A stretch of DNA of 64,000 nucleotides from an uncultured Oscillospiraceae bacterium (GCA_964624925.1 CAZUYE010000002.1:688-64687); one strand, 5' to 3'. Positions 1 to 64,000 are shown, numbered from the stretch's first letter. The notes: generated by a model not told the origin, from the letters alone. Made by a program: numbers and translations.

Positions 1-360
1 GGCAGCGGCCTTGGCGGACAGGACGGACTTGAGAGCCAGTCTCTTGACCTTCTTGTTCAGAACGTAAGAGTAGCTGCGGGGCTTGGGGGCGAACACGATG
101 CCGCCGTGGGTCCACTGAGGGGCGCGGGTGCTGCCCTGACGGGCGTGACCGGTACCCTTCTGGCGCCAGGGCTTCTTGCCGCCGCCGGAGACCTCTGCAC
201 GGGTCAGAGCGCTCTGAGTGCCCTGTCTGCAGTTGGCCAGGTGGTTCTTCACCACTTCGTGCACGACGGCCTGATTGGGCTCGATGCCAAAGATGCTGTC
301 GCACAGTTCAACAGTGCCGACCTCAGCGCCGGCCATGTTCAACACTTTGATAGTAGACAT
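1..360 (-). CDS. rplD: 50S ribosomal protein L4 (partial, runs off the window start)
   Basis: Hand translation from ATG at 360: [11 protein letters not shown]...[39 protein letters not shown]; follows rplC; not in ORF track. Confidence 0.97.
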
Positions 361-377
361 TTCAAGCACTCCTTTCC

Positions 378-1097
378 TTACTTAGTACGGGCGGAAGCCT
401 TCTGGGGATTACGGCCGGAAGCCTTCTGCGGGTTGTTGCTGATGCCGGACTCGACATTCTTGACACGGTGGGTCTTGACGGTGGTCTTGATGAGCACCAG
501 GCCGCCCTTGGGGCCAGGCACCGCACCGCGGATGGCGATCAGGTTCAGCTCGGGATCGACCTTGACCACGTCCAGGTTCTGGATGGTAACCTGGTCGCAG
601 CCCATCTGGCCGGCGCCGATCTTGCCCTTGAAGATGCGGGAAGGATCGGTGGTGGAGCCCATGGAACCAGCGTGACGATGGACGGGGCCGCCGCCGTGGC
701 TCATGGGGGTGCGGCCGGCGCCGTGGCGCTTGATGACGCCCTGGTAGCCGTGACCCTTGGTGGTGCCGGTCACGTCCACGAAATCGCCGACCTTAAAGGT
801 ATCGGCCTTGATGATGTCGCCGGCGTTGAGCTCAGCGGCATTGTCCAGGTCGAACTCGCGCAGGTACTTCTTGGGGCCCACGCCGGCCTTGGCCAGGTGA
901 CCCACCTCGGGCTTGGTGAGCTTCCGCTCGGGAAGGTCCTCAAAACCCAGCTGAACGGCGCTGTAGCCGTCCTTTTCGGCAGTCTTCTTCTGCACGACCA
1001 CGCAGGGGCCCGCCTCGATAACGGTGACGGGGATCACCTTGCCGTTTTCGTCGAAGATCTGAGACATGCCAACTTTCTTGCCGATGATTGCTTTCAT
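378..1097 (-). CDS. rplC: 50S ribosomal protein L3
   Basis: [15 protein letters not shown]...[21 protein letters not shown]; S10 operon order. Confidence 0.98.
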
Positions 1098-1271
1098 GTA
1101 TGATCCTCCTTAAAGGTTATTGGTCGACATAGGTTCAGTCCGCATTGGGATCGGACCGCTTGCTCTGCCGACGTAACCCCCATCCGCCTCACGCAAGTCA
1201 GCGGATGGCTGGGCAGCAAGCGAATTGCTTTTTGCCGGAACGCTCCGGCGGGGATTGGGAAGGGACGTCCC

Positions 1272-1580
1272 TTACAGCTTGATCTCGATCTCCACGCCGG
1301 CGGGCAGATCCAGGGCCATCAGGGCCTCGACGGTCTTGGGGGTGGAGTTGGTGATGTCGATCAGACGCTTGTGGGTGCGGCGCTCGAACTGCTCACGGCT
1401 GTCCTTATACTTGTGCGTCGCGCGCAGGATGGTGACGATCTCCTTCTTGGTGGGCAGAGGGATGGGGCCGGACACGGTGGCGCCGGTGCGCTTGGCGGTC
1501 TCGACGATCTTCTCTGCGCTCTGGTCGATGACCTGGTGGTCATAGGCCTTCAGACGAATGCGAATCATTTCTTTTGCCAT
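1272..1580 (-). CDS. rpsJ: 30S ribosomal protein S10
   Basis: [10 protein letters not shown]...GPIPLPT...[11 protein letters not shown]. Confidence 0.99.
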
Positions 1581-1866
1581 TTGGTTTGCTCCTCCATTAC
1601 TTCGTACGGTTTTGATTGCGTGACCAACTGCCGTACGGCGAGAAATTTCTTATACGCCGTTCCGTGCGTATCATTCCAGCTCACAAGAAACACCGGCGCT
1701 GAATCCGGCCGGTGTCCTTCTGGCGCAGCGATCTACGCTGACGTGCAGAATCTTCTCAGCCGCCCGATGATCGGACATACTCCCCGAAAGTTACCGGCTC
1801 GCGCCGCAATCTCCCGGTTCATCGCAGTGTAAGCGTCTCTGGGCGCATAATACCCCCACGCGCGTA
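1581..1866 (-). promoter_or_regulatory. Long (~285 nt) 5' leader of S10 operon, putative ribosomal-protein leader RNA
   Basis: Lies between promoter and rpsJ; contains GCGATGAACCGGGAGATTGC, resembling Firmicutes rpsJ leaders, plus several GC hairpins. Confidence 0.6.
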
Positions 1867-1873
1867 CCCATAT

Positions 1874-1902
1874 ATCATAATGGCTGAGGTCTGATTTGTC
1901 AA
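1874..1902 (-). promoter_or_regulatory. sigma-A promoter of S10 operon
   Basis: TTGACA-17bp-TATGAT on minus strand. Confidence 0.8.
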
Positions 1903-2005
1903 GTCCTTTTTTCTCTTTTTTGCCGAAATTTTTGAGAAATTTTCAGCGCTTTGCCGGGGCGGGTCAGCGCCCGGTCTGCGCTTGGGACAGGCCGGGCGCT
2001 ATACC

Positions 2006-2722
2006 TTATTTAATAAGCAGCTGGATGGCGTACAGCACCAGGAAGTGGATGGGGTAGATGAGGTAATAGCCCCACTGGAAGAGTTTGCTCTTGCGGCCGC
2101 GCTGGCCGTTATACAGCAGCAGAATGGGGATGGCAGCCAGGACGGCGAAGCGCGTCCAGAGGGTGCCGTTGGTGCTGACCACGAAGAACAGCGCCACATG
2201 GATCAGCCAGCCGAACAGGAAGGCACCCCACTTCTTCACCGGCTGATCCCGGAAGGCGCCGAAGCCCACGATCCAGATCACGGCCACGAAGTTCCAGTTG
2301 CCAGGGTAGGCCAGGATGCAACACAGGCCCACCAGGGCCAGACGCCAGAACCAGTGGATGCTCTTGCGCTCCCAGATGCTCAGGGCCAGCAGGCCCAGGA
2401 ACAGGCTCCACATCACGCTGGTATACTTCCAGAACTCCAGTATCGGGAAGCCGCAGGCCAAGGCGTGGGGCACATGGGAGATCAGCGCGCCCAGCAGCAG
2501 GCGGCCCATATAGCGCTTCAGGTCGTGGGTGTGGTGATAGCCCTCTGCGATGAAGTAGCACATGATGGGGGCGGTGAGCATACCGAAGCAGAACAACAGG
2601 TAGTAAGCCAGGCCCTCCGCGTGCATGAAGAAGATAGCGCTGTGCTGGCAGATCATGGCGATCACGGCCAGCAATTTCAGGCTGTTGGAGTTCAGCCCTT
2701 TGGTGTTTCCGATTGTTTTCAT
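2006..2722 (-). CDS. TraX-family membrane (acyltransferase-like) protein
   Basis: LKLLAVIAMICQH, EGYHHT..KRY, C-terminal YNGQRG...YYLIYPIH; multi-TM. Confidence 0.85.
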   Translation of the reverse strand: MKTIGNTKGLNSNSLKLLAVIAMICQHSAIFFMHAEGLAYYLLFCFGMLTAPIMCYFIAEGYHHTHDLKRYMGRLLLGALISHVPHALACGFPILEFWKYTSVMWSLFLGLLALSIWERKSIHWFWRLALVGLCCILAYPGNWNFVAVIWIVGFGAFRDQPVKKWGAFLFGWLIHVALFFVVSTNGTLWTRFAVLAAIPILLLYNGQRGRKSKLFQWGYYLIYPIHFLVLYAIQLLIK

Positions 2723-2870
2723 GTAATGTTCTCTCTTACTCTTTTTTTGCGTGGAATTTATAATGATTATATAGGTATGTCAGCATTTGTCAATATATAA
2801 GTTTTGGATGTTTGTCTGTTTTTAGGATGAAAACAGGGCGGAGACACACGCTCCGCCCTGTGAGGGTTAC

Positions 2871-3869
2871 TTATTGCGCCGCCTTTTGGGCGAAGCTGTT
2901 GTCTACCAGGCGGTCAAAGTCCACCCACTGGTCACGGCTCAGCTCGCCGGCCTGGGTCATGACGGTTTCCAGACGCTCCAGGGACTCCTGCTCCATCACC
3001 GGCGTGCGGTTCCAGGCGTCGATCTCCCGGTGCCGGGCGCAGACGCGCTCCAGAACATCCAGCTCCGTATCCGGAAACTGGTCGCAGATGGCCTGGGCTA
3101 CCTCGCGATCCGTGTGCTCCGCCATCCACTGCTGGGCCCGGGCGATGGCGTTGACAAAACGCTGTACCGTGTCGGGGTGGGCCTGCACATAACTGCGGTT
3201 GGCAAAATACGCCGTGTAGGGAATCTCGCCGCTCTCCTGGCCGATGGAGCAGAGGATATAGCCCTTGCCGGCCAGTTCCAGCTCCGTGGCCGTGGGCTCA
3301 AACAGGGTCACATAGTCCCCGTTGCCGCCGGTGAAGGCGCCGGCCATCATGTTGAACTGCACGGAGGTGTCCACCGTCACATCCTGCTGGGGCTCCAGGC
3401 CCTTCTGCCGCAGGACGTATTCCAGGGTCATCTCCGGCACGCCGCCGGCCCGGCCGCCGATGACGCTGCTGCCCCGCAGCTGCTCCCAAGAGAAGGGGCC
3501 CAGGGTGCGGCCCACCAGGAAGGAGCCGTCCCGCTTGGTCAGCTGGGCGAAGATCACCGGGTGATCCTCCTTGCCCTGGTTGTAGACATAGATGGCGGCC
3601 TCCGGCCCGGCCAGGCCAATATCCGCCTGGCCCGACACCACGGCGGTCATCACCTTGTCGGCACCGCCGCCGTTGCTCAGCTCTACCTCCAGGCCCTCCT
3701 GGCGGAAGAAACCCTGGCTCATGGCCACATACTGCGGCGCATAGAACACCGAGTGGGTCACCTCATTCAGCCGCACCCGCTCCGGCGCATCGGTACCGCT
3801 GCCACAGCCGGGCAGTAGCGCCAGGCACAGCAGGGCCATACAAATATAAATAACGATCCTCTGTCTCAC
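2871..3869 (-). CDS. NitT/TauT ABC substrate-binding lipoprotein (YtlA-like)
   Basis: Lipobox LLPGC; EVTHSVFYAPQYVA; GTG start overlaps permease stop (GTGA). Confidence 0.85.
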   Translation of the reverse strand: MRQRIVIYICMALLCLALLPGCGSGTDAPERVRLNEVTHSVFYAPQYVAMSQGFFRQEGLEVELSNGGGADKVMTAVVSGQADIGLAGPEAAIYVYNQGKEDHPVIFAQLTKRDGSFLVGRTLGPFSWEQLRGSSVIGGRAGGVPEMTLEYVLRQKGLEPQQDVTVDTSVQFNMMAGAFTGGNGDYVTLFEPTATELELAGKGYILCSIGQESGEIPYTAYFANRSYVQAHPDTVQRFVNAIARAQQWMAEHTDREVAQAICDQFPDTELDVLERVCARHREIDAWNRTPVMEQESLERLETVMTQAGELSRDQWVDFDRLVDNSFAQKAAQ

Positions 3870-4681
3870 GTCTGAATCCCCCAATCATGTTGCAATTTCT
3901 TCTCACACAGCAGCACCAGGCGGTACATCAGCACTGCCGCCACTGCCAGCAGCAGCACGCTGCACATCACCAGATCCATGTTGAACACCTGCGAACCATA
4001 GACGATCAGATAGCCCAGTCCGGCCCGGGACACCAGGAACTCGCCCATGATGACCCCCACCCAGGACAGGCCCACATTGACCTTCAGCGTGGCAAACAGC
4101 GTGGGGCAGCTGGCCGGAAACACCAGCAGCCACAGGATTTGCCAGCGACTGGCACCCAACGAGCGCATCAGCCGCAGCTTCTCCGTATCCGTTCCTAAAA
4201 AGCCCTGATACATATTTAATATAGTAACGATCAGGGAAATGGCCAAGGTCATCACGATGATGGCCCCCATGCCCGCCCCCATCCACACGATGAAGATGGG
4301 GCCCAGGGCCGTTTTGGGCAGGGCGTTGAGCACCACCAGATAGGGCGAGAGCACACGGGCCAGCCCCTCCCACCACCACATGGCCACGGCCACAGCGCAG
4401 CCTAGCAGCGTACCGGCCAGAAAGCCCAGCACCGTCTCCAGGCAGGAGATGCCGATGTGCTCCAGCAGCGCCCCGCCCTGGCACAGGGACAGAAAGCTGG
4501 CCAGCATCCGGCTGGGGCTGCTGATGACAAAGCCGTCCACCAGGCCCAGGGCAGTGGTCAGCTCCCAGAGGCCGAACAGGGCCAGCAGCAGGCCCAGCTG
4601 CCAGGCCCTTATCCGCCGCCGCTGCCGCTGCTGCTGTCGCAGCCACAGAGCCCGCCGGGCGGTGGGCCGATTATCCGTCAT
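3866..4681 (-). CDS. NitT/TauT ABC permease (YtlD-like)
   Basis: LNALPKTALGP, EAA-like loop MRSLGASRWQ, GVIMGEFL..GLGYLI. Confidence 0.9.
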   Translation of the reverse strand: MTDNRPTARRALWLRQQQRQRRRIRAWQLGLLLALFGLWELTTALGLVDGFVISSPSRMLASFLSLCQGGALLEHIGISCLETVLGFLAGTLLGCAVAVAMWWWEGLARVLSPYLVVLNALPKTALGPIFIVWMGAGMGAIIVMTLAISLIVTILNMYQGFLGTDTEKLRLMRSLGASRWQILWLLVFPASCPTLFATLKVNVGLSWVGVIMGEFLVSRAGLGYLIVYGSQVFNMDLVMCSVLLLAVAAVLMYRLVLLCEKKLQHDWGIQT

Positions 4682-5432
4682 GCAGCTCCAGCTCCTTCCA
4701 AATGGTATTAAAATAGTTGTGAAACTGCGGGGTATCCTGCCGCTCCATGGGCGACAGGGCCCGCAGGGGCGCCAGGTCGTGCACTGCCTTCACCGTGGCC
4801 GGACGACGGCTCAGCACCACCACCCGGTCGGACATACGCAGCGCCTCGCCGATGTCGTGGGTCACCAGCAGGGCGGTTTTGCCCTCCTGCCGAATGATCC
4901 GGTGGATGTCCGCCGATACGGACAGCCGCGTCTGGAAGTCCAGGGCGGAGAATGGCTCATCCAGCAGCAGAATGGCCGGTTCCGCCGCCAGGGTGCGGAT
5001 CAGGGCGCAGCGCTGCCGCATCCCGCCGGACAGCTGCCCGGGCTTTTTATCCCGAAAGCCCTCCAGGCCATAGCGCCGCAGCAGCTCCTCCACCCGCTGC
5101 CGGGCCTGGGGCGTGTTGCGCCCCTGCACGCTTAGCCCCAGGGTCACATTGTCCCAGATACTCCGCCAGGGGAACAGCTGATCCTGCTGCGGCATGAAGC
5201 CCACCCGGGACGAGGGCCCCGTCACCGGGCGGCCATCCACTTCCAGCTCTCCCCCACTCAGCCGCTCCAGGCCCGCCAGGGCCGACAGCAGCGTGGACTT
5301 ACCGCAGCCGGAGGGGCCCACGATGCTGCAGAAGGCCCCCTCCTCCACATCCAGCGACACGTCCCGTAGGGCTTCCACCTCCCCGTCCGGGGCCTGATAG
5401 ACAAAGGCGGCGTGCCGGAGATGTATCATCAT
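4671..5432 (-). CDS. NitT/TauT ABC ATP-binding protein (YtlC-like)
   Basis: GPSGCGKS, LSGGMRQR, LLLDEPFSALD; start moved to ATG 5432 after GAGGAGG RBS. Confidence 0.92.
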   Translation of the reverse strand: MMIHLRHAAFVYQAPDGEVEALRDVSLDVEEGAFCSIVGPSGCGKSTLLSALAGLERLSGGELEVDGRPVTGPSSRVGFMPQQDQLFPWRSIWDNVTLGLSVQGRNTPQARQRVEELLRRYGLEGFRDKKPGQLSGGMRQRCALIRTLAAEPAILLLDEPFSALDFQTRLSVSADIHRIIRQEGKTALLVTHDIGEALRMSDRVVVLSRRPATVKAVHDLAPLRALSPMERQDTPQFHNYFNTIWKELELHDG

Positions 5433-5594
5433 GTCCGTGTCTTCCTCCTCTGCTTCGATTACCGGGCCACTGCCGGGCCCGGGTGGAGATCCTCTCTCCG
5501 TCACCATCCTATGCGCCACCCCCTGCGGCGCGTGCGCGCGTGTTAAATTACCATATTTTTTTCGGTTATTACCATTATTATATATCGAAACCGC

Positions 5595-5623
5595 TTGACA
5601 AGGACAAATGTTTATGGTAATCT
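5595..5623 (+). promoter_or_regulatory. Probable sigma-A promoter
   Basis: TTGACA-17bp-TAATCT with TG extension. Confidence 0.5.
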
Positions 5624-5679
5624 TGGTTTGTGCGCAAAACCACTGCGTCCATTCCTTAAGGACGGAAGGAGCAATCCCC

Positions 5680-7272
5680 ATGGAAGAATACTATCTCAAT
5701 GACCCACTGAATCTGAAGGATCTGATCCAGGCTGTCACCGGCTTTCTGCATGACAAGAACCCGGACTCACAGCTGGACACTATGCTGGACTTTTTGAAGT
5801 GCCTGTTCCGGGACAATGTGATCGCCGGCTTCAGCGAAAAGGCCCCGAAGGATGTTGTGGTCGATATGCAGAAGCTCTTGAGCGGCACTCCCCTGCCCAA
5901 GAGCTACAATGCGTTTTTTGAGAGCCTGCAGAACGGACAGCTGGACGAGGCGCTGCGGGCCAATCTGCAGGCTGTGCTGAGCGCCATTGACAGCGCTTCC
6001 GGCAGCGCCGCCTTTTGGCGGAGTCTGCGGGGCAGCATCATCTTCCCCTTCTTTTCGCGGGAGGAGGCAGCGCAGCTGCGGGAGCTGATCGACGGGAAAG
6101 AATACGAGAGCTGCCTGCTGGAGCTGCTCAGGCACGGCTTTTTGAACTGGAAAGGCATCCCGGCCTTTTCCGCACGCCACGCCTACGAGGAGGCGCAAAC
6201 CTACGACTTCGACAGCCCGCCCCGCTACAAGCTGCTGAAGCTGGCCGCCGACCTGGGCCACGAGCGGGCCGCCCAGGAATACGGCAACTATGCCCACCGG
6301 ATGTACCATGACCGGCAGCAGGCCGACTATCTGGCCGATGCCTTCCGCTATACCCTGAAGGCCCTGCCCCTGCCCAGTGCCCTGTGGAACCTGGCCTATC
6401 AGCTGATGGGACAGGATCTCAGCCGCGAGCAGGTGGACGAGCTGCGCCGCACCATCAACCTGGACAAGAAGTTCAAGGGGCCGGAGTTTGAGACAGTTCT
6501 GCCAGAGCTGGACTATGTGCACTGCATGGCCGACACGGCAATGCAGCAGCGCTCCTATGAGCTGGCCTACCGCATCAGTTTCTACCTGGCCTACAGCGGC
6601 TTTGCCAAGGGCTTCAATTCCCTGTACGTTCTGCTGCGCATGGACAAGTACGGCTTTGAGCTGACGGATAAGGCTCCTTTTGCCGACAAGGCGGCGCTGG
6701 CCGACCACTATCTGGAGCAGTCCGCCGCCAACGGCTGCCTCTTTGCCATGCAAAACGCCGGGCTGGCCGACTGCAGGCGCCTGATGCAGCGCTACAGAGA
6801 GGGCACCGCCGTGGAGCCGCAGGAGCTGGCCTATACCCGGCAAATGCTGCAGACCGCCGCCTCCTATGGCATGGCCCGCAGCGCCGTGGCACTGGGTGAG
6901 CTGTATCTGGACGGCCCCGATCCGGATCCTGACCAGGCGCAGAAGTGGCTGGAGCTGGCCGTCAGCTACAACAGCCACAACGTCCGCGCTCTGTGCGGCC
7001 TGGGCCGCCTGGCCAACAGCTCGGAGAAAAAATTGCAGCGTTTCCAGCAGGCCATGCGTGCCGGCAGCGACGAGCAGGCCGGGGCCGCGGATCGGCAGCT
7101 GGCCGCCCACGCCGCGCTGCTCTATGCGGAGGAATGCAGCCGACAATACGCTCTCAGCAGCAATTTTGAGCTTTTGAAGGATGCAGACAAGTTTGTCCGC
7201 GCCTTCCGCTCCCAGATGAGTCCCGCGGATCAGAAGCTGGCCGCGCAGTATCTTCTCTCCAGCGAATCATGA
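5680..7272 (+). CDS. Helical-repeat (Sel1/TPR-like) protein
   Basis: AADLGHERAAQEYG, SAANGCLFAMQNAG, AASYGMARSAVALGELY...AQKWLELA; RBS AAGGAG before ATG 5680. Confidence 0.65.
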   Translation: MEEYYLNDPLNLKDLIQAVTGFLHDKNPDSQLDTMLDFLKCLFRDNVIAGFSEKAPKDVVVDMQKLLSGTPLPKSYNAFFESLQNGQLDEALRANLQAVLSAIDSASGSAAFWRSLRGSIIFPFFSREEAAQLRELIDGKEYESCLLELLRHGFLNWKGIPAFSARHAYEEAQTYDFDSPPRYKLLKLAADLGHERAAQEYGNYAHRMYHDRQQADYLADAFRYTLKALPLPSALWNLAYQLMGQDLSREQVDELRRTINLDKKFKGPEFETVLPELDYVHCMADTAMQQRSYELAYRISFYLAYSGFAKGFNSLYVLLRMDKYGFELTDKAPFADKAALADHYLEQSAANGCLFAMQNAGLADCRRLMQRYREGTAVEPQELAYTRQMLQTAASYGMARSAVALGELYLDGPDPDPDQAQKWLELAVSYNSHNVRALCGLGRLANSSEKKLQRFQQAMRAGSDEQAGAADRQLAAHAALLYAEECSRQYALSSNFELLKDADKFVRAFRSQMSPADQKLAAQYLLSSES

Positions 7273-7283
7273 TGGTTGATAAG

Positions 7284-7320
7284 CAGGGCCGCCGGGAAAC
7301 CGGCGGCCCTGGTATTTTCC
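7284..7320 (+). terminator. Probable intrinsic terminator
   Basis: CAGGGCCGCCGG-GAAA-CCGGCGGCCCTG followed by TATTTT. Confidence 0.7.
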
Positions 7321-7453
7321 GTAAAAAACAGCATATTTTCTGCATCGTCCTTGCTTTTTTTAACAGCAGCCGTTATAATAAACTTGTAAAGGTGTCTGTC
7401 CCGGCCCTCGGGGGCCGGGCGGGAACAGAAAACAAGAGAAAGTAGGTGGCGGC

Positions 7454-9001
7454 ATGGAGCAATCTCCCCAGTATGTGATCGAAATGCTTCACATCACCAA
7501 GGAGTTCCCCGGCATCAAGGCCAACGACGACATCACCCTGCAGCTTCGCAAGGGCGAAATTCACGCCCTTTTGGGCGAGAACGGCGCCGGTAAATCCACG
7601 CTGATGTCCGTCCTCTTCGGCCTGTATCAGCCGGAGGAGGGCGAAATTCGCAAAAACGGAAAGACAGTTAAGATCAACGACCCCAACGACGCAACGGCTC
7701 TGGGCATCGGCATGGTGCACCAGCACTTCAAGCTGATTGAGGTGTTCACCGTTCTGGACAACATCATCCTGGGCGCGGAGAGCACCAAGCTGGGCTTTTT
7801 GCAGCGCAAGGAGGCCCGCCAGAAGGTGCAGGAGCTGTCTCAGCGCTATGGCCTGCGGGTGGATCTGGATGCCAAGGTGGAGGATATCACCGTTGGTATG
7901 CAGCAGCGCGTGGAGATCCTGAAGATGCTCTATCGCGACAACGAGATCCTCATCTTCGACGAGCCCACCGCCGTCCTGACCCCCCAGGAGATCGACGAGC
8001 TCATGGAGATCATGCGCAGCCTGACCAAGGAAGGTAAGTCCATCCTCTTCATCTCCCACAAGCTCAACGAGATCATGGCCGTGGCAGACCGGGTCACCGT
8101 TCTGCGCAAGGGCCGCTATGTGGGCACCGTCAACACCGCCGACACCAACAAGCAGGAGCTGTCCAACATGATGGTGGGCCGCCCCGTGCAGCTGGAGGTG
8201 ACGAAGGAGCCCGCCAAGCCCGCAGAGCCCGTGCTGCGCATCCGGCACATGAGCGTGCCCTCCCACCAGGCCAAGAAGGACGCCGTCCACGACGTGAGCC
8301 TGGAGGTACGGGCCGGTGAGATCGTCTGCATCGCCGGTATCGATGGCAACGGCCAAACGGAGTTCGTCCACGGCCTGACCGGTCTGGATAGAATCAGCGC
8401 CGGTACCGTGGAGCTGTGCGGCCAGAACATCACCCACGCCTCCATCCGCCGCAAAGGTGAGCACATGAGCCACATCCCCGAGGATCGGCACAAGCACGGT
8501 CTGGTGCTGGACTTCACCCTGGAGCAGAACATGGTGCTGCAGCGCTATCTGGAACCCGACTTCCAGAGGGCCGGCTTCATCAAGTCGAAGGCCGTGCGCT
8601 CCTATGCCCAGCAGCTCATTGAGCAGTACGACGTGCGCAGTGGCCAGGGCCCCGTTACCGTCGCCCGCAGCATGTCCGGCGGCAACCAGCAGAAGGCCAT
8701 CATCGCCCGCGAGGTGGACCGCGACAAGGAGCTCATCGTGGCGGTGCAGCCCACCCGCGGCCTGGACGTGGGCGCCATTGAGTATATCCACAGCCAGCTG
8801 GTGGCCGAGCGCGACCGCGGCAAGGCCGTGCTGCTGATCTCCCTGGAGCTGGACGAGGTCATGAGCCTGTCCGACCGCATCCTGGTGATGTATGAGGGCC
8901 AGATCGTGGGCCAGTTGAATCCGAAAACCACCACCGTGGCCGAGCTGGGCCTGTATATGTCCGGCGCCAAACGGGATCAGATGGGAGGCGAACAGGCATG
9001 A
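7454..9001 (+). CDS. Nucleoside/sugar (CUT2) ABC ATP-binding protein, NupA-like
   Basis: GENGAGKSTLM, DEPTAVLT, second domain SGGNQQK, QPTRGLDVGA. Confidence 0.92.
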   Translation: MEQSPQYVIEMLHITKEFPGIKANDDITLQLRKGEIHALLGENGAGKSTLMSVLFGLYQPEEGEIRKNGKTVKINDPNDATALGIGMVHQHFKLIEVFTVLDNIILGAESTKLGFLQRKEARQKVQELSQRYGLRVDLDAKVEDITVGMQQRVEILKMLYRDNEILIFDEPTAVLTPQEIDELMEIMRSLTKEGKSILFISHKLNEIMAVADRVTVLRKGRYVGTVNTADTNKQELSNMMVGRPVQLEVTKEPAKPAEPVLRIRHMSVPSHQAKKDAVHDVSLEVRAGEIVCIAGIDGNGQTEFVHGLTGLDRISAGTVELCGQNITHASIRRKGEHMSHIPEDRHKHGLVLDFTLEQNMVLQRYLEPDFQRAGFIKSKAVRSYAQQLIEQYDVRSGQGPVTVARSMSGGNQQKAIIAREVDRDKELIVAVQPTRGLDVGAIEYIHSQLVAERDRGKAVLLISLELDEVMSLSDRILVMYEGQIVGQLNPKTTTVAELGLYMSGAKRDQMGGEQA

Positions 9002-10278
9002 AAAAGCTCTATGAAAAGGACGGAACCAAGAAGATCCTCTCGTCCATTATCTCCATTCTGGCAGGTCTGCTGGTAGGCGGTATCGTCGTGCTGATCGTGG
9101 GCCTGTGCAGCAGCAAGATGGGCCTGTCCAGCGCCTGGGACGGTATCCGCATCATCTTTGCCGGTATCTTCAGCACCGGCCGCGACAATGTTGGCGCCCT
9201 GACCTGGGGCTTCAACCCCGTCAGCTGGGGCAATATGCTCTTCCGCGCCATGCCCCTTGTCATGACGGGCCTGTCTGTGGCTGTGGCCTTCAAGACGGGT
9301 CTGTTCAACATCGGCGCACCGGGCCAGTATCTGATGAGCACCCTGGCCACGCTGTACATCGCCCTGTCCATCCCCACCACCGAGGTTCCGGCCGGTGTGG
9401 TGTGGCTGCTGGCCTTCCTGGGCGGCATCCTGGCCGGTGGTATCTGGGGTGCGCTGCCCGGTCTGGCCAAGGCCCTGCTGAACATCAACGAGGTGCTGGC
9501 CTGTATCATGACCAACTGGATCGCGGCCAACCTGGTGACATGGCTATTTGACATAGGTAATCTGAAAAACGTCACCGAGGGCACCAAGTCCGCTTACATC
9601 TATAAGACCAGCGTCAACGGCGTGGCCACCCCCAAGATGGGTCTGGATCAAATCTTCCCGGGCTCTCAGGTCAACGGCGGTATCATCATCGCCGCCATCA
9701 TTGCCATCTTGATGTACGTCATCATGAGCAAGACCACCCTGGGCTATGAGCTGAAGGCCTGCGGCGCCAACCGTCACGCCGCCCGCTACGCCGGTATCCG
9801 CGACAAGCGCAACATCGTGCTGTCCATGGCCATCGCCGGTGCGCTGGCCGGTGCGGGCGCTGCCCTGTACTATCTGTCCGGTAACACCGAGTTCTACTGG
9901 CAGACCTATCAGTCCCTGCCCGGCGAGGGCTTCAACGGCATCCCCGTGGCCCTGCTGGCGCTGAACAATCCCATCGCCGTCATCTTCACCGGCCTCTTCA
10001 TGGCTATGCTGAAGATCGTCGGTCAGCAGCTGACCAACCTGACGGCCTATAACGAGTACATCACCGATGTGATCATCTCCGTGATCGTGTATCTGTCCGC
10101 CTTCTCCCTGGTGATCCGCATGATGCTGGGCGGGCGGAAGAAGAAGGCCCCCGCCGTTACGGCTCCCACCCCGGCGGAAACCACCCCCAACGAGACAGAA
10201 ACGGAGCAAACGGAAGCAATTGAGCAAGAGGCGCAAGCCGAACAAGCGGAGCAAGCGAAAGGAGGCGAGCAGGCATGA
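8998..10278 (+). CDS. Nucleoside ABC permease, NupB-like
   Basis: GLFNIGAPGQY, NEV..IMTNWIA, GFNGIPVALL. Confidence 0.88.
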   Translation: MKKLYEKDGTKKILSSIISILAGLLVGGIVVLIVGLCSSKMGLSSAWDGIRIIFAGIFSTGRDNVGALTWGFNPVSWGNMLFRAMPLVMTGLSVAVAFKTGLFNIGAPGQYLMSTLATLYIALSIPTTEVPAGVVWLLAFLGGILAGGIWGALPGLAKALLNINEVLACIMTNWIAANLVTWLFDIGNLKNVTEGTKSAYIYKTSVNGVATPKMGLDQIFPGSQVNGGIIIAAIIAILMYVIMSKTTLGYELKACGANRHAARYAGIRDKRNIVLSMAIAGALAGAGAALYYLSGNTEFYWQTYQSLPGEGFNGIPVALLALNNPIAVIFTGLFMAMLKIVGQQLTNLTAYNEYITDVIISVIVYLSAFSLVIRMMLGGRKKKAPAVTAPTPAETTPNETETEQTEAIEQEAQAEQAEQAKGGEQA

Positions 10279-11306
10279 CGTTCTTGATCCAGCAAACCCT
10301 GATCTATGCGGTGCCTCTGATGATCGTGGCGCTGGCCGGTGTGTTCGCTGAGCGCAGCGGTATCGTCAACCTGGCTCTGGAAGGTATCATGATCTTCGGC
10401 GCCTTCATCGGCGTTATGTTCGTCCATGTGATCCAGGGCTCCGAGGCCGTGCTGGCCGCCAAGCAGGCCGGCAACTGGGTCGCCCTGCAGGGTATTGAGC
10501 TGCTGGCCATGCTGGTAGCGGCTATCTTCGGCGCGATCTTCTCCCTGCTGCTGAGCTTTGCCTCCATCAACCTGCGGGCAGACCAGACCATCGGCGGCAC
10601 GGCCCTGAACCTGATGGCCCCGGCCCTGGTTCTGTTCCTGATCCGCATCATCGTCAACCAGAACACCCTGCAGATGGCCACCGGCGATGCCGCCAGCTGG
10701 TTCATGCTGAAAAAATCCACCTTCGGCGTGGACAAGAGTGTGGACTGGGGCTTCTTCGGGGAGACCTTCGGCAACAAGATCTACCTGGCCACCTATGTCT
10801 GCATCCTGCTGTTCATCATCCTCTCCATCATTTTGTACAAGACCCGCTTCGGTCTGCGTCTGCGCTCCTGCGGTGAGAATCCCCAGGCCGCCGACTCTCT
10901 GGGCATCAACGTGTACAAAATGCGCTACATCGGCACCACCATCTCCGGTGCCCTGGCCGGTATGGGCGGCTTCGTCTATGCCCTGACCACCGCCAACTGC
11001 TCTGCCAACGGCGACGTGGCCGGCTTCGGCTTCCTGGCCCTGGCCGTTATGATCTTCGGTAACTGGAAGCCCCTGAACATCGCCTGGTCCTCCCTGCTGT
11101 TCGGCCTGTTCAAGTGCGTTGCCGCCGCCTACTCCAGCATCGACATCAACGGCGACGGTGTGTTCCTCCTGGCCGAGATCGGCATCAGCTCCCACCTGTA
11201 TCGTATGCTGCCCTACCTCATCACCCTGCTGGTGCTGGCCTTCACCTCCAAGAAGTCCCGCGCCCCCAAGGCCGAGGGTATCCCCTACGACAAGGGTCAG
11301 CGCTGA
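10275..11306 (+). CDS. Nucleoside ABC permease, NupC-like
   Basis: ERSGIVNLALEG, GLRLRSCGENPQAADSLG, GFLALAVMIFGNWKP. Confidence 0.9.
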   Translation: MTFLIQQTLIYAVPLMIVALAGVFAERSGIVNLALEGIMIFGAFIGVMFVHVIQGSEAVLAAKQAGNWVALQGIELLAMLVAAIFGAIFSLLLSFASINLRADQTIGGTALNLMAPALVLFLIRIIVNQNTLQMATGDAASWFMLKKSTFGVDKSVDWGFFGETFGNKIYLATYVCILLFIILSIILYKTRFGLRLRSCGENPQAADSLGINVYKMRYIGTTISGALAGMGGFVYALTTANCSANGDVAGFGFLALAVMIFGNWKPLNIAWSSLLFGLFKCVAAAYSSIDINGDGVFLLAEIGISSHLYRMLPYLITLLVLAFTSKKSRAPKAEGIPYDKGQR

Positions 11307-11326
11307 GTTTCCCATATTTAAGCAAC

Positions 11327-11357
11327 AGCCCGGCGGTGCCATACACCGCCGGGCTGA
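11327..11357 (+). terminator. Hairpin after ABC operon
   Basis: CAGCCCGGCGGTG-CCATA-CACCGCCGGGCTG; weak U tail. Confidence 0.55.
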
Positions 11358-11442
11358 ATCCTTGCAAGGCAATGTCGGTTCATTGACAGACCAGTCGAAA
11401 CGTGATATAAAGGAACTATCAAAAATGAAGGAGAGCGAACCT

Positions 11443-12153
11443 ATGCGCATTTTCAAACGGGGGCTGGCGCTGCTGCTGGCCCTGCTGATGAGCCTGTCCA
11501 TGCTGGCCGGCTGCAGCAAGCTGGAGAGCAAGCTCTGGGAGACCGCCGCGCCGCTCCTGGTGCAGGGCAACATGGAGCTGCTGTATCTGGGCACCTGCAG
11601 CGACGAGTACCTGTCCCTGGTGAAGAGCACTATGGAGGACGCTCAGCCCTACTACACGGAAAACATCGAGATGCAGGCTGGGGCCTTGATGTACGTCTTT
11701 GAGGTGTACGACGACGGCCAGCAGACGGATCGATTTGTTGAGATCCTCAAGCAGGTCTGCGCTCAGGTGCGCTTCACCGTGGGCCAGGCCACGCAGGTGG
11801 ACGACACCCACTTCCTGGTGGATGTCACCGTGGAGCCCTTGGACTTCATTCAGCAGGTCTATGAAAACCTGGACATCGGCCTGGCCGACTTTTACCAGAG
11901 CTATGGCGGGCTGACGGAGGAGGACTTCAACGCCATGAGCGACAGCGAGTATCTGGACTATGAGGCCGCCTGGGCCGACGGGATCTATGAATGCTGCCTT
12001 CTGGCTCTGGAGGAGCTGCGCTATCTGGAGCCCACCAACATTCAAATGGCCGTCAGCAAAACCGACACGGAGGAGGGCCGCTGGGCCATTGACGACGACT
12101 CCATCATGGAGTTCGACACCGCCGTGCTGTATTTCCCCGAAGCCTTTGAATAA
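11443..12153 (+). CDS. Acidic lipoprotein of unknown function
   Basis: Signal MRIFKRGLALLLALLMSLSMLAG-C; RBS AAGGAG; own promoter TTGACA(11383)-17bp-TATAAA. Confidence 0.8.
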   Translation: MRIFKRGLALLLALLMSLSMLAGCSKLESKLWETAAPLLVQGNMELLYLGTCSDEYLSLVKSTMEDAQPYYTENIEMQAGALMYVFEVYDDGQQTDRFVEILKQVCAQVRFTVGQATQVDDTHFLVDVTVEPLDFIQQVYENLDIGLADFYQSYGGLTEEDFNAMSDSEYLDYEAAWADGIYECCLLALEELRYLEPTNIQMAVSKTDTEEGRWAIDDDSIMEFDTAVLYFPEAFE

Positions 12154-12169
12154 GTGACTTTCAGACATG

Positions 12170-12204
12170 AAAAGCGCCGCGCAGAAACCCCGCGCGGCGC
12201 TTTT
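12170..12204. terminator. Bidirectional terminator between convergent genes
   Basis: AAAAGCGCCGCGC-loop-GCGCGGCGCTTTT. Confidence 0.8.
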
Positions 12205-12210
12205 GTGTAC

Positions 12211-12678
12211 TTATCCGCGAGAGCACTTTTCCGCATCGATGGCCAGTACCACCATCAGCGCGTACAGCGCGTCGTCGGGCTCGTTTACATCAATGGTATA
12301 GGTGTCCGTCCAGTGCAGCAGCTCCTTGCTGATGGAGGCCACCTGGCGGCCTTGATCGGAGATGGTATAGTCCCACTCCAAAAAGCTGCCGTCCACCGTC
12401 CAGCCGCAGAAATCCAGCGCAAAGGACGGGTGAAACAGGGTGAACTCCTTGCAGATGGTGCCCACACACTCCTCCCCCACATACAAATCGAACTTGGGCA
12501 GGAAGGTCAGCACCCGCTCCTTCAGCGTGGCAATGTGCCGGCCGCTGGCGTCCAGAATATGCAGGCAGTGTCCCCAGGAGAGCTTCCCCTCCACGCTGTA
12601 GGCCACGCTGCCGTCCTCATAGTAGATATCATAGCTGTCGAACCAGGAAAAGAATCGCTGCTTGAAATAGAGCTTCAT
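12211..12678 (-). CDS. LURP-one/scramblase (Tubby C-terminal-like) protein
   Basis: MKLYFKQRFFSWFDSYDI, WTVDGSFLEWDYTI, WTDTYTIDV, VLAIDA. Confidence 0.85.
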   Translation of the reverse strand: MKLYFKQRFFSWFDSYDIYYEDGSVAYSVEGKLSWGHCLHILDASGRHIATLKERVLTFLPKFDLYVGEECVGTICKEFTLFHPSFALDFCGWTVDGSFLEWDYTISDQGRQVASISKELLHWTDTYTIDVNEPDDALYALMVVLAIDAEKCSRG

Positions 12679-12748
12679 GTCAGAGCACCTCCCTTTCTTT
12701 CAGTATAGCGGAAAAACACCGCGTTGACAAGAGGATTTCAAATTTCTC

Positions 12749-12777
12749 TTTACAGGGTCGAAAATATGTTCTATAAT
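12749..12777 (+). promoter_or_regulatory. sigma-A promoter with LexA (Cheo)-like box in its spacer
   Basis: TTTACA-17bp-TATAAT; CGAAA-ATAT-GTTCT at 12759-12772. Confidence 0.6.
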
Positions 12778-12808
12778 GGGAACATCCATGGTGCAAGGAG
12801 GTGTTCTC

Positions 12809-13324
12809 ATGCGGGCCAGACCTATCAGCTGCTGCTTTTCCGGACATCGACCAGAAAAGCTCCCCTGGGGCGAAAATGAATCCGACCCACGCTGCGTGGC
12901 GCTGAAGCGCCGCATATGGGAGCTGTTGGAGCATCTGTATCAGCGGGGCTATCGGCATTTCATCTGCGGCATGGCACGGGGCTGCGACCTGTATTTCTGC
13001 CAGCTGGCGCTGCAGCTGCGGGAGCAGTACAGCGACGTGAGCGTGGAGGCGGCCATCCCCTGTCCCGTCCAGGCAGACAGCTGGCCGCCGGAGGAGCAGG
13101 AGCGGTATCGCCGCTTGCTCAAGGCCTGTGACTATGAGACTCTGGTGCAGGAGCACTACAGCCCCGGCTGTATGCAGCGGCGCAACCGCTATATGGTGGA
13201 TCACGCCGCGCTGCTGCTGGCCGTACACGACGGGCAGCCCGGCGGTACACAGTCCACCATCGCCTATGCCCTGCGGCGGGGGCTGGAGGTCATCGACCTG
13301 CCGCCGGTCGTTTCTGCGGAATAA
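12809..13324 (+). CDS. SLOG family YpsA/DUF1273 protein
   Basis: CCFSGHRPEKL, FICGMARGCD, QRRNRYMVD, GGT..TIAYA. Confidence 0.88.
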   Translation: MRARPISCCFSGHRPEKLPWGENESDPRCVALKRRIWELLEHLYQRGYRHFICGMARGCDLYFCQLALQLREQYSDVSVEAAIPCPVQADSWPPEEQERYRRLLKACDYETLVQEHYSPGCMQRRNRYMVDHAALLLAVHDGQPGGTQSTIAYALRRGLEVIDLPPVVSAE

Positions 13325-13348
13325 TGGGATATACTTGAGACGGTCAAG

Positions 13349-13388
13349 AGTACAGCCCGGCTGCGATGCAGCCGGGCTGTACTTTATT
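13349..13388. terminator. Bidirectional terminator
   Basis: AGTACAGCCCGGCTGC-GAT-GCAGCCGGGCTGTACT between convergent genes. Confidence 0.8.
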
Positions 13389-13419
13389 TGGAGATCATGC
13401 GGGGATGTCGGGGTACGGC

Positions 13420-16400
13420 TCAGTTGTCGTACATCTCGATGAGCTTGAGCAGGTGCTCATAGCGGGCCTTGGCCTCGGCCTCGTTGCGGGAGAACAGCTC
13501 CTCGGCGCGGTCGGGGAACTCGCGGGTCAGGCGGCTGTAGCGGGCCTCGTTCATCAGGAACTCATGATAGCCACCGGCGGGAGCCTTGGAATCCAGGGTG
13601 AACTTCTTCTCCGCAGCGGGGTTAAAGCGGAACAGGTTCCAATAGCCGCACTCCACGGCCTTCTTCATTTCCTTCTGGCAGTTCATCATGCCGCCCTTGA
13701 TGGAGTGCATCTCGCAGGGGCTGTAACCGATGATCAGGGACGGGCCGTGATAGGCCTCGGCCTCGGTGATGGCCTTGATGGTCTGGGCGGGGTTGGCACC
13801 CATGGCCACCTGTGCCACGTAGACATAGCCGTACTGCATGGCGATCTCCGCCAGACTCTTCTTCTTGACTTCCTTACCGGCTGCTGCGAACTGGCACACC
13901 TGGCCGATGTTGGACGCCTTGGATGCCTGTCCGCCGGTGTTGGAGTACACCTCGGTGTCGAAGACGAAGATGTTGACATTCTGCTTGCTGGCGATGACGT
14001 GATCCAGTCCGCCGTAGCCAATGTCGTAGGCCCAGCCGTCGCCGCCGAAGATCCACATGGACTTCTTGGCCAGATACTCCTTCTTGCTGAGGATATCCAG
14101 GGCAGCGGTGCAGGCGGGGCAGCCGCAGAACTGTGCGCCGGCGGCCTTCTTGGCCTTCTCGGCGGCGACCATCTCGGCCTGCTTGTCACCGAACATCTCG
14201 CGGGCCATGTCGCTCTCCATGAAGGCAATGGCCTCGTCGATGGTGGCCACGCCCTGCTCCAGAGCGGCAACGTATGCCTTGGCGGCCTCGCCGTTGGCGG
14301 CGGAGTCGTTCATGGTGTCCAGCCACTTCTGGCCGGCCTCGCGGATGGCGTCGGTGCAGTGACCGGCCAGCAACTGACGGGTGGCGGTGGCCAGATCCTC
14401 GCGGATCTTGTCCTGGCCCACGAACATACCCAGGCCGTGCTCGGCGTTATCCTCAAACAGGGAGTTGCACCATGCGGGGCCGTGGCCCTCCTTGTTGGTG
14501 CAGTAGGGAGAGGTAGCCGCGGGGCCGCCCCAGATAGAGGAGCAGCCGGTGGCGTTGGAGATATACATATGGTCACCGAACAGCTGGGTCACCAGACGGG
14601 CATAGCTGGTCTCAGCGCAGCCAGCGCAGGAGCCGGAGAACTCCAGCATGGGCTGCTTGAACTGACTGCCCTTGACGGTGTTGTCCTGCATATCCTTCTT
14701 CTCCGCGACCTTGGCCACGCAGTAGTCGAACACTTCCTGCTGGGGCAGCTCGCTCTCCTGGGCGACCATGGTCAGGGCGTTGACGGGGCAGGCGCCGATG
14801 CAGACACCGCAGCCCATGCAGTCCAGGGGGCTGATGGCCATGGTGAACTGATAGGTACCCTTGCCCTTGCCGGCCTTGACGTCCACGATCTTGGCAGCCT
14901 CAGGCGCAGCAGCAGCCTCCCCGGCGGTCAGAGCGAAGGGACGGATGGTGGCGTGGGGGCAGACATAGGCGCACTGGTTGCACTGGATGCACTTCTCGGC
15001 ATCCCACGTGGGGACGGAGACGGCAACGCCGCGCTTCTCGTAAGCGGCAGCGCCCAGCTCGAACTGGCCGTCCACGTGATCGACGAAGGCGGAGACGGGC
15101 AGGCTGTCGCCGTCCATCTTGCCCACGGGCTCCAGAATGGTCTTGACCATCTTCACCAGCTCGGGCTTGCCCTCCAGAACGCGGGTGTCCTCCTCGTCCA
15201 CGGCGTCGGCCCACTCGGCGGGAACGTCGATCTTCTTGTAGGCGGTGGCGCCCAGGTCGATGGCCCGGAAGTTCATCTCCACGATGTCGCGGCCCTTCTT
15301 CAGGTAGGAGGCCTCGGCCTTCTCCTTCATATAGCGGATGGCCTCCTCCTCGGGCATGACCTTGGCCAGGGAGAAGAACGCGGACTGGAGGATGGTGTTG
15401 TTGCGCTTGCCCATACCGATCTCGATGGCCAGGTCAATGGCGTTGATGGTATACAGCTGGATGTTGTTGCGGGCGATATAGCGCTTGGCATCGGCGTGCA
15501 GGTGGTGGCTCAGCTCCTCGAAGTCCCACTGGCAGTTGATCATGAACACGCCGCCGGGCTTGACGTCGTTGACCATCTTGAAGCCCTTGGTGATATAGCT
15601 GGGGTTGTGGCAGGCCACGAAGTCGGCCTTGTTGATATAATAGGGGGAGCGGATGGGGTGATCACCGAAGCGCAGGTGGCTGATGGTCACGCCGCCGGTC
15701 TTCTTGGAGTCATACTGGAAGTAGGCCTGGATATACTTGTCGGTATGGTCGCCGATGATCTTGATGGAGTTCTTGTTGGCGCCGACGGTGCCGTCGCCGC
15801 CCAGACCCCAGAACTTGCACTCGATGGTGCCGGCAGCTGCGGTGTTGGGGGAGACCTTCTCTTCCAGAGACAGGTTGGTGACATCGTCCACGATACCAAT
15901 GGTGAACTCTTCCTTGGGCTCGTCCTTAGCCAGCTCTTCGTAAACTGCGAAGAAGGAGGAAGGAGTGGTGTCCTTGGAACCCAGGCCGTAACGGCCGCCG
16001 ATGACCTTGATATCAGCCTTGCCGGCCTTGGCCAGAGCCATGACCACATCCTGATACAGAGGCTCGCCCTGGGAGCCGGGCTCCTTGGTGCGGTCCAGAA
16101 CAGCGATCTTCTTAACGGTCTCGGGGATAGCAGCCAGCAGGTGCTTGGAAGACCAGGGACGGAACAGGCGAACCTTGACCAGGCCGACCTTCTCGCCGTG
16201 AGCGTTCATGTAGTCGATGACTTCTTCGATGACGTCATTGACGGAACCCATGGCGACGATGATGCGGTCAGCATCGGGAGCGCCATAGTAGTTGAACAGC
16301 TGATAGTTGGTGCCCAGCTTCTCGTTGACCTTGCCCATGTACTTCTCGACCACGGCGGGCAGAGCGTTGTAGTACTTGTTGGAAGCCTCACGATGCTGGA

Positions 16401-17076
16401 AGAAAATGTCGTCGTTCTCGTGGGAACCACGCATTGCGGGGCGCTCGGGGTTCAGGGAGTGCTTGCGGAAAGCTTCCACAGCGTCCATGTCCACCATTTC
16501 CTTCAGATCCTCGTAGTCCCAGATAGCGATCTTCTGGATCTCGTGGGAGGTACGGAAACCGTCGAAGAAGTTGATGAAGGGAACGCGGCCCTCGATGGCA
16601 GCCAGGTGGGCAACAGCGCCCAGGTCCATGACTTCCTGCACGTTGGTCTCGGCCAGCATAGCGAAGCCGGTCTGACGGCAGGCGTAGACGTCGGAGTGGT
16701 CACCGAAGATGTTCAGGGACTGAGCGGCCACGGTACGGGCGGAGACGTGGAACACGCAGGGCAGCAGCTCGCCGGCGATCTTGTACATATTGGGGATCAT
16801 CAGCAGCAGACCCTGGGAAGCGGTGTAGGTGGTGGTCAGGGCACCGGCGCCCAGACTGCCGTGCACCGCGCCGGCAGCGCCGGCCTCGGACTGCATCTCC
16901 ACCACCTTGACCTGGGTGCCGAAGATGTTCTTCAGGCCGTTGGCAGACCACTGGTCCACAAAGTCGGCCATGGGGGACGACGGGGTGATGGGATAGATGG
17001 CGGCAACCTCAGAAAACGCATAGGATACATGCGCCGCGGCGTTGTTGCCATCCATGGACTTCATTTTTCTTACCAT
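13420..17076 (-). CDS. nifJ: Pyruvate:ferredoxin (flavodoxin) oxidoreductase
   Basis: YPITPSS, two CxxCxxCxxxCP ferredoxin motifs, EFSGSCAGC, GGDGWAYDIG, DTEVYSNTGGQ. Confidence 0.97.
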   Translation of the reverse strand: MVRKMKSMDGNNAAAHVSYAFSEVAAIYPITPSSPMADFVDQWSANGLKNIFGTQVKVVEMQSEAGAAGAVHGSLGAGALTTTYTASQGLLLMIPNMYKIAGELLPCVFHVSARTVAAQSLNIFGDHSDVYACRQTGFAMLAETNVQEVMDLGAVAHLAAIEGRVPFINFFDGFRTSHEIQKIAIWDYEDLKEMVDMDAVEAFRKHSLNPERPAMRGSHENDDIFFQHREASNKYYNALPAVVEKYMGKVNEKLGTNYQLFNYYGAPDADRIIVAMGSVNDVIEEVIDYMNAHGEKVGLVKVRLFRPWSSKHLLAAIPETVKKIAVLDRTKEPGSQGEPLYQDVVMALAKAGKADIKVIGGRYGLGSKDTTPSSFFAVYEELAKDEPKEEFTIGIVDDVTNLSLEEKVSPNTAAAGTIECKFWGLGGDGTVGANKNSIKIIGDHTDKYIQAYFQYDSKKTGGVTISHLRFGDHPIRSPYYINKADFVACHNPSYITKGFKMVNDVKPGGVFMINCQWDFEELSHHLHADAKRYIARNNIQLYTINAIDLAIEIGMGKRNNTILQSAFFSLAKVMPEEEAIRYMKEKAEASYLKKGRDIVEMNFRAIDLGATAYKKIDVPAEWADAVDEEDTRVLEGKPELVKMVKTILEPVGKMDGDSLPVSAFVDHVDGQFELGAAAYEKRGVAVSVPTWDAEKCIQCNQCAYVCPHATIRPFALTAGEAAAAPEAAKIVDVKAGKGKGTYQFTMAISPLDCMGCGVCIGACPVNALTMVAQESELPQQEVFDYCVAKVAEKKDMQDNTVKGSQFKQPMLEFSGSCAGCAETSYARLVTQLFGDHMYISNATGCSSIWGGPAATSPYCTNKEGHGPAWCNSLFEDNAEHGLGMFVGQDKIREDLATATRQLLAGHCTDAIREAGQKWLDTMNDSAANGEAAKAYVAALEQGVATIDEAIAFMESDMAREMFGDKQAEMVAAEKAKKAAGAQFCGCPACTAALDILSKKEYLAKKSMWIFGGDGWAYDIGYGGLDHVIASKQNVNIFVFDTEVYSNTGGQASKASNIGQVCQFAAAGKEVKKKSLAEIAMQYGYVYVAQVAMGANPAQTIKAITEAEAYHGPSLIIGYSPCEMHSIKGGMMNCQKEMKKAVECGYWNLFRFNPAAEKKFTLDSKAPAGGYHEFLMNEARYSRLTREFPDRAEELFSRNEAEAKARYEHLLKLIEMYDN

Positions 17077-17137
17077 AAATGAACCTCCTCATTATAAGCA
17101 TTTCGCCTCGGTATTGGCGAAACTCCATACATTGTAT

Positions 17138-17166
17138 ATTTTAACACCATCCTCCCTGTTTGTAAA
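17138..17166 (-). promoter_or_regulatory. Probable nifJ promoter
   Basis: TTTACA-17bp-TAAAAT on minus strand. Confidence 0.55.
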
Positions 17167-17316
17167 CGGCAAATTCCACCTTTTTCACAATATAAAACTT
17201 TTTCTTCATCGTGCACAAAAATTCTCACAATTTACAAATTCTTTTTTCGGAAATGTATTTCCCGGCGGCGGACTTTGTGATAAAATAGGGGGAAGAACGC
17301 CCTTTGCAGAGAGGAT

Positions 17317-18840
17317 GTGAGTGCGATGGTGGTAACGGTGCGGTCCTTGGGCCTGTCCGGGATCAGTGGCTATGAGGTATCCGTAGAGTGCTTTTTGTCC
17401 GGTGGCCTTCCGGCCTTCGACGTGGTGGGTCTGCCGGATGCCGCCGTGCGGGAGGCGCGGGAGCGTGTGCGGGCCGCCATCAAGGGCTGCGGGGCCAAGT
17501 TCCCCGTCAGCCGCATTACCGTGAACCTAGCCCCGGCCGGGCAGCGGAAGGAGGGCACGGTGTACGACCTGCCCATCTTGCTGGGCATCCTCTGCGCCTC
17601 GGAGGAGCTCAAGGCCCTGCCCCCGGATGCCGCCTTCATCGGTGAGCTGAGCCTCACCGGCGCGCTGCGGCCCATCTCCGGCGTGCTGCCCATGGCCCTG
17701 CACGCCGCCCGGCTGGGGGTGCGGGAGCTGTACGTCCCCGCCCGGAACGCCGCCGAGGCCACGCTGGCCCGGGGGCTGACGGTGTACCCGGTGGAGAACG
17801 TGGCCCAACTGCTGAATCACCTGACCGGCGGCGAGAGCATCCAGCCCGCCCAGCCCTGGACGCCCCAGGCTCCGGCCCGGCCCCTGCCGGACTTTGCCGA
17901 CGTTATGGGGCAGGAGAACGTGAAGCGGGCCCTGGAGGTGGCCGCCGCCGGTGGCCACAATGTGCTGCTGATGGGCTCGCCGGGCAGTGGCAAGTCCATG
18001 CTGGCCCGACGCCTGCCCTCCATCCTGCCGGACATGAGCCGGGAGGAGTCGCTGCAGACCACGGAGATCTACTCCGTGGCGGGTATGACCGATCCCACCC
18101 ATCCCCTGGTGACCCAGCGGCCCTTCCGCAGTCCCCACCACACTGCCTCGCCGGTGTCCCTGTCCGGCGGCGGCACGGTGCCCCGGCCCGGGGAGATCTC
18201 CCTGGCCCACAACGGCATTTTGTTCCTGGACGAGCTGCCGGAATTCGACAAGACCGCTCTGGAGACCCTGCGCCAGCCCCTGGAGGACGGCGTGGTTACC
18301 ATCACGCGGGTGTCCGGCTCCCTGACCCTGCCCAGCCGCTTCATGCTGGTGTGCGCCATGAATCCCTGCCGCTGCGGCTGGTACGGCCACCCCTCCGGCC
18401 GCTGCACCTGCTCAGAGAGCCAGGTGGAGCACTATATGCGCCGCATCTCCGGGCCGCTGCTGGATCGCATCGATATGCACATCGAGGTGCCCTCCGTGGA
18501 GTACGAGGCCATGCGCCGCCGGGAGAGCCCGGAGACCTCCGCCCAGGTGCGCCAGCGGGTCAACGCCGCCCGGGAGATCCAGACACAGCGCTTCGCCGGA
18601 AGCGGCATCAGCTGCAATGCCTACATGACTCCCGCCATGATTGGGCAGTTCTGCCGGCTGGACGAGGCCGGCGAGCGGCTGATGCAGGGCGCTTTTGACC
18701 GGCTGGGCCTGACGGGACGCAGTCACGACCGCATTCTGCGCATGGCCCGCACCATTGCCGACCTGGACGGAAGCGGGGATATCCTTCCCCAGCATCTGGC
18801 CGAGGCCATCCAATACCGCAGCAGCACGCTGCTGAAATAA
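17317..18840 (+). CDS. comM: YifB/ComM Mg-chelatase-like AAA+ ATPase
   Basis: VGLPDAAVRE, GSPGSGKSML, RPFRSPHH, PGEISLAHNGILFLDE, AMNPCRCG. Confidence 0.9.
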   Translation: MSAMVVTVRSLGLSGISGYEVSVECFLSGGLPAFDVVGLPDAAVREARERVRAAIKGCGAKFPVSRITVNLAPAGQRKEGTVYDLPILLGILCASEELKALPPDAAFIGELSLTGALRPISGVLPMALHAARLGVRELYVPARNAAEATLARGLTVYPVENVAQLLNHLTGGESIQPAQPWTPQAPARPLPDFADVMGQENVKRALEVAAAGGHNVLLMGSPGSGKSMLARRLPSILPDMSREESLQTTEIYSVAGMTDPTHPLVTQRPFRSPHHTASPVSLSGGGTVPRPGEISLAHNGILFLDELPEFDKTALETLRQPLEDGVVTITRVSGSLTLPSRFMLVCAMNPCRCGWYGHPSGRCTCSESQVEHYMRRISGPLLDRIDMHIEVPSVEYEAMRRRESPETSAQVRQRVNAAREIQTQRFAGSGISCNAYMTPAMIGQFCRLDEAGERLMQGAFDRLGLTGRSHDRILRMARTIADLDGSGDILPQHLAEAIQYRSSTLLK

Positions 18841-18861
18841 TCACAACAGGAGAACACGACT

Positions 18862-19347
18862 ATGGCTCGTAAAATCACTCTGACACCTGACCGGCTGCCC
18901 GACCAGCTGCGGGAGCTGCAATTTGACCGCCTGGAGGCCACCGTGGACGACAGCGTATCCCCCGCCCGGATCAGCCGCTGCGGCTTCATCCGCGAGGCCT
19001 CCGCCCCGCTGCTGCGTGAGGCACTGCAGGCCGCCCGGGACTTCTGGCCCCAACTGGAGCTGAACCGGAACTTCCAGGCCGGTATCATGTACATGGGCGG
19101 ATGGGACGCCGCCGGCGTTGATATGAAGAGCTGCTATTTCCAGGGGGAGCTGGAGGGCTTCCTCAAGCAGTATGGCAGCCGTCGCCTGACGGACAAGGGC
19201 TTCGCCTGCGCCGCCCTGGAGGGGGCGCTGTACCGGGGCCGCCTGGCCACGCTGGCCATTCTGGAAAAGCGCATCACGCTGCACATCGAACTCTCCCCGG
19301 AGGAGTCGGCGGAGATCTTGGAGAAGGAGACGATACCCCATGCATGA
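18862..19347 (+). CDS. Hypothetical protein
   Basis: RBS AGGAG, native codon usage, overlaps thiI start. Confidence 0.65.
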   Translation: MARKITLTPDRLPDQLRELQFDRLEATVDDSVSPARISRCGFIREASAPLLREALQAARDFWPQLELNRNFQAGIMYMGGWDAAGVDMKSCYFQGELEGFLKQYGSRRLTDKGFACAALEGALYRGRLATLAILEKRITLHIELSPEESAEILEKETIPHA

Positions 19348-20509
19348 GATCATTCTGTGCAAGCTGGGCGAGGTGGTTCTGAAAGGCCTGAATCGCCGCA
19401 GCTTTGAGATGAAGCTGATGTCCAATCTGCGCCGCCGGACGGCCCGCTTCGGCAAGTTCCGCATTTACTCCAAGCAGAGCACCATCTATGTGGAGCCGGT
19501 GGAGGAGGGCTGCGACCTGGCCGGGGCCTATGCCGCCTGCAAGCAGGTCTTCGGCATCATCGCCGTGGCCCGGGCCCTGCCCTGCGCCAAGGAGAAGGAT
19601 GCCATTCTGGACACGGCCAAAACCTATCTGGGTGACGCGCTGCGGGCCGCCCGGAGCTTCAAGGTGGAGAGCAAGCGGGCGGACAAGAGCTTCCCCCTGG
19701 GCTCCATCCAGCTGAGCCAGTGGGTAGGCGGCCAGCTCCACGAGGCCTTCCCCCACCTGAAGGTGGATGTGCATCACCCGGATCTGACGGTGTATGTGGA
19801 GGTGCGGGAGGAGGCGGCCTACGTCCACGCCCCCGCCGAGCCCGCCGCCGGCGGCCTGCCCATCGGCATGGGCGGCCGGGCCCTGAGTCTGCTGTCCGGC
19901 GGCATCGACTCGCCGGTGGCCAGCTACATGATCGCCAAGCGCGGCGTGGAGCTGGAGATGATCCACTTTGCCTCGCCCCCCTACACCAGCGAGGCCGCCC
20001 GGGAGAAGGTGCTGCAGCTGGCCCGAGAGCTGATCCCCTGGTGTGGACGGCTGACGGTGCACATCGTCCCCTTTGCCGAAATCCAGGAGGAGATCCGCCG
20101 GGTCTGCCCGGAGGATCACTTCACCCTCATCATGCGGCGCTTCATGATGCGACTGGCCGACCGGCTGGCCCGTGATTTGGGCTGCCGGGCCCTGGTCACC
20201 GGCGAAAGCCTGGGCCAGGTGGCCAGCCAGACCATGGACGCTCTGGCCGTCAGCGGCGATGTGACCCGACTGCCGGTGCTGCGGCCCGTCATCGGCATGG
20301 ACAAGGAGGAGATCGTCCGAATTGCCCGCCACATCGGCACCTTCGACACCTCCATCCTGCCCTATGAGGACTGCTGCACCGTGTTCACCCCCCGCCATCC
20401 CAAGACCCGTCCCCATGTGGAGGAGGTGCGGGAGATGGAACAGGCTCTGGACGTAGAGGGCCTGGTGCAGCGGGCGCTGGACGGCTGCGAGCGGGTCAAG
20501 CTGCGCTGA
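19340..20509 (+). CDS. thiI: tRNA 4-thiouridine synthase
   Basis: GEVVLKGLNR, THUMP domain, PP-loop LLSGGIDSPVA, GESLGQVASQT, PYEDCC; no rhodanese domain. Confidence 0.95.
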   Translation: MHEIILCKLGEVVLKGLNRRSFEMKLMSNLRRRTARFGKFRIYSKQSTIYVEPVEEGCDLAGAYAACKQVFGIIAVARALPCAKEKDAILDTAKTYLGDALRAARSFKVESKRADKSFPLGSIQLSQWVGGQLHEAFPHLKVDVHHPDLTVYVEVREEAAYVHAPAEPAAGGLPIGMGGRALSLLSGGIDSPVASYMIAKRGVELEMIHFASPPYTSEAAREKVLQLARELIPWCGRLTVHIVPFAEIQEEIRRVCPEDHFTLIMRRFMMRLADRLARDLGCRALVTGESLGQVASQTMDALAVSGDVTRLPVLRPVIGMDKEEIVRIARHIGTFDTSILPYEDCCTVFTPRHPKTRPHVEEVREMEQALDVEGLVQRALDGCERVKLR

Positions 20510-20521
20510 GGAGGGATCACT

Positions 20522-21811
20522 ATGTCCCATCAGGCAGAGATCATCGCCGTGGGCACAGAGCTGCTCCTGGGCGATATTGCCAACACCAACGCACAATTTT
20601 TGTCGCAAATGCTGGCCCGCTGCGGCGTGAACGTGCTGTATCACACGGCGGTGGGGGATAATCCCGCACGGCTGCGCCAGGTGGTGGACACGGCCCGCCG
20701 CCGCTGCGACCTGCTGGTGCTCACCGGCGGGCTGGGGCCCACCTATGACGATTTGACCAAGGAGACGGTGGCGGACTGCTTCGGCCTGCCCCTGGAGCTC
20801 CATCCGGAGGTGCTGGAGGAGATCCGGCACTACTTCGGCACTGTGTTTCGCCGCCCCATGCCGGCGTGCAACCGCCAGCAGGCCATGCTGCCCCGGGGCT
20901 GCACGGTGCTTCACAACCCCGTGGGCACCGCACCGGGCTGTATCTTCACGGCGGAGGGTGTCACGGCGGTGCTGCTGCCTGGCGTTCCCTCGGAGTGCCG
21001 GTATCTGGCAGAGCACGCGCTGCTGCCCTGGCTGCAGGACGAGAGCAGCGAGACCATATACAGCCACGAGCTGCGGGTTTTCGGTCTGACGGAGCCCCAG
21101 GTACAGGAGCTGCTGGGAGATCTGATGGGCGAGGCTCAGAACCCCTCCCTGGCCCCCTATGCCAAGACCGGCGAGGTGCTGCTGCGGCTGACGGCCAAAG
21201 GAGAAAATGAGGACGCGTGCCAGGAGCTCATGGCCCCGCTGCTGTGGGACGTCCGGGCCCGGCTGGGCGACTGCCTCTACGGCGTGGACGTGGCCTCCCT
21301 GGAGGGGGTGGTGCTGGAGACGCTGCTGCGGCAGGGAGTGACCCTCTCGGCAGCGGAGAGCTGCACCGGCGGTCTCATCGCCAAGCGGCTGACGGAGCTG
21401 CCCGGCGCCTCCCGGGCTTTTCTGGGCGGCGTGGTCAGCTATACCAACGCCGTCAAGCAGGCAGCTCTGGCCGTGCCGGAGGAGCTGCTGGCAGAATACG
21501 GCCCCGTGTCGGAGCCGGTGGCCCGGGCCATGGCCCAGGGCGCACGACACCTGACAGGCAGCGACCTGGCCGTGTCGGTCACGGGACTGGCCGGGCCCGG
21601 CGGCGATGAGCGCGGAAACCCGGAGGGCCGGGTATACATCGGCCTGGCCTGGGAGGGCGGCAGCCTGGTGAAGAAGCTGGATCTGGGCCGCGGACGGGCC
21701 CGCGTGCGGCATATGGCCGCCAGCCACGCATTGGATATCATACGCAGACGCCTCGGCGGTCTGCCTGTAGAAGGAGAAGTCATATGGCAAACAACAACAC
21801 AAACCCTCTGA
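20522..21811 (+). CDS. cinA: Competence/damage-inducible protein A (MCD + PncC domains)
   Basis: VGTELLLGDI.NTN, GGLGPTYDDLT, AESCTGG, TGLAGPGG. Confidence 0.94.
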   Translation: MSHQAEIIAVGTELLLGDIANTNAQFLSQMLARCGVNVLYHTAVGDNPARLRQVVDTARRRCDLLVLTGGLGPTYDDLTKETVADCFGLPLELHPEVLEEIRHYFGTVFRRPMPACNRQQAMLPRGCTVLHNPVGTAPGCIFTAEGVTAVLLPGVPSECRYLAEHALLPWLQDESSETIYSHELRVFGLTEPQVQELLGDLMGEAQNPSLAPYAKTGEVLLRLTAKGENEDACQELMAPLLWDVRARLGDCLYGVDVASLEGVVLETLLRQGVTLSAAESCTGGLIAKRLTELPGASRAFLGGVVSYTNAVKQAALAVPEELLAEYGPVSEPVARAMAQGARHLTGSDLAVSVTGLAGPGGDERGNPEGRVYIGLAWEGGSLVKKLDLGRGRARVRHMAASHALDIIRRRLGGLPVEGEVIWQTTTQTL

Positions 21812-22242
21812 ACACCAAAAACCTCAGCCGCACCCACAGCAAGGAGCTGGCCAAGGGTAACCGCGCCAAGCGCACCCGGAAGAACAGCGACTACAAGACC
21901 GCCGCCACGGCGGCCCGGGATGCAGCCCCCAAGCAGAACAACACCCGGCGCAATCCCTGGCCCCTGGGCGTGAAGATCCTGCTGGGTGTCCTGCTGGGCA
22001 TCCTGGTCGCCTGCCTGATCCTGCGCTTCACCGCCCTGAAGGATGACCTTATCCTCAGCTACATCACCACGCTGATGCTGGGTCTGTGCAGCGGCACGCT
22101 GTACTTCATCCGCCGCAAGTATCCCTCTCCCCGTTCCGGCAAGCTGGACGGCGTGTTCAACGCCATTCTCATCGTCTTCGCCCTGATCTACTGCTTCATG
22201 GGCGCCTGGGGCCTGCTGGAATTGCTGAACATAAAGCTGTAA
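21784..22242 (+). CDS. Small membrane protein, basic N-terminus plus 3 TM
   Basis: RBS AAGGAG; three hydrophobic segments. Confidence 0.7.
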   Translation: MANNNTNPLNTKNLSRTHSKELAKGNRAKRTRKNSDYKTAATAARDAAPKQNNTRRNPWPLGVKILLGVLLGILVACLILRFTALKDDLILSYITTLMLGLCSGTLYFIRRKYPSPRSGKLDGVFNAILIVFALIYCFMGAWGLLELLNIKL

Positions 22243-22260
22243 AAAGTCGCAATTTCCCCG

Positions 22261-22289
22261 TTGACAAGCGGGCCAAAAGCAGCTATATT
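22261..22289 (+). promoter_or_regulatory. sigma-A promoter of T-box/ileS
   Basis: TTGACA-17bp-TATATT. Confidence 0.7.
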
Positions 22290-22349
22290 ATAGTGTACAG
22301 CTTGTCAAAAAGGCTTCGCCTTTTTGACAGTACAGTTTAATCATGTTGA

Positions 22350-22633
22350 TCTGCGATGATGGGGAGCAGTAACCCTTCCACTCGATGCACAGAGAGCCGC
22401 CATTTTGGTGCAAGGCGGACACGGGGAAAGGCGCGAATATCACCCCGGAGCATCCGGCTGAACAGGCCCTGCGGGGCAGTAGGCGCGGACGGCAGAGGGC
22501 CGTTACCATCCCCCGCCCACGGTTGGTGGGACAGAGTGGCCGCGCCAGGGCGCGGCAACGAGAGTGGTACCGCAGAGGATCTTTGTCAAAAGCCTTTGTC
22601 TCTTGCATGGGAGACAGAGGCTTTTGTTTTTTT
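22350..22633 (+). promoter_or_regulatory. Ile T-box riboswitch
   Basis: Stem I with AGAGA and GGTGCAA motifs, specifier ATC at 22439-22441, T-box GAGTGGTACCGC at ~22562, terminator 22588-22633 with U run. Confidence 0.92.
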
Positions 22634-22672
22634 GCAAAGTAAGTAAAACAATAACATACACGGAGGTAACAC

Positions 22673-25444
22673 ATGGAGTACAAAAAGACGCTGAACATGC
22701 CCAAATCGGGCTTTCCCATGCGGGCGGGCCTGCCCAAGCGGGAGCCGGAGATGCTGCAGTACTGGGAGCAGATCGACCTGTACAATGAGCTGCTGAAGAA
22801 GAACGAGGGCAAGCCCCTGTTCAACCTGCACGACGGCCCTCCCTTCTCCAACGGTGCCCTGCACATGGGCCACGCCCTGAACAAGGCCCTGAAGGACTTC
22901 ATCACCCGCAGCTACGCCATGCGGGGCTATTACACCCCCTATATCCCCGGCTGGGATAACCACGGTATGCCCATCGAGAGCGCCATCATCAAGCAGAACA
23001 AGCTCAACCACAAGGCCATGAGCGTGGCGGAGTTCCGTTCCGCCTGCCATGACTTTGCCGACCACTACATCGACGTACAGCGGGATGGCTTCAAGCGCAT
23101 GGGCGTGGTGGCCGACTGGGAGCACCCCTACAAGACCATGGATCCCGGCTTTGAGGCCCGGGAGGTTCGCGTCTTCGGCAAGATGTATAAGAACGGCCAC
23201 ATCTATAAGGGTCTCAAGCCCGTGTACTGGTGCCCCAACGATGAGACGGCCCTGGCCGAGGCGGAGATCGAGTATAAGGACGATCCCTGCACCACGGTGT
23301 ATGTGAAGTTCCCCATGGAGGACGATCTGGGCAAGCTCAGCCATCTGGACACTGGCAAGCTCTCCTTCGTCATCTGGACCACCACCATCTGGACGCTGCC
23401 AGGCAACCTGGCCATCGCCCTGCATCCCGACGAGAGCTACGCCATCGTCAAGCCCGATTACAGCGACGAGATGTTCATCATGGCCGAGGCCCTGACGGAG
23501 AAGGTCATGGGCATCGGTGGCTACACCGGCTATCAGATCGTGGAGACCCATCCCGGCAGCTTCTACGAAAACATGCTGGCCGCCCACCCCTTCCTGCCCA
23601 AGACCAGCCGCCTGCTGCTGGCGGACTACGTCACCATGGATTCCGGTACCGGCTGCGTCCACACCGCCCCCGGCTTCGGCGCCGACGACTATCAGACCTG
23701 CCTGCGCTATGGCATGGAGATGGTGGTGCCCGTGGACGATCAGGGCCGCCACACCGACTACGCCGGCAAGTATGCCGGCATGAAGACCGAGGAATCCAAC
23801 CCCGTCATCCTGCAGGACATGAAGGAGACCGGCTGCCTCTTTGCCAGCGAGGAGATCGTCCACAGCTATCCCCACTGCTGGCGCTGCAAGAAGCCCATCA
23901 TCTTCCGTGCCACGCCTCAGTGGTTCTGCTCCGTGGAGTCCTTCAAGGACGATGCCATCGCCGCCTGCGAGGACGTGCGCTGGGTGCCCGCCTGGGGCAA
24001 GGATCGGATGCGCTCCATGATCCTGGAGCGCACCGACTGGTGCATCAGCCGCCAGCGCCGCTGGGGCCTGCCCATCCCCGTGGTGTACTGCAAGGACTGC
24101 GGCAAGCCCATCTGCACCGACGAGAGCATCGAGGCCATCGCCTCCTTGTTCGAGGAGCGGGGCTCCAACGCCTGGTTCGAGCTGGAGGCCGAGGAGATCC
24201 TGCCCCAGGGCTTCACCTGCCCCCACTGCGGCAAGACCGCCGGCTTTGAGAAGGAGACGGACACCCTGGACGGCTGGTTCGACTCCGGCTCCACCCACTA
24301 TGCCGCCATGGAGCGCGACCAGGGTTTCTGGCCCTCCACCATGTATATCGAGGGTCTGGATCAGTATCGCGGCTGGTTCCAGAGCTCCCTGCTGGTGTCC
24401 GTGGGCGCCTTGGGCCGCGGCGCACCCTTCAAAGAGTGCCTGACCCACGGCTGGACCGTGGACGGCGAGGGCAAGGCCATGCACAAGTCCCTGGGCAACG
24501 GCATGGATCCCGCCGAGATCTGCAACAAGTACGGCGCCGATCTGCTGCGCCTGTGGGCCGGCTCCGCCGACTATCATGTGGACGTCCGCTGCTCCGACGA
24601 TATCTTCAAGCAGCTGAGCCAGAACTACCTGAAGTTCCGCAACACCGCCAAGTTCTGCCTGGACAACCTGGTGGGCTTCGACCCGGAGCAGCTGGTGGCC
24701 CCCGCCGAGATGCAGGAGCTGGATCGCTGGGCCGTCACCCGGCTCAACGGCCTCATCCGCAAGGGCTTCGCCTGCTACGATGCCTATGAGTTCCACACCC
24801 TGTCCCACGCCATCAACGACTTCTGCGTGCTGGATCTGAGCAGCTTCTATTTTGACATCATCAAGGATCGCCTGTATTGCGACGGGGCCGACAGCCTCAG
24901 CCGCCGCAGCGCCCAGACCGCCCTGTTCCTGATCCTGGATGCCATGACCCGGATGTTCGCCCCCATCCTGGCCTTCACCTGCGAGGAGATCTGGCTGGCC
25001 ATGCCCCATCGCCAGGCCGACGACAGCCGCAGCGTCCTCTTCAACGACATGGTGCAGCCCTATGAGGACTATGCCCTGACGGACGAGGCCATGGAGCGCT
25101 GGAGCCGCATCGCCGCTGTCCGCAGCGCCGTCAACGGCGCCCTGGAGCAGGCCCGCGCCGACAAGACCATTGGCAAGAGCCTGGAGGCCGCCGTGGCTCT
25201 GACCGTCCCCGCCGAGGATGCCTTCCTGGCCCAGCTCCCCGCCGACACCCTGGCAGATCTTCTGATCGTGTCTCAGGTCAGCGTCACCGTGGGCGATGAG
25301 CTGGCCGTCTCCGTGTCCCCGGCCCAGGGCGACAAGTGCGTCCGCTGCTGGAAGGTGCTGACCAGCGTTGGCACCGTGGCCGAGCACGATGCTCTCTGCC
25401 CCCGCTGCGCCCAGGTGGTGAAGAACCTGCCCCAGCTGGACTGA
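22673..25444 (+). CDS. ileS: Isoleucine--tRNA ligase (type 1)
   Basis: HMGH, WTTT.WTLP editing domain, DWCISRQR.WG, KMSKS variant AMHKS, C-terminal CVRCW...CPRC zinc finger. Confidence 0.98.
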   Translation: MEYKKTLNMPKSGFPMRAGLPKREPEMLQYWEQIDLYNELLKKNEGKPLFNLHDGPPFSNGALHMGHALNKALKDFITRSYAMRGYYTPYIPGWDNHGMPIESAIIKQNKLNHKAMSVAEFRSACHDFADHYIDVQRDGFKRMGVVADWEHPYKTMDPGFEAREVRVFGKMYKNGHIYKGLKPVYWCPNDETALAEAEIEYKDDPCTTVYVKFPMEDDLGKLSHLDTGKLSFVIWTTTIWTLPGNLAIALHPDESYAIVKPDYSDEMFIMAEALTEKVMGIGGYTGYQIVETHPGSFYENMLAAHPFLPKTSRLLLADYVTMDSGTGCVHTAPGFGADDYQTCLRYGMEMVVPVDDQGRHTDYAGKYAGMKTEESNPVILQDMKETGCLFASEEIVHSYPHCWRCKKPIIFRATPQWFCSVESFKDDAIAACEDVRWVPAWGKDRMRSMILERTDWCISRQRRWGLPIPVVYCKDCGKPICTDESIEAIASLFEERGSNAWFELEAEEILPQGFTCPHCGKTAGFEKETDTLDGWFDSGSTHYAAMERDQGFWPSTMYIEGLDQYRGWFQSSLLVSVGALGRGAPFKECLTHGWTVDGEGKAMHKSLGNGMDPAEICNKYGADLLRLWAGSADYHVDVRCSDDIFKQLSQNYLKFRNTAKFCLDNLVGFDPEQLVAPAEMQELDRWAVTRLNGLIRKGFACYDAYEFHTLSHAINDFCVLDLSSFYFDIIKDRLYCDGADSLSRRSAQTALFLILDAMTRMFAPILAFTCEEIWLAMPHRQADDSRSVLFNDMVQPYEDYALTDEAMERWSRIAAVRSAVNGALEQARADKTIGKSLEAAVALTVPAEDAFLAQLPADTLADLLIVSQVSVTVGDELAVSVSPAQGDKCVRCWKVLTSVGTVAEHDALCPRCAQVVKNLPQLD

Positions 25445-25479
25445 GATAGCGCAAACGTAAGCATATAAGTAGATAAAAT

Positions 25480-25510
25480 CCCCCCGTGATGAAACGCCAT
25501 CACGGGGGGT
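25480..25510. terminator. Hairpin between convergent ileS and HD gene
   Basis: CCCCCCGTGATG-loop-CATCACGGGGGG. Confidence 0.75.
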
Positions 25511-25528
25511 GATTTGTCGGTTCTGTGC

Positions 25529-26113
25529 TTACAGCGCCGCCACGGCGGCGGCCACGTCGGCCTCGCAGCTGCGCATGGCCTGCAGGGTCTTCTCCATCAG
25601 CTCATCCAGCGTCCAGCCCAGGCGCTCCGCGCCCTGGGTGATGACATCGCGGGAGCAGCCGGCGGCGAACTTCTTGTCCTTGAACTTCTTCTTCAGACTC
25701 TTGAGCTCCATGTCCTGGCAGCTCTTGCTGGGCCGCATCAGGGCCGCCGCGCCGATGAGCCCCGTCAGCTCGTCGGCGGCAAAGAGCACCTTCTCCATCA
25801 GATGGGTGGGCTCCACATCGCAGCAGATGCCATAGCCATGGCTGCACACGGCGTGGATCAGCGCCTCGTCGCAGCCCGCCTCCTGCAGCAGCTCCGGGGC
25901 CTTCTGGCAGTGCTGCTCCGGCCACTGCTCAAAGTCGATATCATGCAGCAGGCCCACCGTGGCCCAGAAATCCGCCTCGTCACCATAGCCCAGCTCATTG
26001 GCGTACCAGCGCATGACGCCCTCCACCGTCAGTGCGTGCTGGAGATGGAAATGGTCGCTGTTATACTGCCGCAGGGCGGCCCAGGCGGTCTCGCGGCTGA
26101 TGCAAACTTTCAT
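25529..26113 (-). CDS. HD-domain (HDIG) hydrolase
   Basis: H..TVE.VM, GLLHDIDFE, AADELTG, KKKFKDKKFAAG. Confidence 0.88.
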   Translation of the reverse strand: MKVCISRETAWAALRQYNSDHFHLQHALTVEGVMRWYANELGYGDEADFWATVGLLHDIDFEQWPEQHCQKAPELLQEAGCDEALIHAVCSHGYGICCDVEPTHLMEKVLFAADELTGLIGAAALMRPSKSCQDMELKSLKKKFKDKKFAAGCSRDVITQGAERLGWTLDELMEKTLQAMRSCEADVAAAVAAL

Positions 26114-26167
26114 GGAAATATCCTCCCTTGTGCAAAAAATCTTGCCCAAATTGTAGCAGTATTTGCC

Positions 26168-26686
26168 CTAAAATGCAAGAATATTCTGCTCCAAAAGCCG
26201 CAGCAGCAGACGGGCATGGCGCTCCTCGTCCCGTCCCAGCTCCTCCAAAAGCTGACGCAGCCCCGGATCGGAGCAGTCCCGGGCCAGCTGCACATACTGC
26301 CCGGCGGCCCAGCTCTCCCGCTGCCAACTCTCCCGCAGCAGTGTGCGCCAGGGGCACATCTTCTCCGGCCTGGCGACGGAGTTGGGGCGGAAGCACTGCC
26401 CGCTGAGCAGAAAATACAGGGCCGCCAGCCGCCGGGCGTGGCCACCCTCCTCCCGTCCCAACTGCTGCATACAGCGCCGTGCTGCCGCTGCCGGCGCACA
26501 GCGGGCGGCGGCCAGATAGGCCCGGCGCTCCGCCAGCTCCTCCCCGATCAGCTCCTCCAGACGCTGCAGCCGCCCGTCCGCCGGACAGACCGCCGCCTCC
26601 GGCCCCTCCGGATAGGGCTCCAGCTCCGGGGCCACCCGCTGCCACACCCGGCGGCACTGCTGATAATCCATACACTCCCGCTCCAT
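26168..26686 (-). CDS. Ferritin-like/rubrerythrin-domain protein, possibly sporulation-related
   Basis: Two ExxH motifs (EEGGH, DEERH); upstream CATAGAAT sigma-E-like -10. Confidence 0.7.
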   Translation of the reverse strand: MERECMDYQQCRRVWQRVAPELEPYPEGPEAAVCPADGRLQRLEELIGEELAERRAYLAAARCAPAAAARRCMQQLGREEGGHARRLAALYFLLSGQCFRPNSVARPEKMCPWRTLLRESWQRESWAAGQYVQLARDCSDPGLRQLLEELGRDEERHARLLLRLLEQNILAF

Positions 26687-26851
26687 GGCTCCTCCCCTCC
26701 CTTTCCCGCCATTCTATGCGCCGGGCCCGGCCATCGTTACCGCTTCCCCTTCCTGTATAAATCCGCCAAATGACAAAAGACTTTTTGACAAGGCCATAAT
26801 GTGTATGCTATAATATCTCTATTATGTACAAAGAATCGAGGTCTCCCTGCT

Positions 26852-27943
26852 ATGAGGCAGTATCCGCGTCTGGAGATCAGCCGCAGCCGCCTGCGGCACA
26901 ACATGACGGAGGTCATCTCCCGCTGCGCCGCACGGGGCATCCAGGTCTGCGGCGTGATCAAGGGCTGCAGCGGCCTGCCGGAGGTGGGACAGCTGTTCCG
27001 CGACTGCGGCGCGACGCAATTGGCCAGCAGCCGCATCGAGCAGTTGGCCCGCTGCCGCACTGCCGGTGTGCCCGGGCCCTATATGCTGCTGCGGATTCCC
27101 ATGCGCAGCGAGCTGGAGGACATGGTTCGCTGCTGCGACTACTCACTGCAGAGCGAGGTGAGCACCCTGGACGAGCTGGAGCAGGTCTGCGCCCGGCTGG
27201 ACTGCACCCATCGGGTGGTGCTGATGGCCGATCTGGGTGACCTGCGGGAGGGCTTCTGGGATCAGGACGAGCTGCTGGCCGCCTGCCTGCACGTGGAGCG
27301 GGAGCTGCCCCATGTGGAGCTGGCCGGTGTGGGCGTGAATCTGGGCTGCTACGGAGCTATCCAGCCCACGCCGGAGAACCTGGGCCAGCTGGTGGTCATC
27401 GCCCGGCGGGTGGAGGCGGCCATTGGCCGGAAGCTGGAGATCGTCTCCGGCGGGGCAACCAGCTCCTACACCCTGGTGCACTGGGGCACCATGCCGGAGG
27501 GCATCAATCACCTGCGCATCGGCGAGGGCATCCTGGTATCCAAGGATCTGCAGGTGGACTGGGGCATCCACGACATGGACTATTTGCGGATGGACTGCAT
27601 GACCCTGCGCACGCAGATCGTGGAGGTAAAGGACAAGCCCACACACCCTGTGGGCACCATTGTGGTGGACTGCTTCTGCAACCGGCCCACCTATGAGGAT
27701 CGCGGCATCCGCCGCCGGGCCCTGGCCGCCATTGGCCGGGCCGACGTGGGGGACATCATGCTGCTGCGGCCCCGGACGCCGGGGATGTTCGTGGTGGGCG
27801 GCTCCTCGGATCACTGCATCCTGGACGTGGAGGACTGCCGGCCCTGCCCCCGGGTGGGAGATATTGTAGAGTTTGACGTGATCTATCAGACCATGCTGTA
27901 TGCCAGCGCCCGACAGGACGTGGCCATCATGCTGACGGAATAA
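26852..27943 (+). CDS. Alanine/ornithine racemase-family PLP enzyme
   Basis: GVIKG PLP lysine, DLGDLREG, NLGCYG, SGGATS, NHLRIGE, GGSSDH; promoter TTGACA(26785)-18bp-TATAAT. Confidence 0.88.
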   Translation: MRQYPRLEISRSRLRHNMTEVISRCAARGIQVCGVIKGCSGLPEVGQLFRDCGATQLASSRIEQLARCRTAGVPGPYMLLRIPMRSELEDMVRCCDYSLQSEVSTLDELEQVCARLDCTHRVVLMADLGDLREGFWDQDELLAACLHVERELPHVELAGVGVNLGCYGAIQPTPENLGQLVVIARRVEAAIGRKLEIVSGGATSSYTLVHWGTMPEGINHLRIGEGILVSKDLQVDWGIHDMDYLRMDCMTLRTQIVEVKDKPTHPVGTIVVDCFCNRPTYEDRGIRRRALAAIGRADVGDIMLLRPRTPGMFVVGGSSDHCILDVEDCRPCPRVGDIVEFDVIYQTMLYASARQDVAIMLTE

Positions 27944-27962
27944 TAAAAAGGAGGAACTACCC

Positions 27963-28379
27963 TTGAACAGCGACGGTTTGTTTGTATTTATTTTCCAGGC
28001 CATCATTGCATTGTTTGCCTTTTTCGTGGTGGCTCCCTGCACGCTCAACGCCATCAGCCTGTTCACCGTGCAAAAGCGCTTTGCGCAGACCATGGTGGAG
28101 CTGGGTGTGGTAACAAAGGCGGACGTGCAGCGCATCCACCCCAAAAAGGCCATCGCCGGCGTCATCATCTCCTGCGTGGTGCTGGGTGTGCTGGTCTATG
28201 GCGCCATCCGCACGGCTCCCGTGGGCTATTTTGTGGCCGGTATCCCCCTGGTGGCGGGCTTTTTGAAGTACCGCGCCATCATCCAGTTCAACAGCCTCAC
28301 CGCTTCCCGCTTCCAGAAGACCTACCGCGATGAGCTGAACGCCGACAAGTACAACGCCTACATCAAAAAGACGTTCTGA
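27963..28379 (+). CDS. Hypothetical membrane protein
   Basis: Strong RBS AGGAGG, TTG start, 3 hydrophobic segments. Confidence 0.7.
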   Translation: MNSDGLFVFIFQAIIALFAFFVVAPCTLNAISLFTVQKRFAQTMVELGVVTKADVQRIHPKKAIAGVIISCVVLGVLVYGAIRTAPVGYFVAGIPLVAGFLKYRAIIQFNSLTASRFQKTYRDELNADKYNAYIKKTF

Positions 28380-28400
28380 GCCATGTGATCGGAGGATACC

Positions 28401-28915
28401 ATGCTGCTGAGAATAACAAGCTGCTCTGATTTGGGCAGCAGAAAGCTGATGGACATCTATTCCGAGAGCAACGCCGAAAACGCGGAGGATTTCTATCCCG
28501 GAGAGACGGACAAGGACGTCGCCCTCTGCAAAGTAGAGACGGGCTTTATGTCCTTCCTGGAACAGGAATTTTCACATGGACAAAGGCCGCCTGCTGGATC
28601 TGGGAGGAAGACGGACTGTGGCTCAGCGCGCTGAGGATCTGCGAGATCCAGGACGGACTGTACTATCTGGAGGTGCTGGAGACGCATCCGGCGCACCGAA
28701 ACAAGGGGTACGGCTCCCTTCTGTTTTCCCGTGTTTTAAGCACCATGAGGGAAGACGGCCCGTTCCGGCTCTGTGACTGCGTGAGCAAAAAGAACGTCGC
28801 TTCTTTGAAGACTCACGAAAAATGCGGCTTCCGGATCGTGTCGGAGAGCGGATATAATTATCTGTACGACGAGACGGACGAGCATGACTTCGGATTGGAA
28901 TACAGCTGTCCGTGA
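28401..28915 (+). pseudogene. Frameshifted GNAT acetyltransferase
   Basis: One extra T in run 28569-28572 joins the two ORFs (EFFTWTKAACWIWEEDG...LETHPAHRNKGYG...NVASLKTHEKCGF). Confidence 0.8.
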
Positions 28916-28981
28916 AAAAAGTGAATTTTCGTCGTCGCCCAGCCGGGCGGCGACTTTTTTTGCCAAATTATAACTTTCGTG

Positions 28982-29010
28982 TTGACAAATCTAATAACAA
29001 GAAGTATAAT
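28982..29010 (+). promoter_or_regulatory. Consensus sigma-A promoter heading the large cluster
   Basis: TTGACA-17bp-TATAAT in AT-rich gap. Confidence 0.85.
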
Positions 29011-29061
29011 TTTGACACTACCCAATCTATCAATCCCATCATGTAAAGGACGGCATATTAC

Positions 29062-29373
29062 ATGGCTAACATCAGCAAACAGGAAAAGGAAGAGCTCATC
29101 CAGACGCTGACACCGGCACTGCCGATGCTGCGGGCGGCTCTGGGAATCTCCCAGGGGGAGCTGGCTGAATATATCGGTATCTCCCGCCAGACCTATTGCG
29201 CGCTGGAGACCGGCAAGCGGGACATGAGCTGGGACACCTTCCTCTCCCTGTTTCTGTTCTTCATCTCCAACGAGGAGAGCAACAACTGTCTCAAGACGAA
29301 AAAGGGCTTCATCACGCAGGTCTACCGGACCGTGCAGTACCGGCCCAAGATCGATACCGTTCAATACCCGTAA
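29062..29373 (+). CDS. XRE-family HTH regulator
   Basis: LRAALGISQGELAEYIGISRQTYCALETGK. Confidence 0.88.
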   Translation: MANISKQEKEELIQTLTPALPMLRAALGISQGELAEYIGISRQTYCALETGKRDMSWDTFLSLFLFFISNEESNNCLKTKKGFITQVYRTVQYRPKIDTVQYP

Positions 29374-29412
29374 GGGCTTGAAAATACCTACATACAAAGG
29401 AGAAAAGAGAAC

Positions 29413-29619
29413 ATGGACAACGATTCCGGCGGGCTTCTGAGTGCAGTCCTGATCCTTGTCATCGCGGCAGCCGTGATCTACATCGGCGTGCTGCTGGCTT
29501 CCGTCATCGCCATTGTGGCCGGTTCCGGCGGCGTTCTGTGGGGCGGCGGCACGGCCGTCGTGAACTACAGCAAGTCGGTCAAGGAAAACCTGATCGACAG
29601 CAACCGCAAGGCTGCGTAA
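29413..29619 (+). CDS. Small membrane protein (68 aa)
   Basis: RBS AAGGAG; long hydrophobic/Gly-rich stretch, amphipathic basic tail. Confidence 0.75.
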   Translation: MDNDSGGLLSAVLILVIAAAVIYIGVLLASVIAIVAGSGGVLWGGGTAVVNYSKSVKENLIDSNRKAA

Positions 29620-29687
29620 GCAGACGCGGGCCCGGGAGGTGTGTGCTCCCGGCCGCGCATCATCACATCACTTAGGAGGAGAACACT

Positions 29688-31534
29688 ATGGCAGCCGCTC
29701 CGCAGCCTGCTAAAAAAAGCTATTTCTTCGACAAGGGCTACCGTGATCTGGGCAACACCATCAAGGGAGCCTGGCGGCGGAACTTCGATTCCATCGCCGG
29801 CTATAAGCTCAATCTGTCCGACCTTGGCGACAAGTCCCTGATCCCCAAGGTGTTCCTGGCCATTCTGAACGTGCTGGCCATGATCGCCGTCATCGTATTC
29901 GGCTCGGCCATCACGGCGGTCATCAGCGGCATCAACATCGTGGTGCTGGTGGTGTTCATGGCGGCGGTGTATTTGGGCTTCACCGTCATCTGGCTGGTGG
30001 ACCGTATCTATCTGATGCACAAGAAGATCTTCACCGCCTGCCATGAGTGCAAGGCCAAGAGCCTCATCCCCACCTACATCTGCCCCCGCTGCAAGGCCAA
30101 GCATACGAATCTGACCCCCGGCGTATACGGCATTCTCAAGCGCACCTGCAACTGCGGGGAAAAGCTGCCCACCGCCTTCTTCAACGGGCGGAAAACCCTG
30201 GAGGCGGAGTGTCCCCGCTGTGGTCACAAGCTCACCGACCGGGAGAGCCGCCCCATCTGCATCCCCATCGTGGGCGGGCGCTCCGTGGGCAAGACGGCCT
30301 TCATCACCGCCTTCTCCCGGGAGTTTATCGAGGCCGTCGCACCGGAGAATGGCTTCGACATCGAGTTCTACAACGACAAAAAGGCGGCCATCTACCGGGA
30401 GATCACCCAGGACTACAGCACCGGCAGCACCCGCATGACCACCCGGCCCCAGGACGTGAACCAGGCCAGTTCTGTGTCCTTCAGCTTCTTTGTCAAGCAC
30501 CCGGAGCTCTCGCCGGAGCGGCTGGTGCACGTCTATGACATCGCCGGCGAGGTGTTCACCGACAACAGCGAGAACGAGGTGCAGCAGCAGTACGAATACT
30601 GCCAGGGCATCGTGCTCATCATCGATCCCCCATCGTGGGCGGGCGCTCCGTGGGCAAGACGGCCTTCATCACCGCCTTCTCCCGGGAGTTTATCGAGGCC
30701 GTCGCACCGGAGAATGGCTTCGACATCGAGTTCTACAACGACAAAAAGGCGGCCATCTACCGGGAGATCACCCAGGACTACAGCACCGGCAGCACCCGCA
30801 TGACCACCCGGCCCCAGGACGTGAACCAGGCCAGTTCTGTGTCCTTCAGCTTCTTTGTCAAGCACCCGGAGCTCTCGCCGGAGCGGCTGGTGCACGTCTA
30901 TGACATCGCCGGCGAGGTGTTCACCGACAACAGCGAGAACGAGGTGCAGCAGCAGTACGAATACTGCCAGGGCATCGTGCTCATCATCGATCCCTTTGCC
31001 ATCCCCTCCATCCGCTATAAATACGAGGAACTGCTGGAGCCGGAGGATCTGGCCGGCATCGGCAAGGCGGATATCAACGACATCATCGACGCCTTCCTCA
31101 ACAAGCTGCGCCAGGTCACGGGACTCAGCGACAGCAAAATGTCCTCCGTGCCTCTGGCCGTTATCATCAGCAAGATCGATTCCGCTGGACTGGAGCAGGA
31201 CGTGGGCGCACGGGCCGTGAAAAAACTCATGGACGCCCAGCCGGAGCGCTTCACCGACTTTTTCGATACCCAGGATTATCTCTGCCGTCAGTTCCTCCGG
31301 AACAACGAGATGGAGAGCTTCCTCAACAGCATCAATATGCGCTTTCGGAACAACCGCTTCTTCGCCTGCAGTGCCATCGGCCACGCCCGGGACAAGGGCC
31401 GCTATCGCCCGGAGGGTGTGCTGCCCCCGATGGAATGGCTGTTCCGCAGTGCCGATCCGAAAATGGGCCAGCTGTGGCACGATCACAGCTTCTCCAAAAA
31501 GCCCCTTGGGGCCGATCATAAGAAGGAGGTCTGA
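29688..31534 (+). CDS. Membrane-anchored Zn-ribbon TRAFAC GTPase (DO-GTPase2-like), interrupted by a 365-bp duplication
   Basis: 2 TM, CxxC ribbons, G1 GGRSVGKT, G3 DIAGE, G4 SKID, G5 CSAIG; removing the duplicate gives 493 aa colinear with paralog 47717-49204. Confidence 0.85.
30265..30994 (+). repeat. Exact 365-bp tandem duplication (30265-30629 / 30630-30994)
   Basis: Copies identical by direct comparison; junction GATCCC|CCATCGTGGG. Confidence 0.95.
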
Positions 31535-31536
31535 GC

Positions 31537-32307
31537 ATGGACGAATTCACCCCCCTGCACCTGTTCGACGATGAGCCCACACCCGCTCCCCGGGAGGAGC
31601 CCGTGACGGAGGAGGCCACCCCAGAGGCCGAACCCGCCGCACCCGAGGCCGCCGAGGAGGCCACACCGGTGGAGGAGACCCCGGCAGAGACAGCAGCGGA
31701 AGAACCAGCCCCCGCAGAGCCGGAGCCGTCTCCAGATGCAGCGCTGAGCGCGCAGCTGGAGCAACTGAACCAGACACAGCAGCAGCTTGCGGAGCGCATG
31801 GACGCCCTGAACGAGCTCTTCAGCCAACGGATTCTGTATGCCGCCCATGAGGAGAAGATCGTTGATCAGATGCACCGCGAGCTCCAGAAGTACAAGGAGG
31901 ATCTGTACGCCCAGCTGCTGCGGCCCATCCTGCTGGACATTGTGGAGGTGCGCGACAGCATCCTGCGCATAGCCGCCACCTATCTGGCCCGGCCTGAGGG
32001 CGAGCAGAGCATCCCCAACAAGACCTTCTCCGACTACTCCTATGACCTGCAGGACATTCTGGAAAAGAACAACGTGGAGATCTATCACAGCGCCGGCGGC
32101 GATACCTTCACCCCCATCCGCCAGCGGGTCATCAAAAAGGTCCCCACCGCCGACGAGAGCCTTCATGGCAAGGTGGCAGAGTCCCTGTCCAGTGGCTACA
32201 GCTACGGCGGCAAGATCCTCTCCCCCGAGAAAATCAGCGTATATATCTACGAAAAGCCCGCAGAAAACTGTGAAAATGTGAATGACGAGGTAAGTGAAAA
32301 TGGCTAA
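31537..32307 (+). CDS. GrpE-like nucleotide exchange factor
   Basis: Acidic PEA-rich N-terminus, coiled coil, LLRPILLDIVEVRD, GDTFTPIRQ...KVAESLSSGYSYGGKILSPEKISV; directly upstream of Hsp70. Confidence 0.8.
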   Translation: MDEFTPLHLFDDEPTPAPREEPVTEEATPEAEPAAPEAAEEATPVEETPAETAAEEPAPAEPEPSPDAALSAQLEQLNQTQQQLAERMDALNELFSQRILYAAHEEKIVDQMHRELQKYKEDLYAQLLRPILLDIVEVRDSILRIAATYLARPEGEQSIPNKTFSDYSYDLQDILEKNNVEIYHSAGGDTFTPIRQRVIKKVPTADESLHGKVAESLSSGYSYGGKILSPEKISVYIYEKPAENCENVNDEVSENG

Positions 32308-33949
32308 ATACGTATTCGGTATCGACCTGGGCACCACCTATTCCTGCATCGCCTATGTGGACGAAAATGGCCGCGCTGTGGTCATCAATAACCAGGAGGG
32401 CACCAACACCACCCCCTCCGTGGTCAACTTTGCCAGCCCCACCCAGGTGGTGGTGGGCCAGGTGGCCAAGGAAAACGCCGTCATCGACCCCCAGAACACC
32501 GTCTCCCTGGTGAAAACCCTGATGGGCAAGAGCGCCTTCGCCATCAACTATAACGGCGAGGACAAGTCCCCCGAGGAGGTCTCTGCCTACATCCTCCGCA
32601 AGCTGACGGAGGACGCCGCCCGCCTCATCGACGCCGAGGTGCACGATGTGGTCATCACCTGCCCCGCCTATTTCGGCACCGATGAGCGCACCGCTACCCG
32701 CAACGCCGGTGAGATCGCCGGGCTCAACGTCATCGAGATCATCAGCGAGCCCACCGCCGCCGCGCTGTACTACGGCTGCTCCCGTGACCCCGAGGAGAAG
32801 ACCATCCTGGTCTACGACCTGGGCGGCGGCACCTTCGACGTGACCATCATGCGCATCGCCCCCGGCAAGATTGAGGTCATCTGCTCCGACGGCAACCACG
32901 AGCTCGGCGGCAAGAACTGGGACGACGCGGTGATGCAGTATCTGGCCGGTGAGTTCTGCAACGAGACGAACTTCAGCGGCGATTTCGACGAGTACACCCA
33001 GCAGGATCTGCGCATCAAGGCCGAGCGGGCCAAGCAGCAGCTCTCCTCCCGGCCGGAGGTACCCGTCATGCTGGATGCCGCCGGTCTGCGCGCCCGCATC
33101 AACATTTCCCGCAGCACCTTTGACGAGATCACCCAGGCCCTGCTCAATGAGACCCTGGAGAAGACCGACGCCGCCATCGCCGCCGCCGCCAAGGAAGGCT
33201 ACACGGTGGATGAGATCCTGCTGGTGGGCGGCTCCACCCGTATGCCCCAGGTGCGGGAGGCTCTGGTGGCCAAGTATGGCATGGAGCCCAAGATCCTGGA
33301 GCCCGACGAGGCCGTGGCCAAGGGCGCTGCCATCTACGCCCTGGGCGCCTACGAGCTGAAGGTGGAGGAGTGGAAGGAGAAGGTCGCCTCCGGCGAGGTG
33401 GATTCCCACGACGAGGAAGCCCAGGCAGAAGCCAAGAAGTATGAGGACGAGGCCACCGTCAGCACCGCCGATATCCCTGCCCTGCGGGGCCACCGGATGA
33501 GCGAGGTGCTCACCGTCGCCACCACCAAGAGCTATGCGCTGAAAGTGCTGCGGGGCGGCGTGGAGCAGTGCTGCAACATGATCATCAAGAACGTGGCCAT
33601 GAAGGACGGTTCCGTCAGCGTCACCAAGCAGTTCGGTACCGCCGAGGCCGATCAGGAGACAGCGGAGCTGGTGGTATTTGAGAGCGACTTCACCGATGAG
33701 TACTTCCCCGTGGACGAGGACTTCGTTCTGGGCACCTGCTCCCTGGAGCTGCCCGGCGGCCTGCCCGAGGGCGCACCCATCCAGGTGACCTTCACCCTGA
33801 ACAAGGAGGGTATCCTGGAGGTCACCGGTCTGGATATGACCGCCCGCAAGGAGATCCATGCCACCATGCAGGCAACGGCCGGCACCACCATGTCTAAGGA
33901 AGATGTCGCAGCGGCAAAGGCAAAATCCAAGAACGTCACTGTGGAATAA
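32300..33949 (+). CDS. Hsp70-family protein lacking the helical lid (not canonical DnaK)
   Basis: GIDLGTTYS, EPTAAAL, YDLGGGTFDVT, LVGGSTRMPQV, PDEAVAKGAA; ends after beta-SBD. Confidence 0.92.
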   Translation: MAKYVFGIDLGTTYSCIAYVDENGRAVVINNQEGTNTTPSVVNFASPTQVVVGQVAKENAVIDPQNTVSLVKTLMGKSAFAINYNGEDKSPEEVSAYILRKLTEDAARLIDAEVHDVVITCPAYFGTDERTATRNAGEIAGLNVIEIISEPTAAALYYGCSRDPEEKTILVYDLGGGTFDVTIMRIAPGKIEVICSDGNHELGGKNWDDAVMQYLAGEFCNETNFSGDFDEYTQQDLRIKAERAKQQLSSRPEVPVMLDAAGLRARINISRSTFDEITQALLNETLEKTDAAIAAAAKEGYTVDEILLVGGSTRMPQVREALVAKYGMEPKILEPDEAVAKGAAIYALGAYELKVEEWKEKVASGEVDSHDEEAQAEAKKYEDEATVSTADIPALRGHRMSEVLTVATTKSYALKVLRGGVEQCCNMIIKNVAMKDGSVSVTKQFGTAEADQETAELVVFESDFTDEYFPVDEDFVLGTCSLELPGGLPEGAPIQVTFTLNKEGILEVTGLDMTARKEIHATMQATAGTTMSKEDVAAAKAKSKNVTVE

Positions 33950-33958
33950 AGACGTGCT

Positions 33959-33997
33959 GCCTGCCACAAGAACCCCCTCTTGTGGCAGGCGCATTTT
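33959..33997 (+). terminator. 13-bp intra-operon hairpin (partial terminator or mRNA stabiliser)
   Basis: GCCTGCCACAAGA-ACCCCC-TCTTGTGGCAGGC then GCATTTT. Confidence 0.65.
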
Positions 33998-34013
33998 ATA
34001 GGGAGGTATCACA

Positions 34014-36140
34014 ATGGGAATACGCGTTGGAATTGATCTGGGCACCACCTTCAGCGCCGTGGCCCGGATCGACCCCGCCACGGGCAAGCCCGTGATCATC
34101 AGAAACTCTTTTGGCCTGTCCACCACGCCGTCGGTGCTGTGCTTTCAGCGGGATGGCAGTGTCCTGTTTGGCGATGATGCCAAGAACATGCAGGCCGTGG
34201 GCGATACCAACGCCGTGGCTTTCTTCAAGCGCAGCATGGGCAACCCGGACTTCGCCGTGGAGATCCTGGGCAAGACCTATTCCGCTACGGATCTGTCCGC
34301 CATCCTGCTGCAGAAGTTGAAGGAGGAGGCGGAGCAGGAGTGCGGCGAGAGCATCGATGCCGCCGTCATCACCGTGCCCGCCTATTTCCGGGAGCCAGAG
34401 CGCGCCGCCACCTTGGAGGCCGCACAGAAGGCGGGGCTGAATGTCATCAACATCATCAACGAGCCCACCGCCGCCGCCCTTGCCTATGGCCTGAACGAGA
34501 AGACAGAGCCGCAGACGGTGCTGATCTACGACCTGGGCGGCGGTACCTTCGACGTGACCCTGGCACGGATCGACCGGGACGAGATACGCATCCTGGGCAG
34601 CGACGGCGACCACGAGCTGGGCGGCAAGGACTGGGACGACTGCATCGCCCGGTATCTGGCCGGCGAGTTCCAGGAGAAGTACGGCGTTGACATCAGCCGG
34701 GATCCGGAAATGGTGGCCTCGCTGCTGGTCACAGCGGAGAACGTGAAGCGGCAGCTGACCCACCGGGACGCGGTCAAGGTGCCCATTTGCTTTCAGGGCA
34801 TCCAGGGCAGAATCGACATTACGGAGCATATCTTCGAGGATATCTCCAGCTTTCTCATCGGCATCACCCGGGAGGTCATCGACCGGCTGATGGACTCCGT
34901 GGAAATCGGCTGGAGCCAGGTTGACGGCGTGATCCTGGTGGGCGGCTCCACCCGTATGCGCATGATCCACAACTACGTCCAGGAAATGTCCGGCAAGCCG
35001 CCGCTGTACGGCGTGCACACGGACGAGGCCGTGGCCCTGGGCGCCGCCATCCGCGCCAACATCACGGAAACCGGCGAGGCCGTGTCTCTGAGCGGGCGAA
35101 AGAGCCGTGGCGGCGAAATGGTGGCCATCCGGGGCGCCAAGGCCGTGACCGATGTCACGGCCCACTCCATGGGCATGATCGCCGAGAGCGAGGATGGCGA
35201 GGCCTATATCAACAGCACCATTATCAAGAAGAATAAATCCATTCCCGCCGCCGATACCCGTTCCTACAAGCTGCGCACCCACAGCGGCGACAACGAGCTG
35301 GAGGTCTATGTGCTCCAGGGGGATCATCGCCGTCCCCTGGACAACACCATCATCCACAAATACGTCATCTCTGGCATCAAGCGCACCAACTCGCCCTCCG
35401 CCATCATCGATGTGACCTATGCCTACACCGTCAACGGCGTGGTGGAGGTGTCTGCCGTGCAGCAGGAGACGGGGAAGAAGCTGTCCATCCGGGTAGAACC
35501 CGTGCCGGAGGATATGAGCTGGACGGATCTCTCCCCCCGGGAGAACCGGTCCGGCAGCGGCGGACGGATGCCCTCCGTGGACGTGCTGCTGGCCGTCGAC
35601 CTGTCCGGCAGTATGTATATGAACAACGGTGAACCCATCAGGGAGGCCAAGGCCGCCATGGACACCTTTGTGGATCAGATGGATCGCTCCTGCGTCCGCA
35701 TCGGTGTTCTGGCCTTTGCCGACCAGACGGAGCTGGTACAGGCACTCAGCGACAACTATAAGGCGGTGCACCGGGCCATCTCCCGGCTGGAGTCCGTAAA
35801 GGTGGGCTTCGGCAACAGGACGCATCCCTTTAATCAGGCGCTCAGCCTCCTGCAGGGTGGTCTGCTGAAAAAGCAGGGCGAGGTTCGCTATGTGGTGGTG
35901 CTCACCGACGGCTGCTGGAGCAACAGCTCTGCGGCCATCAACGCCGCCAAGAAGTGTCACCGGGATGGCATCGAGGTCATGGCCCTGGGCTTTGGAACCG
36001 CCAACGAGAGTTTCCTCCGGGAGATCGCCTCCACGGACGAGTTCGCGTCCCTGACCGATCTGTCCGGCCTGAGCAGTTCCTTCTCCAAGATCGCCCAGGC
36101 CATCGGAGATGGTTCCACCGGCCTGCGCGTGAAGGAATAA
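34014..36140 (+). CDS. Hsp70-vWA fusion protein
   Basis: Complete Hsp70 NBD motifs and beta-SBD, then vWA MIDAS DLSGSM...T...LTDG. Confidence 0.9.
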   Translation: MGIRVGIDLGTTFSAVARIDPATGKPVIIRNSFGLSTTPSVLCFQRDGSVLFGDDAKNMQAVGDTNAVAFFKRSMGNPDFAVEILGKTYSATDLSAILLQKLKEEAEQECGESIDAAVITVPAYFREPERAATLEAAQKAGLNVINIINEPTAAALAYGLNEKTEPQTVLIYDLGGGTFDVTLARIDRDEIRILGSDGDHELGGKDWDDCIARYLAGEFQEKYGVDISRDPEMVASLLVTAENVKRQLTHRDAVKVPICFQGIQGRIDITEHIFEDISSFLIGITREVIDRLMDSVEIGWSQVDGVILVGGSTRMRMIHNYVQEMSGKPPLYGVHTDEAVALGAAIRANITETGEAVSLSGRKSRGGEMVAIRGAKAVTDVTAHSMGMIAESEDGEAYINSTIIKKNKSIPAADTRSYKLRTHSGDNELEVYVLQGDHRRPLDNTIIHKYVISGIKRTNSPSAIIDVTYAYTVNGVVEVSAVQQETGKKLSIRVEPVPEDMSWTDLSPRENRSGSGGRMPSVDVLLAVDLSGSMYMNNGEPIREAKAAMDTFVDQMDRSCVRIGVLAFADQTELVQALSDNYKAVHRAISRLESVKVGFGNRTHPFNQALSLLQGGLLKKQGEVRYVVVLTDGCWSNSSAAINAAKKCHRDGIEVMALGFGTANESFLREIASTDEFASLTDLSGLSSSFSKIAQAIGDGSTGLRVKE

Positions 36141-36150
36141 GGAGAGACAT

Positions 36151-39100
36151 ATGGCAGACAACTGGTATATCATTCTGGAGCTGGACTTCGACCCCCCGGT
36201 GGAGGACGAACAGATCATCTCCGCCAAGATCGACGAGCGGGCCAAGTTCTGGTCCACCCATTTCAACGACTTCAAATTCGGCGCACAGTACCGCGCCTGG
36301 CACCAGGGTCTCCCCCGCATCAAAAAGGAGATGCTGGGCCCGGCCAACATCCGCGCCCAGTTGGCCGCCGATGCCTGCACCCAGGTCTATGGACCGGTGG
36401 ATCGGCTGCTGAAAACCATCGGCCGCAAGGGCTACATCACCGGCGAGGAGGGGGACAAGCTCGCGCAGAAGCAGAAGGTCTCTCTGGACGTGGTGAAGCG
36501 CCGGGCCACCAAGCTGGGTATCAAGTGGGACAGCAGCGGCGGCGGCAAGGACTACCAGGCCACCTATGACAAGTATTACAAGGCAAAGCCCCAGAATGCC
36601 GCCTCCTTCGACGGCCTGAAGCCGATGCTGGCTGCCTTCGGCGTGGAGGATCTCTATGCCTTCCTCTATGCTGGCACCGACACCAAGGATGGCAGCAAGC
36701 TGCCCTGCGACAGCCTGCGGCAGCGGAGCGCCGAGCGGAAAAAGAACGAGTTCTTCAAAAACGACAGCGTCAGCGGCACCGGCGCCAAGCTGTGCGGCCA
36801 GTGTGAGCTCACCTTCAAGGACGAGAGCAGCAAGGCAGTCTATGACCAGTATCTGGAGTATGTCCGCCGCCGGGCCATTCTGGACGATGCCCGGAACATC
36901 GCGGACATCTCCGGTACGCTGAGCAACGAGGAGTACGACGTATACATCGGGCAGCTGACCCAGCTGTTCCGCGACCGCAAGCAGGCGGAGGACGTTCTCG
37001 TGGCCTTCTGCAAGGTGGAGAAGATCACCTGCCCGGCCATCCAGGCAGAGCGACCCAAGCTCAACGTAAAGGTATGCCGCTGCGGCTGCATCAATGACGT
37101 GTCCGACGGCCGGCGGGTGTGCAGCAACTGCGGATTGGAGCTGGAGATCAAGTGCCCCAAGTGTGGCACCGTCAACGATGCCAACATCAAGGTCTGCAAG
37201 TGCGGCTTCCGCTTTGAGAACCTCGACCGGGCCCTGGCCTTGTGCGAACAGGCGGAACACGCCATCGATGCCCTGGAGCTCACTGTGGCCCGGGCCCATC
37301 TCAGCGACGCCGGGCGCTACTGGCCCGGCAGCAGCCGGGTGCAGGCCCTGGAGGGCCGCCTGCGGGAGGTGGAGCAGCGTGTGGGCCGCGAGGTAAGCAA
37401 GCTGCGCAGCGCCATGCAGGAAAAGCACTACTGCGAGGCCCGCAGCCTGTATGCCGGTATCCGCAAGCTGTTTTCCGGCTATTCCGACGCCGCCATGGAG
37501 GAGGAGATCAGCCAGGCCATCGCCAAGGCCCAAGCCCTGCTGAGTCAGGCCAAGGCGGCCCGGGTGGAGAAGGATGTGTTTGAGCTGTGCGCCCGGGCCT
37601 ATGAGCAGTGCGCCGACCTGCCCGGTGTGAAGGAGCTGATGCCGCCGCCCGCGGCGGTGACGGGTCTGCGCGTCACGCCGGATCCCCTGAGCCGCAGCAA
37701 CCGTGTCTCCTGGCAGGGCAGCAGCGACCGCTCCATCCGCTATGTAGTCGTGCGCAGCGCCACCGGCTGGATCCGGCAGATCGCGGAGGGGGAGGTCATC
37801 TACCGCGGCAGCGCCTCCACCTACGCCGACGGCGGTATCAAGCCCGGCCTGACCTATTACTACAATGTGTTTGCCGAACGTGCCGGTGTGTGCTCCCCGG
37901 CGGACAAGGGCGCGTCGGCGGTCAATCTGTTCGAGATCTCCCATGTGGCCCTGACGGCGGCGGATGCCTCGCTGCGGCTGTCCTGGGATCCCTTGCCCGA
38001 AAACGCCACCGCCGAGCTCTATGAGCTCTCCGGTGGCAGCAAGAAGTACATCGCCTCCACCTCCTCCGACTGCTATCTGCTCTCCGGCCTGCGCAACGGC
38101 GTCAGCTATTCTTATCAGGTGCAGCTGGCCTATCAGGTGGACGGCAAAAAGCAGCTCACCCCCGGCGTGAGCAAAAGCGGTGTGCCCGACTGCCCGCCGG
38201 AGCCCATCGACACCCTGCGGGTCAGGGCCGGGCAGGACGACAGCTTTGAGGCCGTGTGGACCCAGGAGGGGAACCTGGATGTTCGCCTGTTCTGCACCAC
38301 CAAGAAACCCGACCATCTCCCCGGGGACATCGTTCCCCTGTCGGAGCTGGAACGGGAGATGCGGCCTCTGCAGCAGCGGCCCCTGTCCCCGGCCGCCCAG
38401 CGTGAGCTCAAGCCCGGTCAGCGGGGCGCGTCCTTCCAGCACAGCGGCACGGAGCTGCTGTATGTCACCGCCGTGGTGGTGAAGTCCGGATCCGCCGTAT
38501 TTGGCTCCCTGGCCCGGGCCTGCAAGGGAGAGACGGTACAGATCAGCGGCATACAGCCGGTAAACGGGAAGCTCCACATCTACATGACCGTGCCGCCCAC
38601 GGCCACGGGCTTCGTGGTGCTCTACCGCTTCGACCAATTCCCCACGGAGCTGGGCGATCAGCAGGCCACCCGCCGCTACGTCCCCCTGAAGCAGTATCAG
38701 CTCAACAGCGCCATCGTGCTGGACAGCCCGGAGCCCCGGCGCTACTACGTCTCCGTCTTTGCCGAGTTCCGCCGCGACGGGGATAAGGACTACTCCGCCG
38801 GCGCGGACTACCTGTTCGACAACTCGCCCCGGGAGAACATCACCTACTCCATCGCGGTCAACCGCCCGCTGCTGGGTGAGAAGCACATTATGCTGGAGTT
38901 TGAGGCGGCGCATCCGTCCTTTGAACTGCCCGCCATCGACATCATGTCCGCCGTGGGGAACGTGCCGATGTTCAAGGCATCGGCACGGCTGCTGCACAGC
39001 ATCCCGGCCCAACACGTGGACGGCAGTCTGCGCGTGAAGATCCCCCTGCCCAAGGGCCTGGCCCGGGGCACCTATATCAAGGCCTTTTTGCAGGATGAAA

Positions 39101-39159
39101 AGGCACAGGCAGGTCATCAGCTGCGCCTGAAGCTGCACTCCAGCTATCAAATCAGTTAA
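36151..39159 (+). CDS. 1002-aa multidomain protein: degenerate J-like helices, double Zn ribbon, TPR-like helices, FN3-like repeats
   Basis: DNWYIILEL, FKDESSKAVYDQYL; CRCG..CSNCG..CPKCG..CKCG; VSWQ..YADGGIKPGLTYYYNVFA and LSWD..LRNGVSYSYQV. Confidence 0.7.
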   Translation: MADNWYIILELDFDPPVEDEQIISAKIDERAKFWSTHFNDFKFGAQYRAWHQGLPRIKKEMLGPANIRAQLAADACTQVYGPVDRLLKTIGRKGYITGEEGDKLAQKQKVSLDVVKRRATKLGIKWDSSGGGKDYQATYDKYYKAKPQNAASFDGLKPMLAAFGVEDLYAFLYAGTDTKDGSKLPCDSLRQRSAERKKNEFFKNDSVSGTGAKLCGQCELTFKDESSKAVYDQYLEYVRRRAILDDARNIADISGTLSNEEYDVYIGQLTQLFRDRKQAEDVLVAFCKVEKITCPAIQAERPKLNVKVCRCGCINDVSDGRRVCSNCGLELEIKCPKCGTVNDANIKVCKCGFRFENLDRALALCEQAEHAIDALELTVARAHLSDAGRYWPGSSRVQALEGRLREVEQRVGREVSKLRSAMQEKHYCEARSLYAGIRKLFSGYSDAAMEEEISQAIAKAQALLSQAKAARVEKDVFELCARAYEQCADLPGVKELMPPPAAVTGLRVTPDPLSRSNRVSWQGSSDRSIRYVVVRSATGWIRQIAEGEVIYRGSASTYADGGIKPGLTYYYNVFAERAGVCSPADKGASAVNLFEISHVALTAADASLRLSWDPLPENATAELYELSGGSKKYIASTSSDCYLLSGLRNGVSYSYQVQLAYQVDGKKQLTPGVSKSGVPDCPPEPIDTLRVRAGQDDSFEAVWTQEGNLDVRLFCTTKKPDHLPGDIVPLSELEREMRPLQQRPLSPAAQRELKPGQRGASFQHSGTELLYVTAVVVKSGSAVFGSLARACKGETVQISGIQPVNGKLHIYMTVPPTATGFVVLYRFDQFPTELGDQQATRRYVPLKQYQLNSAIVLDSPEPRRYYVSVFAEFRRDGDKDYSAGADYLFDNSPRENITYSIAVNRPLLGEKHIMLEFEAAHPSFELPAIDIMSAVGNVPMFKASARLLHSIPAQHVDGSLRVKIPLPKGLARGTYIKAFLQDEKAQAGHQLRLKLHSSYQIS

Positions 39160-39172
39160 AGGAGGCCCCGTC

Positions 39173-40390
39173 ATGGGAATGAAAACCACCTTCATCTGCC
39201 CCTATTGCTTTGAAAAGCGCAAGCTGTCTGAGGTACAGTTCCGCTGCACCAACCGCCGCTGCGCCGATTTCGACGACTTGGAGATGACCCGCTACGAAAA
39301 CGGTAATCTCAAAATGCCCAAAAAGGGCAAGAAAACCTTCTCCGTGCCCGCCAAGAACGCCTTCTCCGTGCCCGCCTCCGCCAAGTGCCCGGAACCGAAC
39401 TGCGGCTGCACCACCTACAAGCGGATTTGCCCCGCCTGCCACAACGAGCTGCCCGAGAGCACCCTGGCCGGACGGGATATGATCATCTCCGTGGTGGGCT
39501 CCCGCGCCACCGGCAAGAGTCACTTCGTGGGCGTTATCATCAAGGAGCTCCGCGACCGCATCTCCGTCAGCTTCGACGGCGCCCTGGAGGGCTTTGGCGA
39601 CAGCTACCAGCGCTGGCAGGAGAGCTTTGCCAACAACCTCTATGACCGCGGGCAGAAGCTGGAGCTGACCAAAAGCAGCATGCAGAGCGTCAACAACGGT
39701 GCCTATCGCCCGCTGATTTTCAAGCTGAAGCTGCGCCACAAGGCCCTATTCAAGGAGTCCATTGACAGCTTCACCATCGTCTTCTTCGACACCGCCGGTG
39801 AGGATCTCAACGACGAGGACACCATGAGCACCGTCAACAAGTATATTTACAACTCCTCCGGCATCATCTTCCTGCTGGATCCCATGCAGATCCCGGACGT
39901 GGCCAACCAGCTGCCTGAGGAGACGGTACAGCGGGCCGCCGCCATCGACCGCCGCACAGCCGCCCAGGCCGACGACATCATGACCCGCGTATCCCGCCTG
40001 ATCCGCAAGGCCAACCACCTGTCCGAGGGCAGCAAGATCGATATCCCCGTGGCCGCCGTGTTCTCCAAGTTCGACGCCATCGAGGGCATCGTCCCCTCCG
40101 ACTGCACCGTTCACAGCCCCAGCCCCCACTGCCAGGAGCGACGCTTTGACCTGTCCGACTGGCACAATGTCAACTCCGAGATCCTGGCTCTGCTACAGGA
40201 GTGGGGAGCCGACGCCTTCATCTCCCAGCTGAAAACCAACTACAGCAATTTCTCCTACTTTGCCGTCTCCGCCCTGGGCCTGCACAACAACCCCGACAAC
40301 GCCGGACGCATTCAGCGTCCCCGGCCCCACCGCATTGAGGATCCGTTCCTGTGGCTTCTCAAGGAAAACGGCGTGATCAAGGCCAAGTGA
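39173..40390 (+). CDS. Soluble Zn-ribbon TRAFAC GTPase (DO-GTPase2-like)
   Basis: CPYC, CPACHNELP, G1 GSRATGKS, G3 DTAGE, G4 SKFD, G5 VSALG, IEDPFLWLL. Confidence 0.85.
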   Translation: MGMKTTFICPYCFEKRKLSEVQFRCTNRRCADFDDLEMTRYENGNLKMPKKGKKTFSVPAKNAFSVPASAKCPEPNCGCTTYKRICPACHNELPESTLAGRDMIISVVGSRATGKSHFVGVIIKELRDRISVSFDGALEGFGDSYQRWQESFANNLYDRGQKLELTKSSMQSVNNGAYRPLIFKLKLRHKALFKESIDSFTIVFFDTAGEDLNDEDTMSTVNKYIYNSSGIIFLLDPMQIPDVANQLPEETVQRAAAIDRRTAAQADDIMTRVSRLIRKANHLSEGSKIDIPVAAVFSKFDAIEGIVPSDCTVHSPSPHCQERRFDLSDWHNVNSEILALLQEWGADAFISQLKTNYSNFSYFAVSALGLHNNPDNAGRIQRPRPHRIEDPFLWLLKENGVIKAK

Positions 40391-40418
40391 GCCTATTTCA
40401 TCGGAAGAGGTGACAACG

Positions 40419-43040
40419 ATGCCCTTACATCAAATCATCTATACCTCCTGTATGCGGGGCATACGGGGCGTCAACGACGGCCAGCAGGTCTTCTCCTACG
40501 ACGTGGCCTTCCCGGATCCCGATAACGATGAGGTCAAGAGTCTCTTTTCCTACCAGCCGCCGCAGCTGGAACTGGGCCCCGACCAGCTCATGACGGATGA
40601 GCTGGCCCGCACATTGCCCCGCTCCTTCACCTATCGCCGGCTGGACAACGGGATGAGCACCCTGTCCCAGAATGTCTATCTGGGCCGGGACTACTCCGGC
40701 GGCGCCTCCCGCTTCGGCAACCATCTGAGCCATGTGGTGCTGGCGGAGGAGGATCTGCCCTGCTACCCCTGCGAGCTCTATGGCGGCGGGCTGCTGCGGG
40801 ATCACATGGAGTTTGCGGAGGTCAACAACCCCGACCGACCCGACTTTTTGCCCGAGCCCGAGCTGCAGCGGGGCTATGTGGTGGATCCCGACGAGGTGGA
40901 GCACTTTCTGGAATTCGGCCAACGCAAGGAGCTGTTCAAGCAGATGCTCTGCGCCGTGCTGTCCTATGAGTCCGCCCGCAAGCGGCTGGTGATCTGTGAC
41001 GAGCCGGAGAACATCCTCCTGTGGATCGCCGCCATCGAGTACGCCCTGCCTCTGCCGACGGCCCTGGACATCAACTTCACCACCTATGAGTATGACCCGG
41101 AGCTGTCCGCCTCCCAAATCTGCGGCGTGGTGCCCCGGGGCACCCACTACACGGCCCAGAGCCGTACGCAGCACTTCGTCTTCGACTTCTACGACGGGTA
41201 CTACGAGGAGCTGGAGCTGGACGGCCCCTTCTTCGACTTCCTGGACATCGTCTCCTATGACAGCCTCCGAGATTTCCACCGCTTCCTCACCGAGGGCTAC
41301 CGCTACCGCAAGGCCGACGAAGAGCTCTACGATGCCTACCGCCTGTACGATCTGCTGAGCATCGGCCTGGACGGCGTGGAGACGGGGGATCTGCGCCGGG
41401 CCCTGACCTTTGCCCAGCGATACGCCCTGCCCGGTGAGAAGCTGCGGATCTTCCGCTGCCTGCTGGAGCAAAAGGACGTGCTGCTGCACATGGAGCCCGA
41501 TAGCTTCCTGCTCCTGCTGCGCTATGTACTCTCCCTATACGATGAGCTGGCGCCGGAGCAGCGCAGCGAGGTGCACGATGTCGCCGTGGATCGGGTGCTG
41601 TATGCCTTCCTCCGCTGCGGCGGGGACAAGGAAGCCTTCACTGCCTTCTACAAGGACATGGCCGCCGCCTGCGAACAGGGCGGCTTCCGCCTGGCCTCCC
41701 AGCTGATGCAGCCCGACAGCCGCAAGAAGCTCTTTGGCGTGCTACAGGCCGACAGCGACCCCTGGCAGGTCGTCTTTATCGTCCAGGTGGTCTCCGCCTA
41801 TGTGCGCGAGCAGCGCGTGCCCCTGCGTGAGCTGGCCCCCGACACGCCGCTGGGCCAGACCTACGGCGGGCTTCTACAGGCCGTGTGCGGCCAGGGCAGC
41901 CAGAGTGCCCGCCTCCTGCTCAGCAGTATCCAGGATGCCTTTGTCGACGACTGCGACTACCTGGTTCACATGACGCTGTATCTGGAGCAGCTGCTGCCAC
42001 CCGGCAGCGAACAAGAAACAGCGGCCCTATGGTCTTATCTGGAGACACTGCTGCTGCGGCAGGGCCCGTCCTATTTCGACCGCGCCTGCGGCATACTGGC
42101 CGACGCGCAGCGCTATGAGTGCCTGAGTCATCTGTTCCTCCGAGCCCTGGCCCAGACGCACTCCGCTGACGAGGCCCAGAAGCTCTTCCGCCGCCACTGG
42201 CGGGACTTCCCCGCCATGGATGCGGCCTACGATCAACAGTATGGCGACCAGCTGCTGCGCAGCTACTTCGACCGTCTGCTGCTCTGTGACAGCAGCGATG
42301 CCTACCAGCCTAAGCGCAAGCTCTTTGATCTGCTCTTTGCCCATCGCCGGGATGTGGACATCGTGCCCGAGCTGGTGCGGGAGCTGCTGCGGCCCATCCC
42401 CTATGGAGCCCTGGAGCCGGAGGATGCGCAGCTGGTCAAAAACGCCTTCGGCTACCTCTACAACGACCTGCGCCGGGAGGTGAAGGGCAAGCTCCTGCTG
42501 CTGGTCATCGGCCTGACGCTGGAACAGTGCCGGGATACCAACCAGCTGCGGGACGCCACCGGTAAGCTGCGCCGCCTGACCCAGGAGAACCCGGCGGATC
42601 TCACCCCGCTGACGGAGCGGGGCGTGCAGGACTACTTCGACTGGCTGCTGCCCGGTGCCTGCGCGCTGTGTCAGCATACCGGCGACCTGGCCGACCTGTA
42701 CGAGCTGTTTGCCATGCCCCAGGGCATCGCCGTCATCTTCTTCGCCTCCTGCGCCCGCTGCTTCCTCAAGCAGAGCCGCAGCGACCGGGACTACGACGGC
42801 TTCTGCCAGTTCCTGGGTCTGGCCTTCGACCGGGGCACGCCCCGGATCCGTCAGGAGCTGGGCGCGGTGCTCCGCAAGCTCAGCAAGCAGCGCCTGACCG
42901 ACCTGGATGCCGCGGTGCGGGTCATGTATCAGCATGACCGCCTGGCCCTGCGGGACTGGGACGAGATCCTGCAAACAGCCCAGGCCGCCACCCCCATTCT
43001 CAGCGGCCTGTCCAGCCTGTTCAAGCGAAAAAAAGACTGA
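40419..43040 (+). CDS. GAP1-N2-like GTPase-associated protein with long helical C-terminus
   Basis: N-terminal QIIYTSC..G...GQQV, YLGRDY..RFGNHLSH, WIAAI..LP..A..INFTTY; adjacent to GTPase. Start 40410 or 40419. Confidence 0.7.
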   Translation: MPLHQIIYTSCMRGIRGVNDGQQVFSYDVAFPDPDNDEVKSLFSYQPPQLELGPDQLMTDELARTLPRSFTYRRLDNGMSTLSQNVYLGRDYSGGASRFGNHLSHVVLAEEDLPCYPCELYGGGLLRDHMEFAEVNNPDRPDFLPEPELQRGYVVDPDEVEHFLEFGQRKELFKQMLCAVLSYESARKRLVICDEPENILLWIAAIEYALPLPTALDINFTTYEYDPELSASQICGVVPRGTHYTAQSRTQHFVFDFYDGYYEELELDGPFFDFLDIVSYDSLRDFHRFLTEGYRYRKADEELYDAYRLYDLLSIGLDGVETGDLRRALTFAQRYALPGEKLRIFRCLLEQKDVLLHMEPDSFLLLLRYVLSLYDELAPEQRSEVHDVAVDRVLYAFLRCGGDKEAFTAFYKDMAAACEQGGFRLASQLMQPDSRKKLFGVLQADSDPWQVVFIVQVVSAYVREQRVPLRELAPDTPLGQTYGGLLQAVCGQGSQSARLLLSSIQDAFVDDCDYLVHMTLYLEQLLPPGSEQETAALWSYLETLLLRQGPSYFDRACGILADAQRYECLSHLFLRALAQTHSADEAQKLFRRHWRDFPAMDAAYDQQYGDQLLRSYFDRLLLCDSSDAYQPKRKLFDLLFAHRRDVDIVPELVRELLRPIPYGALEPEDAQLVKNAFGYLYNDLRREVKGKLLLLVIGLTLEQCRDTNQLRDATGKLRRLTQENPADLTPLTERGVQDYFDWLLPGACALCQHTGDLADLYELFAMPQGIAVIFFASCARCFLKQSRSDRDYDGFCQFLGLAFDRGTPRIRQELGAVLRKLSKQRLTDLDAAVRVMYQHDRLALRDWDEILQTAQAATPILSGLSSLFKRKKD

Positions 43041-43094
43041 TTTACCCATCTGTACCTCAAAACCATTTGAATAAAAAGAAAAGGAGATATCATT

Positions 43095-43265
43095 ATGCCT
43101 AATTCCTGGGAACTGACCGACGAGCAGCGCGAGGAGATCAATCGCCGCAACAAGGAGATCGGCGCGGAGTACAACCCCGAGACCGGCAAAAAATGGAACA
43201 ACACGGAGAACACCGGTGACGGCGAAACCACGGACTCCCGCGAGGAAAAAGAGCGCGTCCGCTGA
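43095..43265 (+). CDS. 56-aa hydrophilic peptide (not in ORF track)
   Basis: RBS AAGGAG; MPNSWELTDEQREEINRRNKEIGAEYNPETGKKWNNTENTGDGETTDSREEKERVR; fills operon gap. Confidence 0.75.
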   Translation: MPNSWELTDEQREEINRRNKEIGAEYNPETGKKWNNTENTGDGETTDSREEKERVR

Positions 43266-43290
43266 ATTAACATGAAAGGAGAGCGGTGCT

Positions 43291-46200
43291 ATGAGCTATG
43301 AGCAAAAGACCGGCGAACTGATGACCCGTGCCACCCAGATCATGAGCAGCGGCATGGAGCTGGTGGATCTGTTTGTCAACAAGAACTACCTCATCGACCT
43401 GGACAAGTGCCAGCCGGTGCCCATGGAGCCCGGCCAGCGTTCTTTTTCCTATATGTCCCTGTATGAGATCAGCAAGATTGTCTATGACAGGGACGAAAAT
43501 ATCAATGACAAGCTGGTCAGCGTATACAGCGCCCTCTCCAACTTTGGCAGCACGGCGCTGCTGGTGCTGTTCAGCGACGCAAACGGGGTGAAGTTCTATC
43601 TAGGCACCCGGGACACCCGCCAGCCCAATGTGGCCCGGGAGATCCTGAAAAAGAGCCTGCGGGGCAACTTCCCCGGCATCGAGATCAAGGAGCAGGTCTC
43701 CAGCCATGTGGCCCGCCTGCTGGAGGGCCACATCCCCGATGTCTACTCCAACCGGGCCGTCTCCGCCGTGTCCATCGTGCCCAGCCCCCGTGACGACGAC
43801 AAGGCACATTTTGTCCAGGGCCTGGAGAAGTTCATTGACTCCATGTCCGGCGAGAGCTACACGGCGGTGTTTGTCTCCTCCCCCCTCAGCAAGTCCGAGC
43901 TGGAGGCCAAAAAGCGGGGCTATGAGGAGCTCTACTCCGCCCTGTCCCAGTGCGCCCAAGTGAACCTGACCTACAGTGAAAACGACAGCGAGGCCATCGC
44001 CCGGGGCATCAGCGACAGTTTCTCCACCGCCATCAACGAGGGCATCAGCGACACCACTGGCACCAACACCAGCACCGGCAGCTCCGACTCCCGCTCCCGC
44101 AACCACGGCAGCAGCTTCGGCCTGTTCGGCATGGGGCACAGCTCCGGCAGCGGCCGCGCCAAAACCACCACCAGCAACTCCGGCAGCTCCAGCAGCCATG
44201 CCACCACCCGTTCCGAGTCGGAGACCAAGGGGAAAACCACCTCCGACACCACCACGACCACCAACGGCACCACCTCCACCATCGCCCTGACCCGGCAGAA
44301 CAAAACCGTACAGGCCCTGCTGGGCCGCATCGACGAGCAGCTGGAGCGGATCAAGAACTGCGAGTCCTATGGTCTGTGGGACAGCGCCTGCTACTTCATC
44401 GCCGAGAGCCAGGAGACCGCCCTGGTGGCGGCCAACACCTTCAAGGCCATCGTGGCCGGCGAGAAGACCTCCGTGGAGAACTCCTTCATCAACCTCTGGG
44501 ACAACGAGTATGAACACGCCGACAACAGTCTCATGGTCATGGACTATCTGCGCTACGGGCAGCACCCCCGCTTCCGCTATCTGCCAGCCGCTGGCAGCAG
44601 CGGCTATACCGAGCAGATCGTCACCCCCGCCAGCCTCATCAGCGGTCTGGAGCTGCCCGTTCTGATGGGCCTGCCCCACAAGTCCGTCAGCGGTGTCACC
44701 TCCGTCTCCTCTGCAGAATTCGGACGCAATGTCTTTTCCAAGGTCAGCGCCCGGAGTTACCGGAACATCGACCTGGGCGCCATTTACCACATGGGCGAGG
44801 TGTTCGGGGGCAGCCGCGTCCGCCTGGATCTAGAGAGCCTGTCCGCCCACTGCTTCATCACCGGCTCCACCGGCTCTGGCAAGTCCAACACCACCTACAA
44901 GATCATCGAGGAACTGGTGGCCGAGAAGAACGGCGTGAAGTTCCTGGTCATCGAGCCCGCCAAGGGCGAATATAAGCTGGCCTTCGGCGGTATGCCCGGC
45001 GTGAACATCTTCACCACCAACCCCAAGTATTACAATATGCTCAGCATCAACCCCTTTGCCTTCCACGAGGAGGTACACGTGCTGGAGCACCTGGATCGCC
45101 TCATCGAGATCTTCAGCGCCTGCTGGCCCCTGTACGCGGCCATGCCCGCCCTGCTGAAGGCCTCCTTTGAACAGGCTTACATCCGCCACGGCTGGGATCT
45201 GAACCACTCCATCCACATCGATCGCGGCAACGGCAAGTTTCCCTCCTTCCGGGATGTGGTGGAGATCCTCCCGGAACTGCTGAACAAGTCCGAGTTCTCC
45301 GCCGAGACCCGGGGCGACTACATCGGCTCCCTGGTCACCCGGGTGGAGTCCCTGACCAACGGCCTTCTGGGCCAGATCTTCACCGGCGCCGCCGTGGAGG
45401 ATACCGTTCTCTTTGACGAGAACACCATCGTCGACCTCAGCCGCATCGGCTCTGCGGAGACCAAGGCGCTGCTGATGGGCGTGCTGGTGCTCAAGCTCAG
45501 CGAATACCGCCAGAGCACCGCCACCGGCACCAACAGTCTGCTCAAGCACGTCACCATCCTGGAGGAGGCCCACAATCTGCTCAAGTGCACCTCCGTCGAG
45601 CAGGGCCAGGAGTCCTCCAACGTCCAGGGCAAATCCGTGGAGATGATCGGCAACTCCATTGCGGAAATGCGCAGCTATGGCGAGGGCTTCATCATCGTAG
45701 ATCAATCCCCCTCCGCCGTGGATATCTCTGCCATCAAGAACACCAATACCAAGATCGTCATGCGCCTGCCCGAGTCCGGCGACCGGGAGGCCGTTGGCCA
45801 GGCCATCGGCCTCAGCGAGGAGCAGATCCTGGAGCTGAGCCGCCTGGATATGGGCGTGGCGGCGGTGTATCAGAACAACTGGCTGGAGGCCGTTCTCACC
45901 AAGATCGACAAGAGCAGCGACCACTACGCCGTCAAGTCCGTCCCGGTCAACGACCGCCAGGAGCAGCTGTGTCTGCTGGGCGAGCTGCTGGGCGAGCTGG
46001 TGTCGCAGCAGGACAGCAGCGACTTCAATATGTCCTGGTTCAACTCCATCCTCAACCGCTCCCGCGTGCCGGAGTATCTGAAGACCCGCTACCGCCGCTA
46101 CCTCCTGGACTACCAGGCCCAGTGCCGCGGCAAGCAGAAGAACCGGGCCTTCTCGACCCTGGTGTGGCAGCTGCTGAACTGCGGCGATGTGTTCCGTATG

Positions 46201-46428
46201 TTCGAGGACAAGCTGCCACCGGTTGCCCGGAAGAAGACGGATATCAACCAGGACTATCGCCGCCGATGCAACGAGTGGGCCGATCTTGTGTATGACCAAC
46301 TGCCCCTCTACGCCGACTTTTACGACAAGAAGACCCGCGACACGGTTTTTATGAGCCTTCTGCTTCACAAGATCGACACAGAGGCCCACAACACGCAGTA
46401 CAAGCTGGTGCTGTACTGCATCGGATAA
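43291..46428 (+). CDS. HerA/FtsK/VirB4-superfamily ATPase (DUF87-like) with large N-terminal domain
   Basis: HCFITGSTGSGKS, VIEPAKGEY, Walker B ILEEAH, EMRSYG, IIVDQSP, TKIVMRL; S/T-rich insert. Confidence 0.87.
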   Translation: MSYEQKTGELMTRATQIMSSGMELVDLFVNKNYLIDLDKCQPVPMEPGQRSFSYMSLYEISKIVYDRDENINDKLVSVYSALSNFGSTALLVLFSDANGVKFYLGTRDTRQPNVAREILKKSLRGNFPGIEIKEQVSSHVARLLEGHIPDVYSNRAVSAVSIVPSPRDDDKAHFVQGLEKFIDSMSGESYTAVFVSSPLSKSELEAKKRGYEELYSALSQCAQVNLTYSENDSEAIARGISDSFSTAINEGISDTTGTNTSTGSSDSRSRNHGSSFGLFGMGHSSGSGRAKTTTSNSGSSSSHATTRSESETKGKTTSDTTTTTNGTTSTIALTRQNKTVQALLGRIDEQLERIKNCESYGLWDSACYFIAESQETALVAANTFKAIVAGEKTSVENSFINLWDNEYEHADNSLMVMDYLRYGQHPRFRYLPAAGSSGYTEQIVTPASLISGLELPVLMGLPHKSVSGVTSVSSAEFGRNVFSKVSARSYRNIDLGAIYHMGEVFGGSRVRLDLESLSAHCFITGSTGSGKSNTTYKIIEELVAEKNGVKFLVIEPAKGEYKLAFGGMPGVNIFTTNPKYYNMLSINPFAFHEEVHVLEHLDRLIEIFSACWPLYAAMPALLKASFEQAYIRHGWDLNHSIHIDRGNGKFPSFRDVVEILPELLNKSEFSAETRGDYIGSLVTRVESLTNGLLGQIFTGAAVEDTVLFDENTIVDLSRIGSAETKALLMGVLVLKLSEYRQSTATGTNSLLKHVTILEEAHNLLKCTSVEQGQESSNVQGKSVEMIGNSIAEMRSYGEGFIIVDQSPSAVDISAIKNTNTKIVMRLPESGDREAVGQAIGLSEEQILELSRLDMGVAAVYQNNWLEAVLTKIDKSSDHYAVKSVPVNDRQEQLCLLGELLGELVSQQDSSDFNMSWFNSILNRSRVPEYLKTRYRRYLLDYQAQCRGKQKNRAFSTLVWQLLNCGDVFRMFEDKLPPVARKKTDINQDYRRRCNEWADLVYDQLPLYADFYDKKTRDTVFMSLLLHKIDTEAHNTQYKLVLYCIG

Positions 46429-46439
46429 GGAGAATCCAT

Positions 46440-46673
46440 ATGTCACAGTATCAGGACAGCCGCCAGGGAGGCACGGATCCGGAGCTCATGGCTGAGCTGG
46501 ACGGCAAGTACCGCCAGTACCGGGAGGGTGACGAACCCTCCGACCGCCAGAGGCAGTTGGATGAGCTGTACGCCCTGCGCGCCGAGCTTCTGCAGCACAA
46601 GGGGGGACAGGAGAGCGACGACGAGGATCCCGCACCGCCAGAGAAGACCCTGGTTCTGCGTCGCCACAGGTGA
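46440..46673 (+). CDS. 77-aa acidic peptide with basic C-tail
   Basis: RBS AAGGAG; shares motif with the toxin N-terminus. Confidence 0.75.
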   Translation: MSQYQDSRQGGTDPELMAELDGKYRQYREGDEPSDRQRQLDELYALRAELLQHKGGQESDDEDPAPPEKTLVLRRHR

Positions 46674-46679
46674 CCGCCC

Positions 46680-47705
46680 ATGCTTACCATTGCCTATCAG
46701 CAGCTGAACCCGGCGGAGAAGACGCTCTATGAGCGCTTCAGCGCCGCCTTCCATCGCCATGCCACCAGCATCGACGCCGGCGGCGTTGGCCGGAATGTGG
46801 ATGCCATGAAGGTGCTGCTGGCCGTCTTGGGGGATGAGCCCGCCGTCACCTACTTCGACCGCACCCAGCTGCGCCGCAGTGCATCTCTTTTGGGCGGACT
46901 GCAGCTCCATCTCATCGGGGCCCTCTCCCCCGCCCGGGCCCGCCAGAAGGACGCAGAGCTAGAGGCCGCCCGGGTTCGCGCCCTGGAGGAGATCGGGCTG
47001 CTGAACCCCATCACCGGCTACGATAAGCTCATCTGTATCTATGAGTACCTCCAGGATCACGTCCGCTATGACCAACAGGAGCTGGAGGCCTGCTGCCGCC
47101 TGGGCCGCAGCCCCAACCCCGACGCGCACAATGCTTATGGCTCCCTGGTCAAGGGCTCCGGCGTGTGCGACGGCATCGCCTCTGCTTTCTGTCTGCTGGC
47201 CCAGTCCATGGGCTTTCCCTGCACCGTGGTCGGCGGCGAGGCCACCTTCCTGTCCACCGGCTTTTCCGAGCACTCCTGGAACGTGCTGCAGATCGGCCCT
47301 CGCTTTTACCATGTAGATGCCACCTGGGATGTCAACCGCAAAGCCACCAGCGGCGAATACGCCTATGACTACTTCTGCGTCAGTGACGACACCGTGAGTC
47401 ACGACCACCAGTGGCCGCTGCAGGCCGTCCCGGCCTGCACCCACGAGGACGCATCGTTTTACCGGAAGAGCGGCTGCTTTGCCAACAACCTCACCCAGCT
47501 GGAGGAAATCTTCACCCGCTATGCCAAGAGCCGCCAAACCGTAATACGGGCCCGGCTGGCCGAGGGCATCGCCATTCCGGCCCCGGAGGAGCAGCACCTG
47601 GCCTCCCGCCTGCAGCGTGCAGCATCTGCCGCAGGCCGCCACGGCTCCTTCCGCTTCAGCTGGAACCCCCGCACCCGCTGCTTTTTTGCCAAATTTGAAT
47701 CATAG
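46680..47705 (+). CDS. Transglutaminase-like (papain-fold) protein
   Basis: Triad GVCDGIA / HSWN / HVDATWD; no signal peptide. Confidence 0.88.
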   Translation: MLTIAYQQLNPAEKTLYERFSAAFHRHATSIDAGGVGRNVDAMKVLLAVLGDEPAVTYFDRTQLRRSASLLGGLQLHLIGALSPARARQKDAELEAARVRALEEIGLLNPITGYDKLICIYEYLQDHVRYDQQELEACCRLGRSPNPDAHNAYGSLVKGSGVCDGIASAFCLLAQSMGFPCTVVGGEATFLSTGFSEHSWNVLQIGPRFYHVDATWDVNRKATSGEYAYDYFCVSDDTVSHDHQWPLQAVPACTHEDASFYRKSGCFANNLTQLEEIFTRYAKSRQTVIRARLAEGIAIPAPEEQHLASRLQRAASAAGRHGSFRFSWNPRTRCFFAKFES

Positions 47706-47716
47706 GAAGAGAGAAG

Positions 47717-49204
47717 ATGAAACAAGACAAGACCCAGCCGGCGAAAAAGAGTTACTTTTTCGGCCCCGGCTTCCAGGACATCGGCGCGGCCATCAAAACC
47801 TCCTGGCAGCGCAACGCCCAGAGCGCCCGGCGCTACTATGAGCGCTACGGCGAAAAAGGCCTCATGAGCTTCCAAGGCGTATATTACCTGTTCTGCGCCC
47901 TGTCGGTGGTGACCTTCGGCACCATCTTCTTTGCCGCTATCAGCGCCGTGATGCTGACGGTGGTGTCCGTGTTCTTCATCGCGGTCTACCTGGGCTTCAG
48001 CGCCGTCTGGCTCTTTGACCGGGCCTATCTCACCCGCCACAAGATCTTCACCGCCTGCGGTGAGTGCAAAAGCAAGTTCCTCATCCCCACCTATCTCTGT
48101 CCCAACTGCGGCACCCGGCACTCCAACTTGACCCCCGGGGCCTACGGTATCCTGCACCGCACCTGCAACTGCGGGCAGAAGCTGCCCGCTACCTTCTTCG
48201 GCGGCCGCCGCAAGCTCCGGGCCATCTGCCCCCGCTGCTTCGAGGCGGGCCGGGCCACCTTCCTCAACGACCGGGAGAGCCGCCCCCTCTGCATCCCCGT
48301 AGTGGGTGGTCGCTCCGTGGGAAAAACAGCCTACATCACCGCCTTTTCCAAGCGCTTTGTGGAGTTCGTCGCGCCCCAGAATGGTCTGGAGGTCGAGTTT
48401 TACGACCGCGCCAAGGAGACCATGTATGCCGAGATCAAGTCGGACTATGCCCGGGGCAGCACCCGCATGACCGCCCGCTCCATGGATCTCACCCGGCCCA
48501 GCTCCATCTCCTTCAGCTTCTTCGTCAAGCACAAGTCCCTGAAGCCCGAGCGCCTGGTGCACATCTATGACATCGCCGGCGAAGTGTTCACCGACAGCAG
48601 CGAAAACGAGGTGCAGCAGCAGTATGAATACTGCCAGGGCATCATCTTCATTCTGGATCCCTTTGCCATCCCCACCGTCCGCGCCCGCTATGGCCACCTC
48701 CTGAACGCCGTGGACGCGGCCAGCATCGGCAAGGCAGACATCAACGGCGTCATCGACGTGTTCATCAACAAGCTCCGGGAGGTTACCGGCCTGACGGATC
48801 AGAAGATGTATCAGGTGCCTATCGCCGTGGTCATCGGCAAGACCGACTCCGCCGGTCTGCGGGAGCTGTTTTCCGACGAGCAGGTGGAGGAGCTGATGTA
48901 CCGCTTCCCCCGGGGAAAGATCTCCCGCAGCGACGCGCTGGACTATCTCTGCCGCCGTTTCCTCATCGATAACGACATGGAGAGCGTGGTCAATGCCATC
49001 ACTCTCCGCTTCAAAACCAACCGCTTCTTCGCGGCCAGTGCCATCGGCCACAGCCGCGATGCCGGGCCCTATAACCCCACGGGGGTACTGGAGCCGGTGG
49101 AGTGGATCTGCACCCAGGCCGACCCCCAGCTGGCGGCCCTGTGGGTCAAGGGGCAGTACGGCAAAAAGCCCCTGACGGAGATTCCCGCGGAAAGAGAGGG
49201 TTAA
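47717..49204 (+). CDS. Second membrane-anchored Zn-ribbon GTPase (paralog of 29688)
   Basis: QPAKKSYFF, 2 TM, GGRSVGKT, DIAGE, GKTD, ASAIGH. Confidence 0.88.
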   Translation: MKQDKTQPAKKSYFFGPGFQDIGAAIKTSWQRNAQSARRYYERYGEKGLMSFQGVYYLFCALSVVTFGTIFFAAISAVMLTVVSVFFIAVYLGFSAVWLFDRAYLTRHKIFTACGECKSKFLIPTYLCPNCGTRHSNLTPGAYGILHRTCNCGQKLPATFFGGRRKLRAICPRCFEAGRATFLNDRESRPLCIPVVGGRSVGKTAYITAFSKRFVEFVAPQNGLEVEFYDRAKETMYAEIKSDYARGSTRMTARSMDLTRPSSISFSFFVKHKSLKPERLVHIYDIAGEVFTDSSENEVQQQYEYCQGIIFILDPFAIPTVRARYGHLLNAVDAASIGKADINGVIDVFINKLREVTGLTDQKMYQVPIAVVIGKTDSAGLRELFSDEQVEELMYRFPRGKISRSDALDYLCRRFLIDNDMESVVNAITLRFKTNRFFAASAIGHSRDAGPYNPTGVLEPVEWICTQADPQLAALWVKGQYGKKPLTEIPAEREG

Positions 49205-49207
49205 GCC

Positions 49208-49423
49208 ATGTTTGAGATTCTTTTCTATATTGTTCTGATTATCATCATCGCCGGTCTCATCATGGTGGGTACCAACATCCTCTATGACCTGGCTGCCGCC
49301 GTGCTCCCCTTTGCCGCCGTGCTGCTGATCGTGGTAGGGCTGGTGGTGGGTCTGGTGGAGGCCGTGCGCAACACCTTCTCCGCCTATAAGGACGTGTACG
49401 GGAAGGGAGGAAAGACGAAATGA
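49208..49423 (+). CDS. Small 2-TM membrane protein (71 aa)
   Basis: Hydrophobic hairpin plus amphipathic basic tail; stop overlaps next gene. Confidence 0.75.
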   Translation: MFEILFYIVLIIIIAGLIMVGTNILYDLAAAVLPFAAVLLIVVGLVVGLVEAVRNTFSAYKDVYGKGGKTK

Positions 49424-50196
49424 TGACGTTTTTCCGCGACCTCTGGGCGCAGCTGCTGGACTACCTCTCTCTCTATGAAAAGCTCATCACCGGGAGCTAT
49501 TACGGCGACCTCTTTGGCCGCTACTTCTCCTTCAGCGGCTTCATCGTGGGCCTGATCTTCGTGCTGCTGGTGTATTTTTCCAGCACCGACGCCAACAAAA
49601 AGACCGGCTTTTTCAAGGTGCTGCCCTTCATCGCCGTGATCAACAGCTGCGCCGTGCTGCTGCTTTTCTTCGGCGGCGATCTGCACCAGGGCTATGTCTT
49701 CCAGGACGTGGACGCCCTCTATAACTACCCAGACAATCTCCTCTCCGGCTTTTTGCTGACGCTGGTGCTTTGCTCCTGCTACCGGGGCATGGGCGGCCGG
49801 GCCTTCCTGTTCGGCCTGTCTGCCCACATCGCCCTGCCCCTGCTGCATCTGCGGGATATCGGCCAGTTCAACGACTTTCTGCCCTTCCTGTATCTGCTGC
49901 TGCGGCTGCTGCTGGTGGGCTTTGTCTGCCTCATCATCAGCCACCGCCGATACTTCTTCACCAGCTGGATCTGGTACTTCGGCTTCCATATGCTCCTGCG
50001 CACGGCGGCCTACTTCCTGCCCCTTCTGTGCCGGGAGCTGGAGCTCCAGACCGCGTACTACCCCGGCTACACCGTCCGCAGTGCCCTGCGCTATTTCTCC
50101 GGCTTCACCGTGGATGCCATCGCCTTCCTGGTGGTGCTGGCCTTTGCCATCGTATTTGAAAAGGCCGTCCTGCGCAGACCCAAAAGAGCCCTGTAA
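49420..50196 (+). CDS. Multi-pass membrane protein
   Basis: About 7 hydrophobic segments; ATGA overlap with previous gene. Confidence 0.75.
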   Translation: MMTFFRDLWAQLLDYLSLYEKLITGSYYGDLFGRYFSFSGFIVGLIFVLLVYFSSTDANKKTGFFKVLPFIAVINSCAVLLLFFGGDLHQGYVFQDVDALYNYPDNLLSGFLLTLVLCSCYRGMGGRAFLFGLSAHIALPLLHLRDIGQFNDFLPFLYLLLRLLLVGFVCLIISHRRYFFTSWIWYFGFHMLLRTAAYFLPLLCRELELQTAYYPGYTVRSALRYFSGFTVDAIAFLVVLAFAIVFEKAVLRRPKRAL

Positions 50197-50214
50197 TCCC
50201 TTCGGAGGTGCTGT

Positions 50215-50586
50215 ATGAGAACCGTCGGCAATATACTGTGGATCCTCTTTGGCGGCGCGCTGCTGGCCCTGCTGTGGGCCCTGGCCGGGCTGCTGTGCTG
50301 CCTGACGGTGGTGGGGATCCCCCTGGGCCTGCAGTGCTTCAAGTTCGCAGGCTTTGTCCTGCGCCCCTTTGGCCGCACTGTGGTCTACAGCAGCCGCACC
50401 GGCCATTTTCTGGTGAATCTGCTGTGGCTGCTGCTGTGCGGCTGGGAGCTGGCCGTGGCATCCCTCTGCGTGGGGGCACTGTGGTGCCTGACCATCGTGG
50501 GCATCCCCTTCGGCCTGCAGAGCATCAAATTCGCCCAGCTGGCCGCCATGCCCTTCGGGGCCCAGGTGGTTCGGGCCCCCGTGTGA
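50215..50586 (+). CDS. YccF-domain inner membrane protein
   Basis: Duplicated GNILWILFGG...CLTVVGIPLG..FK.A...PFG unit. Confidence 0.9.
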   Translation: MRTVGNILWILFGGALLALLWALAGLLCCLTVVGIPLGLQCFKFAGFVLRPFGRTVVYSSRTGHFLVNLLWLLLCGWELAVASLCVGALWCLTIVGIPFGLQSIKFAQLAAMPFGAQVVRAPV

Positions 50587-50616
50587 TATGCGATCTGTGC
50601 GAAAGGAGGTATTCCC

Positions 50617-51300
50617 ATGCGTGATGCAGGCAGCGATGTCAGTTCCAGCCCGGAAAACGACGTCCGCGATGTAAACGAGACCCATCCGCCCGAGGCGGAA
50701 CAGCCGGATGACGAGCTGTCCGCCGAGCTGGACAGCAAGTACGACGAATATATTCAGGAGGGCAAGCTCTACTCCTTCGAAAAGTCGGATGACAAGCTGG
50801 AGGACGAGGATGAGAACCCCTATCAGCACTACATCGACGAGGGCGAGGTCAACGAGCGCCCCCCGGAGGGCCTCACCGACGTGGAAAAGACCAGCCTGAA
50901 GGAGGAGACCGGCTGGTCAGATGAGGTGGTCAACTCCATGCGCTCCCCGGAGGAGGCGGCGATCTACAAGAACGCCAACCTGAAGGAGGCAGAGATCGAC
51001 GGCCGCCCCTGCCTGATCCGTGAGGATATCCCCATGGATCAAAAGGACGAGTTTGGCCGCACCAACCGCCAGCGCATGGAAAACGGCAACGCGCCCCTGA
51101 CCGCCTCCGGGGAAACGGTGGAGCTCCACCACATCGGCCAGCGGCAGGACAGCCCCCTGGCCGAGCTGACCACCCAGGAACACCGCGGCAAGGGCAACGA
51201 CGCCGTTATGCACGACAAGAACGTCCAGTCGGAGATCGATCGGAGCGCGTTCGCCACCGAGCGCAAGCACCACTGGGAGAGCCGTGCGGAATCCGCATGA
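50617..51300 (+). CDS. LHH-family HNH/EndoVII nuclease toxin with acidic N-terminal leader
   Basis: TNRQRMENGNAP...VELHHIGQRQDSPLAELTTQEH...F..ERKHHWE.RA. Confidence 0.92.
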   Translation: MRDAGSDVSSSPENDVRDVNETHPPEAEQPDDELSAELDSKYDEYIQEGKLYSFEKSDDKLEDEDENPYQHYIDEGEVNERPPEGLTDVEKTSLKEETGWSDEVVNSMRSPEEAAIYKNANLKEAEIDGRPCLIREDIPMDQKDEFGRTNRQRMENGNAPLTASGETVELHHIGQRQDSPLAELTTQEHRGKGNDAVMHDKNVQSEIDRSAFATERKHHWESRAESA

Positions 51301-51316
51301 GCAGGGAGGATACGAC

Positions 51317-51715
51317 ATGGAACAGATCATTCGTCTCATCAGCGATCTGGAGGATATGCGTCACCTGATGCCGGCTTCCGCCGCCCAGGTACGGGAGGCG
51401 GAGCAGGCCCTGGGCCTACGCTTTGCGCCGGACTATGCGGCGTATGTGCAGACCTACGGGGCCATCTCCGCCCGGGGCATCGAGCTCACCGGTGTCACCC
51501 AGCACCAGCGCCTCAGCGTGACAGCGGTAACGCAGCAGGAACGGGCCCTAAACCCGCTGCTGCCGCGGCATATGTACGTCATTGAGAACATCGGCATCGA
51601 CGGTCTCCTGGTCCTGCAGGATGAGAGCGGCCGGGTCTATACCATCGCGCCGAACCAGCCGCCGCAGCCGCTGTGCGACAGTCTGAGCGACTATGTGGCG
51701 CGTTCTGGCTTCTAA
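51317..51715 (+). CDS. SMI1/KNR4 (SUKH) immunity protein
   Basis: PASAAQVREAEQALGLRFAPDYAAYVQTYG...SLSDYV; immediately after toxin; RBS GGAGGA. Confidence 0.9.
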   Translation: MEQIIRLISDLEDMRHLMPASAAQVREAEQALGLRFAPDYAAYVQTYGAISARGIELTGVTQHQRLSVTAVTQQERALNPLLPRHMYVIENIGIDGLLVLQDESGRVYTIAPNQPPQPLCDSLSDYVARSGF

Positions 51716-51721
51716 GCCGCC

Positions 51722-51756
51722 CGTATCCCGCCGTCCGCCCCGGGCGGCGGGATACG
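51722..51756 (+). terminator. Hairpin closing the cluster
   Basis: CGTATCCCGCCGTCC-loop-GGGCGGCGGGATACG. Confidence 0.7.
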
Positions 51757-51788
51757 CCAAGAAATTTTCAAAGATTGCAAGAAAAGTA

Positions 51789-51817
51789 TTGACAAACGCC
51801 GCCGCATCGTGTAGAAT
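51789..51817 (+). promoter_or_regulatory. tRNA promoter
   Basis: TTGACA-17bp-TAGAAT. Confidence 0.8.
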
Positions 51818-51829
51818 ACATACTGTTCC

Positions 51830-51905
51830 GCGCGGTTAGCTCAGCTGGTAGAGCACATGCTTGACGTGCATGGGGTCACAGGTTCGAGTCCTGTACCGCG
51901 CACCA
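51830..51905 (+). tRNA. tRNA-Val(GAC)
   Basis: 76-nt cloverleaf: acceptor GCGCGGT/ACCGCGC, anticodon stem CATGC/GCATG with GAC at 51863-51865, GGTTCGAGTCC, encoded CCA. Confidence 0.97.
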
Positions 51906-51966
51906 TCCTCAAAAGCCCTGAAAACACTACGTTTTCGGGGCTTTCGTTATTTTGACGAACTTGCAG
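51858..51966 (+). repeat. attL-like 109-bp direct repeat
   Basis: Identical to 56344-56452; starts in the tRNA anticodon arm and includes the tRNA terminator. Confidence 0.93.
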
Positions 51967-52071
51967 CATTACCCGCTTGGCCGGGTGTGTCATTTTCGGC
52001 CCAAAAATACGACATTTCGATTACGACAAGAGAGGCAGCACCGCATTTTTATGGTGCTGCCTCTCTTTGTC

Positions 52072-52452
52072 TTATGTGTCTATTTTTTCGTCAGTCCGGC
52101 ACATGAGATAATCCAAACTGACACCGTAGATATCAGCCAAACGCACAAGCGCTTCTGCACTTGCTTCATTCCTGCCGACTTCATATCCTGACAGGGTTGT
52201 AAAGCCTACTCCTATCCTGTCCGCTATCTCCTGCTGTCTCAGGCCGCTTTCCAGTCGTAATGCATGAAGCCTTTCTGCTATGTCCTGCTTACGCTGCTTC
52301 CTGCACTGTGCGTAATCACTGGCTGCTGAATATTCGCCTTTGGCTTCTTCCATCAGGTTATGCAGCGCTTCTTTTGTGCTTGCCTCTGGATTGCTGCCGA
52401 TCCGCTTGCCCTTCTGGAATGTTTCTCTCATGAAGTCCTTCATATCGCTCAT
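52072..52452 (-). CDS. XRE-family repressor
   Basis: RLHALRLESGLRQQEIADRIGV..TLSGYEVG...LADIYGVSLDYL. Confidence 0.85.
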   Translation of the reverse strand: MSDMKDFMRETFQKGKRIGSNPEASTKEALHNLMEEAKGEYSAASDYAQCRKQRKQDIAERLHALRLESGLRQQEIADRIGVGFTTLSGYEVGRNEASAEALVRLADIYGVSLDYLMCRTDEKIDT

Positions 52453-52507
52453 GCTATCACCTCTTTGCTCCATTGTACCAGTTATTCCCGACTGGTGCAA
52501 TCTTTTT

Positions 52508-52584
52508 TACACGATACGAATACTTTTGCTTGACATTACACGATTCGCGTAGTAGTATTTGAGATAAGCTATACGATTCGTGTA
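52508..52584. promoter_or_regulatory. Three 15-bp palindromic operators overlapping the rep promoter
   Basis: TACACGATACGAATA 52508, TACACGATTCGCGTA 52537, TATACGATTCGTGTA 52570; TTGACA(52530)-17bp-TAGTAT. Confidence 0.75.
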
Positions 52585-52608
52585 GTGCTATACGGTTCAG
52601 TTATCATT

Positions 52609-52756
52609 AGAGGCGTAGAAACTCGCCTCGTCAGAGGCGAATTTCGATACGCCTCAATTCCTTATTCTCTCGTTTCTTATGCCCGCAGGCATCAGAGGCA
52701 TAGAAACTCGCCTCGCCAGAGGCGAATTTCGATATGCCGTTCAACTCCTTATTCTC
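52609..52756 (+). repeat. Two ~60-bp direct repeats, each a long hairpin
   Basis: AGAGGC(G/A)TAGAAACTCGCCTCG(T/C)CAGAGGCGAATTTCGATA(C/T)GCC at 52609 and 52694. Confidence 0.85.
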
Positions 52757-52950
52757 GTCAATGATGAAACTTCTCGATAACTGAGCCGTTTCGTTCGTTG
52801 ACGGCCTGGAAGGGATGAGGTTTGCATTACTTCCTCTTCCTTGCCTGGTCTTGATAAAAAAACTTTTCGATAACTGAGCCGCAGCAGTGCCCGCTGCTGT
52901 TTCTCTTACTTGATATTACAACAAATTGGTGTCACTTGGAGGTGAAACAC

Positions 52951-53562
52951 ATGAAAATGCTTCGAGCTACTCAAGCCGAAATCACTGCAAATGCCAGGGA
53001 AAAGGTATATCCAAACTGCATCATTCTGCAAGTCAGTAATGCTTCAATCTTCCGTGAACCCGGCTGGGAGCCTTGCAAGCGTCTGTATGATGTTTCTCCC
53101 AGTGGAGAGGGTAAAGACCCGGAGCGTTCCGAACAGGTCAGCAGAGCACGCGCAAAGTCCAAAGTGAAGGACATTGCTTTGCTCAACAACTTCGAATACT
53201 TCTTTACCTGGACGCTAGACCCCTCCAAAATTGACCGCTACGACACAGGGGCAGTAAAGAAGAAGGTCTTTGATTTTCTCAAGAACATGGTTAAACGCAA
53301 GGGCTTTGCCTATGTCATCGTTCCTGAGCTGCACAAGGATGGTGCTATCCATTTTCATGGTCTTTGCAAGCTGGGTAGTCTCTGTATTGTACCGGCTGCA
53401 AATGCCCATACCGGTGAAGTCCTGACCACTGAGCGTGGGCAAATCATTTACAATATGCTGGATTGGAAGCTGGGCTTCTCGACCTGTATTCCCATTGATG
53501 AAAACTATGAGAAAGCTTGCAATTATGTATTCCCAGCTCTGCACAGCAGTCTCTTACCGTGA
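52951..53562 (+). pseudogene. Rolling-circle HUH replication initiator, truncated at motif III
   Basis: Motif I FFTWT, motif II VPELHKDGAIHFHGL, then KACNYV fused to unrelated sequence at ~53529. Confidence 0.75.
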
Positions 53563-54070
53563 CGTTACCGGCTCTTTGCCGCTCATAAAGGCTTCTAAAA
53601 TGCGCAGGGTCAACGTTTGCCCTTGGCCGACCAAATCCACGCCCCGTCTTTCTGGAAACCTTCCTGCCGCCTACAACGGGCATTGCGGCGATACTTTCCC
53701 TTTGCCGCTCCAGCATCACCTCCCGTTCAAACTGATTCATCCCTGCAATGAACGTCAGCAGCATTCGCCCCGCCGCCGTCGTTGTGTCTATCGTTTCTTT
53801 CTTGCTGACAAAGCCCACGCCCATATCATTCAGGCGCTCTACCGTCTCTAACAGATCGTGGGTGCTCCTGCTCATCCTGCTGTAGCTTTCTACCACTACA
53901 ACATCACCGCGCCGGAGTGTGTCCATCATTTCCCGAAACTCTGGTCTGTCCGTATCCTTGCCCGTGCATTTGTCTACAAACATACGGTCTACTCCCAGCT
54001 CCTGCATGAGCACTTCCTGGCGCGTCGTGTCCTGGCGCGCGGTGGATACCCGTACATACCCGTACCGCAT
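53444..54070 (-). pseudogene. Serine resolvase/invertase with C-terminal HTH broken at ~53529
   Basis: MRYGYVRVSTARQ, DRPEF, SRMSRS, DTTTAAGR, FERE, GFGRP. Confidence 0.85.
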
Positions 54071-54294
54071 CACCACACCTCGTACCCGTCCTTGGGCATC
54101 CTCGCCCCCCTCGGAATCGCTACAACCTTGTAGTCCAGCGCCCGGAGCATACTCCCTAAATTCTTGCTGGTAAGGTTGTCACCCCTTAAACGCTCGTTTA
54201 ACGCCCCTGCTGTCATATTGAGCCTGGCCGCAAGCCCCTTCTGGCTTACTTCCTGCTTTTTCAATACCGCCCTCACTACTTCCGTCGCTGTCAT
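54070..54294 (-). CDS. Small HTH protein
   Basis: VSQKGLAARLNMTAGALNERL; TGATG coupling to resolvase. Confidence 0.7.
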   Translation of the reverse strand: MTATEVVRAVLKKQEVSQKGLAARLNMTAGALNERLRGDNLTSKNLGSMLRALDYKVVAIPRGARMPKDGYEVW

Positions 54295-54595
54295 ACAGCC
54301 GCCTCCTTTCATCTGCTATAGATGATAGCACAAATCAGGAGGATAGTCAAGAAAAATCTTGATTATTTTTCACTTTTATTTTTTGCGGCGGTTGAGGGGA
54401 TTACCGGGGCCGTGTGCTGGTTGCCATATCCCCCCGCCCGGGGCCATCGTGCGGCGGCCCGTCGTGTCCGTAAAACTGTACTTTTGCGGGCACCCAGAAA
54501 GCCAAAGGAAAACCTTGATTTTACGATGAAAATGCTTGACAAAACAAGCTTTATCTGGTACAATGTATTCGTACAAGAAAAAGGAGGTGAAACGC

Positions 54596-54742
54596 ATGGG
54601 AACGGAGGCCGAACGGCAGGACACTAGGAAGGCTATGGCGTATGATCTGAACAAACTTTACAGGCAGCATTTTGATGAAGAAATCTGCAAGAAGATCGCC
54701 GCAATCCAGGATCAGTATTTGGAGACGGCGAACCAGAAGTAA
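54596..54742 (+). CDS. 48-aa phage-like hypothetical protein
   Basis: Perfect RBS AAGGAGGTGA; upstream TTGACA...TACAAT promoter. Confidence 0.6.
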   Translation: MGTEAERQDTRKAMAYDLNKLYRQHFDEEICKKIAAIQDQYLETANQK

Positions 54743-54752
54743 GCCCGGGCAG

Positions 54753-54879
54753 GAAAAAGCCCATGGACTGCTGCAACAGTCCATGGGCGGCCCCAAACCA
54801 TTTTTGGAGATGACTGCCTTGCGGCGGGTCGGGCTTGGAGGACGCGGTTATTATAGTCCTCCGGCGCTCCAATTGTCAA
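54753..54879 (-). ncRNA. Candidate ~90-nt antisense sRNA (span includes its promoter)
   Basis: Minus-strand TTGACA(54879)-18bp-TATAAT(54855) facing hairpin 54759-54788 plus U5. Confidence 0.5.
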
Positions 54880-54907
54880 TAGTCGATTTTTTTAGGAGGA
54901 CGAAAAA

Positions 54908-55294
54908 ATGAAAGCTACCATCATCACCAGCGACAACGGCGTGCGTCTGTCTGATCGCAAGGATCGCCACTATTACGGCGGCTATATCGGGCTGGCCCTA
55001 AAGGACGGCACCGCCGTGCCGACGGTCGCCCTCAAATTATACGCCACCGACTCCCGCGCTTACTGCTGCGTTTAGCTGGCCGGGGATGTGCACCAGTCCG
55101 GCAGCGCCCACGCGGGCGGCTATGGATACCACCGGGCCAGCACCGCAGCGGGGAGCGCCCTCCGGGCTGCGGGCGTGTCCCTGTCCGAGGACATCGACGG
55201 TCGCGGGGATGGTGCCATCCGGGACGCCGTGGAGGCCATAGCCGCCGCGATGTATCCCGGCTGTACCGTCCACGTCGTACACGCTCACGCGTGA
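54908..55294 (+). pseudogene. Phage-like gene with in-frame TAG at 55073
   Basis: RBS AGGAGG; MKATIITS...YCCV*LAGDVHQSGSAHAGGYGYHRAS in one frame. Confidence 0.65.
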
Positions 55295-55389
55295 GGGGTG
55301 CGCCTATGATCTGGATTCTAGCCACCCTGGGCGCCGCCGCCCTGGCAACAATCACGATTAACATTATCGATTTTTTGGAGGGCTGAAAA

Positions 55390-55578
55390 ATGGACATCAC
55401 GCAACTTACAACAGATCGCCTCCTCGAGGTGCTGCAATGGATTGCCGATCGATATCGCTATCGCGCGCAATGCGGTAGGCTAAGAGGGGGCGCAACTCAG
55501 GCAGAGGACAAACGGGTGGAAGCGCTCGCCCTATCGGAACTCCGGCGGCGCGGGTATCCCCGTCCGAAAGGGTGGTGA
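55390..55578 (+). CDS. Phage-like hypothetical protein
   Basis: RBS GGAGG; part of a small-ORF run ending in a terminator at 55652-55688. Confidence 0.5.
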   Translation: MDITQLTTDRLLEVLQWIADRYRYRAQCGRLRGGATQAEDKRVEALALSELRRRGYPRPKGW

Positions 55579-55961
55579 TACGATGCTCTTTCTCTTCGCC
55601 CTCCTGCTGCCGCTGTTCGTTCTCCTTGATTTGGGCCGCCGCTGATATGTTACCCGTCCCGGGTGTCCCGGGGCGGGTTCTTTTTTTGCCGTTTTATAGA
55701 CGCTTGCAAAAGCCTGTACAACCTTCCTTTCTCCGCAGGAGCAGAAATCGTCATCGTATGCCGTACAGTCACGCTTGTCGCAATGATTCGTAGCACACTC
55801 ATCTGCCCATAGCGCATAGTGCTTGCAGTCTTTGCAATAGCAGACCTCGACGGCATCCACGACGGCCTGGCACTCCGAAATCATGACCATCACATCGGCG
55901 ACAGCACCAATCAGAGAGATTTGCTTGTCCTCCTCGACGATGGGGAGCTTGGCAATCAGCT

Positions 55962-56337
55962 CCGCACTGTACCGCTTCTGCCGGAACTTGCTTACCGTTT
56001 GCAGCATCTCCCGCATACCGGAGAATATCTGTTCAGTACGCAGAATGGTACCCTGCTCCATCCCCGAAATTTCAGCCGGGATTATGCCGCCTTTTTCCGT
56101 CAGCTGAGAGAGTCGGAGCCGTCTGTACGCTGCTTGTCTCCGCATTGCTGCCGTCATACCTTTGCCACCCTGACCAGAACAGCCGGTGCCGATATTCGGG
56201 TAATTCAGGAACTTCTCGGTCATACCGATATCAAGACCACAGCCAGATATTCCCATGCTGACCTTACCAGTATGACCATTGCGGTTGATGGTTTGAAGGC
56301 TGCTATTTCTGCGGAGAATCGTAGAATCTCGCATTGA
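55962..56337 (+). pseudogene. Tyrosine integrase C-terminal fragment
   Basis: RTVPL...PHCCRHTFAT...IQELLGHTDIKTTARYSH; ends 6 bp before attR; N-terminal part missing. Confidence 0.88.
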
Positions 56338-56343
56338 CCCTAT

Positions 56344-56452
56344 TGCTTGACGTGCATGGGGTCACAGGTTCGAGTCCTGTACCGCGCACCATCCTCAAAA
56401 GCCCTGAAAACACTACGTTTTCGGGGCTTTCGTTATTTTGACGAACTTGCAG
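56344..56452 (+). repeat. attR-like 109-bp direct repeat (3' part of tRNA-Val)
   Basis: Identical to 51858-51966. Confidence 0.93.
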
Positions 56453-56549
56453 GCTGTTCGTAACGCGTTAGTAACGTCAGCCCGTCCCCTGCCCGCTCAT
56501 ATCGCTCACAAAAAATGAACCCTTCCGCCATCAGATCAAGGCAGAAGGG

Positions 56550-56855
56550 TCATTTCATGTTGTCGATCAGGTCTGCGATCAACTGCTTTTGTGGCTTGGT
56601 CAGCGCTGCCCATTGCCGGAACATCCGCATCTGCTCCTCCGTCAGCTCCACGAGCTGCTCCTGTTCGGCAAAGAACTGGGCCAGCGTCATGCCAAAGCCG
56701 CCGCAGATCAGCTCCAGCGTGGGGATGGTGGGGGCCGTTTGCCGGCGAAACATATTGGTCACCGTGGACAGGGGGAGATTGGCCTCCTTAGCCAGCTTGT
56801 ACTCCGTCCACCCGCGCTGGGCCATGAGCTGCTGAATTTTTTGTAACGTATCCAT
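56550..56855 (-). CDS. XRE-family HTH regulator
   Basis: RGWTEYKLAKEANLPLSTVTNMFRRQTAPTIPTLELIC. Confidence 0.85.
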   Translation of the reverse strand: MDTLQKIQQLMAQRGWTEYKLAKEANLPLSTVTNMFRRQTAPTIPTLELICGGFGMTLAQFFAEQEQLVELTEEQMRMFRQWAALTKPQKQLIADLIDNMK

Positions 56856-57062
56856 AACACCCTCCTGTGCATATTATAATACCCATCTGAAGCATACTTC
56901 TATGCTACATCAGGGTGTAAAATATATCGCAAAGGGGTTGACATTGGGCAGGACAATGCACTATGATTTATAAACAGCAGGATATGTTAGCATATGCGAT
57001 GCATAACGCAGGCTACGAGTTTTGCCCCGCAGAGGACGGGGCATGATGAAAGCGAGGATCAC

Positions 57063-57596
57063 ATGATGGGGATGATAACCAACCAGGTTCAGGTGTATGT
57101 GCTTCCCAAAACCGGCCCGGGCATCTTTTTCGGCTATGCCCTGGCCGACGAAATTTGCGCAGAGCTGACGCGGGATGAGACCCTTTTTGCAGATGTTCCG
57201 ACCACCGGCCAGTTACTTGAGCGCCTGGGCTACGGATTCCGGGACTATTGGGCCAATGAAGATACTGACGGCCGAGTCAATTTTCTGGACGTGCTGTTTG
57301 AGATGTACCGGACGGACGAAGCTTGCGATGGCAGCAGCGGCAATGCGACATATGACGCATTTTCTTCCCGTGTCGCAGCCCTGGCCCTGTCGGACATCCG
57401 GGCGGTAGTTCTCATGACCGACGAGCAGCTGGAGAGCAGAGACCGGACTTTTTCCTGGATCCGCTACGATCTGATGGGTGGAAAGGCGACCACCGGTACA
57501 GGCACAGGTGTCTACACAGGCACCGGCCGCTACAATCCCGCTGCCTGCAGCCCCTCGGCGGAGGTGTATATCGCCGCCGTGGCCGAAGGGGACTAA
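57063..57596 (+). CDS. Hypothetical protein
   Basis: ORF divergent from XRE; start uncertain. Confidence 0.5.
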   Translation: MMGMITNQVQVYVLPKTGPGIFFGYALADEICAELTRDETLFADVPTTGQLLERLGYGFRDYWANEDTDGRVNFLDVLFEMYRTDEACDGSSGNATYDAFSSRVAALALSDIRAVVLMTDEQLESRDRTFSWIRYDLMGGKATTGTGTGVYTGTGRYNPAACSPSAEVYIAAVAEGD

Positions 57597-57695
57597 GCCC
57601 CGCCGAAAAAAATTGCTTTTCCTCCCCAGTCGTGATACACTTACATCCGTAAAACATTCGTGGCCCGGCCACAGGATACGCAGGAGGACAAGTAA

Positions 57696-58430
57696 ATGGA
57701 ACGGATCGCGCTGGTAACAGGCTCATCCCGGGGCATCGGGCGGGCCGTGGCGACGGAACTGGCCCGCCGGGGCTGGGCCGTGTGCATCAACTATCGGGTG
57801 CGGGAGGACTGTGCCCGCTCGCTGCTGGAACAGCTGCAGGGCGAGGGCTGCCGGGTCATGGCCGTGCAGGCGGACGTGTCCCAGCAGGAGCAGGTGCAGC
57901 GGATGGTGGAACAGGTGCAGGAGACCTTCGGCCCGGTATCGCTGCTGGTGAACAACGCCGGTGTGGCAGGGCAGGCCCTGTTCCAGGACATCACCCCCGA
58001 GCTGTGGCACCGCTACTTCTCCGTCAACGTGGACGGTGCCTTCCACTGCATCCAGACGGTGCTGCCTCCCATGCTCCACGAGCACCAGGGCTGCATCGTC
58101 AACATCTCCTCCATCTGGGGCCAACGGGGCGCCAGCTGCGAGGTGACCTATTCCTGTACCAAGGCCGCTCTCATCGGCCTGACCCGCTCCTTGGCCATGG
58201 AGCTGGCCCCCACCCACATCCGGGTGAACTGCGTGGCCCCCGGCGTCATCCGCACGGATATGCTGGACGCGCTGCCGCCGGAGGTACTGCCTCAGCTGGC
58301 AGAGCAGACGCCTCTGGGCCGCCTGGGCACGCCAGAGGACATCGCCCACGCCGTGGCCTTCCTGGCCGATGAGCAGTCCTCCTTCATCACCGGGCAGGTA
58401 TTGACCTGCGACGGCGGCTTTATCCTGTAA
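57696..58430 (+). CDS. SDR oxidoreductase, YmfI-like (EF-P 5-aminopentanone reductase) / FabG family
   Basis: TGSSRGIG, NNAG, ISSIWG..GASCEVTYSCTK. Confidence 0.85.
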   Translation: MERIALVTGSSRGIGRAVATELARRGWAVCINYRVREDCARSLLEQLQGEGCRVMAVQADVSQQEQVQRMVEQVQETFGPVSLLVNNAGVAGQALFQDITPELWHRYFSVNVDGAFHCIQTVLPPMLHEHQGCIVNISSIWGQRGASCEVTYSCTKAALIGLTRSLAMELAPTHIRVNCVAPGVIRTDMLDALPPEVLPQLAEQTPLGRLGTPEDIAHAVAFLADEQSSFITGQVLTCDGGFIL

Positions 58431-58518
58431 TTCGGCAAAATCGCCGCGGCCCGCCCGTTCTGCCCGCCGCCGGCGGGACATATAGTGATAGTGCAGTTCG
58501 GCTTAGGAGTGGTGCGCT

Positions 58519-58767
58519 ATCAAAGGCAACATGGAGGAGCGGGCCTGTCAACTGGCCCTTTACCTGATCGAGAACCGGACCACCGTGCGCGCGGCGGCCC
58601 AGAAATTCGGCATCAGCAAGTCCACGGTGCACAAGGATCTGGCAGAACGGCTGCCGCTGTATAACCGGGGCCTGTATCTGCAGGTCAAGGAGGTGCTGGA
58701 GGAGAACAAGGCCCAGCGCCACATCCGCGGAGGCCTTGCCACCCGCCGCAAGTATAAGGGGCAGTGA
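58519..58767 (+). CDS. spoIIID: Sporulation transcription factor SpoIIID
   Basis: EERAC...TTVRAAAQKFGISKSTVHKDL.ERL...NK..RHIRGGLATRRKY; start 58519 (ATC) or 58531 (ATG). Confidence 0.95.
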   Translation: MKGNMEERACQLALYLIENRTTVRAAAQKFGISKSTVHKDLAERLPLYNRGLYLQVKEVLEENKAQRHIRGGLATRRKYKGQ

Positions 58768-58782
58768 GTCCCGCCCAAATAG

Positions 58783-58835
58783 CAAAAGACCGGTTCCCTC
58801 TTTTACTGGGGAGGGAACCGGTCTTTGTCGTTTTT
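58783..58835. terminator. Bidirectional terminator
   Basis: CAAAAGACCGGTTCCCTC-loop-GAGGGAACCGGTCTTTG. Confidence 0.8.
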
Positions 58836-60046
58836 TACCGCTTGGGCGTGCGGATGGTGCAGCCCACGGCACCGCCCACCACCAGCAGCCCCATAACGAT
58901 GAGGATGATGGCCTGGTAGGACTGCGTGGCGTCGAACACGGCCCCGGCGGCGGTGGAGCCAAAGGAGGCCACCAAGATGTTCATGTTGACGATGGAGAAG
59001 TTGGCGGGATAATTCTCCCGGCCAAAGAACTGGCCCACGAAGGCAGAATTGGTGGGCATGACGCTGCCATAGGCCAGGCCTGTCAGCACATAGGCCGCCG
59101 TCAGCAGCCACAGGGCGTGGCTGCTCAGAGCCGCCAGCAGCAGCGCCATGGCCAGCAGGAACAGCCCGCCGCCCAGGAGCATGGTCTTGAAGCGGCCCAG
59201 CCGGTCATACAGCCCGCCGAACAGGATGCGGCCCAGACCGTTGGCGATGAACAGCACGCCCACGATGGTAGCCACGGCGTCCATGGAGAGCTCCGGGCAG
59301 ACCTCCAGGGCCATGGGCGTGCCCTGGGAGATGATGGCCAGGCCCGCCACCGTCAGGAAAGTCGCCCACAGGATGTACTTCCAGAAGGAGCACCGCCGCA
59401 GCATGGCGGAAGTGCTCAGCTCCTCATAGCTCTCCGTCTTCCGCCCGCCGGCGGCCGCCGGCGGCGTCCAGCTGCTGTCCGGCTTGGCGATGAAGCAGGC
59501 TGCCACGGCCAGCACCACGCACAGCACGATGCCCAGCACCAGGAAACTGCTGCGCCAGCCGTCGCCGCTGTCGCTGGGAGTCAGGGCGGTGTAGACCTTG
59601 CCCACCAGGAAGCTGCTCATGCCAAAACCCATCAGCAGCACGCCGGAGATCAGGCCCGGCTTATCCGGAAACCAGGCGGACACGCTGCTCATCACGGCAT
59701 TGTAGGCCACGCCGGAGGCAAAGCCCGCCAGCACGCCAAAGCCGATGTACAGCAGCAGCAGGCCCTCCGCCCGGGAGGCCAGGAAGAAGCCCAGCAGAAA
59801 CAGCACCGCCGCCATCCACAGCAGCGTCCGGCAGGACAGGCGCTTTTGCAGCTGCCCACCCACGAAGCCGCCGATGCAAAAGGCGGCCATGGTGATGGTG
59901 AAAGTCATGGACAGCTGCCCCTTGCTCCAGTCGGGGAAGCAGGCCGCAATGGGAGCCTGCAGCACCGTCCAGGCATAGACCAGCCCGGCCAGCAACAGCA
60001 CGGCCACGCCCACTACAACGCGGCCCCAACGATAATGGCTTTTCAT
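58835..60046 (-). CDS. MFS transporter, OFA (oxalate/formate antiporter) family
   Basis: GLVYAWTV, WFPDKPGLISG, NGLGRILFGGLYDRLG; ~12 TM. Confidence 0.88.
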   Translation of the reverse strand: MKSHYRWGRVVVGVAVLLLAGLVYAWTVLQAPIAACFPDWSKGQLSMTFTITMAAFCIGGFVGGQLQKRLSCRTLLWMAAVLFLLGFFLASRAEGLLLLYIGFGVLAGFASGVAYNAVMSSVSAWFPDKPGLISGVLLMGFGMSSFLVGKVYTALTPSDSGDGWRSSFLVLGIVLCVVLAVAACFIAKPDSSWTPPAAAGGRKTESYEELSTSAMLRRCSFWKYILWATFLTVAGLAIISQGTPMALEVCPELSMDAVATIVGVLFIANGLGRILFGGLYDRLGRFKTMLLGGGLFLLAMALLLAALSSHALWLLTAAYVLTGLAYGSVMPTNSAFVGQFFGRENYPANFSIVNMNILVASFGSTAAGAVFDATQSYQAIILIVMGLLVVGGAVGCTIRTPKR

Positions 60047-60151
60047 GTGATGTTCTCCTTCAATTTGTTCTCTTTGTTCTCTCCCGCCGCGGCGGGGCAA
60101 AATGAGACCTCCGGCCATGAACCGGAGGCCCATTTGTACGCTTTTATGTGC

Positions 60152-61447
60152 TCAGGAGCCGTGTCCCACCCGGGGGCGCTCAGCATCCCGCTCGTCGTCC
60201 TCCTGGGGCAGGCGCTTCACGCGCACCTCCATGATGCGCCGGTGCTCTACCCGGGTGATGCCCACCTCCAGGCCGTCGCTGTGGAATACGTCGCCCACGT
60301 CGGGCACACGCTCCATCACCTCGATGATCCAGCCGGACACGGAGGCGGCGTCGTACTCCTCAGAGGGATGTACATCGAACAGGTCAAACAGGTCGTCCAC
60401 ATCGGCGGAGCAGTCCACCAGGTAGCTGCCGTCGCTCTGGGGCCGGAACTCCTCGATAACCTCATCGTGCTCGTCCCAGATGTCACCCACCAGCTCCTCC
60501 ATGATGTCCTCCATGGTCACGATACCCTGGGTGCCGCCGTATTCGTCCACCACCACGGCCATGTGCACCTTCTTCTGCTGCAGCTGCCGCAGCAGGTCGG
60601 AGATCTGTGCCGTTTCGGTGGTATAAAAGACGGGGCTCTTTAGATCCGCCAGCCGTCCGCCGCCCCGGCAATAGGCGGCATAGAAGTCCTTCTCGTGGAC
60701 AAGACCAATGATATTATCGATACTGTCGTGATAGATGGGCAGCCGCGAGAAGCCGCTCTCAGCAAACAGGGCCGCCGCCTCATCCATGCTGGCATCGTCT
60801 GCCAAGGCCTCCAGATCCACCCGGGGCGTTAGGATGTCCGCCACCTCCATGTCGTTGAACTCGATGGCGTTGCGGATCAGGTCGCTCTCGTGCTGGTCCA
60901 GGTTCCCCTCAGTCTCCGCCTGATCCACCATGCCCATCAGCTCCTCCTCGGTGATGCCGTCATCCCCCTTGTGGCGGAAAACGCAGCGCAGCAGCTTCTT
61001 CCACAGGGCGAACAGGAAGTTCAGCGGATACAGGATCAGTGTCATCACCCGCAGCAGCGGCGTGGCGATGATGGCCCAGCCCTCCGGGTTCTCCTTGGCC
61101 AGGCTCTTGGGGGATACCTCGCCAAAGATCAGGATCACGATGGTCAGCACCGTAGCGGACACCGTGGGGCCCTTGGCCTCGCCGATAAGCTTGATGAACA
61201 GCACTGCGCCGATGGTAGTGGCCACGTTGTTGACGATGTTGTTGCCGATGAGCAGCGTGGAGAGTAGCCGGTCAAAATCGGTGGCCAGCTCCAGCGTCCG
61301 GGCGGCCCGGCGGTCGCCCTCATCGGCCCGGTTTTTCAGGCGGATGCGGTTGAGAGAGGTGAATGCGGTCTCCGTTGCAGAGAAGTAGGCGGACAGGGCG
61401 ATAAGCACCACTAGGGCCGCCAACATTGCGACAGTACTACTGTCCAT
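60152..61447 (-). CDS. HlyC/CorC (CNNM-CBS-CorC) family transporter
   Basis: FSATETAF, LIGNNIVN, FGEVSPK, SRLPIY, VVDEYGGT.GIVTMED. Confidence 0.92.
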   Translation of the reverse strand: MDSSTVAMLAALVVLIALSAYFSATETAFTSLNRIRLKNRADEGDRRAARTLELATDFDRLLSTLLIGNNIVNNVATTIGAVLFIKLIGEAKGPTVSATVLTIVILIFGEVSPKSLAKENPEGWAIIATPLLRVMTLILYPLNFLFALWKKLLRCVFRHKGDDGITEEELMGMVDQAETEGNLDQHESDLIRNAIEFNDMEVADILTPRVDLEALADDASMDEAAALFAESGFSRLPIYHDSIDNIIGLVHEKDFYAAYCRGGGRLADLKSPVFYTTETAQISDLLRQLQQKKVHMAVVVDEYGGTQGIVTMEDIMEELVGDIWDEHDEVIEEFRPQSDGSYLVDCSADVDDLFDLFDVHPSEEYDAASVSGWIIEVMERVPDVGDVFHSDGLEVGITRVEHRRIMEVRVKRLPQEDDERDAERPRVGHGS

Positions 61448-61584
61448 AGAAGAAATACCAACTCAGCTTTCATTATGAAATTTCAGGCAGTAAAATGTGC
61501 CTGATGTTTTAGTATAGCACGCTTTCCGCTACAGTGCAACTATTTCCTTTCCGGAAACACAAAAAAGCCACGCGAAACATCGTC

Positions 61585-62004
61585 TTATACCTGATTCTGC
61601 AGCAGCGTGGCAATCTCCATGGTCAGATCCTTCTTCAGCAGGAAGATGCGGCGGATGGACCGGATATACGCCTCCGTCATGCCGCCGTTGAGCCAGTCGA
61701 TGGTCAGGCCAAAGCACACGCATTTATAGTAGGCCACGATGGTCTGCTTGTCCTCCGGCGAGATGCTCTCCCCGGCCAGGGCCGTGTCCACATAGCTGCC
61801 CACAAAGTATTCGCACTCCATCATCAGGTTCCGCTCAAAGATCTCCCGGCTGATGGAGCGGCAGATGTGCATGATGGCCTTCTTCCGGTGGGAGGCACAG
61901 GCCGTCACCGCGTCAAAGTACTCCACAATGGTGGTCACGGCGGTATAGCTGCGGATGATGGCCTCCGCCGCCTTCTTGATGGCCAGCCGTGTGAAATTCG
62001 CCAT
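61585..62004 (-). CDS. TetR C-terminal-domain protein lacking the HTH (possible pseudogene)
   Basis: TetR-type start MANFTRLAIK joins directly to the ligand domain; C-terminal IVAYYK..FGLTIDWLNGGM. Confidence 0.6.
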   Translation of the reverse strand: MANFTRLAIKKAAEAIIRSYTAVTTIVEYFDAVTACASHRKKAIMHICRSISREIFERNLMMECEYFVGSYVDTALAGESISPEDKQTIVAYYKCVCFGLTIDWLNGGMTEAYIRSIRRIFLLKKDLTMEIATLLQNQV

Positions 62005-62175
62005 GGCTCCTGCGCCTCCCTTTCCTGTTTTCGGGCATGACCCGTGTGTGCATTTTATCACGCCCCGCGGCTATTCTCCAACTCTTTTTTCGCTGACAGC
62101 AGCACAAAACATACACATTTCCCGCCCTCTGCGCGAAAAAAGGCCGCTGCAGCTGCAGCGGTCTCTCTCGCTTAT

Positions 62176-63066
62176 TTACGTCTGCTCCAGGCAGCGCTGA
62201 TAGGTATCCCAGAAATCGTCGTTCATCTCGTACACCGTGCGGCCCAGGCGGATACCGCCGTTCAGGCGGGTATGACGGCACACGGCCAGCAGCTCGTCCC
62301 CCTCCGGGCAGCAGCCATAGGCCAGCAGCGTGCGGGGATCCTTCCGGGCCCATTGACCCAGCCGGACGGTCTGGCCGCAGTAGGGGCAGGGCAGCTCCGC
62401 CAGCTCCGGATCGGCCTGCGCCGCCTCCAGGCTGGGATAGACCCGGCCGGTGACCAGGCCGCTCAGGCGGTCGGCGGCATAGCCCACATAGCGCAGGCAG
62501 TATTCCTCCAGACAGCTGTCCAGGTCCATATGGCCGCAAATCTGCACGGTGTTGCGGGCATCGTTCAGAGCATCGTGTGCCCGCTCCGGCGTCAGCCGCA
62601 GCAGCTCCATGGCCCGCTCCAAGGAGCACTGACGGTCGTCCCGCATCAGCTCGTGGCCAAATATCCGCTGCAGGTCAAAGCAGCAGGGCACCTGATCGGC
62701 GGGGAGGCCGTGCATCAGCATGTTATCCAGCAGCACCGGTATGTCGTCCGGGCCCCAGGAGCACAGGCAGCAGTCCTCGCCGCACCAGTCCAGGAAGGCC
62801 TGGCAGGCCGCCGGAAAATCCGGGGCCTTTTCCAGCTCCTGGGGGCGGATCTTGGTCAGCTGCACCACGCTGCCGTTCATGTGGGGATAGAAACGGGGCC
62901 GTACAAAGCTTTTGAAAGAGGAAACCTCCTCAAAGCGCCCGTTCAGCTTCAGTGCGCCGATCTCGATGATCTCAGAGTCAAATACAAAGGGCTGGGTGAT
63001 GGTATCCGCAGCGGTCAGCGGCTGGTTCCACTCCAGATCCAGAACGATATAGCAGGGCTCAGTCAC
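62176..63066 (-). CDS. DEDDh 3'-5' exonuclease with C-terminal Cys-rich domain
   Basis: YIVLDLEWNQ, EIIEIGA, SWGPDD, AHDALNDA, CPYCG. Confidence 0.85.
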   Translation of the reverse strand: MTEPCYIVLDLEWNQPLTAADTITQPFVFDSEIIEIGALKLNGRFEEVSSFKSFVRPRFYPHMNGSVVQLTKIRPQELEKAPDFPAACQAFLDWCGEDCCLCSWGPDDIPVLLDNMLMHGLPADQVPCCFDLQRIFGHELMRDDRQCSLERAMELLRLTPERAHDALNDARNTVQICGHMDLDSCLEEYCLRYVGYAADRLSGLVTGRVYPSLEAAQADPELAELPCPYCGQTVRLGQWARKDPRTLLAYGCCPEGDELLAVCRHTRLNGGIRLGRTVYEMNDDFWDTYQRCLEQT

Positions 63067-63796
63067 GGCGTCTGGCCCGCTCCTGGGCCTGGCCACGGCG
63101 GACAGCCTCCTGATACTGCTCCTCCGCCTCCGCTACCGCCTCCGCGACGACCTCCTCGGCCAGTGACTTCAGGTCAAAGCCAAGCACCTCGTCGATAATG
63201 CGCTGCTGCTCCTGCGGATCAATGTGATACAGCGTCATGCCGAAGGTCAGATAGCGGCGCAGCTTCTGCTCCAGGGTGAAGTCCGGGGTGCAGGGCTGGG
63301 CCATATAGTTGCGGGTGATGCCGGAGTTGGCGATCTCGATCTCATAGAAGTCCCGGCGGCGGTATTGGGGCATACTGTCGCTGAACAACTCCACCAGTTT
63401 GTCGGTGACGACCTCATAGATAAAGTCCAGGGTGATCTTGTAGGAGAAGGACGAGACATACAGCTCCCGCAGGCCCTCTGAACGCTCGGCGATGGCCAGC
63501 TGGATGGCAGGCTCCAGCACATAGAACATGACCCGTGCGTAGTCATCGCCATAGCGCTCCCGCAGGGCCTTGTCGGTGATGGCAAACTGCTTTGCATACA
63601 TCCACTTGGTCAGGCTCAGCAGCAAGGACTCCTTGTTGGGGAAAACAGCAAAGAATGTGGACGTGGTCATTCCGGCCGCCTTTGCTATGGCCGTGGTAGT
63701 GGTGTTTTCGTATCCGTTCTCCAAAAATAATTTGATGGCGGTGTAGATCATCCGGCTCTCCCGCTCGGCGATCTTCGGCTGTGCTCCTCTTGGCAT
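63059..63796 (-). CDS. TetR/AcrR family regulator
   Basis: LFLENGYENTTTTAIAKAAGMTTSTFFAVFPNKESLL. Confidence 0.88.
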   Translation of the reverse strand: MPRGAQPKIAERESRMIYTAIKLFLENGYENTTTTAIAKAAGMTTSTFFAVFPNKESLLLSLTKWMYAKQFAITDKALRERYGDDYARVMFYVLEPAIQLAIAERSEGLRELYVSSFSYKITLDFIYEVVTDKLVELFSDSMPQYRRRDFYEIEIANSGITRNYMAQPCTPDFTLEQKLRRYLTFGMTLYHIDPQEQQRIIDEVLGFDLKSLAEEVVAEAVAEAEEQYQEAVRRGQAQERARRRD

Positions 63797-64000
63797 GGTG
63801 TCCTCCTTTTTGCGGTGTGCGACCCTCTCAAATGCTTTAAAACACGAGTCTGTAGAACTTCCAAAATCTTACTCGTTTAGTCATAATTTTAACACGACTT
63901 GTAAGGTTTTTCAATGGGAAAAATCAAAATTATGTAAAGCGTTTTTCCAGATAATGAACACTTTTTGTCCGTTTTGTTCCGCTTGGCACAAAACGTTTGT

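Follow-up and report, generated by a model that had tools for sequence, protein, structure and literature searches.

A short motif in the 77-aa peptide encoded beside an operon ATPase recurs in the N-terminal leader of the toxin that closes this operon. Its alignments make the motif the core of a leader that is specific to the system and precedes polymorphic toxins; by the same comparisons, the peptide gene is conserved and is a paralogue of the toxin leader that lacks a toxin domain. Comparison of sequences established the homology of peptide and leader, the conservation of the motif, the swapping of toxin domains, and a strict linkage to the operon. On these grounds, the motif probably serves as a recognition tag that marks the toxins for the operon machinery. 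Positions refer to the window, the whole 64,000-nt stretch of DNA from an uncultured Oscillospiraceae bacterium that was analyzed (Table 1).

Table 1. Positions of the operon genes, domains, and motif copies in the window
Feature	Position	Strand	Basis or detail
Upstream core: DO-GTPase2, GrpE, Hsp70, Hsp70-vWA, FN3/Zn-ribbon protein, GTPase, GAP1 (N2+M), 56-aa peptide	29688..43265	+	Pfam
HerA/FtsK-superfamily ATPase, 1045 aa	43291..46428	+	Pfam DUF87 2e-15, FtsK_SpoIIIE 2.8e-6
ATPase C-terminal helical domain, aa 880-1045	45928..46425	+	pLDDT 80-92; fastest-evolving part
77-aa peptide gene ("slot 1", between ATPase and transglutaminase-like gene)	46440..46673	+	ORF with RBS
Shared motif, peptide copy	46476..46529	+	aa 13-30, DPELMAELDGKYRQYREG
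Peptide-specific basic C-terminal tail EKTLVLRRHR, after acidic tract	46641..46670	+	peptide alignments
Transglutaminase-like Cys enzyme	46680..47705	+	Pfam Transglut_core 2.9e-10; C163, H198, H211, D213 invariant
Membrane block between transglutaminase-like gene and toxin	47717..50586	+	order kept in other loci
TM-anchored Zn-ribbon DO-GTPase2	47717-49204	+	Pfam DO-GTPase2 2.4e-9
71-aa 2-TM protein	49208-49423	+	hydrophobic segments
258-aa polytopic protein	49420-50196	+	hydrophobic segments
YccF	50215-50586	+	Pfam YccF 3.9e-36
LHH (HNH/EndoVII) nuclease toxin, 227 aa, with N-terminal leader	50617..51300	+	Pfam LHH 2.6e-24, aa 149-225; RBS; homologues P0003-P0013
Acidic leader, aa 1-87	50617..50877	+	29 D/E vs 7 K/R; composition, AF2 model
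Shared motif, toxin copy 1	50707..50763	+	aa 31-49, DDELSAELDSKYDEYIQEG
Motif copy 2 of toxin, decayed	50788..50844	+	aa 58-76, DDKLEDEDENPYQHYIDEG
Globular toxin domain: helical pre-region, then LHH core	50878..51297	+	pLDDT about 90, aa 88-227; alignment; Pfam LHH
SUKH-family immunity gene, overlapping toxin stop codon	51284..51715	+	Pfam SUKH_5 3e-13, SUKH_6, SMI1_KNR4

Homology of the peptide and the toxin leader

An earlier, sequence-only reading of the window had placed related segments in the peptide and the toxin, and translation reproduced both at their coordinates. The 10 of 15 identical positions it had counted were also returned by BLASTP (10/15, E = 7e-4, for a single pair). Of the window's 540 six-frame ORFs, the toxin matches the peptide best. 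The observed Smith-Waterman score of 54 was reached by 23–46 of 5000 composition-matched shuffles, and as a lone pair the resemblance is only suggestive. Profiles built from orthologues decide what the single pair could not, and the homology of the motif was therefore accepted. A profile of 15 peptide orthologues, from which the window sequence was excluded, was searched against 29,603 six-frame ORFs of the window's genome; it recovered the peptide (E = 3e-14) and the toxin leader (E = 1.4e-3), with the next match at E = 9.8. A profile made only from the toxin repeats of other loci recovered the positional peptide orthologue of locus L009 among 24,045 ORFs (E = 3.9e-6). Each class of profile retrieves the other class, demonstrating at the level of sequence that the peptide and the toxin leader are homologous.

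Lack of conservation in orthologous loci had been named in advance as one result that would count against the motif; it is instead kept in toxin and peptide orthologues alike. Toxin leaders of other loci contain one to three copies each of the consensus [DE]x[DE][FLI]xxELDxxYxxY[LIM]xxG. D31, E37, and L38 are invariant in the toxin alignment, where D39, Y42, and Y45 reach at least 90% conservation; in the peptide alignment there is no variation at D13 or E19 and almost none at D21. No co-variation of the peptide and toxin motifs within loci was detected (permutation P = 0.17). The second core previously read in the window toxin (PYQHYIDEG, aa 68–76) has no score alone, but it lines up in every column with the final repeat (ELDKKYNEYIDEG) of homologues that have three, and is for that reason regarded as a decayed copy.

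A common leader with exchangeable toxin domains

In the AF2 model of the window toxin, aa 1–31 and 48–87 have pLDDT values below 50, aa 32–47 form a helix at the motif with low confidence (pLDDT about 52), and the protein is globular from aa 88 (pLDDT about 90). The leader is thus predicted by the model to be disordered apart from the short motif helix, whose hydrophobic moment is not above that of shuffles. Leaders from other loci usually start with MSE(I/F)xGxEV. Pfam assigns no family to toxin aa 1–148 at E < 0.01, and so none of the known trafficking types (signal peptide, WXG/LXG, PAAR, TPS, MuF); the translated N-terminus has no hydrophobic signal sequence and is acidic instead. Behind the leader, a helical pre-region (LKEETGWSDEVV..IYKNA) is conserved in the alignment of toxin homologues. 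Both the peptide and toxin genes have Shine-Dalgarno sites (AAGGAG and AAAGGAGG), and the order of toxin followed by SUKH gene is also found in L002, L005, L009, L010, L013, L093, L095, and L098.

The suggestion that the leader would precede diverse toxin domains in this operon was borne out, with LHH, WHH/colicin-DNase, probable RelA/SpoT-like, and several unannotated domains behind it, each with an immunity gene after it. A search of 5.8 billion proteins with the leader profile gave 27 matches (22 LHH, four WHH/colicin-DNase, and one unannotated), and a search of 1.84 billion cluster representatives gave 20, each toxin-like or peptide-like. Unannotated C-termini also follow the leader in P0043, P0047, and P0048, and the leader-toxin of Ruminococcus flavefaciens Y1 has a WHH domain. 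Locus L099 contains a second, tandem leader-toxin with a weak RelA_SpoT match, followed by an HD_4 hydrolase gene in the putative immunity slot; from this match, its toxin domain is probably RelA/SpoT-like. Within the window's genome, the leader profile has no matches besides the peptide and toxin ORFs; the 3.7-Mb genome of R. flavefaciens Y1 yields a single match, the operon toxin. Two marks of polymorphic toxins are present, a homologous N-terminal region joined to different C-terminal toxin domains and a downstream immunity gene. Neither Pfam nor the literature searched was found to describe the leader or the peptide family.

Linkage of the leader to a GTPase-centric operon

By gene content, the window operon is a member of the GAP1-N2 DO-GTPase ("GTPase-centric") class, with its Hsp70/GrpE theme (PMC7159879). 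The operon GAP1 matches GAP1-N2 (60.6 bits) and GAP1-M (63.8 bits), both over the 24-bit cut-off. DO-GTPase2 is matched at 37.6 and 36.1 bits, with a third copy under its cut-off at 24.1 bits, and there are further matches to fn3 (29.7 bits), HSP70 (twice), and GrpE (44.8 bits). Common to the operon and the published theme are GAP1 (N2+M), DO-GTPases with Zn ribbons and TM segments, an FN3-repeat protein, Hsp70, and GrpE, whereas the text of the paper names, for that theme, no HerA-type ATPase, transglutaminase-like gene, small peptides, or leader-bearing toxin-immunity cassettes (PMC7159879). The gene order of the membrane block also occurs in L010, L097, L098, L099, L101, L102, L106, and L172.

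The ATPase is the most constant neighbor of leader-bearing genes, with 71–82% identity across loci. Pfam detects one DUF87/FtsK_SpoIIIE stretch (aa 499–594), and there is also a TrwB match. The closest solved structures are HerA, matched weakly and over parts of the core (E = 5e-7 to 3e-3), and the PADLOC matches are mad8 (3.9e-21) and HerA models. No TM segment is present in the translation. The full-length model is poor and confident only in the C-terminal domain, which in clade B is 28–33% identical vs about 63% for the whole ATPase.

There is strong support for the motif as a link between the toxin and the operon. Eight of eight leader-ascertained places with an upstream flank lie at the end of a GAP1-N2/DO-GTPase/Hsp70/HerA/transglutaminase operon, and a leader-toxin is present in 9/9 close loci ascertained by the ATPase (72–83% ATPase identity, reaching at least 6 kb past the ATPase), counts that overstate independence because the loci are nearly all metagenomic and several are near-identical strains. 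The locus of the isolate R. flavefaciens Y1, ascertained by the transglutaminase-like gene, contains a leader-toxin as well. Because leader-toxins sit in the operon from both search directions, the toxin is considered part of it. The motif was at the N-terminus of the operon toxin in all loci examined. Beside ATPase homologues at 38–43% identity, toxin-immunity pairs directly follow the ATPase, and no recognizable leader was found on these toxins. Comparison of toxins from the ~63% ATPase clade with the leader gave weak support for a relation (hhalign E = 0.0065, probability 6%). Distant ATPase relatives adjoin WYL regulators and dynamin-like GTPases.

Motif leaders were seen solely in loci that also have the transglutaminase-like enzyme and Hsp70-vWA. 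This pattern favors an alternative that we consider distinctly improbable, in which the motif is not an ATPase docking site and would instead be recognized or cleaved by the transglutaminase-like Cys enzyme (as a releasing peptidase or cross-linker), or bound by the unusual Hsp70s or by the vWA MIDAS through its invariant acidic ELD, with the peptide as a pseudo-substrate. It gains from the peptide gene lying only 6 nt from the start of the transglutaminase-like gene, from the invariance of the catalytic Cys, His, and Asp residues (C163, H198, H211, and D213) in 34 sequences, and from a proposal of effector release by proteolysis in the paper on this operon class (PMC7159879). The ATPase homologues of L135, L139, and L144 keep their toxin-immunity neighbors where the transglutaminase-like enzyme and Hsp70 are absent, which argues against such a site, and no cleavage-site pattern apart from the repeats was found between leader and toxin domain. 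Judged by the specificity of DnaK, a segment this acidic would make a poor canonical Hsp70 client, and this counts against binding by Hsp70.

The peptide gene and its origin

No Pfam family was found on the 77-aa peptide. Its orthologues (at least 17, of 72–94 aa) all lie in the slot between the HerA-type ATPase and the transglutaminase-like gene, with the motif at an unchanged position and the open frame, coiled coil, and tail kept down to about 27–40% identity. The tail has the consensus (E/Q)K(V/T)LxLxRHR in peptide alignments and does not occur in the toxins. The peptide is dispensable, since several otherwise complete loci (L005, L010, L013, and L093) are without it; their toxins still have the leader. 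In G111, the position taken elsewhere by the peptide, immediately behind the ATPase, contains a leader-toxin and its SUKH gene, and the terminal slot has a 93-aa ORF with the leader only.

The arrangement in G111, the decaying second motif copy of the window toxin, and the strongly acidic leader would all suit common descent with no role in recognition for the motif. The peptide would then be the surviving 5' fragment of an old slot-1 toxin, and the leader a solubility aid or a self-inhibiting DNA-mimic tail for basic nucleases. We regard this as very improbable: frame, motif, coiled coil, and tail are retained across the diverged peptide sequences, the same leader stands ahead of non-nuclease domains, and conservation falls on particular positions (E-L-D, Y, Y), beyond charge alone.

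Effector-associated domains (EADs) of NTP-dependent conflict systems resemble the present case in that a single sequence element recurs in the constant part and at the N-terminus of the same operon's variable effector (PMC7159879). That architecture, with the motif on both a core-encoded small protein and an effector N-terminus, lends something to an improbable alternative in which the peptide and the toxin contact each other through their motif helices, and the basic tail, a second conserved element that toxins lack, tethers both proteins to the ATPase or to some other component of the core. The repeated motif copies in toxins would also suit it, as if for multivalent pairing. EADs are globular, fused to a core protein, and make homotypic contact, whereas here a ~20-aa motif lies in a leader that is modeled as disordered. 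The core copy is a free-standing protein, unfused to any core component and missing in the four complete loci whose toxins keep the leader, and the lack of within-locus co-variation also weighs against pairing. In type VIIb secretion, LXG toxins have small helical partners that make their targeting signal complete, and a pairing peptide would resemble these partners.

Proposed role of the leader

The reading that we lean towards, and hold to be somewhat probable, is that the leader is a system-specific address tag that docks toxins onto the operon machinery at a site shared by the peptide. The motif, as a predicted short helix, would dock the toxin whatever domain lies behind the leader. The docking site would most likely be the ATPase, our favored candidate receptor, through its variable C-terminal helical domain; the transglutaminase-like enzyme is an alternative candidate as receptor or processing enzyme. 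An ATP-dependent hand-off could follow, with the toxin either exported via the membrane block or released and activated within the cell. A precedent is given by SUKH-linked nuclease toxins of Gram-positive bacteria, in which N-terminal domains address the proteins to HerA/FtsK-superfamily pumps (PMC3113570, PMC3482391). The leader-toxin in the peptide's slot of G111 and the toxin-immunity pairs behind more distant ATPase homologues also favor this reading. The peptide presents the leader's tag and therefore probably occupies the same site as the toxin leader, where it may be a competitor, plug, adaptor, or co-substrate. Several results weigh against this reading: the loci that have no peptide, the lack of within-locus co-variation, the low confidence and unexceptional hydrophobic moment of the motif helix, the missing leader on toxins beside the 38–43% ATPase homologues, and the WYL and dynamin-like neighbors of distant relatives. 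The sequence-only reading had offered the leader as a recognition signal for the ATPase or Hsp70s, with the peptide as a toxin-less substrate, adaptor, or decoy, and this would fit the anatomy of the locus.

Export is the rather unlikely form of this proposal. The HerA-type ATPase, the membrane block, and the operon's own Hsp70/GrpE would together be an unrecognized protein-export route of Gram-positive gut bacteria, with the ELDxxYxxY leader as secretion signal and the peptide as a co-secreted or gate-keeping substrate. If true, a predicted intracellular "conflict system" would become a new secretion system for polymorphic toxins. An ATPase without a TM segment, nearest to the HerA proteins of intracellular defense systems, would speak against export, and the authors of the operon class found no feature pointing to secretion in most such systems (PMC7159879).

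Comparison with type VIIb and HerA systems

Type VIIb polymorphic toxins (PMC3113570, PMC3482391) likewise combine a constant N-terminal region with exchangeable C-terminal domains, nucleases or other toxins. Their genes are immediately followed by a SUKH-type immunity gene, the ATPase encoded beside them is of the HerA/FtsK superfamily, and small helical proteins are encoded together with the toxins. They differ in using a 100–200-aa helical LXG/WXG domain, whereas here a short motif lies in an acidic leader predicted to be disordered. No LXG or WXG100 domain is present on the window toxin, in which Pfam sees only LHH and the leader is modeled as disordered with one 16-residue helix, and a PF06013 (WXG100) search of the window's genome (80% complete) gave no match. 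The EssC/YukA-type (YueA/EssC) ATPase of type VIIb has FHA, TM, and several ATPase domains, whereas the operon ATPase has one ATPase domain and neither FHA nor TM. The neighbors here are GTPases, GAP1, Hsp70s, and the transglutaminase-like enzyme, in contrast to EssA/EssB/EsaA.

HerA-effector complexes (Sir2-HerA and DUF4297-HerA; 8xau, 8wiv, 9c1m) also pair a HerA-family ATPase with a toxic effector encoded beside it, and they are the nearest solved and PADLOC relatives, with weak similarity (E about 1e-7). The operon ATPase differs from them by an extra 500-aa N-terminal region and the 165-aa C-terminal helical domain, and the effectors here, unlike theirs, come with immunity genes, exchange their domains, and have a leader in common.

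Shared motif in a core-encoded peptide and the toxin leader

The sequence-only reading had matched a segment of a 77-aa peptide encoded beside the ATPase (nt 46476–46529) to a segment of the LHH toxin leader (nt 50707–50763), and translation returned both segments exactly as written. The two share 10 of 15 positions (BLASTP, E=7e-4 for the pair), the toxin is the best match to the peptide among 540 window ORFs, and shuffles preserving composition equal the observed score in 0.5–0.9% of trials. Taken alone, this single-pair match would not survive multiple testing, and relatives of both proteins were therefore examined. A profile of peptide orthologs, constructed with the window sequence excluded, recovered the peptide at 3e-14 and the toxin leader at 1.4e-3 from the window's genome, with the next match at E=9.8, and its alignment to the leader reaches upstream of the motif. 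A profile constructed from toxin repeats only identified the peptide of L009 (L numbers denote loci from other genomes or contigs) at E=3.9e-6 among 24,045 ORFs. Both profile results and the alignment beyond the motif show that the peptide and leader are homologous over ~40 residues. Within the window's genome, the toxin-repeat-only profile ranked the peptide second of 29,603 ORFs (E=1.2, not significant alone), and within loci, co-variation between the peptide and toxin motifs was not found (P=0.17). The additional core claimed for the window toxin does align with the final repeat in relatives that have three; it is a decayed copy.

Genes of 72–94 aa are located between the ATPase and transglutaminase-like genes in L009, L095, L097, L098, L099–L106, L131, L136, and L145, and more copies occur in protein collections. 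All of these peptides combine the motif D.DFE.ELD.K[YC]..Y, a coiled-coil-like stretch, an acidic tract, and a basic tail, (E/Q)K(V/T)LxLxRHR, that the toxins lack. The 77-aa ORF is a real, conserved gene bearing the leader motif. It is not universal: the gap between the ATPase and transglutaminase-like genes is 10–12 nt in L005 and L010, and no ORF is present between them in L013 and L093.

Leader architecture and associated toxin domains

Every homolog of residues 1–120 of the toxin is an LHH toxin, and its Ser/Glu/Asp-rich N-terminal region, which usually starts with MSE(I/F)xGxEV, contains [DE]x[DE][FLI]xxELDxxYxxY[LIM]xxG once, twice, or three times. In the leader alignment (numbered by the window toxin), D31, E37, and L38 do not vary, and conservation is at least 90% at D39, Y42, and Y45. 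As modeled by AlphaFold, the window toxin is disordered at residues 1–31 and 48–87, has a low-confidence helix at 32–47, and from residue 88 onward forms a globular domain that is modeled with confidence. Describing the motif as a possible amphipathic helix draws only on residue spacing and this low-confidence model; its hydrophobic moment as a helix was not above that of shuffles.

A leader profile matched 27 of 5.8 billion proteins (22 LHH, four WHH/colicin-DNase, and one unannotated) and 20 of 1.84 billion cluster representatives, including more unannotated C-termini and the peptide family. Ruminococcus flavefaciens Y1, a cultured isolate with its locus at NZ_FRCT01000003.1, 64280–85287, has a WHH/colicin-DNase toxin at the operon end; the leader of this toxin reads MSEINGGEV...DEDFEKELDEKYESKL, and a SUKH gene accompanies it. 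Tandem pairs of leader-toxins are present in several loci. In L099, the second leader-bearing gene codes for 266 aa that match RelA_SpoT weakly (E=2e-4, short of the Pfam cut-off), and the next gene is that of an HD_4 hydrolase; these look like an alarmone-synthetase toxin and its immunity protein. The same tandem arrangement was identified in L102 and L105. The expectation that the leader would precede diverse toxin domains was borne out, with LHH, WHH/colicin-DNase, the weak RelA_SpoT match, and unannotated C-termini all found behind it. A constant leader with varied C-termini is how a family of polymorphic toxins is built.

Linkage of the leader to one operon type

The + strand of the window carries a single long operon that extends from a DO-GTPase2 gene through a SUKH immunity gene, with tRNA-Val at its end. 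This operon is a GAP1-N2 "GTPase-centric" conflict system of the Hsp70/GrpE theme (PMC7159879). The text of that paper on this theme makes no mention of the ATPase, the transglutaminase-like gene, the small ORFs, or the toxin-immunity pair.

Coordinates of features in the window operon and in related loci
Feature	Locus	Position	Strand	Remark
DO-GTPase2	window	29688–30803	+	
GrpE	window	31537–32307	+	
Hsp70	window	32294–33949	+	
Hsp70-vWA	window	34014–36140	+	
FN3/Zn-ribbon protein	window	36151–39159	+	
GTPase	window	39173–40390	+	
GAP1	window	40410–43040	+	N2 and M domains
56-aa ORF	window	43095–43265	+	between GAP1 and ATPase
HerA/FtsK-superfamily ATPase	window	43291–46428	+	1045 aa
ATPase C-terminal domain	window	45928–46425		last 166 residues
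Peptide gene	window	46440–46673	+	77 aa
Transglutaminase-like protein	window	46680–47705	+	
TM-anchored DO-GTPase2	window	47717–49204	+	
71-aa and 258-aa membrane proteins	window		+	between TM-anchored DO-GTPase2 and YccF
YccF	window	50215–50586	+	Pfam 3.9e-36
LHH nuclease toxin	window	50617–51300	+	
SUKH immunity gene	window	51284–51715	+	
tRNA-Val	window	51830–51905		
Rolling-circle Rep-like gene	window	52936–53562		REP_ORF2-G2P
WHH leader-toxin and SUKH	L172 (G111:C38:134000-150000)	11289–12425	minus	in peptide's slot
93-aa ORF	L172 (G111:C38:134000-150000)	7446–7727	minus	two motif copies, no toxin domain; in window toxin's slot
Second tandem leader-bearing gene with HD_4 hydrolase gene	L099	11659–13091		weak RelA_SpoT match
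Distant ATPase locus	L138	5750–14603		38–43% ATPase identity
Distant ATPase locus	L144	6888–14258		38–43% ATPase identity
Distant ATPase locus	L135	2348–10529		38–43% ATPase identity

The sequence-only reading had held that the motif ties the toxin to this operon rather than the toxin being a chance neighbor, and this was upheld from both sides. In 8/8 places with a usable upstream flank, the leader-toxin sits at the 3' end of this operon type, and a leader-toxin is present in 9/9 metagenomic contigs that were ascertained by their ATPase (72–83% identity) and reach at least 6 kb beyond it (~6 non-redundant architectures). The leader was found nowhere else in the window's genome or in the 3.7-Mb R. 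flavefaciens Y1 genome. A search of 400 genomes from the window organism's order with the leader profile matched only the window's two ORFs; it overlooks divergent leaders, such as those of genome G111, and shows specificity, not absence. A genome scan based on the transglutaminase-like gene identified a true operon in L013 only; L014 and L015 were rejected as operons, their transglutaminase homologs standing alone with no ATPase or leader.

G111, a species-representative genome, has an ATPase 69% identical to that of the window. Gene order in its locus (L172) is ATPase, WHH leader-toxin (leader MSEIHETE...DSELDDNYEAYLQDED), SUKH, transglutaminase-like gene, DO-GTPase2, two membrane proteins, and a leader-only ORF. 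This order shows that leader-bearing genes have two slots, one directly 3' of the ATPase and one at the operon end, and each can be occupied by a complete toxin or by a leader with no toxin domain.

Distant ATPase relatives

ATPase homologs at 38–43% identity still have toxin-immunity pairs directly downstream, and upstream are dynamin-like GTPases and WYL regulators. Gene order in L138, L144, and L135 is a WYL-HTH regulator, one to three dynamin-like GTPases (or a Sel1/TPR protein), the ATPase, a toxin (WHH or unannotated), and a small gene, with no GAP1, Hsp70, or transglutaminase-like gene in these loci. This different context suggests that the ATPase-toxin pair is a portable core.

A further group of loci (clade B, ~63% ATPase identity) has large variable proteins after the ATPase, with N-termini of the form DFGDGDGVNDFDxxYxxM. 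Comparison to the ELD leader (hhalign E=0.0065, probability 6%) is suggestive, and these N-termini may be a distant leader variant. The variable proteins (L113, L121–L123, L132, and L152) are 282–1189 aa in length and have no Pfam match except one WHH. They are followed by one variable gene of ~160 aa and two conserved genes of ~156 and ~210 aa, with 62–74% and 40–60% identity between loci, respectively. Considered as orphan immunity arrays, the latter two were rejected; they are conserved operon genes and not immunity paralogs, so they provide no argument for export.

Candidate receptor and handling of the toxins

We propose that the leader motif would be a docking signal that tells the operon machinery which proteins are cargo or effectors, because it is a short conserved motif in a disordered acidic leader, has swappable toxins behind it, is restricted strictly to one operon type, and is shared with a small core-encoded protein. 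The ATPase is the most constant neighbor of leader-bearing genes in all clades. Its full-length model has a mean pLDDT of 42, with aa 890–1045 alone usable; the only confidently modeled part is the helical domain formed by the last 166 residues. This domain is by far the fastest-evolving part of the protein (28–33% identity versus ~63% for the whole protein in clade B). A VIA-align search with the ATPase model returned generic helical bundles, with Z reaching 8.6 at best, and aligned VirB4 only poorly (rmsd 15); no fold was assigned. Other FtsK-like secretion ATPases have substrate-specific C-terminal variants, which the fast-evolving C-terminal domain may resemble. Because the ATPase is the constant neighbor and its C-terminal domain is fastest-evolving and possibly similar to these variants, we favor this domain as the candidate receptor of the motif. 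Candidate roles for the peptide, which combines the leader's tag with a tail of its own, are competitor or plug, adaptor, and co-substrate.

Hand-off of the toxins by the operon machinery could mean export or release inside the cell. Export is favored by the polymorphic-toxin architecture, SUKH immunity, tandem toxin cassettes, and the membrane block, which is conserved; HerA/FtsK pumps that recognize N-terminal toxin domains offer a precedent (PMC3113570, PMC3482391). We consider it rather unlikely that the leader marks a new export route. Release or activation of the toxins within the cell is favored by the nearest relatives of the ATPase, which are defense-type HerA proteins, by its lack of TM segments, by the WYL regulators in distant loci, and by the view of the authors who described the class (PMC7159879).

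Comparison to known systems

Polymorphic toxins are usually classed by an N-terminal domain that names the handling machine. The proteins described here have the structural features of such toxins, but their leader differs from all known trafficking domains and fits no known type. Judged by its defining features, type VIIb secretion does not describe the system: the LXG/WXG domain is absent from the window toxin, and the ATPase is single-domain and has no TM or FHA. No WXG100 gene was found in the window's genome (80% complete). The effector-associated domains (EADs) of NTP-dependent conflict systems (PMC7159879) follow a similar logic, whereas the motif here does not form a globular domain and is not joined to a core protein. 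Pfam has no family for the peptide or leader, and Pfam and PADLOC have none for these, the GAP1 partners, or the membrane proteins. The literature searched held no description of the leader, the peptide family, or an ATPase-toxin link in GAP1-N2 operons. We rate the toxins as polymorphic toxins whose N-terminal leader is new and specific to the operon.

The leader is strictly tied to an operon class whose function is only computationally predicted. Through it the class gains a defined cargo or effector, together with a handle of ~20 residues to mutate, fuse to reporters, or use as bait, and export versus suicide by GAP1-N2/Hsp70/HerA systems therefore becomes directly testable. The whole locus is carried by a cultured isolate, R. 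flavefaciens Y1. Export, if true, would give abundant Firmicutes of the gut and rumen a new route of secretion; activation, if true, would be a new coupling of toxin-immunity pairs to an immune switch.

Additional features of the window operon

The 56-aa ORF, which starts with MPNSWELTDEQREEINRRNKEIG..., has positional counterparts of 61–71 aa in L005, L013, L093, and L097–L106. The ELD motif is absent from it, and it is therefore a second, unrelated small component of the operon. A 138-aa GTG ORF at 50208–50624 was rejected as an out-of-frame shadow of the true gene, which codes for the YccF-family membrane protein. YccF also immediately precedes the toxin in L009, L097, L098, L099, and L106. 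The tRNA-Val directly follows the immunity gene, and past it the GC content drops from ~0.62 to 0.48 (51830–53562) and a rolling-circle Rep-like gene is present. A small element may have integrated at the tRNA-Val, marking the 3' boundary of the operon.
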